Origin: Macrostomum lignano
Lineage: Eukaryota
NCBI GenBank assembly: GCA_002269645.1
Contig: NIVC01000644.1
Location: forward strand, 124,001-188,000
DNA: 64,000 nt
Direction of reading: 5' to 3'
Part shown: positions 1-64,000 of the stretch, one piece after another
Layout of the letters: each line of letters opens with the position of its first letter
Numbering within the stretch: position 1 is the first letter of the stretch
The notes under the pieces: generated by a model
Told to the model about the DNA's origin: nothing
Seen by the model: only the letters and a program-made list of their open reading frames with translations
Databases searched by the model: none
Program-made: the position numbers and the translations under genes

Positions 1-7350
<7,350 letters not shown>

Positions 7351-7382
7351 GCTGACCTGGGCATGGCTTCTGGGCACCGCTT

Positions 7383-7525
7383 GGGTGTTACAGTGACATT
7401 TCTATAGTTTCTGTGGGGTGTTACAGGGACATTTCTATAGTTTCTGTGGGGTGTTACAGGGACATTTCTATAGTTTCTGTGGGGTGTTACAGTGACATTG
7501 CTAGTTTCTGTGGGGTGTTACAGTG
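7383..7525. repeat. 33-bp repeat (GTGTTACAGGGACATTTCTATAGTTTCTGTGGG) x4 in CACHD1 3' UTR
   Basis: Starts about 30 nt after the stop codon; shares the GTGTTACAG core with intronic arrays. Confidence 0.85.
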
Positions 7526-7596
7526 ACAGTTGGCAGCTGTTAGAGCCATCGCAGGTGGTGCATTATCTGACCATCTTGTTGATTTGTGCTCTGCTA

Positions 7597-7602
7597 AATA
7601 AA
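7597..7602 (+). terminator. Candidate polyadenylation signal AATAAA for CACHD1
   Basis: AATAAA about 250 nt after the stop, with T-rich sequence further downstream. Confidence 0.5.
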
Positions 7603-8142
7603 GTCTGCTGTTATTTCAATGCAAGCATACTCACTTAACTTCAGTTTGTCAGCTTCTGTGCAGCGAAACCTTAATACTTTGTTTCAAGTTTTTATTTTGT
7701 GTTGACCAAATGCGGAAGTTAAATTGTGTTTGTTTTCGCTTTTTGCCAGGCCTCATTTGTTTCTTTTGTTTCACTTCCTAACCGTGTGTACAAATCGATT
7801 TTTAATCACAATTGTTATTAGTTTTTTGTTTATAGCTTGTTAGGTTAGCAAGAATTTTTGCTTGATCGGCCTTTTATTAATGCTTTAATATTCGCTCTCT
7901 CTGTTGCGTTCGTCGCTTATTAAACCTACCTTTGGCACTGAGCATCTACCTGCATCTGTACATGTTCTCTCCACTTTTTCTGTTTATGTTTATTTCGCAT
8001 CAGCTTACAGGCAGTATATCTTCTGTATATATGGTAAAGTATTCGTATATGCTTTTTTGAAGTGCACATCCTGCTACTACTGTAAATTTATATCCTAATT
8101 ACGCTATTATGTTATTTGCTTCAAAAGTTTTCACCATAAATT

Positions 8143-8475
8143 CTCAACCCCTCCCTTCCGTCCCCCAGCCCAGGCTAGTGTGTACACTCAACCCCTTCTC
8201 TCTCCCCCAGCCCAGCCCAGTGTGTCAACCCCTCCCTCCCTTCCCCCAGCCTAGCCGAGTGTGTACACTCGCGGCCCCTCCCTTCCGTCCCCCCAGCCCA
8301 CCCCAGTATTTACACCCTCAACCCCTCCCTCCCGTCCCCCAGCCCAGGCTAGTGTGTACACTCAACCCCTTCTCTCTCCCCCAGCCCAGCCCAGTGTGTC
8401 AACCCCTCCCTCCCTTCCCCCAGCCTAGCCGAGTGTGTACACTCTCGGCCCCTCCCTTCCGTCCCCCCAGCCCAG
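8143..8475. repeat. 174-bp C-rich tandem duplication (x2)
   Basis: CAGGCTAGTGTGTACACTCAACCCC occurs at 8171 and 8345 (offset 174). Confidence 0.85.
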
Positions 8476-9084
8476 TGCGTACATTCTGGGCAGTTGATTG
8501 AAATTATCAGGGTGAACATTTATCTATACACATCGCTTTATAAACCATCTTAGTATCATTTAGTATAGCCTGAACTACATACTATTGTGCTTACTACATC
8601 AAAAGAGCTTATTTATTTGCATACAATCAGTCAATCAATCAGTTATAAATTTTACTGTTTATCAAGTAGACTTTAATTTTCTCCATACCCTGCTGACGTT
8701 TATTACGTAGCAATCAATGCTTATCAATGCCTTATTTTTATGCGAAAACTACGTATTTCACTTCTATTACGGTAGTTTACCGTTAACCAATCTGAATTCA
8801 ATTCGAATTGTCTTTGTCAGTTCTGTTTCAAATTATTTTCATTTTCACGTTTCTAATGTCAATTTTAAAGTATACAATTTTAATTTTGTTTTTTCTCACT
8901 CGATGTTTGTATCCTTTCTAGCTATTTACGAATCAGTTGTTAACTCATTGTTTGAGTTTTATTGCAAAATCATGAACTAAGCTTGTCTTTTAAATATATT
9001 GAGTGTGTAAGAATGCATGCCTTTTATTAGCAAATGGGTGTCTGCTATTTTTTATTTTTGTGTGATAATAGTGCTAGCTGTGGC

Positions 9085-10460
9085 TTCTCTGCCTTGTCCT
9101 CTTCCCATCTGCCGTGTCCTCTCCCTATCTCCCTTGTCCTCTCCCCACCTGCCTTGTCCTCTCCCCACCTGCCTTGTCCTCTCTCCATCTGCCTTGTCCT
9201 CTCCCCACCTGCCTTGTCCTCTCCCCATCTGTCTTGTCCTCTCCCCACCTGCCTTGTCCTCTCCCTATCTCCCTTGTCCTCTCTCCATCTGCCTTGTCCT
9301 CTCCCCATCTGTCTTGTCCTCCCCCATCTGCCTTGTCCTCTCCCCACCTGCCTTGTCCTCTCCTCATCTCCCTTGTCCTCTTCCCACCTGCCTTGTCCTC
9401 TCTCCATCTGCCTTGTCCTCTCCCCATCTGTCTTGTCCTCCCCCATCTGCCTTGTCCTCTCCCCACCTGCCTTGTCCTCTCCCCATCTGCCTTGTCCTCT
9501 CCCCACCTGCCTTGTCCTCTCTCCATCTGTCTTGTCCTCTCCTCATCTCCCTTGTCCTCTCCCCATCTCCCTTGTCCTCTCCCCATCTGCCTTGTCCTCT
9601 TCCCATCTGCCTTGTCCTCTTCCCATCTGCCTTGTCCTCTCTCCATCTGCCTTGTCCTCTCCCCATCTGTCTTGTCCTCCCCCATCTGCCTTGTCCTCTC
9701 CCCACCTGCCTTGTCCTCTCCCCATCTGCCTTGTCCTCTCCCCACCTGCCTTGTCCTCTCTCCATCTGTCTTGTCCTCTCCTCATCTCCCTTGTCCTCTC
9801 CCCATCTCCCTTGTCCTCTCCCCATCTGCCTTGTCCTCTTCCCATCTGCCTTGTCCTCTTCCCATCTGCCTTGTCCTCTCTCCATCTGCCTTGTCCTCTC
9901 CCCATCTGTCTTGTCCTATTCCCCTCTGCCTTGTCCTCTCCCCATCTGCCTTGTCCTCTCCCCACCTGTCTTGTCCTCTCTCCATCTGCCTTGTCCTCTC
10001 CCCATCTGCCTTGTCCTCTCCCCACCTGTCTTGTCCTCTCTCCATCTGCCTTGTCCTCTCCCCATCTGTCTTGTCCTATTCCCCTCTGCCTTGTCCTCTT
10101 CCCATCTGCCTTGTCCTCTCCCCACCTGCCTTGTCCTCTCTCCATCTGCCTTGTCCTCTCCCCATCTGTCTTGTCCTCCCCCATCTGCCTTGTCCTCTCC
10201 CCACCTGCCTTGTCCTCTCCCCATCTGTCTTGTCCTCTCCCCACCTGCCTTGTCCTCTCTCCATCTGTCTTGTCCTCTCCTCATCTCCCTTGTCCTCTCC
10301 CCATCTCCCTTGTCCTCTCCCCATCTGCCTTGTCCTCTTCCCATCTGCCTTGTCCTCCCCCATCTGCCTTGTCCTCTCTCCATCTGCCTTGTCCTCTCCC
10401 CATCTGTCTTGTCCTCTCCCCATCTGTCTTGTCCTATTCCCCTCTGCCTTGTCCCCCTAG
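9085..10460. repeat. 20-bp pyrimidine-rich minisatellite (CTGCCTTGTCCTCTCCCCAT)
   Basis: About 68 copies; open in all frames, giving spurious ORFs. Confidence 0.95.
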
Positions 10461-10537
10461 CTCTAGTCTAGCAGCAACAGACCTTTGTCCCCATCACCAG
10501 CCCGCACCATGCAGCCGCATGTTGCAGTGAGCTGAGG

Positions 10538-11761
<1,224 letters not shown>

Positions 11762-11784
11762 GGGAGTAGGGCTGAGCATGAGCA

Positions 11785-13050
11785 CTAGAGTGATATTGTA
11801 AGTACTGGAGTGAGATTTTGAGCACTGAAGTGAGATTAGGGGCACTGGAGTGAGATTGTGAGCACTAGAGCGAGATTGTGAGCACTGGAGTGAGATTGTG
11901 AGCACTGGAGTGAGATTGGAGGCAATGAAGTGAGATTGTGAGCACTGGAGTGAGATTGGAGGCAATGGAGTGAGATTGTGAGCACTAGAGTGAGATTGGG
12001 GGCAATGGAGTGAGATTGTGAGCACTAGAGTGAGATTGTGAGCACTAGAGTGAGATTGTGAGCACTAGAGTGAGATTGTGAGCATTAGAGTGAGGTTGTG
12101 AGCACTGGAGTGAGATTGTGAGCATTAGAGTGAGATTGTGAGCACTAGAGCGAGATTGAGAGCACTGGAGTGAGATTTTGAGCACTGGAGTGAGATTGGA
12201 GGCAATGGAGTGAGATTGTGAGCACTGGAGTGAGATTGGGGGCAATGGAGTGAGATTGTGAGCACTGGAGTGAGATTGGAGGCAATGGAGTGAGATTGGA
12301 GGCAATGGAGTTAGATTGTGAGCACTGGAGTGAGTTTTTGAGCATTAGAGTGAGATTGTGAGCACTAGAGTGAGATTGTGAGTACTAGAGTGAGATTGTG
12401 AGCACTAGAGTGAGATTGTGAGCATTAGAGTGAGATTGTGAGCACTAGAGCGAGATTGAGAGCACTGGAGTGAGATTTTGAGCACTGGAGTGAGATTGGA
12501 GGCAATGGAGTGAGATTGTGAGCACTAGAGTGAGATTGTGAGCACTGGAGTGAGATTGTGAGCACTAGAGTGAGATTGTGAGCACTAGAGTGAGATTGTG
12601 AGCACTAGAGTGAGATTGTGAGCATTAGAGTGAGATTGTGAGCACTGGAGTGAGATTGTGAGCATTAGAGTGAGATTGTGAGCACTAGAGCGAGATTGAG
12701 AGCACTGGAGTGAGATTTTGAGCACTGGAGTGAGATTGGAGGCAATGGAGTGAGATTGTGAGCACTAGAGTGAGATTGTGAGCACTGAAGTGAGATTGTG
12801 AGCACTAGAGTGAGAATGTGAGCACTAGAGTGAGATTGTGAGCACTAGAGTGAGATTGTGAGCACTAGAGTGAGATTGTGAGCACTAGAGTGAGATTGTG
12901 AGCACTGGAGTGAGATTGTGAGCATTAGAGTGAGATTGTGAGCACTAGAGCGAGATTGAGAGCACTGGAGTGAGATTTTGAGCACTGGAGTGAGATTGGA
13001 GGCAATGGAGTGAGATTGTGAGCACTAGAGCGAGATTGAGAGCACTGGAG
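11785..13050. repeat. 20-bp minisatellite (GAGTGAGATTGTGAGCACTA)
   Basis: About 63 copies starting just after the 11761 stop. Confidence 0.95.
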
Positions 13051-13162
13051 GCGAGAGCAATCTAAATGGTATTTAATTATTATTCAGATTCAATCTTCAC
13101 ATGACCTTATTGGCATTATCTGGTGCTTTAAGGTGATCGGTTGCTGAAAATCTTCTAAATAG

Positions 13163-14577
<1,415 letters not shown>

Positions 14578-15117
14578 GCACAGCTGCCTGGGCGTGTAAA
14601 AACCGGTTTAGTTAAAAACTCATTATAAAGTACTTCTTATAGTGTTATTCACCCGAAATTTTAGTTACTATTATTAACCGTAAATGACTGAAGCAATGTT
14701 GGGACTCGTTTGTACTGAGCTCGTGTATTTTGTAAGTCTAATTAATAAATTTCCCTAAATTGCTGCATCTTTAACTTGTGCATTTTCAAGGCGTTATCAA
14801 TAAACAAACAAACAGGCGAAGCTCGCTGTTGCTAATGAACTTTAAATTTAGAAATCTGCCTCTAGAAATTTGAGTTTTTTTGTGTCAAGCTGCAAGATAG
14901 CAAAATATTCGACGGAGGGCTGTGCAGCCAGCGCCAATACTAAGCCTGGGAACAGAATTCAGTGATCACTTACTGTTGCGGGCTCCTCTTCTTTGTCGGG
15001 CAGGTTCTCCGAGCTCGTTTCTTCAAATCTTCTTCCTCTGGAGTAGTCTTCTTGACTTCTAAAATCGGCCGAATGTGAGAGCGTAACAACTCCATTTGTA
15101 GACGTCGAAGTGTTCCT

Positions 15118-18100
15118 CGAGGGCAGAAATCAATATATTCCTCGAGTGCAGAAATCAATATATTCCTCGAGTGCAGAAATCTATGTATTCCTCGAGGGCA
15201 GAAATCAATATATTCCTCGAGTGCAGAAATCAATATATTCCTCGAGTGCAGAAATCAATATAATTCCTCGAGTGCAGAAATCAATATATTCCTCGAGTGC
15301 AGAAATCAATATATTCCTCGAGGGCAGAAATCAATATATTCCTCGAGGCAGAAATCAATATATTCCTCGAGTGCAGAAATCAATATATTCCTCGAGTGCA
15401 GAAATCAATATATTCCTCGAGTGCAGAAATCAATATATTCCTCGAGTGCAGAAATCAATATATTCCTCGAGTGCAGAAATCAATATATTCCTCGAGTGCA
15501 GAAATCAATTTATTCCTCGAGTGCAGAAATCAATATATTCCTCGAGTGCAGAAATCAATATAATTCCTCGAGTGCAGAAATCAATTTATTCCTCGAGTGC
15601 AGAAATCAATATATTCCTCGAGTGCAGAAATCAATATATTCCTCGAGTGCAGAAATCAATATATTCCTCGAGTGCAGAAATCAATTTATTCCTCGAGTGC
15701 AGAAATCAATATATTCCTCGAGTGCAGAAATCAATATAATTCCTCGAGTGCAGAAATCAATATAATTCCTCGAGTGCAGAAATCAATATATTCCTCGAGT
15801 GCAGAAATCAATATATTCCTCGAGGGCAGAAATCAATATATTCCTCGAGTGCAGAAATCAATATATTCCTCGAGTGCAGAAATCAATATATTCCTCGAGT
15901 GCAGAAATCAATATATTCCTCGAGGGCAGAAATCAATATATTCCTCGAGTGCAGAAATCAATATATTCCTCGAGTGCAGAAATCAATATATTCCTCGAGT
16001 GCAGAAATCAATTTATTCCTCGAGTGCAGAACTCAATATATTCCTCGAGTGCAGAAATCAATATATTCCTCGAGTGCAGAAATCAATATATTCCTCGAGT
16101 GCAGAAATCAATATATTCCTCGAGTGCAGAAATCAATATATTCCTCGAGTGCAGAAATCAATATATTCCTCGAGTGCAGAACTCAATATATTCCTCGAGT
16201 GCAGAAATCAATATATTCCTCGAGTGCAGAACTCAATATATTCCTCGAGTGCAGAAATCAATATATTCCTCGAGTGCAGAAATCAATATATTCCTCGAGT
16301 GCAGAAATCAATATATTCCTCGAGTGCAGAAATCAATATATTCCTCGAGTGCAGAAATCAATATATTCCTCGAGTGCAGAAATCAATATATTCCTCGAGT
16401 GCAGAAATCAATATATTCCTCGAGTGCAGAAATCAATATATTCCTCGAGTGCAGAAATCAATATATTCCTCGAGTGCAGAAATCAATATATTCCTCGAGT
16501 GCAGAAATCAATATATTCCTCGAGTGCAGAAATCAATATATTCCTCGAGTGCAGAAATCAATATATTCCTCGAGTGCAGAAATCAATATATTCCTCGAGT
16601 GCAGAAATCAATATATTCCTCGAGTGCAGAAATCAATATATTCCTCGAGTGCAGAAATCAATATATTCCTCGAGTGCAGAAATCAATATATTCCTCGAGT
16701 GCAGAAATCAATATATTCCTCGAGTGCAGAAATCAATATATTCCTCGAGTGCAGAAATCAATATATTCCTCGAGTGCAGAAATCAATATATTCCTCGAGT
16801 GCAGAAATCAATATATTCCTCGAGTGCAGAAATCAATATATTCCTCGAGTGCAGAAATCAATATAATTCCTCGAGTGCAGAAATCAATATATTCCTCGAG
16901 TGCAGAAATCAATATATTCCTCGAGTGCAGAAATCAATATATTCCTCGAGTGCAGAAATCAATATATTCCTCGAGTGCAGAAATCAATATATTCCTCGAG
17001 TGCAGAAATCAATATATTCCTCGAGTGCAGAAATCAATATATTCCTCGAGTGCAGAAATCAATATATTCCTCGAGTGCAGAAATCAATATATTCCTCGAG
17101 TGCAGAAATCAATATATTCCTCGAGTGCAGAAATCAATATATTCCTCGAGTGCAGAAATCAATATATTCCTCGAGTGCAGAAATCAATATATTCCTCGAG
17201 TGCAGAAATCAATATAATTCCTCGAGTGCAGAAATCAATATATTCCTCGAGTGCAGAAATCAATATATTCCTCGAGTGCAGAAATCAATATATTCCTCGA
17301 GTGCAGAAATCAATATATTCCTCGAGTGCAGAAATCAATATATTCCTCGAGTGCAGAAATCAATATATTCCTCGAGTGCAGAAATCAATATATTCCTCGA
17401 GTGCAGAAATCAATATATTCCTCGAGTGCAGAAATCAATATATTCCTCGAGTGCAGAAATCAATATATTCCTCGAGTGCAGAAATCAATATATTCCTCGA
17501 GTGCAGAAATCAATATATTCCTCGAGTGCAGAAATCAATATATTCCTCGAGTGCAGAACTCAATATATTCCTCGAGTGCAGAAATCAATATATTCCTCGA
17601 GTGCAGAAATCAATATAATTCCTCGAGTGCAGAAATCAATATATTCCTCGAGTGCAGAAATCAATATATTCCTCGAGTGCAGAACTCAATATATTCCTCG
17701 AGTGCAGAAATCAATATATTCCTCGAGTGCAGAAATCAATATAATTCCTCGAGTGCAGAAATCAATATATTCCTCGAGTGCAGAAATCAATATATTCCTC
17801 GAGTGCAGAAATCAATATATTCCTCGAGTGCAGAAATCAATATAATTCCTCGAGTGCAGAAATCAATATATTCCTCGAGTGCAGAAATCAATATATTCCT
17901 CGAGTGCAGAAATCAATATATTCCTCGAGTGCAGAAATCAATATATTCCTCGAGTGCAGAAATCAATATATTCCTCGAGTGCAGAAATCAATATATTCCT
18001 CGAGTGCAGAAATCAATATATTCCTCGAGTGCAGAAATCAATATATTCCTCGAGTGCAGAAATCAATATATTCCTCGAGTGCAGAAATCAATATATTCCT

Positions 18101-19322
18101 CGAGTGCAGAAATCAATATATTCCTCGAGTGCAGAAATCAATATATTCCTCGAGTGCAGAAATCAATATATTCCTCGAGTGCAGAAATCAATATATTCCT
18201 CGAGTGCAGAAATCAATATATTCCTCGAGTGCAGAAATCAATATATTCCTCGAGTGCAGAAATCAATATATTCCTCGAGTGCAGAAATCAATATATTCCT
18301 CGAGTGCAGAAATCAATATATTCCTCGAGTGCAGAAATCAATATATTCCTCGAGTGCAGAAATCAATATATTCCTCGAGTGCAGAAATCAATATATTCCT
18401 CGAGTGCAGAAATCAATATATTCCTCGAGTGCAGAAATCAATATATTCCTCGAGTGCAGAAATCAATATATTCCTCGAGTGCAGAAATCAATATATTCCT
18501 CGAGTGCAGAAATCAATATATTCCTCGAGTGCAGAAATCAATATATTCCTCGAGTGCAGAAATCAATATATTCCTCGAGTGCAGAAATCAATATATTCCT
18601 CGAGTGCAGAAATCAATATATTCCTCGAGTGCAGAAATCAATATATTCCTCGAGTGCAGAAATCAATATATTCCTCGAGTGCAGAAATCAATATATTCCT
18701 CGAGTGCAGAAATCAATATATTCCTCGAGTGCAGAAATCAATATATTCCTCGAGTGCAGAAATCAATATATTCCTCGAGTGCAGAAATCAATATATTCCT
18801 CGAGTGCAGAAATCAATATATTCCTCGAGTGCAGAAATCAATATATTCCTCGAGTGCAGAAATCAATATATTCCTCGAGTGCAGAAATCAATATAATTCC
18901 TCGAGTGCAGAAATCAATATATTCCTCGAGTGCAGAAATCAATATATTCCTCGAGTGCAGAAATCAATATAATTCCTCGAGTGCAGAAATCAATATATTC
19001 CTCGAGTGCAGAAATCAATATATTCCTCGAGTGCAGAAATCAATATAATTCCTCGAGTGCAGAAATCAATATATTCCTCGAGTGCAGAAATCAATATATT
19101 CCTCGAGTGCAGAAATCAATATAATTCCTCGAGTGCAGAAATCAATATATTCCTCGAGTGCAGAAATCAATATATTCCTCGAGTGCAGAAATCAATATAA
19201 TTCCTCGAGTGCAGAAATCAATATATTCCTCGAGTGCAGAAATCAATATATTCCTCGAGTGCAGAAATCAATATAATTCCTCGAGTGCAGAAATCAATAT
19301 ATTCCTCGAGTGCAGAAATCAG
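15118..19322. repeat. 4.2-kb array of a 25-bp satellite (TATTCCTCGAGTGCAGAAATCAATA)
   Basis: About 168 near-identical copies with occasional 26-bp variants; no spacers. Confidence 0.97.
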
Positions 19323-20274
19323 TATCAAAGATGCGCCCTAGTCAACTTTCTATAACAATGACGAGGTCCTCCAGAAAGGGCGTCTTCTAGAAATAACGGA
19401 ATCGGAGTAGTGTGCTCCTATCGGTTACTCTAGGATAATCCAAATCAATCAATCGATAATCCTTTAAGGGTATCGGAATCGGTCCGCAGATCCTATCCAA
19501 TCCCTTAGGAAAATGGGAGGCCTCAAATTCAATGAACTCAGTAAAATCAAATGATCAATAACGGCCGGCAATAAAATCGCTCTCAATCAATCAAATAACA
19601 CAGGCTCGAACAAAGGCTTCCCAAACGGTATTTGTCTCCCTCAGACATGTAGCCTCGATTAGCTTCTCCCGCAAGCTTAAGCTCTTCAGAGGCTGCTCCG
19701 AGTCTGAGATTTTTAGCTCGGATTTTGGCTTGTATTTATAGGAAAATCTTGCGAGAATCAGGTTATTTTGGGTAGGTGACAGTTTCGCGTTCTAGAAATT
19801 TGACCCTTTGAAAATTGAATAGGATTCTTGCGAATCGTACAATAGATTTCAAGCATTAATTACCATATTCGGAGTTCTAAATTGAAATGTTGCAAAAATG
19901 ATCATTCGTTCGTTTCGTGGTCTTAAAAATAAAGTGTGACCATTTGGCAGTGAGACATAAATTTAACATAGAATCCTAATTTTATAAAAGAAAAGCTCCA
20001 TGAATATGAATAGAGCTGTAAGAAAGGCATTGACTTGGCGAGCTTCCTATCAGAAGAAATTCCTCCAGAAGCTCTACTTGAGTAGTCCTTGGCGTCAATA
20101 TAATCTGCAACAAGATGCGGACTGGATTGCTGAAGCCTGGCATTGCCACTTGGCATTCTCTTGTGTAGACCTGTTTTGCGGATGCAACAGGTCTATCATT
20201 GATCTTTTTTCATTTTGCGTATGTGAGCTACTGAGGTGGCCATGAGCCATGGGCCATCTGTCTGCCTGCCACTC

Positions 20275-21018
20275 TGGAGCCAGCCAAGGAGATCTAGAGC
20301 CAGCCAAGGAGATCTAGAGCCAGCCAAGGAGATCTAGAGCCAGCCAAGGAGATCTAGAGCCAGCCAAGGAGATCTAGAGCCAGCCAAGGAGATCTAGAGT
20401 CAGCCAAGGAGATCTAAAGCCAGCCTAGGAGATCTAGAGCCAGCCTAGGAGATCTAGAGCCAGCCAAGGAGATCTAGAGCCAGCCAAGGCGATCTAGAGC
20501 CAGCCAAGGAGATCTAGAGCCAGCCAAGGAGATCTAGAGCCAGCCAAGGAGATCTAGAGCCAGCCAAGGAGATCTAGAGCCAGCCAAGGAGATCTAGAGC
20601 CAGCCAAGGAGATCTAGAGCCAGCCAAGGAGATCTAGAGCCAGCCAAGGAGATCTAGAGCCAGCCAAGGAGATCTAGAGCCAGCCAAGGCGATCTAGAGC
20701 CAGCCAAGGAGATCTAGAGCCAGCCAAGGAGATCTAGAGCCAGCCAAGGAGATCTAGAGCCAGCCAAGGAGATCTAGAGCCAGCCAAGGAGATCTAGAGC
20801 CAGCCAAGGAGATCTAGAGCCAGCCAAGGAGATCTAGAGCCAGCCAAGGAGATCTAGAGCCAGCCAAGGAGATCTAGAGCCAGCCAAGGAGATCTAGAGC
20901 CAGCCAAGGAGATCTAGAGCCAGCCAAGGAGATCTAGAGCCAGCCAAGGAGATCTAGAGCCAGCCAAGGAGATCTAGAGCCAGCCAAGGAGATCTAGAGC
21001 CAGCCAATGAGATCTAGA
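20275..21018. repeat. 20-bp minisatellite (GAGCCAGCCAAGGAGATCTA)
   Basis: About 37 near-perfect copies. Confidence 0.96.
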
Positions 21019-21287
21019 CAAGGACAACTTGAGTAGGACGCAACACTCGAAATCTATGGTAAATGTGATGAAGGCAACTTTTCGCCGAAAAATACACTAC
21101 AGAAATAGGAGGTTTCAATTTTTTCAGCACAAAAATGTTATTGCTTTTGACAGGAGGCAGATCCAGTGTTCATCTTTTGATATGTTGTGCCTTTCTTATT
21201 GCTCTATCGATATTTATAAAGCTTTTCGTTCAGGAAATAGTTTTAAAGGCAGGTTTCACCGGAAAAATACACTACGGAGATAGGAAA

Positions 21288-21529
21288 TTTCACGATTTTC
21301 AACACTAAAACAGTGATTGAGTCTCTTAACAGTGTCAGAGAAAGTTCTAATCACACTATTTTGTGCCTCACATGCTGCTCTAACGACGCATTAATCGATA
21401 TTTTATGATAAATTGGTCTTGTCATTATTTTAAACGCTTTTTCCAATAAGACCATTTTTCCATGTCAGAGAACTTTCTCTGACACTGTTAGGAGACTCAA
21501 TCACTGTTTTAGTGTTGAAAATCGTGAAA
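21288..21529. mobile_element. MITE-like / foldback element: 61-bp inverted repeats around a 120-bp spacer
   Basis: 21288-21348 is the reverse complement of 21469-21529 with one mismatch; no clear TSD found. Confidence 0.6.
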
Positions 21530-22143
21530 CTGGGGGCGGCCCAGAATCCGGCCGGCATCAGCGAGTGCCTCATCCTGGTCGCCCTGTTCTACGGCGCCTC
21601 GAGCGGCCTGCAGGTGGCCCAGTTCGACTCGGACACTCGCCAGTGCTCGCTCTTCCAATACACCGCAGTGTACCACCTCATCGATGGACTCGCTGCTGCA
21701 GAGAGATCGCAGCCCCCCCCCGCTGTGCCGCATTCGCCAATTCCAAAGCTGCCGGCTTCATTACTTTGAGCAAGAAGCTGGGCTCGAAGCTGAGGGCCGC
21801 CTGGCTGATGAGCGACGATGCGGACGCCAGCAGGAGCAACTTGGTGTGCGGCCAGACGCAGCAGTGGATGTCGGAGAATGTGGAGTGGAGCAGCGAGGGA
21901 GCCAAGCTCGACGAAGTGTCGTCCAAGATATGGCTGGAGAACGTGGAGAAGCTGCTCGCGAGCCTGCAGCAGGCCGGCCTCACGTGCCTGGTCAGGCTCA
22001 AGCGGGAGTCCCCACAAGAGAAGCCGCTGTTCGAATCCTACAACTGCGACTCCACGGGGAGTCGGGGCATCGCCTTTTGGGACGGCTGGACTGGCGGCGG
22101 GATGTCGCCTGTACTTTGTCAGGGTGGCCTCATCTTACAATGA
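21530..22143 (+). pseudogene. GC-rich, frameshifted coding-like fragment, possibly PAN/apple- and C-type-lectin-like
   Basis: Sharp GC island with host-like codon usage. ORF 21512-21769 (ISECL...AQFDSDTRQCSLF) shifts near a C-run into ORF 21565-22143 (W...W...CLV...YNC...LCQ). There is no start codon, and the domain call is a weak pattern impression. Confidence 0.3.
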
Positions 22144-22359
22144 CAACTACCTGCCTCCCGCCTTGAACTCGTTTGACCCGATTTTTTTGAAAATTACAGA
22201 AAAGCTACAAATACACTACGGGCAAATATGACGTGTCGGACTGACTGTTTGTGTCAATTTTTTACTTCAAGTATCACCGTGTCCTCTCTTCATCTCGTCT
22301 TGTCCTGCTTTTGCCTTCCGCCCTGTCCTGTCGCGCCTTTTCTCATTTCATTCTCAGCT

Positions 22360-23135
22360 GGCAGTCACATATGCCAGCAATCAACATGTGACAGTATGTG
22401 TCAGTCACATATGCCAGCAATCAACATATGACAGGCTGTGTCAGTCACATATGCCAGCAATCAGCATGTGACAGGCTGTGTCAGTCACATATGCCAGCAA
22501 TCAGCATGCGACAGGCTGTGTCAGTCACATATGCCAGCAATCAAGCATGTGACAGGCTGTGTCAGTCACATAAGCCAGCATGTGACAGGCTGTGTCAGTC
22601 ACATAAGCCAGCACGTGACAGGCTGTGTCAGTCACATAAGCCAGCATGTGACAGGCTGTGTCAGTCACATATGCCAACATGTGACAGGCTGTGTCATTCC
22701 CATAAGCCAACATGTGACAGGCTGTTTCAGTCACATATGCCAGCAATCAAGCATGTGACAGGCTGTGTCAGTCACATAAGCCAGCACGTGACAGGCTGTG
22801 TCAGTCACATAAGCCAGCATGTGACAGGCTGTGTCAGTCACATATGCCAACATGTGACAGGCTGTGTCATTCCCATTTAGCCAACATGTGACAGGCTGTT
22901 TCAGTCACATATGCCAGCAATCAAGCATGTGACAGGCTGTGTCAGTCACATAAGCCAGCATGTGACAGGCTGTTTCAGTCACATATGCCAGCAATCAAGC
23001 ATGTGACAGGCTGTGTCAGTCACATAAGCCAGCATGTGACAGGCTGTGTCAGTCACATATGCCAGTAATCAAGCATGTGACAGGCTGTGTCAGTCACATA
23101 TGCCAGCAATCAAGCATGTGACAGTATGTGTCAGT
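22360..23135. repeat. 41/31-bp minisatellite (TGTGACAGGCTGTGTCAGTCACATATGCCAGCAATCAAGCA)
   Basis: About 20 copies; each contains a TGTGAC...GTCACA inverted pair. Confidence 0.92.
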
Positions 23136-23139
23136 CAGC

Positions 23140-23362
23140 CCCTCCCCCGGCTACGGTACTGCTTGAGAGCCAGCAAAAACTGCCCATGACCGCGCAGCCT
23201 CAACTGCTCCAGCTTCTTAGACTTGACTGCCGCCGAGTACAGGGCGGTGGCGCAGCGACCCTCCAGCCCGAAGACCTGGGTTGGCGGCAACACGAGCTGG
23301 CGGAGGGCAGTGCTGGTGCTGAACTGGCGTCTCAGGATACTGAACATGGCGCTCGAAGACAT
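23140..23362 (-). pseudogene. ATP5PO: Truncated ATP synthase subunit O (OSCP) fragment
   Basis: [42 protein letters not shown] matches the OSCP N-terminus ([26 protein letters not shown]). It carries a Y->C change in GRYATALY, loses similarity after LEQ (apparent 1-nt deletion) and ends at a minisatellite. Confidence 0.75.
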
Positions 23363-24009
23363 GATGGAGCACTGGCTGCAAGCTTGAACAGAAGGCCGCA
23401 TTTTGCTGCTTTTCGTCTGCTGCTTTTGAGGGAGCAAGCTTGCTATAACAATATCAATAATCAATAATAATATATCATTGACTTTTTATTCATATATAGA
23501 TTTTAGAAAGCTAAGCCTGTTGTTTTGCATGAAATTTTTGCTTTCGTCACTACTAAGCGTGCAGAAAGTGGCTGATTATGGAGGTGAGGTGGACATCGGG
23601 TGCTGAGTTGCAGGAACAAAGAGAGACTTGAATACGAAAGGCTAAAACAGTCTACAGCATCGACCAAGGACCCTACAGCAGTCAAGACTATACACAGTTG
23701 CCAGGATAAAAAAGCAACTCGGAGACAAAATGAGGTGCAAGGATGATTTATTAGGAATTAATACAGCGCTTATTTTTTTCTATACTACAGCTAGGAGCAT
23801 CGCGAAAAACACTGCATCGGAATCACCGAGAGTACGAGCTATGAACCTTTAGGGAAGGACAAACAAGATTTGAAATTTCTGGTTGCCCAACAACGAAGGG
23901 CCATTAACTTGGCTTGATGATTTCAACGCACCCCCAGCGGCCTGCACCCGAAAATGCGAACAACCAAAATGTTCACTTTTTCAGGAACTTGCCCCCCCCC
24001 ATACGCTTT

Positions 24010-24972
24010 TGTTGTGACCTGTGTCACAGTGCTCCCCTGGTGCAAGTGCACTTTGATAGTTGTTGACTTTGGTAGTTGATTATTGTTACCCCCCCCCCGG
24101 CTCAAGCCAGTCTGGAGCTATGAGCCCTTTGGCTGAGCCTCTGCTCTCTTTCTCTCTCTCTCTCGCCTTGGCTGTTTAGCCCTTTGGCTAGCCGTGCTGA
24201 TTGGCTGGGCCTCTGCTCTCTCTCTCTCTCCCTGGCCGTGCGCGCTTCCACCCTCCCCTCGCCGCAGCCAACCAGCTGTCAATCAGCTCCATTGCTTAAG
24301 CCCTTTCTCCCCCCCCTTGTTTGCGCCCCTGCCCCTTTTTACTCGTTATTTAAGGCGACGCTCAGACCCCGCCCCTTTTCTCACCGTGCCTGCGCCCATT
24401 TGCGCCCACCGCGATAAATAAACGAACGTGACCAGCGATCAACCGTAGAGACGGTCTCTTACTGCGAAGACTCAATTTATTGCAATCGATCGGCCTTCCC
24501 GTGTATGAGTGCTATAATCGACCCGGCCCGGTAAGCTGTCGAGACAATTGCCTGTGTTCCTCGGGGTCGCTCTCCTGATCTCTCTCTCTCTCACTCTCTC
24601 CTCAGTCTGACTCACCAGGCTGTCGAGTGGCCGACCGCCCGCAGCCCTCTCTCTCTTCCTTGACTCACCAGGCTGTCGAGTGGCCGCCCGCCCACAGCCC
24701 TCTCTCTTTTCCTTGACTCACCAGGCTGTCGAGTGGCCGACCGCCCGCAGCCCTCTCTCTCTTCCTTGACTCACCAGGCTGTCGAGTGGCCGCCCGCCCA
24801 CAGCCGCCCCTCCCCTCTCTCTCGACTTCTCAACCTTGACCTCCCCCGAAGTGTCCGTACGCCTCGGGGTCGCCGATCGAGCTCGTAAGCCCTGGGCAGT
24901 CCAGTACCCGAACCCCGACACCGCTACCCGTCGCCCAACCCGGCCGTGCCAGCGAGGAAGGGGGATACAACA
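24010..24972. mobile_element. Solo LTR (963 bp), Gypsy-like 4-bp TSD
   Basis: Starts TGTTGT and ends ACAACA (inverted termini); flanked by CTTT (24006-24009 and 24973-24976); internal AATAAA signals on both strands and an internal 53-bp x4 repeat. Confidence 0.7.
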
Positions 24973-25104
24973 CTTTTAACAACAACAATACTGCGAAAAG
25001 CTCGTTATCATGTAAGTACATGTGGCTGTAAGCCAAACCTTATTGAGTCTTGGGTATATAAGCATCAGCCAAAGGTGAGACGGTCGACAGCTATGCTCGC
25101 TAAG

Positions 25105-25861
<757 letters not shown>

Positions 25862-26064
25862 TTAATTATTAATTTAAATATTAATTTAAATATAAAACAC
25901 AGATTATAATTATGAAAATATTATTTAAACTATTTATTGATTGTATACCATTTTCAATTGCATTCGTTTTCCCTCTTGGCCTACTAATCTCAGTAGCAAG
26001 TGTCGGTTGCTCATGCAGGATGATCATTTTTCTTACTGGTTTGATTTTTGAGTAAGAGTGAAGG

Positions 26065-26355
26065 CGGGTGAGTGAGAGTGAATGTGGGTGAATGAGAGTG
26101 AATGTGGGTGAATGAGAGTGAATGGGTGAATTAGAGTGTATGGGTGAATGAGAGTGAATGGGTGAATGAGAGTGAATGTGGGTGAATGAGAGTGAATGGG
26201 TGAATTAGAGCGTATGGGTGAATGAGAGTGAATGGGTGAATTAGAGTGTATGGGTAATGAGAGTGAATGGGTGAATGAGAGTGAATGGGTGAATGAGAGT
26301 GAATGGGTGAATGAGAGTGAATGGGTGAATGAGAGTGAATGTGGATGAATGTGGT
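26065..26355. repeat. ~18-bp repeat (GAATGGGTGAATGAGAGT)
   Basis: Tandem copies with variants. Confidence 0.88.
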
Positions 26356-26744
26356 AAGAGCTGTCTCAAAATGAAAGCCTTGTTTTAGCTTTAATCAATT
26401 ATTACCAAAAACTGGGAATTATAAAAATAGGCTATAAAATCGAGAATATAATAAACTGATCATTGTTATCAGTCGATCAAATCGCTTTCATTTATGAATT
26501 ATGAAATGAATTCTCGACCTTTGAATTCCCCTTGAAAGCCTCAACAGCTCGCAGCAGTTTTCCCAATACTGTCTGTGCATTGTTTACTTCTGCAGCCAAT
26601 GGCTCTTTAGCTCTCGCTTCGGTAGCGATAAACCCAAAAGGATGATTATTTTATAGCTCAAAATTCTACACGGAATTCTATTAAAAAGGTTGCAAAATTT
26701 ATCAGTAGGAACTTGCAACAAAGTTTGTATCAACTTCAACTAAG

Positions 26745-28558
26745 ACACGCAGGGAGAGACAGGGAGAGACAGGGATAGACAGGGAGAGAGACAGAGAGAG
26801 ACAAGGAGAGACAGGGAGAGACGGAGAGGTAGGGAGAGACAGGGAGAGACAGGGAGAGACAGGGAGAGACAGGGGAGAGACAGGGAGAGACAGGGAGAGA
26901 GACAGGGAGAGAGACAGGGAGAGACAGGGAGAGAGACAGGGAGAGACAGGGAGAGACAGGGAGAGAGGCAGGGAGAGACAGGGAAAGACAGGGAGAGAGA
27001 CAGACAGAGAGACAGGGAGAGACAGGGAGAGAGGCAGGGAGAGAGACAGGGAGAGACAGGGAGAGAGACAGGGAGAGACAGGGAGAGACAGGGAGAGACA
27101 GGGAGAGACAGGGAGAGAGGCAGGGAGAGAGACAGGGAGAGACAGGGAGAGAGACAGGGAGAGACAGGGAGAGACAGGGAGAGACAGGGAGAGACAGGGA
27201 GAGACAGGGAGAGACAGGGAGAGACAGGGAGAGAGACAGACAGAGAGACAGGGAGAGAGGCAGGGAGAGACAGGGAGAGACAGGGAGAGAGACAGACAGA
27301 GAGACAGGGAGAGACAGGGAGAGAGACAGACAGAGAGACAGGGAGAGACAGGGAGAGACAGGGAGAGAGAAGAAGAGAGAGACATGGAGAGATACAGGGG
27401 GAGAGAAAGGGAGAGACATGGAGAGACAAGGGGAGGCAGGGAGAGAGACAGGGAGAGACAGGGGAGAGACAGGGAGAGACAGGGAGAGAAAGGGAGAGAC
27501 AGGAGAGGCAGGGAGAGAGACAGTGAGAGACAGGGAGAGACAGGGAGAGAAACAGAGAGAGACAGGGAGAGGCAGGGAGAGAGACAGACAGAGAGACAGG
27601 GAGAGACAGGGAGAGAGACAGGGAGAGACAGGGAGAGAGACAGGGAGAGAGGCAGGGAGAGAGACAGGTAGAGACAGAGAGAGGCAGGGAGAGAGGCAGG
27701 GAGAGAGACAGGGAGAGAGACAGGGAGAGACAGAGAGAGGCAGGAAGAGAGGCAGGGAGAGAGGCAGGGAGAGAGACAGGGAGAGAGACAGGTAGAGACA
27801 GAGAGAGGCAGGGAGAGAGGCAGGGAGAGAGACAGGGAGAGAGACAGGGAGAGACAGAGAGAGACAGAGAGAGAGAAGAAGAGAGAGACATGGAGAGATA
27901 CAGGGGGGGAGAAAGGGAGAGACATGGAGAGACAAGGGGAGGCAGGGAGAGAGACAGGGAGAGACAGGGGAGAGACAGGGAGAGACAGGGAGAGAAAGGG
28001 AGAGACAGGAGAGGCAGGGAGAGAGACAGTGAGAGACAGGGAGAGACAGGGAGAGAAACAGAGAGAGACAGGGAGAGGCAGGGAGAGAGACAGACAGAGA
28101 GACAGGGAGAGACAGGGAGAGAGACAGGGAGAGACAGGGAGAGAGACAGGGAGAGAGGCAGGGAGAGAGACAGGTAGAGACAGAGAGAGGCAGGGAGAGA
28201 GGCAGGGAGAGAGACAGGGAGAGAGACAGGGAGAGACAGAGAGAGGCAGGGAGAGAGGCAGGGAGAGAGGCAGGGAGAGAGACAGGGAGAGAGACAGGTA
28301 GAGACAGAGAGAGGCAGGGAGAGAGGCAGGGAGAGAGACAGGGAGAGAGACAGGGAGAGACAGAGAGAGACAGGGAGAGAGACAGGGAGAGAGACAGGTA
28401 GAGACAGAGAGAGGCAGGGAGAGAGGCAGGGAGAGAGGCAGGCAGAGAGACAGGGAGAGAGGCAGGGAGAGAGACAGGGATAGAGACAGGGATAGAGACA
28501 GGGAGAGAGACAGGGAGAGAGACAGGGAGAGACAGAGAGAGGCAGGGAGACAGACAGA
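26745..28558. repeat. Purine-rich GA/GGGAGAGACA minisatellite with an internal ~506-bp duplication
   Basis: Nearly identical ORFs at 27384/27890 and 27418/27924 (offset 506). Confidence 0.93.
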
Positions 28559-29382
28559 ACGTACCGGGCTACCTGCTGTCACGCAGCTAATCAATAGTGG
28601 AGTCGTGTGACTGCTAATTTGATTGCAGCATTTGCTTTTGCTCTCTAAATGTTTCCTAGAACGATTGTTTCTCATTTTCTAAGCTCACTCCTGTACTTGT
28701 TCAGTGTATTTTTTTCTAGAACTGCTCAAATCGAAGACTTTGATAGCCGGGTCGAAAGTGAATATTGATACGAGATACAATGGACCAGAATGCTATTTGA
28801 CTAAATGTCCCTTTTTCCATCTTCATTAACATAAATTGGTGATTTACAAAAGTTGACTTGGTAAATTAACAAAAGATCATTTCATGAATCCTTATCTCAA
28901 CAGAAACAAACTTAATGGGACTGCAATTCGCAGGCATTATATTATTAGTGGGAAATGACCAACCAAACAGAGCTGCTGCTTATGCTTGAGTGACTAACTG
29001 AGCTCATTAATTATGCTTTCAGAGGCCGCAAGCAATCTGCAGCAAAATCCATCATTTTATAATTAAGCCCGCGTCCACTGAGATCTACCTGAGAATTTCT
29101 TTTGATATTCGTTTTTCCCTCGCTCCGTCTCCCTCTTCTTTATCCCCTTCTGGCTTATCCCGAAAATCCTCTTTTGGCGAGCTTTTCCGTCCACCTGGCA
29201 AAGAATGAAGGCTGCATTAATAATCCTTGCTGCAGCTGCCTGCCTCTTTGAGTCTTTGTCTCCGTCTCTCTTCATCTGCGCCGACTAGCAAATAAGCTTG
29301 TTTACAGCCCTGAGGACTTTTAGTCTATCAGGTTTCCTTAGCTGGAAGACATTCATTCAGTTTTGAGTACTTTTGAGCCGAG

Positions 29383-30322
<940 letters not shown>

Positions 30323-30727
30323 AGTTTATTTGTTTGTTGTTGTTAGACTGTCTACCAGTTTCCTGTTTAGACTCTGCAGTCCAGGAAAAGCTATTAAAAG
30401 CTCACCCAGCACAAATGCGAGTTTTAGTAGACAGAAACGGTTGGATCAAACTGCGAAATGTCGGAAGTGAGCGGTTAGATTTTGATTTTGAAAAGCAAGA
30501 CAGAAACATTCAACCTTAATTGTTGCTGCTGCTGAAAACGAATGAACCAGAGGGCTTAGGCTTGATTCTTTGCATCATTGGCTTTTCCCGCAGTTTTGTC
30601 TGCGTTCGCTGTTGTTCTGTTGACTTGACAAATCACGAGAGTTCAGACTGGGAGAGCTCCGTCAGATGGTCAGATGGGGCTACCAGGAGACATCATTTGA
30701 TGAAGCTTTTGGAGTTTGGAGTAAGGT

Positions 30728-31235
30728 TGTCTCTCTCCCTCTCCTCTCTCCCCCTCTCTCCCTCTCCTCTCTCCCCCTCTCATCCCTCTCCTCTCTCCCT
30801 CTCCTCTTTCTCCCTCTCCTCTCTCCCCCTCTCTCCCTCTCCTCTCTCCCCCTCTCATCCCTCTCCTCTCTCCCTCTCCTCTTTCTCCCTCTCCTCTCTC
30901 CCCCTCTCCTCCCTCTCCTCTCTCCCTCTCCTCTTTCTCCCTCTCCTCTCTCCCCCTCTCTCCCTCTCCTCTCTCCCCCTCTCATCCCTCTCCTCTCTCC
31001 CTCTCCTCTTTCTCCCTCTCCTCTCTCCCCCTCTCCTCCCTCTCCTCTCTCCCTCTCCTCCCTCTCCTCTCTCCCTCTCCTCCCTCTCCTCTCTCCCTCT
31101 CCTCCCTCTCCTCTCTCCCCCTCTCCCCCCTCTCCTCTCTCCCCCTCTCTCCCTCTCCTCCCTCTCCTCTCTCCCCCTCTCCTCCCTCTCCCTCTCCTAT
31201 TCTCTCTGTCTCTCTCCATTGCCTTCTCCCTCTTT
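30728..31235. repeat. CT-rich low-complexity tandem repeat
   Basis: Polypyrimidine CTCTCC-type units. Confidence 0.9.
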
Positions 31236-31794
31236 CTTTCCCTCTCGCTGCCCTTTTCCTAGGAGTTCGCAGTCTCCTAATTTGCAATCGCATTCGGCTA
31301 CAAAAGTGCAAGCCACTCACTGCTGCTGATGGGTATTATTTTCACTGATTTGCAAGACGAGTCCACTTTGCGCAAATGTGTGCCAGGCACTCCAAGTCAA
31401 TCAGAAGTGGATCAGATCTCCATCAGCCGTATCTCTGTCTGCCCAGAATCTCGCAGCCTCATCGGCTAACTATAGTCCTTTCCATTAGTCGATGTTCCCT
31501 GGAAAGCTGGCCGACCAACTTCTTGATCTGGCTCCATGCGGGTCTCTCTGCAGGCGCCAACAATCCCCTGGGGAATTGAGTTCCGCAGATGAAGTGCAAT
31601 GGTCCAGATCGAGGAAGTCAAATGTTTGATGAGCACAAAACCCCCACTTCTCGATTTGCAGGCGTTTTTGGCGTACGTCAAAAGGGTGCACCGAGATTTT
31701 CAATATTTTCCTTTCTGGTGACTCTTCATCCACTCGCGCCGTCTCGTTTTTCCTCGGTGTGCAAACTGCCGGCTATTGACAGAAAATAACCCAT

Positions 31795-32065
31795 TCTTTG
31801 GGAATCCCTGCTTTGGGAAATCCCTGCTTTGGGAATCCCTCTTCTGGGAATCCCTGCTTTGGTAAGTCCCTGCCTTGGGAATCCTTTCTTTGGGAATCCC
31901 TCCTTTGGGAATTCCTCCTTTAGGAATCCTTCATTTGGGAATCCCGCGTACGGGAATCCCTGCTTTGGGAATCCCTTCTTTGAGAATCCCTCCTTTGGGA
32001 ATCCCTGCTTTGGGAAACCTTCCCTTCGGAAACCCTTCTTTAGAAAATTCTGCTTTGGGAAATCC
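31795..32065. repeat. 15-bp degenerate repeat (GGGAATCCCTGCTTT)
   Basis: About 18 diverged copies. Confidence 0.85.
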
Positions 32066-32097
32066 ACCTGAGAAAAAAAGGAAGAAAAACAGAAATA

Positions 32098-32330
32098 TTT
32101 TTATTAGAGGCTGGGGGCTGTATGCACCCTGGCGCATTTTAAGCGACACTGTGTCACACAACCGGCAAGCATGTACACTTCACTGTGCATTGGGGGTTGG
32201 TCCTCAGGCTGTTAATTGCACGAGCAGAGCCAAGCCGAGATTCCAATTCAGCCTCAAATTAATGTGATCGCACTTGGAATCGAGCCTGGGCCGCTGGCAC
32301 ATCAGAGCGCTGCGCCAGCCTTGCCGCCTC
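32098..32330 (-). mobile_element. tRNA-derived SINE, same family as 60545-60899, internally shorter copy
   Basis: The reverse complement shares GGCTCGATTCCAAGTGC, AATCTCGGCTTGGCTCTGCTCGTGCAATTAAC, CAGTGAAGTGTACATGC and GCGCCAGGGTGCA with the 60.5-kb copy. Confidence 0.8.
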
Positions 32331-32839
32331 GATTTGATTAATCAAGAATGACAATAAAGTCTGCCGTTTACTCAATACGCTGATGCGAAACCTAAAGCCT
32401 ATTTTTTATTGGTGTTTAACATAAAACATTCGCTATATCCATCACAAAACATCTATTTCAGTATCGAATTTTAGACTCGTATTGCACACAATACTTACAA
32501 CAGAGAGTTTATATTGGAATCATATAGATATAAGTGTGTCACGGTTGTGCTGCTTAACAAATAGTGTTCACCTGTGTTTTACGGTTGCGAAGTGCCACGT
32601 ACGATAAAGGAGTAAATTTCTTCTTTAATAAATTCCAAGAAACAATAATAGAATTGTCTTGATCACAAATCTCCACTAGGCAGAGTGCACAACAACGCTA
32701 AATTTCACTGAAAAAATATATGTAAGAATGTAATATTTTTTTCCTTGACCTTACAGCAGACAGCTTTAGCAGAAGGGTGCAACACGCATAATCATCTTGA
32801 CTTTCGAATAGCAAACAGCGCGATTCCTTTGTTACCGCC

Positions 32840-33895
32840 CCCTCCGCCTCTTTGCCCCGTACCCATCCTCCTGTGCCTCTCTACCCCGTGCCCCTCCTCC
32901 ACCTCTCAGCCCCGTGCCCCTTCTCCTCCGCCTCTCTATCCCGTACCCCTCCTCCTCTGCCTCTCTACCCCGTGCCCCTCCTCCTCCGCCTCTCTACCCC
33001 GTGCCCCTCCTCATCCGCCTCTCTATCCCGTGCCCCTCTTCCTCTGCCTCTCCGCCCCGTGCCCCTTCTCCTCCGCCTCTCTATCCCGTGCCCCTCTTCC
33101 TCTGCCTCTCCGCCCCGTGCCCCTTCTCCTCCGCCTCTCTATCCCGTGCCCCTCCTCCTCTTCCTCTCTATCCCGTGCCCCTCCTCCTCCGCCTCTCTAC
33201 CCCGTGCCCCTCCTCCTCTGCCTCTCTACCCCGTGCCCCTCCTCCTCTGCATCTCCGTCCCCGTGCCCCTTCTCCTCCGCCTCTCCGCCCCGTGCCCCTC
33301 CTCCTCTGCCTCTCTACCCCGTGCCCCTCCTCCTCCGCCGCTCTATCCCGTGCCCCTCCTCCTCTGCCTCTCTACCCCGTGCCCCTCCTCCTCCGCCGCT
33401 CTATCCCGTGCCCCTCCTCCTCTGCCTTTCCACCCCGAGCCCCTTCTCCTCCGCCTCTCTATCCCGTACCCCTCCTCCTCCGCCTCTCTACTCCGTGCCC
33501 CTCCTCCTCCGCCTCTCTATCCCGTGCCCCTCCTCCTCCGCCTCTCTACCCCGTGCCCCTCCTCCTCCGCCTCTCTATCCCGTGCCCCTCCTCCTCTGCC
33601 TCTCCGCCCCGTGCCCCTTCTCCTCCGCCTCTCTATCCCGTACCCATCCTCCTCTGCCTCTCTACCCCGTGCCCCTCCTCCTCTGCATCTCCGCCCCGTG
33701 CCCCTTCTCCTCCGCCTCTCTATCCCGTGCCCCTCCTCCTCTGCCTCTCTACCCCGTGCCCCTCCTCCTCCGCCTCTCTACCCCGTGCCCCTCCTCCTCC
33801 GCCTCTCTATCCCGTGCCCCTCCTCCTCTGCCTCTCCGCCCCGTGCCCCTTCTCCTCCGCCTCTCTACCCCATGCCCCTCCTCCTCCGCCTATCT
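32840..33895. repeat. 29-bp C-rich minisatellite (CCTCTCTACCCCGTGCCCCTCCTCCTCCG)
   Basis: About 36 copies just downstream of the GPCR stop (in its transcriptional direction). Confidence 0.93.
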
Positions 33896-33950
33896 GCCTC
33901 TGTTCTACTGCGTCTGTGGTGTTGCACCGCCCTGGCTATCCACTTGTCTG

Positions 33951-35093
33951 TCATATCCGCCTCAACTGCACGGACTCCTCCCGAGACCGCTGCTCTCCAG
34001 CTGAGCAGGGCCTCAGCTTGTTGCGAAACGATGGAATCGAAACCACGTAGACAACAAAGTTGGCGAAGGAGTCCATGCTAGTGAGGGTGTTGGCCACGCC
34101 GCTGAACACGTGCACCTTCATGCAGTGGTCGCCGCACTCGAAGTCCTTGATGATGCCAGCAATTAGCATGGGCAGCTCGCAGAGCACGAAGCTGCCGCAG
34201 AGCACCAGCACTGTGCGGTTGACGGCGTCGCTCTGGCTTCGTCGATGACGCATCGAGGTTGAGTTGGTCGACTCACGGTCGCGAGTGCTGCTCACGCTGT
34301 TGCTGATCGGCACCTGCAGGACGTTGGCGGTATTGGCGGCTGCCCGCAGGCTGCAGGTCATCAGCGTGCTGATCACCAGCAGGCACACGATGGGCATCGG
34401 AGACGTCAGGACGAAGAACAGCTTCGGGTAGGCGCTGTACCTGCGGCTGTGCGCGAACGCGGCCGGCGCCAGGCGCACGATCTGCCGCGACTCGGCGCAC
34501 AGGAAGTAGGCAAGCTCGAAGGCACGCGGAGTCGTCAGCAGCGCCGCCAGCAGGCCGATGAGCAGCAGGCTCAGCCGGAAGGAGCGGCGCGACTGGCTCC
34601 GCTGGCTGCTCAGGCTGGCGCTGATGGCGCGGTAGCGGCGCCAGGCGATGAGCACGATGATCCAGTTGCGCAGGATCAGCGAGGATTTGTAGATGATCCA
34701 GACCACCTGGCACACCAGGTAGATGAGGAACTGGGCTACAGCGAGAGAACTGCCAATGGGCATCAGGTGACTATTGGTGCTCCCAACCAGCAGGTAAAAC
34801 AGCTCGAATGACAGGCCGCAGCTGTTGAAGCAGACCTCGCAGCAGCTCAGGTAGAATATCATCGAGATGAACAGGCTTCGACGCTTGAATGATAGGAACA
34901 CCTTGATGGAGACCAGATTCACCATGAGCCCGATCATGGCCGCGATGCACTTGATGAAGTAGAGGCTGTCCAGCATCACCTGCGTGGGACCATTGTCCGC
35001 GTGGAATAGCGGCGTCTGCGGCTCAGTGCAGTTCCCGTGCACAATGTACACCATGCCGAAGGGCACATCGTCGGTGTGGTTCTCATCGAACAT
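33951..35093 (-). CDS. Intronless class A (rhodopsin-like) GPCR, orphan peptide-receptor-like, 380 aa
   Basis: Seven hydrophobic segments; N-glycosylation sites (NHT, NCT); TM1 GLMVNLVS; TM3 end IAWRRYRAI (DRY position); TM6 F.LCELP; TM7 DSFANFVVY; helix 8 PSFR. The ATG at 35093 follows a TTTTCAG acceptor. The longer ORF start at 35258 lies inside the LTR. Confidence 0.85.
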   Translation of the reverse strand: MFDENHTDDVPFGMVYIVHGNCTEPQTPLFHADNGPTQVMLDSLYFIKCIAAMIGLMVNLVSIKVFLSFKRRSLFISMIFYLSCCEVCFNSCGLSFELFYLLVGSTNSHLMPIGSSLAVAQFLIYLVCQVVWIIYKSSLILRNWIIVLIAWRRYRAISASLSSQRSQSRRSFRLSLLLIGLLAALLTTPRAFELAYFLCAESRQIVRLAPAAFAHSRRYSAYPKLFFVLTSPMPIVCLLVISTLMTCSLRAAANTANVLQVPISNSVSSTRDRESTNSTSMRHRRSQSDAVNRTVLVLCGSFVLCELPMLIAGIIKDFECGDHCMKVHVFSGVANTLTSMDSFANFVVYVVSIPSFRNKLRPCSAGEQRSREESVQLRRI

Positions 35094-35124
35094 GGCTCTG
35101 AAAACGGTGTGATAATGGCGTGTG

Positions 35125-38100
35125 TGTTGAAGTTTGCTTCTTTTAATTAAGTATATTTTATCAGTTTGAACAAAAAGAAATACACAAGATGAAAAATTGA
35201 GCAGTTTGGGGGGGGCACTTAAAGTATTAGCGTATTTGCGATATGAACTAACAACCATAGATATATCGGTACGATACTGTATTGAATATTTATTGAACTT
35301 TCTAGAAAGGGATACGCACAGCTATTTGCATTAACAATATTAATCAATATTATGTATCTGACAATTACTATATAAAGTACTAAAAGTACGAGCTATATAC
35401 TATAAACAACACTCCCACTTAATTGTCAGAAACTTATCATTGGAAGATTTAAGTTAATCGCGGTAGATTACTCAGTAGTCTCTGATATTAAAAATGGATG
35501 ACAATGACATTAGTTACTTCAGTTACTCCAGTTACTTCAATTCATATCCATACACTTAATACCAAGCATTGATCGCAGATTTTCAAACTGATGCCTGGGA
35601 ATTGGCTTTGTTAGAATGTCCGCCAGCATTTCCTTTGTCGGACAGTATTCCAGTTTCACAGTACCAGCTTGAATAGCATCTCGAATAAAATGATAGCGGA
35701 TGTCAATATGCTTTGTCCGCTTGTGTCGAATCGGATTTTTTGACATTGCAATGGCTCCTTGATTGTCTTCCTTAATTACAGTTGACCCAGTGATATTGGC
35801 ACCCAAATCACTTACAAGTCGACGAAGCCATATTGCCTCCTGTGTCGCAGACGCAAGGGCCATGTACTCAGCTTCTGTCGTTGACAACGCCACCGTGGTT
35901 TGCTTTTGACTTAACCATGTTACTGCTCCACCGGCCATAATGAAAACACTTCCAGTGACTGAGCGTCTGCTATCCAAGTCCGACGCCCAATCAGCGTCTG
36001 AGTAGCCAATGATCTCGTTACTTTCAGACTTCTCATATTTCAGAACGACGTCCGATGAGCCTTTCAGGTATCGAAGAATTCTCTTGGCAGCGGTGAGATG
36101 AGCCTCAGTTGGTTTGGAATTGAATTTCGATACTGCTCCCACTGCTTGAGCAATGTCTGGCCGTGTAGCGATCGCTGCGTACAATAGGCTGCCTACAATT
36201 GATTGATAGGCCTTTGGATCCACGAATTTGCTGTAGCCATCGTTTTCAACGAGCTTGACGCTTGAATCCATTGGGGTTGTGGCTGGGTTTGCTTCCAACA
36301 TTTTAAACTTCTTCAGTAGTTGCATAATGTATTGCTTCTGATGAAGTTGAAGAAATCGTCTCTCTGAGTCAATCACTATTGTCACTCCTAAACAGTAATG
36401 AAGCTCTCCCATATCTTTCATCTTGAATCGTCGAGTGAATTCCTCCTTGATACTCTGCATTTCATCCATAGTATCAGTAGCCATCACCAAGTCGTCAACA
36501 TAAACCGCAATGATTGACATGTTTCCAAGTTTGCGAGTGAACACACATGGGTCTGCTCCACTTTCCTTGAATCCAATCGAGATTAGGTAATCACAGAGGG
36601 CCTTGTTCCAACACCGGGGTGATTGCTTTAGACCATATAGCGATCTTTTCAGCTTGCAGACTAAATTCTCTTCGTCGCATTTAACGTATCCGGGTGGTTG
36701 ATCCATGAAGATTTCTTCTGTTAAATGTCCGTTTAGAAATGCAGTGACCACATCCATTTGATGAATGTGCATTTCTCGTTGAGTTGCGAATGCCAGTATA
36801 GTACGGATTGATGAGAATCTTACCACAGGAGAAAACGTCTCGTCATAATCCACTCCAGGTTGTTGAGAATACCCTTTGGCAACCAGGCGTCCTTTGAATC
36901 GTTCAATGTTTCTGCAGCTGTCATGCTTCACTTTGAATACCCACTTGCAGCCAACAGTCTTTCGTCCTTCTGGAAGAGGAACTAATTCCCACGTATCATT
37001 TTCTATCAGAGAGTTGTATTCCGAGTCTGTTGCTTCTTTCCATTCCTTCGCATTGTCACAACTCCAAGCCTCGTCAATCGATCTGGGTTCCAAAATCTCC
37101 ATGGCTCGAAAAGCACGATGTTGTGGCTCTGTTGTACTTAGGCTAGCTACTTCGAAGTTCTCATTGTATTGAAAACGCTCTGGGGTTTTCCTTTGTCGCG
37201 TGGTCGTTGGCAGAATTTGTTGGATTTCAGTTTCAATTTCTTCATTCGGAGTTGTTCGGCTGTTGTGCTCGTCGAGGTTGACTTCCATATGTGAATTTAT
37301 CTTTTCATTGTTCTGCTGGAAATCATTCAACTTTCCGAAGTCTCCCTCATTGAAGATGACATCGTAACGAACAACTGTTTTCCTAGTTCTTTCGTCAAAC
37401 AATCTGTAGCCCTTTTGATTGTCACTGTAGCCAACGAACCTTAGCTTGGTAGTCTTCTTATCAAGTTTTTGTCTCTCTACTGTAGGAATGTGAGCATAAG
37501 CTACACAGCCAAACGTTCGAAGATGTGAGATGTTTGGCTTTCGTCCACACCATCTTTCGTAGGGTGTCATCATTGGCGCTACCGAGTTCGTCGGGACTCT
37601 GTTGCGGATATACGCGGCTGTGTTGATGGCTTCTGCCCAATAAGCATTGCTAAGACCAGCATGAGTTATCATTGTTCTAGCAGATTCGATGAGAGTACGG
37701 TTCATTCTTTCAGCAACACCGTTCTGTTCTGGTGTATGGGCTACCGAAATTTCGTGTCGAATTCCTTTTGCAAGTAAAAACGCAGAAAATTCCTTGGACA
37801 TGTACTCTCCTCCACCATCAGTTCGGAGAACTTTTATTGTTTTTTCAGTCTCATTTGTCACCTGCGCTTCGAATTCCTTAAACTTCTGGAAGACTTCAGA
37901 CTTAGTCTTCAGAAAATAGACCTTCACAATGCGAGAGAAATCATCGATGAAAGTCGCAAAAAATCGATTCCCGCCAAACGACTGCGTCTGCATTGGTCCA
38001 CAAATGTCACTGTGCACAAGTTGCAGTACTTCTGATGAGCGAATTTCTCCGACTGATTTGTGATTCTTTCGATGCGCCTTTCCTTCAACGCACGCTTCAC

Positions 38101-39902
38101 AGAAATTCATATCACTCACAATGGAAGTGTCAGTACCCTCGACGTACCTTTTCTTGAATAGTTGTTCGAGTTGATTTCTGTGGAGATGTCCTAGACGATG
38201 ATGCCACAAATTGGCAGTTTCGAGCTCTGACTTTGTAGTCGTTACTGCAGCTGTAGCTAAGTTGTAATCTACATCACACTCAAGTTGATACAATCGATCA
38301 ACTAGTGTTCCAAAGCCTACTAGCTTCCCTGTTTGGTTTCGAATCCAGCACCTAGTGTGACCAAACTGAATGACATTGTTCTTAAGTGTAGCCGCACGTA
38401 CACTGAACAGATTGCAGGCTAGTCTAGGTACGAAAAGTACAGATCCAAGAACTGCGTTAGAACGCTCACCACCAGGGAGTCTCGTGACGATGTTCACTCG
38501 TCCAGTTCCGTAAGCTTGAACTGTTCGCCCGTCTCCGAGCCCTACATTTTCCGGTTCATCGAATTCAGTGTAGTCTTTTAGAGCATTCCTTTGACAGGTC
38601 ATATGTCTTGTCGCACCAGAGTCAATTATCCACCGTGCGGTTGTGTCCTGAGGACCAGTTTCTTCAGAGGTAAGAAATGTAGCGGCACTATCGGCTATCT
38701 CGTTGTCCAGGTTCGGATTCGAATGACTCGTACTTTCTGCAGCTTTAGCTTTATGCAGAGTCGATTTTGAGTTTTGCTGCCTGTTGCTCACGTTGAACCT
38801 GCACTCTCTACTGAAGTGTCCTTCCTTGCCACATGTGTAGCACTTAATTGGTCTGCGTCCCTTAAATTTGTCAACACGAAGAGCAGATTCCGAATCACGG
38901 GATTCGTATTTCATAGTTTCACTTCGTTTCATTTCTTCATTAAGCAGTGCTTGTTGAACCGTCAGCAAAGTCAGCTCCTCTTCCTTTCGGGTCTCCAGAG
39001 CCGTAACCAGATGACTGTAGCTGTCAGGTAGACTGCTAAGAAGAATCACAACCTGGTCTTCGTCAGACACAGCAGCATTAATGGACGCCAGCTTGTCAGT
39101 TAACTCCTTCAGACAGCGAATGTGCTCCTGAACTGGAGTCCCATCAGTCATCTGCAGTCTAAATAGTTTTTTCTTCAAAAACAACTTGTTGGCAGTCGAG
39201 TCACGTTCGAAATGACCACATAAAATTTGCCACATCTGCCTCGGATCATCATCGCATGTAGTCACAAGGTAGATGTACTCACTGCTGAGAGACAGAACTA
39301 TCATTGCTGCTGCTCGCTGTTGCTGTTCCTTGAATTCATTGCGTCGTGCTTCATTTGCGTCTTGCTGAAGAACATCTTCTCCGGTAGCTATGCCCCAGAG
39401 TCTTCTTGCGATTAAGCAATGTTTCATTTGGATTTTCCACGTCATCCAATTGTCCTTCGTGAGCTTCTCTATGTGCCATTTTTCTTCGCTTGCAGCCATA
39501 GCAACGTAACTGATCGACCGAGCGATCAAGTTTCCAGATGGCACGAACAACCAGATTACCAGAATGATCTAGTACATCGAAGTACTCGCAGTGGAAGCGT
39601 GCTGGGCCCATAACCTGTTGAAGTTTGCTTCTTTTAATTAAGTATATTTTATCAGTTTGAACAAAAAGAAATACACAAGATGAAAAATTGAGCAGTTTGG
39701 GGGGGGCACTTAAAGTATTAGCGTATTTGCGATATGAACTAACAACCATAGATATATCGGTACGATACTGTATTGAATATTTATTGAACTTTCTAGAAAG
39801 GGATACGCACAGCTATTTGCATTAACAATATTAATCAATATTATGTATCTGACAATTACTATATAAAGTACTAAAAGTACGAGCTATATACTATAAACAA
39901 CA
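35125..39902 (-). mobile_element. Full-length intact Ty1/Copia LTR retrotransposon
   Basis: 287-bp LTRs at 35125-35411 and 39616-39902 (TGTTG...CAACA), identical by eye; 5-bp TSD GTGTG; PBS GGTTATGGGCCCAG (Copia-type internal tRNAiMet priming) next to the 5' LTR; PPT TTAAGTGGGAG next to the 3' LTR. Confidence 0.97.
35537..39499 (-). CDS. Copia Gag-Pol polyprotein (Gag, zinc knuckle, protease, integrase, RT, RNase H), 1320 aa
   Basis: Uninterrupted ORF with CYTCGKEGHFSREC, WIIDSGAT, LWHHRLGH, VHSDICG/RTDGGGEY, YVDDL, DADWA/EAEY/EDNQG and KHIDIRYHF in Copia order (IN before RT). Confidence 0.97.
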   Translation of the reverse strand: MAASEEKWHIEKLTKDNWMTWKIQMKHCLIARRLWGIATGEDVLQQDANEARRNEFKEQQQRAAAMIVLSLSSEYIYLVTTCDDDPRQMWQILCGHFERDSTANKLFLKKKLFRLQMTDGTPVQEHIRCLKELTDKLASINAAVSDEDQVVILLSSLPDSYSHLVTALETRKEEELTLLTVQQALLNEEMKRSETMKYESRDSESALRVDKFKGRRPIKCYTCGKEGHFSRECRFNVSNRQQNSKSTLHKAKAAESTSHSNPNLDNEIADSAATFLTSEETGPQDTTARWIIDSGATRHMTCQRNALKDYTEFDEPENVGLGDGRTVQAYGTGRVNIVTRLPGGERSNAVLGSVLFVPRLACNLFSVRAATLKNNVIQFGHTRCWIRNQTGKLVGFGTLVDRLYQLECDVDYNLATAAVTTTKSELETANLWHHRLGHLHRNQLEQLFKKRYVEGTDTSIVSDMNFCEACVEGKAHRKNHKSVGEIRSSEVLQLVHSDICGPMQTQSFGGNRFFATFIDDFSRIVKVYFLKTKSEVFQKFKEFEAQVTNETEKTIKVLRTDGGGEYMSKEFSAFLLAKGIRHEISVAHTPEQNGVAERMNRTLIESARTMITHAGLSNAYWAEAINTAAYIRNRVPTNSVAPMMTPYERWCGRKPNISHLRTFGCVAYAHIPTVERQKLDKKTTKLRFVGYSDNQKGYRLFDERTRKTVVRYDVIFNEGDFGKLNDFQQNNEKINSHMEVNLDEHNSRTTPNEEIETEIQQILPTTTRQRKTPERFQYNENFEVASLSTTEPQHRAFRAMEILEPRSIDEAWSCDNAKEWKEATDSEYNSLIENDTWELVPLPEGRKTVGCKWVFKVKHDSCRNIERFKGRLVAKGYSQQPGVDYDETFSPVVRFSSIRTILAFATQREMHIHQMDVVTAFLNGHLTEEIFMDQPPGYVKCDEENLVCKLKRSLYGLKQSPRCWNKALCDYLISIGFKESGADPCVFTRKLGNMSIIAVYVDDLVMATDTMDEMQSIKEEFTRRFKMKDMGELHYCLGVTIVIDSERRFLQLHQKQYIMQLLKKFKMLEANPATTPMDSSVKLVENDGYSKFVDPKAYQSIVGSLLYAAIATRPDIAQAVGAVSKFNSKPTEAHLTAAKRILRYLKGSSDVVLKYEKSESNEIIGYSDADWASDLDSRRSVTGSVFIMAGGAVTWLSQKQTTVALSTTEAEYMALASATQEAIWLRRLVSDLGANITGSTVIKEDNQGAIAMSKNPIRHKRTKHIDIRYHFIRDAIQAGTVKLEYCPTKEMLADILTKPIPRHQFENLRSMLGIKCMDMN

Positions 39903-39949
39903 GTGTGAGTGCTTCACATTCCAGCTGCATGCTGTAGCTTTCGGGCACT

Positions 39950-40478
39950 GGCTTCACCGGGTACCGGCTTCACCGGGTACCAGCTTCACCGGGTACCGGC
40001 TTCACCGGGTACCGGCTTCACCGGGTACCGGCTTCACCGGGTACCGGCTTCACCGGGTACCGGCTTCACCGGGTACCGGCTTCACCGGGTACCGGCTTCA
40101 CCGGGTACCGGCTTCACCGGGTACCGGCTTCACCGGGTACCGGCTTCACCGGGTACCGGCTTCACCGGGTACCGGCTTCACCGGGTACCGGCTTCACCGG
40201 GTACCGGCTTCACCGGGTACCGGCTTCACCGGGTACCGGCTTCACCGGGTACCGGCTTCACCGGGTACCGGCTTCACCGGGTACCGGCTTCACCGGGTAC
40301 CGGCTTCACCGGGTACCGGCTTCACCGGGTACCGGCTTCACCGGGTACCGGCTTCACCGGGTACCGGCTTCACCGGGTACCGGCTTCACCGGGTACCGGC
40401 TTCACCGGGTACCGGCTTCACCGGGTACCGGCTTCACCGGGTACCGGCTTCACCGGGTACCGGCTTCACCGGGTACCG
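39950..40478. repeat. 16-bp CpG-rich minisatellite (GGCTTCACCGGGTACC)
   Basis: About 33 almost perfect copies, about 50 bp from the Copia 5' LTR. Confidence 0.96.
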
Positions 40479-40734
40479 AAACGAAAGCAAACGCACGGGC
40501 AGAAAATATCGGATCTTTGTCGAAAATGATTGACAAAGGAAATTTTCAGGCCTTTTGAAATGTGAAATTTAGCAGTTGGAGATTTCGAGCAGACGCCCAC
40601 GAAACAGGTCAAAAAGATAAGCCTGTTGAAGTCGAAGCTTAACGCTCGGAATTTTTTATTCTCAAATTTTAAAAAAAGAAAAATATTAAGGCAGTCTGAA
40701 GCTTCAGCTTTCGAATTGCCACGCTTACGGGGGT

Positions 40735-41245
40735 GGCCGAGATGCCAACCCTCAGGGGAGGGAATGGCCGAGATGTCAATCCTCAGGGGAGGGAATGGCC
40801 GAGATGCCAATCCTCAGGGTGTGTCCGAGATGCCAATCCTCAGGGGGTGTCTGAGATGCCAATCCTCAGGGGGTGTCTGAGATGCCAATCCTCAGGGGGT
40901 GTCTGAGATGCCAATCCTCAGGGGGTGTCCGAGATGCCAATCCTCAGGGGGTGTCTGAGATGCCAATCCTCAGGGGGTGTCTGAGATGCCAATCCTCAGG
41001 GGGTGTCCGAGATGCCAATCCTCAGGGGGTGTCTGAGATGCCAATCCTCAGGGGGTGTCCGAGATGCCAATCCTCATGGGTGGCTGAGATTCCAATCCTC
41101 AGTGGGAGAGGGTGGCCGAGATGCCAATCCTCATGGGTGGCCGAGATGCCAATCCTCAGGGAGTGTCCGAGATGCCAATCCTCATGGGTGGCCGAGATGC
41201 CAATTCTCAGGGGGTGGCCGAGATTCCAATCCTGAGGTTGGATGC
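40735..41245. repeat. 26-bp minisatellite (GAGATGCCAATCCTCAGGGGGTGTCT)
   Basis: About 19 copies. Confidence 0.92.
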
Positions 41246-42164
41246 CAACCTCAGAGGAAGGGGGTGGATGGGTGAGGGGGACTAACCATTCTGACTGTAC
41301 AAAGATTTCTACACGTACAATTTATTCGAGTAAATTTTTATTACTTCCTTTTTGTCTTCCGAACTTGGGCGAAGATTTTTCGTCTAGCTTAAATTTTCCT
41401 TTTAAATTTTCTTCGAAATGAAGATGTTTAAGCCCAACTACAAATTAAAGAGAGTAAAAAATATTTTTTAGAATTCATTTGATCATTTTTTCATTTCAAC
41501 AAATAGCTTGAATTTTTGGCTCTCGGCTTTTAATTTCGATTGAAGAACTTTTAAATATTCTAAAAATAGCAACTGACGTCACGAAAACTGCGTCCTTCAA
41601 AAACAGTGTACTTTGAATGAGTCATTGAATCTCTGGCAGCTGGCACTGATAAAACTCTTACTGATATAAGAAACTCAATGCACTTTTCAGCTATTGAAAT
41701 AAGCGGGGCTCGCCACAGAGTCGCTGCTGAATGTGGTGAAATGAGAACTCTCGATCAAAGACAGACAAATCATTTCTGAAGTCGGATTCTCAATCACACT
41801 TGCTGATAAGCGCCAATTAGCCCTTCTTGTCTCGCTCTCGCGGCCCAATTACACGCGGCAGTGTCAGACTTGTACAATTCGTATTACTTTACACGGGTCG
41901 TTTGATTCACCTTCGTTCTTCTGCGCACCTGCCACGCTGGATTCACTACCTTGATTCACAAAACTTCAGTCAGAACTTTTTAAACTCTTTTCTTTAGTGT
42001 TCGGCAGACCCGCGGCCCGGCCTAATGCGGGATTTTCTGGGATTCTAATGGGTTTCAACTCCTAGCTGAAGCTGGATGTGATTTCCCTAAGCCCCTAGTA
42101 TTTGTGTAGTATATGTGTATACAAGTTGCTCAGTAGACTATAGGGTGAACGATAATTAACTGCC

Positions 42165-42675
42165 GAACCTAACCTAACCCTCACCTAAACCCTGACACCC
42201 TTAACCTAAATTCTACAACCCTAACCTAACACCCTAACACCCTACCTTAAACCCAAACACCCTAACCTAAATCCAAACACCCTAACCTAAACCCAAACAC
42301 TCTAACCTAAACCCAAACACCCTAACCTAAACCCAAACACTCTAACCTAAACCCAAACACCCTAACTTAAACCCAAACACCCTAGCCTAAATCCAAACAC
42401 CCTAACCTAAACCCAAACACTCTAACCTAAACCCAAACACCCTAACCTAAATCCAAACACCCTAACCTAAACCCAAACACTCTAACCTAAACCCAAACAC
42501 CCTAACCTAAATCCAAACACCCTAACCTAAACCCAAACGCCCTAAACTAAACCTAAACACCCTAACCTAGATCTAACACCCTCAACTTAAACCTAAGCAC
42601 CCCAAGCTAAACTTTGACATCCTAACCTAAACCCAAACACCCTAACCTAAACCCTAACACCCTAACCTAAACCTC
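42165..42675. repeat. Telomere-like 20-bp repeat (CCCTAACCTAAACCCAAACA)
   Basis: About 25 copies built from CCCTAA/CCTAAA/CCCAAA hexamer variants. Confidence 0.88.
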
Positions 42676-43194
42676 AGGGGCGGCTTCAGCTTCAGAAACG
42701 CGCTCTTGAGATTCGCAGGTCTGAATCCGGGTCTGGGTTGGAAATCCTTCAATTCCATGAAATAAAAAAACCGTTAAAATGAAGAGTAAATTATAATTAA
42801 AAAATAAGACAAAAACATTTGAGCAATTTTCGCCGGCTGGATTTCGAATCCTACCTAATTAAGTACCCTAGCCTCTAATTAACTTACCAATAGCCTTGCA
42901 TCAAGATGTGATGATGAAATTACTGATGAAGTTACTGATTGAAAGGCCTGTTTCAATTTCGGATTGCGTTATTATTAAATTTTCAAGGCTAAACATGCAA
43001 TGCGCTGGGTTTATAGCGGGTGTTGCAGACTCAACCAACTCCTCTTCGCTTCTCGTCCTTCCTGATTTCTCTGGGAGAGCTCGATTAGATATTTGACTGC
43101 AGGACAGCCATTGGGGAGGTGGCCGGCCTCAGAATGCGCTCCGGTCGCGTTTGATTGGCTGCTGCAAGGACAGTACAGTTGGATACCTGCCCTC

Positions 43195-45640
43195 AGCTCC
43201 CTGCCTGTGCCCCCTGTCTCTGTCATCTCCCTGTTGTCCCTGCCATCTCCTTGCCTGTGCCCCGTCTCTGTCATCTCCCTGCCTGTGCCCCGTCTCTGTC
43301 ATCTCCCTGCCTGTGCCCCCTGTCTCTGTCATCTCCCTGTCCCTGTCCCTGCCATCTCCTTGCCTGTGCCCCGTCTCTGTCATCTCCCTGCCTGTGCCCC
43401 GTCTCTGTCATCTCCCTGCCTGCGCCCCCTGTCTCTGTCATCTCCCTGCCTGTGCCCCGTCTCTGTCATCTCCCTGCCTGTGCCCCGTCTCTGTCATCTC
43501 CCTGCCTGTGCCCCCTGTCTCTGTCATCTCCCTGTTGTCCCTGCCATCTCCTTGCCTGTGCCCCGTCTCTGTCATCTCCCTGCCTGTGCCCCGTCTCTGT
43601 CATCTCCCTGCCTGTGCCCCGTCTCTGTCATCTCCCTGCCTGTGCCCCCTGTCTCTGTCATCTCCCTGTTGTCCCTGCCATCTCCTTGCCTGTGCCCCGT
43701 CTCTGTCATCTCCTGCCTGTGCCCCCTGTCTCTGTCATCTCCTGCCTGTGCCCCGTCTCTGTCATCACCTGCCTGCGCCCCCTGTCTCTGTCATCACCTG
43801 TTGTCCTGCCATCTCCTGCCTGTGCCCCCTGTCTCTGTCATCACCTGCCTGCGCCCCCTGTCTCTGTCATCACCTGCCTGCGCCCCCTGTCTCTGTCATC
43901 TGCCTGTTGTCCCTGCCATCTCCTTGCCTGTGCCCCGTCTCTGTCATCACCTGCCTGCGCCCCCTGTCTCTGTCATCTGCCTGTTGTCCCTGCCATCTCC
44001 TTGCCTGTGCCCCGTCTCTGTCATCACCTGCCTGCGCCCCCTGTCTCTGTCATCACCTGCCTGCGCCCCCTGTCTCTGTCATCTGCCTGTTGTCCCTGCC
44101 ATCTCCTTGCCTGTGCCCCGTCTCTGTCATCACCTGCCTGCGCCCCCTGTCTCTGTCATCTGCCTGTTGTCCCTGCCATCTCCTTGCCTGTGCCCCGTCT
44201 CTGTCATCACCTGCCTGCGCCCCCTGTCTCTGTCATCTGCCTGTTGTCCCTGCCATCTCCTTGCCTGTGCCCCTGTCTCTGTCATCACCTGCCTGCGCCC
44301 CCTGTCTCTGTCATCACCTGCCTGCGCCCCCTGTCTCTGTCATCACCTGCCTGCGCCCCCTGTCTCTGTCATCTGCCTGTTGTCCCTGCCATCTCCTTGC
44401 CTGTGCCCCGTCTCTGTCATCACCTGCCTGCGCCCCCTGTCTCTGTCATCTGCCTGCCTGTGCCCCCTGTCTCTGTCATCTCCCTGCCCTGTGCCCCCTG
44501 TCTCTGTCATCTCCCTGCCTGCGCCCCCTGTCTCTGTCATCTCCCTGCCTGCGCCCCCTGTCTCTGTCATCACCTGCCTGTGCCCCCTGTCTCTGTCATC
44601 TCCCTGCCTGTGCCCCCTGTCTCTGTCATCTCCCTGCCTGTGCCCCCTGTCTCTGTCATCTCCCTGCCTGTGCCCCCTGTCTCTGTCATCTCCCTGCCTG
44701 TGCCCCCTGTCTCTGTCATCTCCCTGCCTGTGCCCCCTGTCTCTGTCATCTCCCTGCCCTGTGCCCCCTGTCTCTGTCATCTCCCTGCCTGTGCCCCCTG
44801 TCTCTGTCATCTCCCTGCCTGCGCCCCCTGTCTCTGTCATCACCTGCCCTGTGCCCCCTGTCTCTGTCATCTCCCTGCCTGTGCCCCCTGTCTCTGTCAT
44901 CTCCCTGCCCTGTGCCCCCTGTCTCTGTCATCTCCCTGCCTGTGCCCCCTGTCTCTGTCATCACCTGCCTGTGCCCCCTGTCTCTGTCATCTCCCTGCCT
45001 GCGCCCCCTGTCTCTGTCATCACCTGCCTGTGCCCCCTGTCTCTGTCATCACCTGCCTGTGCCCCCTGTCTCTGTCATCACCTGCCTGTGCCCCCTGTCT
45101 CTGTCATCACCTGCCTGTGCCCCCTGTCTCTGTCATCTCCCTGCCTGCGCCCCCTGTCTCTGTCATCACCTGCCTGTGCCCCCTGTCTCTGTCATCACCT
45201 GCCTGTGCCCCCTGTCTCTGTCATCACTTGCCTGTGCCCCCTGTCTCTGTCATCACCTGCCTGTGCCCCCTGTCTCTGTCACCTCCCTGCCTGTGCCCCT
45301 GTCTCTGTCATCACCTGCCTGTGCCCCCTGTCTCTGTCATCACCTGCCTGTGCCCCCTGTCTCTGTCACCTCCCTGCCTGTGCCCCCTGTCTCTGTCATC
45401 ACCTGCCTGTGCCCCCTGTCTCTGTCATCTCCCTGCCTGTGCCCCCTGTCTCTGTCACCTCCCTGCCTGTGCCCCCTGTCTCTGTCATCACCTGCCTGTG
45501 CCCCCTGTCTCTGTCACCTCCCTGCCTGTGCCCCTGTCTCTGTCACCTCCCTGCCTGTGCCCCCTGTCTCTGTCATCACCTGCCTGTGCCCCCTGTCTCT
45601 GTCACCTCCCTGCCTGTGCCCCTGTCTCTGTCATCTCACT
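43195..45640. repeat. ~30-bp minisatellite (CCCTGCCTGTGCCCCCTGTCTCTGTCATCT)
   Basis: About 80 copies with variants; the source of the >850-aa spurious ORFs. Confidence 0.95.
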
Positions 45641-46064
45641 GTTAGATGTCATGTCCCTTGCCCTTTCACCTCCTTGTCTCTGTCATCTCTATGTCACAAC
45701 CGTTTTTCCAGGGTCTCAGAGATATGTAAAGTATATTATATATATAATAATTTACATGTCGCAAACATTCGATAATCCAGCCTCTCATTTGTCTAGTTCC
45801 GTTCTCTACTTTTTCCATCCAGTTTTTGAGCAATTCAAACGCTATAAAAAATTTCTGTATTGCTTTGTGTGGCACTAGAAACAATTGAAAACCGTTTCCA
45901 AGCTAAAGTACACAGAAAAGCCGGGAGGCAGTGCTCTGCAGTGCCATATTATTTTATTTATGGCCCTCCCTTTCGCTGTTGCGGCGCAAAGCAGTTGATC
46001 AACAAAAAAACTGCAGCATTCGAAGTACCGAATTTGCTTCCAGAGGCTTTGGAGCTGAATAGGA

Positions 46065-46565
46065 AGCAGTAGACAAATTGATACCATAGACAAATTGATA
46101 CCATAGACAATTTGATACCATAGACAAATTGATACCATAGACAAATTGATAACCAGAGACAAATTGATACCATAGAAAAATTGATACCATAGACAATTTG
46201 ATACCATAGACAATTTGATACCATGGACAATTAGATACCATAGACAAATTGATACCATAGACAAATTGATACCATAGACAAATTGATACCATAGACAAAT
46301 TGATACCATAGACAATTTGATACCATAGACAAATTGATACCATAGACAATTTGATACCATAGACAAATTGATACCATAGACAAATTGATACCATAGACAA
46401 ATTGATACCATAGACAATTTGATACCATAGACAAATTGATACCATAGACAAATTGATACCATAGACAAATTGATACCATAGACAATTTGATACCATAGAC
46501 AAATTGATACCATAGACAATTTGATAACCAGAGACAAATTCATACCAGAGACAAATTCATACCAT
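46065..46565. repeat. 17-bp minisatellite (GATACCATAGACAAATT)
   Basis: About 29 copies. Confidence 0.94.
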
Positions 46566-47009
46566 TGAGTCAAATCTGAGACGTCCTGAAATCGAAGAAC
46601 TTGTCAATGGTAAAAAAGAATTCGATTGAAAAAAGACGCAACCAATTCAGGTGTGCTATTCAAAACACAATTCTGCGTGAACAGTACGCACTGTAACAGC
46701 ACCATACTCCATACTCTTGGCAGCTTCACTATGCGAGCCGTATTGATGCCACTGATGTAGAATTTCTGCGACTTCTTTAGGCACGAGGAATCGATCGCAG
46801 TTTTCTGTCCAGCACTTGTAAACGAATTCACCATATCGGCTTCGGCTGTCACGCTTCTATGCGGCTTCGAAAGTGCTGCGATCGAAAATCCCAAATTTTT
46901 CTGCTTTTAGGAGAAAGCCAATGTGACTTGTGAAGCGTTTGCGTCTCTTCTTGCTGCTGATGAATTATTCAGCCCTGATCTTACTGGGGAGTTCACCCTC
47001 TGCCAGCTC

Positions 47010-47376
<367 letters not shown>

Positions 47377-48099
47377 GAGAACCCACTGCTTTAACTTGCT
47401 CGCTCGAAACAAAAGACGACAAAAGGTTTTCATTATTTAGTAGATGAGCTTTCCAGTTGAGAAATTTGCGAACCGACTGAGTCAGTTTGAGATAAAGATT
47501 GATGCTAGATTGCAACACTGCTCTGAAAATATAGGGAACTGTGCATTCTGAGCTTTCAAAATCCGTCCAGGTCATTAGTCACCTGCTTGCAAAATGACAG
47601 AGTAAGGAGACGGAGGGATGCAGAGAATGCTGGGCAACGCTGAGTGAAAATCAGATCTGAGCACATAATTTTCTCCAGTCTTCCTGTTTGAGAGCGGGGC
47701 CTGATAAATATTTAAAATTCTGTTCAAGCGCCACCCATCAACTCCAGGGCAGTTGGGACTCGAATATTCAATCAAGCAACTCTGCACGTTTGAGCCGTAT
47801 GCACTTTTAGATGTTCGCAATTACTTTTTTGGGATTCTACCGTTAGTTTATGATGCTCTTATACCTTTCTTCATGAGGGTAGCAGCTCTCATCGATTTCT
47901 TAGCAAAGTTTGACTGTGCCAGCCCCCACCGGAAGTTGATAAGATATTACGGCTGTCGATTTCCTGTTTTGGTGATCTTTTCAAAGAGTTGGTATCTATA
48001 AGTGACTGAGGGTCGACTGGCAGGTAAAAGGGGATTGAGATTTTGGTTTACTTAGACACGACGAAAAACCAACACTGAACTGTTTTTAGAATCAGATTT

Positions 48100-48850
48100 G
48101 ACCATGAGAAATGCTCGCTGTCATGAAAAATCGGCTGTGTCCATGAGAAATGCTCGCTACATCATAAAGAATCGGCTGTGTCCATGAGAAATGCTCGCTA
48201 CGTCATGCAGGATCGGCTGTGTCCATGAGAAATGCTCGCTACGTCATGCAGAATCGGCTGTGTCCATGAGAAATGCTCGCTACGTCATGCAGAATCGGCT
48301 GTGTCGATGAGAAATGCTCGCTACGTCATGCAGAATCGGCTGTGTCCATGAGAAATGCTCGCTGTCATGAAAAATCGGCTGTGTCCATGAGAAATGCTCG
48401 CTGTCATGAAAAATCGGCTGTGTCCATGAGAAATGCTCGCTACATCATAAAGAATCGGCTGTGTCCATGAGAAATGCTCGCTACGTCATGCAGAATCGGC
48501 TGTGTCCATGAGAAATGCTCGCTACGTCATGCAGGATCGGCTGTGTCCATGAGAAATGCTCGCTACGTCATGCAGGATCGGCTGTGTCCATGAGAAATGC
48601 TCGCTACGTCATGCAGAATCGGCTGTGTCCATGAGAAAGGCTCGCTACGTCATGCAGAATCGGCTGTGTCCATGAGAAATGCTCGCTACGTCATGCAGAA
48701 TCGGCTGTGTCGATGAGAAATGCTCGCTACATCATAAAGAATCGGCTGTGTCCATGAGAAATGCTCGATACATCATAAAGAATCGGCTGTGTCCATGAGA
48801 AATGCTCGCTACATCATAAAGAATCGGCTGTGTCCATGAGAAATGCTCGT
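48100..48850. repeat. 41-bp minisatellite (CCATGAGAAATGCTCGCTACGTCATGCAGAATCGGCTGTGT)
   Basis: About 18 copies, with 39-bp variants. Confidence 0.94.
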
Positions 48851-48928
48851 GTAAGCACCTAAGAAGGCAACAATGGTTTACAACTTATTCTATACTATAC
48901 CGAACTATGCATTCCCATCCCCTTGTAA

Positions 48929-49090
48929 GGGGTTGTAGCCTAGTGGTTAAGAGCGTCGGACTCACGACTGAAAGGTCAGGGGTTCGATTCTCGATCCAAT
49001 CGGAACAATTTGTATCCTTGAGCAAGACACTTAACTCTGCATTGCTTCAGTTCACACCGGTTCAAACTCAGATTGCCTCTCAGTGACACT
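48929..49090 (+). mobile_element. tRNA-headed SINE fragment with Nin/Deu-like conserved core
   Basis: A box TAGCCTAGTGG and B box GGTTCGATTCT, followed by TGTATCCTTGAGCAAGACACTTAACTCTGCATTGCTTCAGTTCACACC (49011-49058), which resembles the Deu/Nin SINE core as I recall it. Confidence 0.7.
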
Positions 49091-50825
49091 CTACTCCACA
49101 TCTCGCAATGGGTTTGGGTGGCAAAGCCGAGGAAATCAAATTGAAGTCCGAGCCACTCCCGGGGAATACTGATGCTATCGACAGTCCCTTTTCTTTTGGT
49201 CCGAAGTCTGACCCATATCCCATCAGTAGATCCCAACCGGTACCGAAAAGTTCTAAGCTTTCTTCAAAACTTCAAAACCACTTCTATTCGAGGGTTCTCG
49301 AGTTCCGGAGAAGTTTGCTAAATCTTCGTTCGTACTTTAGATAGATTGGTTGGAATAGGTTTTGGAATAGGAAATTTGCAGAACACAAAGCATCCATGGA
49401 GACAAATAATATACCCATTTTAAAAAGCGTTGTGATTTCATTCTAAGATTAATGACACAGCTGGCCTTGAGGAAAAAACTCATTCGAATGCTGGGTCCGC
49501 TAGCACTACAGGCTACAACTTGGCAAAGAGAGCTGAATTTCTTCAAATAAGGACATTCGAGGATTCATTCATATTCAGACGCTAAAGTACGAGCGTGCCT
49601 CTTGTCTTGGTTCCTGGCTTACGCATTGCTGCCATGCTCTCATGCATGCATCCATGACCTGGGGAACGGCGGATAACATAAAATATCGCTGCTAGATATT
49701 AAATGAAATTGACTAGTTCCCATGCAGTCTCCCTGACGAAAGGTCCCATCATTACTCGTAGTTGGTTCTTTGTGGGAGTTTGTTCCCGCTTAAGTTTTGA
49801 GAACCTGATCGAGCTCTCGAATGTTTTAATGAGCACACGGTTCAAATTTATGACGAGTTACAGAATGGAAGGAGGAAGCAAAATGCAGTTACAATTGCAT
49901 TGGAAAGCCTCAGAAGTCAGACTGTCAGCGCGCCCAGATCGCCAGAGACAACTTTTTTCCCATAATTGGCTCCCATGCTTCTGTAATAAAAGCGGAGCAC
50001 CGCAGAGAATCCCCCGTGCGGTGCAGTAAAGAAATCCAATTTCGCCCCACAGGACGGCCGCACAACTTGCAGCAACCAGCGCCAGCTCATGGTATGCCGC
50101 TGAGGAAGATACGACCCACCAGATCCCTATTCCCCAAGGAGAGGGAGAGCGGCGCCTTTTCAAAGCGCAAGAAGATTGCCTTTCCGCTACCATGCAGTCC
50201 AGATCGGTTCCCGACGGGGGGGGGGCTTTCAGAGCTTCTGCAGCGACACAGTTGGGGGGTGGTGTTTTCAAAATGAAAGCAAAATAGTCAGCTAAATCTA
50301 TATGTGCACTTCAGGGACTGTTTTCCTTCCTTTTTGTTTTCAATGAAATTATATATTTAGTGGGTTATTTATACAGAATGTTGAGTCCTCCGAATTCTTT
50401 TCCTTGCTGCGTGTTGTTTGACCCCGGAAGCCCGTAATTCCCGAATAAATCACATAGGTAGAATTACAAAACAGATTATTAATGAAATTGGAATTCATCA
50501 ATAAAATCAGGATGTTGTGAAGCCACTGTCATTATTTTCGATTGTACTTTTCGACCAACCGGCTATTCTATCATGGAAAACAGCATAAAGCCACTTTCTT
50601 ACTCCCAAAAAGTCGACATTGTTGTGCAGGGGCTACAATTTAGGGACAATATTGTTTTCAAAAAATTACGCTCGGAGTCAATATTGCTGGCTTCATAAAG
50701 ATAAATTTAAAAGCAGAACGCTTTAGCTCTGAGAAGCAGCTTTCGAAAACCTAAGATACGAGCTATCTATGAGCATCCCAATTGAATCTCGAAATATCAG
50801 CATGTCACATCATTGACTGGTGGTA

Positions 50826-51732
50826 GCTCAGCAACTCCCCTGTGAGCCTTGGCATCTCAGCAACTCCCTGTGAGCCTTGGCATCTCAGCAACTCCCCTGT
50901 GAGCCTTGGCATCTCAGCAACTCCCTGTGAGCCTTGGCATCTCAGCAACTCCCTGTGAGCCTTGGCATCTCAGCAACTCCCCTGTGAGCCTTGGCATCTC
51001 AGCAACTCCCTTGTGAGCCTTGGCATCTCAGCAACTCCCTGTGAGCCTTGGCATCTCAGCAACTCCCTTGTGAGCCTTGGCATCTCAGCAACTCCCTTGT
51101 GAGCCTTGGCATCTCAGCAACTCCCCTGTGAGCCTTGGCATCTCAGCAACTCCCCTGTGAGCCTTGGCATCTCAGCAACTCCCCTGTGAGCTTTGGCATC
51201 TCAGCAACTCCCCTGTGAGCCTTGGCGTCTCAGCAACTCCCCTGTGATCCTTGGCATCTCAGCAACTCCCCTGTGAGCCTTGGCATCTCAGCAACTCCCT
51301 TGTGAGCCTTGGCATCTCAGCAACTCCCCTGTGAGCCTTGGCATCTCAGCAACTCCCTTGTGAGCCTTGGCATCTCAGCAACTCCCCTGTGAGCCTTGGC
51401 ATCTCAGCAACTCCCTTGTGAGCCTTGGCATCTCAGCAACTCCCTTGTGAGCCTTGGCATCTCAGCAACTCCCTGTGAGCCTTGGCATCTCAGCAACTCC
51501 CTTGTGAGCCTTGGCATCTCAGCAACTCCCTTGTGAGCCTTGGCATCTCAGCAACTCCCTTGTGAGCCTTGGCATCTCAGCAACTCCCCTGTGAGCCTTG
51601 GCATCTCAGCAACTCCCCTGTGAGCCTTGGCATCTCAGCAACTCCCCTGTGAGCTTTGGCATCTCAGCAACTCCCCTGTGAGCCTTGGCGTCTCAGCAAC
51701 TCCCCTGTGATCCTTGGCATCTCAGCAACTCT
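50826..51732. repeat. 29-bp minisatellite (CTCAGCAACTCCCCTGTGAGCCTTGGCAT)
   Basis: About 31 copies. Confidence 0.95.
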
Positions 51733-53119
51733 ACAAGTACTACGAAGTATATTTCTACTATGTCATTCTAAGGGAGCATAATCAATTTACAACTGCTAAA
51801 AAACTGAAACCCACATTTAGCTGATATATTCTCTTCGTGGCCTGAACATCCTCTCCAAAGCAGACCCGAACTCGGCTTCCAAAATGCAGCCAATTTTCTG
51901 TCAGCTGCTGCATGGGACGATAAGTCAAAAACTGTACAATTAGCCCTTCTGGAACCAGCAATACATGCACGCGTATGAGGTCAACCTCAGGGAGCATGCA
52001 GGCCGTTTGCTGTGTGAGAGTCGTATATCATATCCCGTCCGTCCTTTAAACCGTGTCTGCGCGTCGCTTCCTTGGGATGCACTTTTAACCGACGCAATAA
52101 CAAAATACCCTTGGCTGTGGTCTGCCCCAGTCTAAATATAATTGGGTGCATCATTTTGAGTTCGAATGGTTTTTAGATCCTTTGTGAAGCTGATCCCTTC
52201 TGAGTTGAGATGTACGAGGGATGTTACAAAAGTTTATAGGCTGAGTTTACTGTTAACGACAAGAATATCCAAATGAGCTTGAAACTTGAAATCACTGTTA
52301 CCATTTTCCCTGCTGTGGACGAGCTGTTGGTTCTCCTTCGATCCATATAGTCAAGAGGAATTTTATGGTCGATGGATTTCAAAATGTGTCCATAAAAGTG
52401 CAAGTTGCTTTGTGCCCCGAACACGACATTCGCCCGACAACTCGTCATTTTCCTCCAACGATATTCAAGCAGCGAGTTGTCTACAGCTATTTATCAATTG
52501 TGAGTTTCCCTCATGCAATCAATTATTTTTATTTGTCATTGAGTCAAACGATACGTCTGAGGACTGCTTGAGTACGGTTCAACAGCATTGCATGCAGTTG
52601 GCTGCTTTGATACGGAAACTTTAGCCTTGCCATACCCTGTAGTTCTTCTCTGTTTATCATAAAGCATGATTAATGAGCTCGATGACATTAAAGCCAAACA
52701 TACAAGGCGTACGAGATGCGTCTTACATGCATTTTGAATACCGAAGAAAAATCTGAAAAAAGCTAAAGAATCAAATCAATACAGCGTAAGAATCCAAGTG
52801 TAATTAAGAAGAACTCAAATTGCACGATCAATTCGTCAGTGCAGAATGTAGATGTACACTCATTGTACAGTTGTGCATGCATTGTACATGTACCCTGTAA
52901 CATCAGGTGTCGGCAAACTGCGACCCTCTCCATCGCGAGCCTCGGGACCTTTGAAGCTTCACAATAGCAATCCAGCACTTCAATACTTATTGTAAATTTA
53001 AATTTTGGTCATTGGATTTTGCAGCCTTGAGTAAATCTGCAGTCAAAGTACATGTAACTGGGCTTCTCAGTACCCAATGATCGCTTGGTCTGACAGCTTT
53101 TGGCTTTGAAGTCGACTTT

Positions 53120-53660
53120 TCACTCAGAGTAGCGAGCGGTCTGGTTCCTGGCGTCGCAAAGATTTGCGGCATCGCCGCGGGCTTGCCTGGGCTGCCTTCT
53201 GTTCTGCCAGGGTAGTCCTGCAGTCCGAGACACTACCTGACCGCCAGAAGGCGGCATTGTCACTGGCAGTGTTCGATAGACTGTCCTGTGGTACAACGCC
53301 GAGACCTGGACGCTGACGGATTCGCTCGAGCAACAAGTTGACGTCGCGCACGCTGGCCTGCTGCGCGCCGCCTTCAAGATCGGTTACGAGCGGGTGACAA
53401 ACGCGGCATATTGTATCACCGCACCGGACTGGTCCGTCCAAGCGAACTGATGCGCCGTCGGCAACTCCAGCTGGCAGGACACATCATCCGTGCCAAGACA
53501 ACTCCCCGCAACTGGTGCAGGAGGTACTGCTGCTGACGCTGCAGGCACCCTACCGCGGCGGGGGCAGATCCGCACTTGGCGTTTTGTCGACTGCCTGCTG
53601 TCTGATGCCAGCGCCGCAGATGCGTGACGTTCATTCGCGACATGGCGCGAGGCTCTAAAG
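53120..53660 (+). mobile_element. 5'-truncated, frameshifted non-LTR retrotransposon (RTE-like) 3' fragment
   Basis: Plus-strand translation across shifts gives GLAWAAF...TVLWYNAETWTLT..LEQQVD.AHAGLLRAAF...RRRQLQLAGHIIR...VQEVLLL...RTWRFVDCLLSD, the typical post-RT C-terminus of RTE-type LINEs. Confidence 0.75.
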
Positions 53661-54242
53661 CAACATACATGTAAATACAGGACGCGACACTCACTTTTCA
53701 TGGAAAAAAGTTTTGAAGGCTATTTTTAGATAAATATTTTGCTGGATACTACCGCTTTTCAATTAAAATTTAGTTATATTGTTTAAACATTCTACACGGC
53801 TAATCGATCCCTTCGAAGAGTTAGAAATGGTGTTTAAGGCACGTAACTAGTTTGAGATAGTAAAGGTATATTTGTTGATGAAAATGGGTTGCCTTAAGAA
53901 AAGTGAAATTTAAAAAAAGTTAAGCCAAATCCGCGAATGCTATTTTATCTTAAAGGGGAATAAATTTCAAAGGTCTCATCGAAAAAATAAATTTCCACGT
54001 GCATCCATTCGATCAAAAATGACAAGAAAAAACAATTTTTGACATTGTTTAGAAAAGTGGCCGTCAATTACAATTTCCATATAGATTTTGAGTGTAATTG
54101 CATCCTTCTATTTTTGTAGTCCTTTAGTATTTAGTCGTCTTGTCTTTATGCTTGTATTAGCTGTAGTCTTAATAAATTAGGCCTCAAGATACTTTTCAGG
54201 GTCTGGTCCCAATCGAGAGGGTTGAAGTGAAGGAATACTCAC

Positions 54243-54290
54243 TTCAGGGTTGGGTATGTTAGCTGATTTTCGATGAGCGTTCTCCGCCAT
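54243..54290 (-). CDS. Candidate first coding exon (MAENAHRKSANIPNPE) of an unidentified gene divergent from SDHA
   Basis: AAATATGGCG start context, 16 sense codons, then a perfect GAA|GTGAGT donor; about 430 bp upstream of the SDHA ATG. No homology recognised. Confidence 0.35.
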
Positions 54291-54720
54291 ATTTGCGTCT
54301 CCGTCCTGGAAAGTTTTTTGAATTGATACTAATTTACACATCAGCTCTAGAAGTGACTGATTCAGAGCTGCATTGACTGGAAACTAGCTCCTAGAAACTA
54401 AAAAATTGTTATTTTTTAATATTAATTGTTTTTCTTATTTCCCTCTGAAAAGTTTAAACTCGGCAAGTTTTCAGTATAACTAAGCATTAATACTAATAGG
54501 CAAAAAAATTCAGTGTTTGTATAACGAAGAACAGTTAGGTGGTAATATTATGTTCTTAATTTTTTTTAAAGTCACTTTTACGTTTAAATTAAAGTTTGAC
54601 TATATTTTGAAATAGGTTTATTTTTACCGTACACACATTTGCCCTTCAAAAATTACTTGGTTTTTGTTCTTCTAAAACAGGTTGTGTACTTTTATTGGCA
54701 ATACGCCTATCAAGTAGAAA

Positions 54721-57700
54721 ATGTTAAAATTAGGGCGAATTTCAAGACTGAGAAATATCGTTGGTTTTAACCAGCGCTTGCATCGCAATGCAACTACCAG
54801 TTCAATAACATCGCAATATCCTGTCATTGACCATGTCTATGATGCTGTAGTCGTTGGAGCTGGTGGCGCTGGTTTGCGTGCTGCTTTCGGACTCGCTAAT
54901 GAAGGATTCAAGACAGCATGCGTAACAAAGCTGTTTCCTACTCGATCCCATACTGTTGCAGCGCAGGGTGGAATCAATGCCGCACTGGGAAACATGGAGG
55001 CTGATGACTGGCGATTCCACATGTATGATACGGTGAAGGGTTCTGACTGGCTAGGTGACCAAGATGCTATTCACTACATGTGCGAGCAGGCGCCCAAGGC
55101 TGTGATCGAGCTGGAAAACTATGGTATGCCATTTAGTCGTTTAGAAAATGGCCGGATTTACCAGCGTGCTTTTGGTGGTCAGAGCATCAACTATGGCCAA
55201 GGAGGCCAGGCCCATCGTTGCTGTGCAGTGGCAGATCGAACTGGACATTCAATGCTGCATACCTTGTATGGCAGGTCATTGAAGTATGGCTGCGACTATT
55301 TTGTTGAGTATTTTGCTCTGGACATTATCTATGAAGATGGAATCTGCAAAGGTGTCATTGCCTTGAATTTGGAAGATGGCACAATTCATAGGTTTCAATC
55401 AAAGAATACTGTTTTGGCTACTGGGTGAGTATTGATACTAGTCATTATTGTTTATTACGTTTGACTTGACTTTGGAATTTGACCTTTGGCTTATACACAG
55501 TAAAAGTTTCGAATTTTTTGGCCTTCTCTTAGCTTTGAAACCAAATTAGGCCTATATAAAGTTATTAAGTATTTAAAAAGTTTAATTAATAGATATTTAC
55601 AATAATTTATAAAAATATTAAAATATCATATATGTAACATTGAATAATAAATATTTTATTTTTCTTATAATTAGCAAATCTAGACTAACTAAAACTAGAA
55701 ATATATGGTCTAGATTCTTTATAATTAAGTATATAATTAATAGTTATATAAGCAAATGATTTTAATCAATTTTAATTTATAATAAAGATAATGTAATAGC
55801 TTCTTACTTATAAACTATGAACTTGTGAACTTTATTGCTTGCATATATAAACATTGTTTTGATTGAATTCTTTCCCAATCTTTCATAACTTACAATCATA
55901 AAAATCCTAAAAATCAATAAAATTTTTTAGACAATAATATTAATACATAGTTCTGTGTTCAAATAAAATGTATAAAATTCATAGTCACACATGGTTTCAC
56001 ACATGGTCTAGTTCCAATCACTCATGAAAAAAATCATAGTTGGTCAATCCTTAGTTTATTTTCTATTTGATCTATTGTAACTCTGATAGCTTATGCTTTT
56101 TATAGCAATATATACTTTTTACTATAGACTCATTAAAACTAGGTTTGCTACTAATTGTTAGATTTTGATTATTTGATTATTTAGTTTATTGCCAAGGGGT
56201 ATTTTTATAGATGGCAATCTTATCTAATAAAAAATTGAATTGATTGGTTCACTAAGGCTCATCAATCTAGTGCACTAAGTGCCTGTAGCAAAGAATTAGC
56301 TAGCTATAGGTTGCTTTTAAAACTTAATTTCATGCTTTTTTCTTCTTAACAATGGAGGGTGAAGCTGCTAAATTTAACTGACTTAATACTCACTTCAGAC
56401 TACTATCAGATATATAAGTAGGAAATTGTTAAATATAAGGTTCAGTTGGAATAACTTGTACTCATAAGACAAAGCAGTCATTCACTTTCCACCTGAACCG
56501 CAGAGGCTATGGTCGGTGCTACTTCTCGTGCACCTCAGCGCACACCTGCACTGGCGATGGCACTGCCATGGTCAGCCGCGCTGGCCTGCCCAACCAGGAC
56601 ATGGAATTTGTCCAGTTCCATCCTACTGGCATCTATGGAGCGGGCTGCCTCATCACCGAGGGCTGCCGTGGCGAAGGCGGCTACTTGGTTAATAGCGAGG
56701 GCGAAAGGTTCATGGAGCGCTACGCTCCTGTTGCCAAGGACTTGGCCAGCCGCGACGTGGTGTCTCGTGCCATGACCATCGAGATTCGCGAGGGCCGCGG
56801 AGTTGGCAAGGACAAGGACCACATCTTCCTGCAGCTGCACCACCTGCCGCCTGAACAGCTGCGCAGCCGCCTGCCGGGCATCTCCGAGACCGCCCACATC
56901 TTTGCCGGGGTGGACGTGACCCGGGAGCCGATCCCTGTGCTGCCCACTGTGCACTACAACATGGGCGGCGTGCCCACCAACTGGCAGGGCCAGGCGAGTT
57001 GCGCCCCATGATTATTCGAATAGCCAGTCTCATTAGATTGATAGCCAGTCTCATTAGATTGATAGCCAGTCTCATTAGATTCATAGCCAGTCTCATTAGA
57101 TTGATAGCCAGTCTCATTAGATTGATAGCCAGTCTCATTAGATTGATAGCCAGTCTCATTAGATTGATAGCCAGTCTCATTAGATTGATAGCCAGTCTCA
57201 TTAGATTGATAGCCAGTCTCATTAGATTGATAGCCAGTCTCATTAGATTGATAGCCAGTCTCATTAGATTGATAGCCAGTCTCATTAGATTCATAGCCAG
57301 TCTCATTAGATTCATAGCTAGTCTCATTAGATTCATAGCCAGTCTCATTAGATTGATAACTAGTCTCATTAGATTGATAGCCAGTCTCATTAGATTGATA
57401 GCCAGTCTCATTAGATTGATAACTAGTCTCATTAGATTGATAGCCAGTCTCATTAGATTGATAGCCAGTCTCATTAGATTGATAGCCAGTCTCATTAGAT
57501 TCATAGCCAGTCTCATTAGATTCATAGCCAGTCTCATTAGATTCATAGCCAGTCTCCTGTCCCCCTCCCGCAGGCCATCACCTACGATGCCCAGAAAGGC
57601 TCCGACGTGGTGATCCCCGGCCTGTACGCCGCTGGCGAGGCCGCCTGCGTGTCGGTGCACGGCGCCAACCGCCTCGGCGCCAACTCTCTGCTGGATCTGG

Positions 57701-58996
57701 TCGTGTTCGGCCGCGCCTGCGCGCACACCATCGCCAAGGAGAACCGGCCTGGGGAGAAGCAGGCGCCTCTCCGCTCCGACTCCGGTGAGGCCTCCGTAGC
57801 CAACATCGACCGGCTGCGCAACGCCAAAGGCGACACCCCAACGGCGCAGCTGCGGCTGGACCTGCAGAAGGCCATGCAGAGCAACGCCGCCGTGTTCCGC
57901 GACGGCCCCACCCTGAAGCGCGGCTGCCAGGAGTTCGACGCGATCTACAAACGGATGGCCGATCTGAAGGTCACCGACCGCAGCCTGATTTGGAACTCCG
58001 ATCTGGTTGAGACGCTGGAGCTGCAGAATCTGATGCTCAATGCTGGACAGGTGAGCCCTTCTCCTTCCCTTAGAATCTCTTCTCAGACTTCGCATCCAGG
58101 TTTCATCTTTCGACTCTTATGTCACCCCTAGCCCTAAATATCATCGCACCTTTTATCTCTAATCTAAAATCATTTATATCATTAACTCTCCCCTTTCCCT
58201 CATTCAAATGACATCCCAACCTCTTTGTTAATCTAATCTTGCCTCTGAAAGCCAAGCTCATCCTCGCTTTTTTTATCCAATTCAATCTAATCTCATTCAT
58301 TCTTCTCAAAGTTTCTCCTTTCTCAATAAAATCTCATCTCATCCTTCTATTCTATTCTCACCTTGTATTACACCTGCCTGTTAAAAACGTTACCATGACA
58401 ATAATCACTAATGAGTCATTGCCAACAGCTGTCTTGTGCCTGTTTAGCGATTCCAACGCGTCTAAGAGGCGACTGCTGCGTCACAAGTGCGTCACGTCCG
58501 TTGTAGAATTGTAATGGGGTCGCGAAAGAGTTGTCTAAGAATCGTTGTGTTGGCGCTTAACTTTCGCTTGAGAGTCGCTTTAGCAGGCCTCACATACGAC
58601 TTTACAGCCCCAGAGTCACTTGCGTCGCCTCAGAGAGTCCGTTTCAGAGTCGCAGGCAATAAACGCTTCAAGGTGATCAATCAAATCTAATCTCAACCGT
58701 GAAACCCAGCCGCTCCCGCCCTCTCAACGCAGACTGTGTACGCTGCCGAGGCCCGCAATGAGTCGCGCGGCGCCCACGCCCGCGAAGACTTCAAAGATCG
58801 AATCGACGAGTTCGACTACACCAAGCCGACCGATGGCCAGACCAAGCGGCCGTTCGAGCAGCACTGGCGCAAGCACACGCTGTGCTTCATGGACGAGGCC
58901 ACCGGCAAGGTGACGCTCAAGTACCGGCCGGTCATTGACAAGACCCTCGACCAGAAGGACTGCCCGACAGTGCCGCCGAAGATTCGGGCTTATTGA
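54721..58996 (+). CDS. SDHA: Succinate dehydrogenase flavoprotein subunit, mitochondrial; exons 54721-55424, 56504-56993, 57574-58050, 58733-58996 (644 aa)
   Basis: Transit peptide, [78 protein letters not shown] and PPKIRAY are all present. Exon lengths sum to 1935 nt (in frame). Intron 2 is GC-AG. Confidence 0.97.
57020..57555. repeat. 21-bp minisatellite (GATAGCCAGTCTCATTAGATT) in SDHA intron 2
   Basis: About 25 copies filling the GC-AG intron. Confidence 0.96.
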
Positions 58997-60544
58997 ACCC
59001 CATCGAGTTTGATTAACTGATTGTTCGATAAAGTTCACTAGCGAACTGATAGCCGCGTACTGTAAGTTGCACTTTCATTGCATATTTGTGCGCGTGTGCG
59101 AGTCCCCTTGTTCCTACTAACCCCTGTTCAGTTTAGTTTGCTACTGTTAGAGTGAAGCATAGCTTATATATATGTAGGTCTGGACAATATTCGTTTAGAA
59201 AATGAAACTTCGTTTATTTATTAGTTTATTAGTTAGCGTGAGTTTTGAACACAGTTTTCATTTTTACTCACTAAATGCTTAGAAGTAGCACTTAAACTGT
59301 CAGCAACTTTGTCCTTGGAATTTGGAATATTCTATGAAACTTTGTGTTACAGTGTGCGATATGCTCCTTTCAGATAGAAACATATTAGTAAAACAAAATA
59401 CGTTGACGAATTTAAATAAAAAATAGACTTTGTTGTTTTAGCTTCATCAAAACCGAACGGCACTGTTGTTGTCGAGACTTTACGTTACTCGTATATTTGT
59501 TTAGATCTAAAAAATTGACTGCCTTCAGCTCTTTTTTGCAGTTTTGACTTGAAGACTTGAGCCTTCCAATGCGAAGCATACAGAAGACAGACTGGCAGAC
59601 CGAGAGGCAGGGGCAGAAAGAGGACAAACGCTCTTGTTTACTTATTCTAAGCTCCTTTAGTAGACGCTGAAAGTTAAGAAATTAATTTTTTCAAACTCCA
59701 GTATGTCCTCGCATGTTATTACTTTCCAGACAGAACGACCTCGAAGAGTCGCTCGGGGTAGCTCGCAGCTTGCCAGACAGAATGACCTCGAAGGTTTCAT
59801 TGTTTTGCATGGTCTGCTGGCTGGCAATTGAATGCTATCCCTGGCTAAGCTACAGTCGGAGAAGGCTGGGAAAAAAGGAGTTATGGGAGAATAGAATTGC
59901 CACTCTTGGTCCAGCTGAGCCGGAAATAGCTTAAACGGTTGCTTTGCGAAGAATTGTGCTCAAAAACGGTGAGGGGTTTGCTTAAAAAAACAACTTACAA
60001 ACTTCATTTCCAATGTGTCTAGTGTCGTTTCCGATGGATGCGTCATTGTGCAGCGCATTTTGCACCTTGATGTAATACGACTACGAGATGAACGTGAACT
60101 TGCCCATCAGGTAAACGGCATGATTTACTGCACTAGATCGAAACTGTCTGTGAACCAACGTAGGCCGCTATCAAACCAAAAAGCAAATCAGTAGATGGTT
60201 TTCAAAATCTACACTCAACGGATCTGGAGCCTGCCGATTTCTTTATTTTTCTGCAGCTGAAGAGCCGTTTTAAGACAAGGTCCGGTGAATTCTTTCCCAA
60301 GGTCTTTCGAGCCAAAGCTATTTTGATGCGACTGACGCCATCCATGCTCAAGCGGTGGAAGAAGCGAGTTGCTACATGTGACGACTATGTTAAGAAGTTT
60401 TATCCATGAGGGGCAAACCATCACTTTCTATGTAGGTTGTCAATTTCGCTAGACTATCAGTGACATTGCGATGCTTTATAAAGCAAATTTTAAATGAAAT
60501 GACCAAAATATGCGAGATTTAATATACTAGGAAGAATGCGCCGC

Positions 60545-60899
60545 GGGGGGCCGTAGCCCAGCGGTAGCGCAGGCTCTGGTGTGCCAGCGACCCAGGCTCG
60601 ATTCCAAGTGCAGTCGCATTAATTTGGGTCTGAATTAGAATCTCGGCTTGGCTCTGCTCGTGCAATTAACGGCCTTGAGAGCCCCCCAAGGCGCAGTGAA
60701 GTGTACATGCCTAACGATAAAAATAAAGTTAGGGCCGCTGTACACTCCTGTGTGAGTGTGTGCCTGCGTACGTATCCGCGCGCTTGTGTGCCTGCTCAGG
60801 GGAGTCGGCGGAATGGGCAGTAATGCCTCTCGCCGGTTGTGTGCCTGTCGCTTAAAGTGCGCCAGGGTGCACACAACCCCCCTGCCTCTAATAATAATA
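60545..60899 (+). mobile_element. Full-length tRNA-derived SINE with (ATA)n tail and 13-bp TSD
   Basis: A box TAGCCCAGCGG, B box GCTCGATTCC, tail ATAATAATA, TSD AAGAATGCGCCGC (60532-60544 and 60900-60912). Confidence 0.88.
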
Positions 60900-62214
60900 A
60901 AGAATGCGCCGCTTCAAAATGACACCAAAGCCCCCTTTTTGCTCTGGGTTTAAGTGTCAGAACTCCAGACACCCCGTGTACTTTTGCGAGATGAGTGCGG
61001 CAATTCAGGCTGCAGTCTGTGGGTTAACTATATCCTCATAGTTGCCCTTGCATGTAATAATATACATGCAAATACATGTGATATATTGCCGTAAAGCATA
61101 TGTGTAGACTAGGCTCTCAGGCACCTGTTTGCGGGAGCTGGACCAAGTGCCCGCGGATGGCGCCATTGATCTCGCTCTTTGTGTCGTCCGCTCACGTTCG
61201 ACCCTGCCTGATGGATAGTTAAATTTCACTTGTGTCTGGCCGAGATTGCGGGTCCACTGCAGAGCTTGGATTAGCAGAGCCAAGCCGTGAAAATATTCGT
61301 AATTATGAGCCTTTGCAGTGAGGACAACAAATCCTGCAGGAGTTTCCAAATCTTTCAACGGCTCCGATCCCCACTGAAGGGATTCAATCTTGAGGTTGTC
61401 TGTTCAAGCGGTGGAGCCAACGTCACTTGGGCTGATCCCCGCTAGCACCCCGTTTAACAACAACAAACAGCACACGCATAGCCTCGATCGGTACGCTTGT
61501 GACAGGTTCCTCAGACAGCTAGGCAGGTTAAAGGCTAGCCAAACTAACAACAATTCATTAAAATCCTTCATCTCATTAATGCAGAAATCGCTAAATCTGA
61601 AACAGAACATACACAGAGTACTGATATACATGAAAAGCCCTTCAGAAATACATGTACTCTTGGCGTAAAGCTTTGTCAAGAGTTGGAAATTGTAAATTAA
61701 GAAATCCGATTAGTTTCGTTTCCTGAAATAAAATAGCACAAACAATTAATAATTTCTTGGAAATTTGCTTGAATAACCACTGCCACACTTTAGGAATCGA
61801 AAGGGTTCGTTATTGAGTTCTGGCTTAATTTATTTCCTTCCTCCATCGCATAATAGTTACGTTGAAGGCTGCGCGCTTCCAAAAAGCGACTGGATGCGAA
61901 TTATCGGGGAGAAAAAAGAAACGTTTGTTCACTTTTACCGAATCAAGGAAAATAATTGTCATAGTTTGTCTGGTCATGTTTCGTATCATCAGCCTCGCAG
62001 AATTAAATTCTGACTTTAACCGTCGGCACCTGAAAGAAAAGAGTAGAAAGGGTCAGCATGCACGAAGTATTTCTAAAATGCTAATAAATAAACTAGTCAC
62101 TTGTTGTGACCTGTCTCTCCGGGCACTTCATCAGTTAGTAGTTTCGCTTTGCAATCAGATTCAAAATATTTTCAACACTCACCCATAAATGTAATTCCAT
62201 AGGGCCTACCTACC

Positions 62215-63999
62215 TTAAGGCTGATGCTTGCCCTGCGGCTTTCCTTTGCTGGGTCCCTTCAGATGCTGCTTTTTGGCAGCTCTCCCGCCGGACTTTTTCT
62301 CGCCATTTCCGCCGGCCTTGTGTACTTGAACTTTTTTCTTCTTATTAGATTCGTTTCTCTCGGAGCCGCCTACAATCATCCTCTTCTTGTTCTTCTCTGA
62401 AACAGTCAAACTTGTTGATGAATTGCATGCTAGTGTGTCAGAAATGTCGCCATTGTGAGTCATGGCGCTGATACTCACTTCTAAACTGAGGCGGCAGGGA
62501 GCTCTCGGAGCCGCCTACAATCATCCTCTTCTTGTTCTTCTCTGAAACAGTCAAACTTGTTGATGAATTGCATGCTAAAGTGTGTCAGAAATGTCGCCAT
62601 TGTGAGTCATGGCGCTGATACTCACTTCTAAACTGAGGCGGTAGGGAGCTCTCGGAGCCGCCTACAATCATCCTCTTCTTGTTCTTCTCTGAAACAGTCA
62701 AACTTGTTGATGAATTGCATGCTAAAGTGTGTCAGAAATGTCGCCATTGTGAGTCATGGCGCTGATACTCACTTCTGAACTGAGGCGGTAGGGAGCTCTC
62801 GGAGCCGCCTACAATCATCCTCTTCTTGTTCTTCTCTGAAACAGTCAAACTTGTTGATGAATTGCATGCTAGTGTGTCAGAAATGTCGCCATTGTGAGTC
62901 ATGGCGCTGATACTCACTTCTAAACTGAGGCGGCAGGGAGCTCTCGGAGCCGCCTACAATCATCCTCTTCTTGTTCTTCTCTGAAACAGTCAAACTTGTT
63001 GATGAATTGCATGCTAGTGTGTCAGAAATGTCGCCATTGTGAGTCATGGCGCTGATACTCACTTCTAAACTGAGGCGGCAGGGAGCTCTCGGAGCCGCCT
63101 ACAATCATCCTCTTCTTGTTCTTCTCTGAAACAGTCAAACTTGTTGATGAATTGCATGCTATTGTGTCAGAAATGTCGCCATTGTGAGTCATGGCGCTGA
63201 TACTCACTTCTAAACTGAGGCGGCAGGGAGCTCTCGGAGCCGCCTACAATCATCCTCTTCTTGTTCTTCTCTGAAACAGTCAAACTTGTTGATGAATTGC
63301 ATGCTAAAGTGTGTCAGAAATGTCGCCATTGTGAGTCATGGCGCTGATACTCACTTCTAAACTGAGGCGGCAGGGAGCTCTCGGAGCCGCCTACAATCAT
63401 CCTCTTCTTGTTCTTCTCTGAAACAGTCAAACTTGTTGATGAATTGCATGCTAGTGTGTCAGAAATGTCGCCATTGTGAGTCATGGCGCTGATACTCACT
63501 TCTAAACTGAGGCGGCAGGGAGCTCTCGGAGCCGCCTACAATCATCCTCTTCTTGTTCTTCTCTGAAACAGTCAAACTTGTTGATGAATTGCATGCTATT
63601 GTGTCAGAAATGTCGCCATTGTGAGTCATGGCGCTGATACTCACTTCTAAACTGAGGCGGCAGGGAGCTCTCGGAGCCGCCTACAATCATCCTCTTCTTG
63701 TTCTTCTCTGAAACAGTCAAACTTGTTGATGAATTGCATGCTAAAGTGTGTCAGAAATGTCGCCATTGTGAGTCATGGCGCTGATACTCACTTCTAAACT
63801 GAGGCGGTAGGGAGCTCTCGGAGCCGCCTACAATCATCCTCTTCTTGTTCTTCTCTGAAACAGTCAAACTTGTTGATGAATTGCATGCTAGTGTGTCAGA
63901 AATGTCGCCATTGTGAGTCATGGCGCTGATACTCACTTCTAAACTGAGGCGGCAGGGAGCTCTCGGAGCCGCCTACAATCATCCTCTTCTTGTTCTTCT
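62215..63999 (-). CDS. Putative tandem-exon gene (3' part): 11 x 63-nt exons (62479-62541, 62626-62688, 62773-62835, 62918-62980, 63063-63125, 63208-63270, 63355-63417, 63500-63562, 63645-63707, 63792-63854, 63937-63999) plus Lys-rich exon 62215-62396
   Basis: Each unit reads TTTGACTGTTTCAG | 63-nt phase-1 exon | GTGAGT; spliced peptide (KKNKKRMIVGGSESSLPPQFR)n continues in frame into unique KKKKVQVHKAGG...GKHQP*. The two exon variants are synonymous and the indels are intronic. No homolog recognised; continues beyond the window. Confidence 0.6.
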
Positions 64000-64000
64000 C
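62357..64000. repeat. 145/147-bp tandem array (>=11 copies, runs off window end)
   Basis: Near-identical units; ORF-track offsets of 145 and 292 confirm the periodicity. Confidence 0.97.

What the first reader, a model, noticed from the sequence alone, without database searches (positions are those of the whole stretch)
62215..64000. A '145-bp satellite' that is an exon+intron cassette: tandem exon amplification disguised as satellite DNA
Seen in sequence: on the minus strand every unit reads acceptor TTTGACTGTTTCAG, then a 63-nt exon, then donor GTGAGT and an 82- or 84-nt intron. The exon length is divisible by 3 (phase 1-1) and only one of its three frames is open, encoding KKNKKRMIVGGSESSLPPQFR. 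The two exonic variants I can see (CTG/CTA Leu in copies 62626, 62773, 63792; TTT/TTC Phe in copy 62773) are both synonymous in that frame. The 2-nt indel and the G/T variant fall in the intron. The array ends mid-exon at about 62357, and the same frame runs on through unique Lys/Gly-rich sequence to TAA at 62215. Inference: a protein with at least 11 basic NLS-like/Ser-Pro repeats, each encoded by its own exon. Copy number could vary by unequal crossover, and isoform length by frame-preserving exon skipping. If general, some nucleosome-sized tandem repeats in such genomes may be coding cassettes. Caveat: two synonymous sites alone are weak statistics.
Basis: partly seen in the sequence, partly recalled or inferred. 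Interest (0 to 1): 0.85.

Follow-up and report, generated by a model that had tools for sequence, protein, structure and literature searches.

The report
Tandem exon-intron cassettes, flatworm secreted-protein gene
The 145-bp "satellite" is the repeated 3' part of a Macrostomum lignano (flatworm) gene for a secreted, lysine-rich repeat protein, each unit holding one 63-nt exon and its own short intron; this is a real and tidy example of a gene architecture that is already known.

Summary
Window 62357-64000 holds 11.3 copies of a 145/147-bp unit. On the minus strand every unit reads acceptor (TTTGACTGTTTCAG), a 63-nt exon in phase 1-1, donor (GTGAGT) and an 82- or 84-nt intron. Only one frame is open. 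It runs through a hybrid last exon to TAA at 62217-62215.

The window is Macrostomum lignano contig NIVC01000644.1. Independent UniProt models from this species contain exactly the predicted spliced peptide, ...SSLPPQFR|KKNKKRMIVGGSESSLPPQF. They also supply the missing 5' part: a signal peptide, an acidic patch and a basic region. Two diverged paralogues keep the core VIVGGSESSL(A/P)PQFRKKN and a similar Lys/Gly tail.

So the array is coding, not a satellite. The "NLS-like" reading is not supported, because the protein has a secretory leader. The within-array synonymous-site argument is too weak to count (P about 0.04-0.11). The generalisation to other arrays fails in this window: none of 12 other long-period unit periods tested is exon-like.

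The architecture has precedents, namely schistosome MEG-4.1/10.3 tandem 81-nt exons and spider silk genes with homogenised introns. I rate it a new member of a known kind, of moderate interest. Protein function is inferred only. No RNA data were available.

The parts
62357..64000 (-). Tandem array of 145/147-bp exon+intron cassettes, 11.3 copies. It runs off the window end. The contig continues about 12 kb further.
   Evidence: TRF; unit parsing; contig mapping
63937..63999 (-). Repeat exon 1 in the window (63 nt, phase 1-1). It encodes (K)KNKKRMIVGGSESSLPPQFR(K). An 82-nt intron follows at 63936-63855.
63792..63854 (-). Repeat exon 2 (CTA Leu variant). An 84-nt intron follows at 63791-63708.
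63645..63707 (-). Repeat exon 3. An 82-nt intron follows at 63644-63563 (A variant).
63500..63562 (-). Repeat exon 4. An 82-nt intron follows at 63499-63418.
63355..63417 (-). Repeat exon 5. An 84-nt intron follows at 63354-63271.
63208..63270 (-). Repeat exon 6. An 82-nt intron follows at 63207-63126 (A variant).
63063..63125 (-). Repeat exon 7. An 82-nt intron follows at 63062-62981.
62918..62980 (-). Repeat exon 8. An 82-nt intron follows at 62917-62836.
62773..62835 (-). Repeat exon 9 (CTA Leu and TTC Phe variants). An 84-nt intron follows at 62772-62689.
62626..62688 (-). Repeat exon 10 (CTA Leu variant). An 84-nt intron follows at 62625-62542.
62479..62541 (-). Repeat exon 11. An 82-nt intron follows at 62478-62397.
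62215..62396 (-). Terminal coding exon. Its first 41 nt are identical to the repeat exon. The rest is unique and encodes ...RNESNKKKKVQVHKAGGNGEKKSGGRAAKKQHLKGPSKGKPQGKHQP, ending at stop TAA 62217-62215.
   Evidence: the tail is homologous to the C-terminal part of paralogue P0002 (E 9e-12)
62030..62213 (-). Candidate 3'-UTR intron (inference only). A consensus donor AAG|GTAGGT lies one base after the stop, and a strong acceptor TTTCTACTCTTTTCTTTCAG| lies 184 nt downstream. AATAAA follows at 61834-61829.
   Evidence: sequence reading; no transcript evidence

Best explanation
The array is the 3' coding part of a lineage-restricted Macrostomum lignano gene on the minus strand, convergent with SDHA.

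Shown: each 145/147-bp unit is a self-contained splicing cassette. It holds a symmetric (phase 1-1) 63-nt exon, a GTGAGT donor, an 82-84-nt intron with branch-point-like CTGAC 41 nt from the 3' splice site, and a pyrimidine-rich acceptor. Because the exon length is a multiple of 3 and both flanking introns are in the same phase, any gain or loss of whole units keeps the reading frame. So does any donor-to-acceptor pairing between units.

Inferred: the array grew, and is kept 98-100% uniform in exon and intron alike, by unequal recombination or slippage between units. Two features support this. A 3-unit (437-bp) higher-order period is visible. The exonic CTA variant travels with the 84-nt intron in 3 of the 4 units that have that intron.

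Product (5' part from UniProt models, shown only for family members): signal peptide, acidic patch (EEHEEFYPEEEEEEFF), basic region, then at least 12 copies of a 21-residue unit (KKNKKR-MIVGGSESSLPPQFR), then a Lys/Gly tail.

Inferred function: a secreted, intrinsically disordered polycation made by a gland cell, with length and charge set by repeat number. The multibasic KKNKKR linkers are also plausible proprotein-convertase sites, so processing into many copies of a peptide of about 14 residues is a live alternative.
For: - Anatomy and frame.
- Better than chance: 25 of 2000 shuffles; codon log-odds +15.3 bits against negative values in the other five frames.
- Organism and contig.
- Independent protein models carry the exact spliced junction plus the 5' part with a signal peptide.
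- Paralogues conserve the repeat core and the tail.
- Unspliced reading is closed by an in-frame stop in every intron.
- The intron has no Rfam match and no unusual fold.
- No Pfam domain other than one repeat-inflated motif hit.
- AlphaFold2 gives no fold in the repeat region (pLDDT about 44-51).
- Composition of the window-encoded part: pI 11.9, K 20.7%, S 12.8%, G 11.0%.
- Variant linkage and 437-bp higher-order period.
- Homogenised repetitive introns that delineate repeat-coding exons are a described phenomenon: PMC9779670.
Against: - No RNA-seq or cDNA could be examined.
- I could not check how the UniProt models were built, because Wasik et al. 2015 is not held. That they come from transcripts is my inference. 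It rests on their stop-free 5' leaders upstream of the Met and their open ends inside the repeat.
- All of those models stop after 1-2 repeats, so no model shows 12 repeats in one mRNA.
- The gene's own 5' exons lie outside the window and could not be fetched. The link between this array and those N-termini therefore rests on identity of the repeat peptide. The genome also holds about three homeologous copies.
- Within-array variation is too sparse to show purifying selection.
- No homologue was found in the searched libraries outside M. lignano, apart from one motif-level hit.
- Function is entirely inferred.
Confidence: 0.8

Rival explanations
1. Ordinary non-coding minisatellite or satellite. 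In a genome where tandem repeats are very abundant, one 145-bp unit happens to contain an AG...GT pair with an open frame.
For: 43% of this window is tandem arrays. Simple and tandem repeats make up 15% of the genome (PMC5730564). Exon and intron parts are equally conserved. A splice-like parse this good arises in 1.25% of shuffles, which is not vanishingly rare.
Against: The exact spliced peptide is present in independent protein models with a proper 5' coding region. The repeat core and tail are conserved in diverged paralogues. The frame continues for 46 unique codons to a stop. Codon usage favours only this frame. None of 12 other long-period unit periods in the window gives such a parse.
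Confidence: 0.04
2. Same gene architecture, but the product is a polyprotein precursor. Proprotein convertases cut at the multibasic KKNKKR linkers, basic residues are trimmed, and at least 12 copies of a peptide of about 14 residues (MIVGGSESSLPPQF) are released. Repeat number then sets the dose of a signalling or defence peptide.
For: Signal peptide, followed by an acidic pro-region, followed by repeated units bounded by KR/KK sites. In the paralogues the core peptide is conserved while the flanking linker sequence varies. Multi-copy peptide precursors are a standard design (own knowledge, for example the apidaecin and FMRFamide-type precursors).
Against: There is no C-terminal Gly for amidation. 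The peptide matches no known flatworm neuropeptide family in the searches run. Linkers in known precursors are usually acidic spacers with short dibasic sites, not six-residue basic blocks. The long basic N-terminal region and the Lys/Gly tail look structural. No processing data exist.
Confidence: 0.2
3. The array in this particular homeologue is a recent runaway expansion that is not used in full. Mature mRNAs contain only one or a few repeats, through heavy exon skipping or an upstream polyadenylation site, or this copy is a decaying duplicate.
For: All available models hold only 1-2 repeats. The genome carries about three homeologous copies, so relaxed constraint on one is plausible (PMC5730564). 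Identical splice sites allow any donor to pair with any acceptor.
Against: Truncation after 1-2 repeats is what short-read assembly of identical repeats produces (noted for Macrostomum repeat proteins in PMC8621496). All 11 exons, all 11 donors and the 11 acceptors inside the window are intact, and the terminal exon is open. Introns of 82-84 nt favour pairing of adjacent sites (own knowledge of intron definition).
Confidence: 0.12
4. Each repeat is a calpastatin subdomain-B-like inhibitory motif, [LIV]-G-x4-[ST]-[IL]-P-P-x-[YF]-R. The protein would then be a multi-headed inhibitor of calpain-type cysteine proteases.
For: The 290-aa conceptual product scores 59.7 bits on Pfam PF00748 (cut-off 22), with 10 stretches all on profile positions 96-121. 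Genuine subdomain-B peptides from PDB 3DF0 and 3BOW map to the same positions, 98-117. The spacing of the conserved residues is identical.
Against: The score is the sum of about 6 bits per identical unit. A single unit gives no hit, so the apparent significance comes from repetition. Subdomains A and C are absent. The protein has a signal peptide, whereas calpains are cytosolic. Tyr is replaced by Phe.
Confidence: 0.04

Closest known systems
Schistosoma mansoni MEG-4.1 (10.3 antigen) and micro-exon genes in general
   Same: Both are flatworm genes for secreted proteins with an N-terminal signal peptide. A central repeat region is encoded by tandemly repeated short symmetric exons (81 nt, 27 aa in MEG-4.1). 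Exon lengths are multiples of 3, so exon skipping keeps the frame. The proteins are hydrophilic and disordered, with no homologues outside a narrow lineage. Sources: Davis et al. 1988 MCB 8:4745 (title only, cited in PMC10526429, PMC3723592 and PMC4015677).
   Different: No sequence similarity was found. MEG exons are separated by long introns (up to 5 kb), whereas here they are 82-84 nt. The cassettes here are 98-100% identical including the introns, and at least 12 in number. The species is free-living. The repeats are Lys-rich, not Thr/Pro-rich O-glycosylation repeats. Alternative splicing is not demonstrated here.
Spider flagelliform and Argiope MaSp2 spidroin genes with repetitive homogenised introns
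   Same: Introns regularly delimit repeat-coding exons. Exon+intron units are duplicated and homogenised together by unequal crossing-over. The products are secreted structural proteins (PMC9779670).
   Different: The silk units are much larger, with large iterated exons and long introns. The protein chemistry differs (Gly/Ala/Pro). There is no homology.
Macrostomum lignano adhesion protein Mlig-ap1 (Gly/Arg/Lys-rich repeat regions)
   Same: Same species. It is a secreted gland protein whose bulk is highly positively charged Lys/Arg/Gly-rich low-complexity repeat. Short-read transcriptomes fail to assemble such repeats (PMC8621496).
   Different: Mlig-ap1 is 5,407 aa with vWD, TIL, C8, lectin and EGF domains. 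The present protein has none of these and is much smaller. No sequence relationship was detected. Where the present gene is expressed is unknown.
Calpastatin inhibitory subdomain B (Pfam PF00748)
   Same: Shared short pattern with identical spacing: [LIV]-G-x4-[ST]-[IL]-P-P-x-[YF]-R. The repeats align to the same profile positions as genuine B peptides. Calpastatin is also disordered and repetitive.
   Different: Only about 6 bits per unit. Subdomains A and C are absent. The flatworm protein has a secretory leader, while calpastatin is cytosolic. This is most likely a chance or convergent short motif.
Classical non-coding satellite DNA of about 145-170 bp
   Same: Head-to-tail array of near-identical units of nucleosome-like length, with a higher-order period.
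   Different: The array is small (at least 11.3 copies in the window). It lies in a gene-dense stretch 3.2 kb from SDHA. It has intact splice signals and one open frame in every unit, and it matches annotated proteins.

Membership tests
Tandem exon-intron cassette array (tandem exon duplication within a gene) | Every repeat unit contains a complete exon with acceptor and donor, plus a complete intron | tested here: met
   Eleven of 11 complete units have GTGAGT after a 63-nt exon. TTTGACTGTTTCAG precedes ten of them and the terminal exon. The acceptor of the first exon lies outside the window.
Tandem exon-intron cassette array (tandem exon duplication within a gene) | The exon is symmetric (length a multiple of 3, same intron phase on both sides), and one frame is open across all spliced copies into unique sequence | tested here: met
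   63 nt, phase 1-1, one open frame, 290 codons to TAA
Tandem exon-intron cassette array (tandem exon duplication within a gene) | Mature transcripts or proteins contain the exon-exon junction | tested here: inconclusive
   The junction peptide QFR|KKNKKRMIVGG is present in UniProt models A0A1I8IUW5, A0A1I8JLP8 and A0A1I8JIW0. How those models were built could not be verified, and no RNA reads were available.
Tandem exon-intron cassette array (tandem exon duplication within a gene) | Coding sequence under constraint relative to the intron | tested here: inconclusive
   Within the array there are 2 variable sites in the exon (both synonymous, P 0.045-0.11) and 2 in the intron. Across paralogues the core peptide is conserved, but no paralogue DNA was available.
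Schistosome-type micro-exon gene (MEG) | Signal peptide and a small secreted product | tested here: met
   The leader MLLKGRAAAVSSLLLLVLLLVGTRCQA is present in P0001 and P0004-P0007. P0007 is named "Secreted protein" by UniProt. It was judged by eye, because no signal-peptide predictor was available.
Schistosome-type micro-exon gene (MEG) | Most of the coding sequence lies in short (3-81 bp) symmetric exons | tested here: met
   Eleven 63-nt symmetric exons account for 693 of the 873 coding nt (stop included) visible in the window. The upstream exons were not seen.
Schistosome-type micro-exon gene (MEG) | [quoted passage not shown] | tested here: not met
   Introns are 82-84 nt.
Schistosome-type micro-exon gene (MEG) | Sequence homology to a named MEG family | tested here: not met
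   The only hits at E <= 0.001 among 1.84 billion representatives are M. lignano proteins and one Symbiodinium motif match. Two word-indexed searches returned only M. lignano proteins.
Schistosome-type micro-exon gene (MEG) | Isoform variation by exon skipping | tested here: inconclusive
   P0004 lacks exactly one 23-codon repeat relative to P0005. This could be exon skipping, an allele or an assembly collapse.
Non-coding satellite DNA | No protein-coding capacity and no match to expressed proteins | tested here: not met
Calpastatin (Pfam PF00748 Calpain_inhib) | Inhibitory domain with subdomains A, B and C; significant match of a single domain | tested here: not met
   Only profile positions 96-121 (subdomain B) are matched. 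A single unit gives no hit. The 59.7 bits is summed over 10 identical units.
Multi-copy peptide (prohormone-type) precursor | Signal peptide, with repeated peptide copies flanked by dibasic cleavage sites | tested here: met
   Each unit is bounded by ...FRKKNKKR|M....
Multi-copy peptide (prohormone-type) precursor | Evidence of processing, an amidation Gly, or similarity to a known peptide family | tested here: not met
   No Gly precedes the basic site. There is no family match in Pfam. Processing itself cannot be tested with these tools.

The most novel reading that the evidence does not exclude
The cassette array is a free-living-flatworm counterpart of the schistosome micro-exon system. Identical, individually spliceable symmetric exons would let both germline copy number and per-transcript exon choice tune a secreted protein. 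In addition, each 21-residue exon product would be a functional calpastatin-subdomain-B-like module, [LIV]-G-x4-[ST]-[IL]-P-P-x-[YF]-R, making the protein a secreted multi-headed cysteine-protease inhibitor built one inhibitory motif per exon.
Probability: 0.05. Interest if true: 0.7.

Novelty: new member of a known kind. Interest (0 to 1): 0.35.

Why it matters
This is a clean, compact example of how a repeat protein can grow: a 145-bp unit that carries its own exon, donor, branch point and acceptor can be copied or lost without ever breaking the frame.

It has a practical consequence. Pipelines that mask tandem repeats before gene calling would hide such a gene, and TRF masking was part of the M. 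lignano repeat annotation (PMC5730564). No product of this gene from the GenBank annotation of the assembly turned up in the protein collection searched. Short-read transcriptomes truncate it after one or two repeats.

It also shows that symmetric-exon, secreted, orphan repeat genes are not confined to parasitic flatworms, which bears on where the schistosome micro-exon architecture came from.

It does not change any general view of satellite DNA. In this window it is the only one of 37 arrays with this property.

Tried and rejected
Extending beyond the window end to reach the upstream exons and the homeologous arrays (all failed):
- Exact look-ups of P0001 and P0002.
- The terminal-exon ORF.
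- Two SDHA exon ORFs.
- The 61-aa unspliced ORF.
- A homology search seeded with SDHA exon 1, which did not return the M. lignano protein. That search was wasted.

Searches that found nothing:
- Rfam on 61000-64000: no match.
- Intron folding: z = -0.04, so no structured RNA or mirtron-like hairpin.
- PDB sequence search with the repeat: nothing meaningful.
- Pfam: no domain apart from the repeat-inflated Calpain_inhib hit.
- AlphaFold2 on P0001: no fold beyond the signal helix.

Considered and set aside:
- Homology with Symbiodinium natans CAE7229251.1. It has three 21-aa repeats, M[VS]IGGD[ED]SSLPPEYRHG.MSD, and was found at E 4.4e-6. The score is inflated because repeats align to repeats. 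The motif there contains a PPxY element in a transmembrane protein. The ORF there is uninterrupted.

Papers not held: Wasik et al. 2015 and Davis et al. 1988.
Full report
**1. What is in the sequence**

Tandem Repeats Finder reports one array at 62357-64000. It has period 145, 11.3 copies and 98% matches, and is also scored at periods 292 and 437.

Read on the minus strand and cut at the acceptor motif, the window holds 11 complete 63-nt exons. Ten are preceded by TTTGACTGTTTCAG; for the first only the last G of the acceptor is inside the window. All eleven are followed by GTGAGT. The intron is 82 nt in seven units and 84 nt in four. A twelfth, terminal exon follows at 62396-62215.

Only one exon frame is open. 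Splicing puts one base of a Lys codon at the end of each exon and two at the start of the next, which is phase 1-1.

The first 41 nt of the terminal exon are identical to the repeat exon. The sequence then becomes unique, and the same frame runs 46 more codons to TAA at 62217-62215.

Without splicing the frame closes 14 codons into every intron (the 61-aa ORFs).

The window-encoded product is 290 residues, with pI 11.9, 20.7% Lys, 12.8% Ser and 11.0% Gly.

**2. Is it more than chance?**

A simple splice-site PWM plus open-frame parse of the circular unit scores 7.9 bits. This is reached by 25 of 2000 dinucleotide-preserving shuffles.

Codon-usage log-odds were trained on SDHA, Mago nashi, the ricin-B-like ORF and the GPCR ORF of the same window. 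The result is +15.3 bits in the proposed frame and -6 to -52 in the other five.

The array has only four variable sites. Two are exonic and both are synonymous. Two are intronic: one substitution and one TT indel. Two random exonic changes would both be synonymous with P = 0.045, or 0.11 for transitions. Exon and intron are equally homogenised, and the array itself says nothing about selection.

The sequence-internal evidence is suggestive, not decisive.

**3. Source and context**

The intronless Mago nashi ORF at 14119-14577 is found exactly on three contigs of GCA_002269645.1, the Macrostomum lignano Mlig_3_7 assembly.

One of them, NIVC01000644.1, is 100% identical to the window over 4.4 kb. 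This places window position 1 at contig position 124,001. The contig is 199,995 bp, so about 12 kb lie beyond the window end. The other two contigs are about 95% identical homeologues. That fits the partly duplicated karyotype described for the sequenced line (PMC5730564).

Tandem arrays cover 43% of the window (37 merged intervals).

SDHA lies on the plus strand. I reconstructed four exons: 54721-55424, 56504-56993, 57574-58050 and 58733-58996. It is convergent with the repeat gene and ends 3.2 kb from the repeat gene's stop codon.

**4. Independent evidence that the cassettes are coding**

A search with the conceptual spliced peptide returned three M. lignano UniProt proteins.

P0001 (A0A1I8IUW5) and its cluster mates P0004-P0006 read as follows:
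- a stop-free leader;
- M-LLKGRAAAVSSLLLLVLLLVGTRCQA|RP, a classical signal peptide (n-, h- and c-regions, with small residues at -3 and -1);
- an acidic patch, EEHEEFYPEEEEEEFF;
- a basic region;
- ...KEKNQKNRRIVLGGSESSLPPQFRKKNKKRMIVGGSESSLPPQF(R).

The last 22-23 residues are identical to the window's repeat. They span exactly the junction that requires removal of the 82/84-nt intron.

The models stop inside the repeat. This is expected if identical repeats collapse in short-read assemblies, a problem noted for Macrostomum repeat proteins (PMC8621496).

P0004 lacks one 23-codon repeat that P0005 has, on an otherwise identical sequence. That fits frame-preserving exon skipping but does not prove it.

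P0007, named "Secreted protein" by UniProt, is an isoform that shifts frame after ...DIQK.

Two diverged paralogues (P0002, P0003) keep the core VIVGGSESSLAPQFRKKN. They alternate it with a second unit type, SVPKPGSS(K/N)ASLPP(K/R)KP. P0002 ends in ...KKRIQKHKAGGSGVKKTGG..., which is homologous to the window's ...KKKKVQVHKAGGNGEKKSGG... (E 9e-12). So the peptide is conserved where the DNA has clearly diverged.

Caveat. I could not read how these models were produced. That they come from transcripts is an inference from their shape.

**5. What the protein is**

- No Pfam domain apart from one special case, discussed in section 8.
- No PDB relative.
- No confident fold outside the signal helix; pLDDT is about 44-51 over the repeats.
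- A full HMMER scan of 1.84 billion representatives finds only M. lignano proteins plus one motif-level hit.

It is therefore a lineage-restricted, secreted, disordered polycation. The "NLS-like" reading is not supported. The UniProt names (KI67, H15 domain, SET-binding protein, BLVR domain) look like composition artefacts, given that no Pfam domain is found.

Two functional readings remain:
- An intact polycationic gland product, comparable in chemistry to the Gly/Arg/Lys-rich regions of the adhesive Mlig-ap1 (PMC8621496).
- A polyprotein cut at the KKNKKR linkers.

I favour the first by about 2:1, but neither was tested.

**6. Mechanism**

Shown. Each unit carries every signal needed for its own splicing: donor GAA|GTGAGT, branch-like CTGAC 41 nt and TTCAT 22 nt from the 3' splice site, and acceptor TTTGACTGTTTCAG. 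The exon is symmetric.

Inferred. Unequal crossing-over or slippage between units changes copy number without breaking the frame, and homogenises exon and intron together. Supporting observations:
- The 437-bp three-unit period.
- The unit-type order plain/TT/A, plain/TT/A, plain, plain, TT, TT, plain.
- Co-occurrence of the exonic CTA variant with the 84-nt intron in three of the four units that have that intron.

The boundary of repeat homology lies inside the terminal exon. The paralogue's terminal region also begins with a repeat-like ...GGDESS.... The array therefore most likely arose by recombination between a repeat exon and the related start of the last exon.

**7. Comparison with what is known**

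The closest precedent is in another flatworm. S. mansoni MEG-4.1 (the 10.3 antigen) has tandemly repeated exons encoding 81-base repeats, in a secreted protein with a signal peptide. Micro-exon genes are built of symmetric 3-81-bp exons whose skipping varies the protein (PMC10526429, PMC3723592, PMC4015677). The present gene works like this. It is not a MEG by homology, and it has short rather than long introns.

Homogenised repetitive introns that delimit repeat-coding exons are described in flagelliform and MaSp spidroins, and are said to facilitate unit duplication (PMC9779670).

The kind is therefore known. This is a new, unusually compact and uniform member in a free-living species.

**8. 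The Calpain_inhib hit**

The 290-aa product scores 59.7 bits on PF00748 (cut-off 22). Ten stretches all fall on profile positions 96-121. Genuine calpastatin subdomain-B peptides from PDB 3DF0 and 3BOW map to positions 98-117. The pattern [LIV]-G-x4-[ST]-[IL]-P-P-x-[YF]-R is shared with identical spacing.

However, one unit alone gives no hit, and the score is about 6 bits multiplied by identical copies. Subdomains A and C are missing, and the protein is secretory.

The single foreign hit is a Symbiodinium natans transmembrane protein with three 21-aa M.IGGD.SSLPPEYRHG repeats. It has the same motif and period, but its E-value is likewise inflated by repeat-on-repeat alignment.

I record both as leads, not findings.

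**9. The generalisation**

I applied the same parse-against-shuffle test to 12 other unit periods of 52-174 bp, drawn from eight other array regions in the window. None exceeds its own shuffles; the fraction of shuffles at or above the real score is 0.16-1.0. In that run the 145-bp array was mis-registered by a 147-bp unit, so one search is the valid test for it.

In this window the cassette array is therefore unique among 37 arrays.

**10. Verdict**

The structural interpretation is supported by independent protein models and by paralogue conservation. The functional label and the generalisation are not supported. It is a new member of a known kind, of moderate interest (0.35).

The decisive missing piece is spliced RNA evidence, together with the remaining ~12 kb of the contig.

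Noticed in passing
window 62479-63999 (each repeat exon); L004 2603-3538: Each 21-aa repeat matches the calpastatin subdomain-B motif [LIV]-G-x4-[ST]-[IL]-P-P-x-[YF]-R (Pfam PF00748 positions 96-121; 59.7 bits summed over 10 units, but no hit for one unit alone). A Symbiodinium natans transmembrane protein (CAE7229251.1) has three 21-aa repeats with the same motif, M.IGGD.SSLPPEYR. This is probably a convergent short motif.
   Followed up: partly
window 62030-62213 and 61829-61834, minus strand: A consensus donor (AAG|GTAGGT) lies one base after the stop codon, and a strong acceptor lies 184 nt downstream, followed by AATAAA. This is a possible 3'-UTR intron and poly(A) signal for the repeat gene. 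There is no transcript evidence.
   Followed up: no
window 56994-57573: Intron 2 of the SDHA gene has a GC donor (CAG|GCGAGT ... CAG). No GT alternative keeps the frame. The intron consists largely of a 21-bp minisatellite (57020-57556, 25.6 copies).
   Followed up: partly
window 35125-39902: A very young Copia-type LTR retrotransposon. It has two 287-bp LTRs that are 100% identical (35125-35411 and 39616-39902), flanking an intact 1337-aa gag-pol ORF (35537-39550, minus strand). The neighbouring 435-aa GPCR-like ORF (33951-35258) takes its apparent N-terminus from the LTR.
   Followed up: partly
window 1-64000: Tandem arrays (37 merged TRF intervals, periods 4-174 bp) cover 43% of the window. 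Many give long spurious ORFs in several frames. The 25-bp array at 15113-19325 (168 copies) is absent from homeologue L001 (NIVC01000800.1), which is otherwise about 95% identical.
   Followed up: partly
window 42168-42673: An interstitial array of degenerate telomere-like units (ACCCTAACCTAAACCCAAAC, about 25 copies).
   Followed up: no
window 14119-14577 and 10538-11761: An intronless Mago nashi gene is present on three contigs of the assembly (homeologues). Next to it lies a ricin-B-lectin/BPSS1860-like single-exon ORF.
   Followed up: partly
P0007 against P0001 (5' exons outside the window): UniProt isoform A0A1I8FPF1 switches after ...SSKDIQK to a different sequence (AYQEFTQAGKW...). By eye this looks like another reading frame of the region that encodes ...SLPRIHPSRKVG... 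in P0001. That would imply skipping of a non-symmetric upstream exon or use of an alternative splice site, so not all exons of the gene would be frame-neutral.
   Followed up: no
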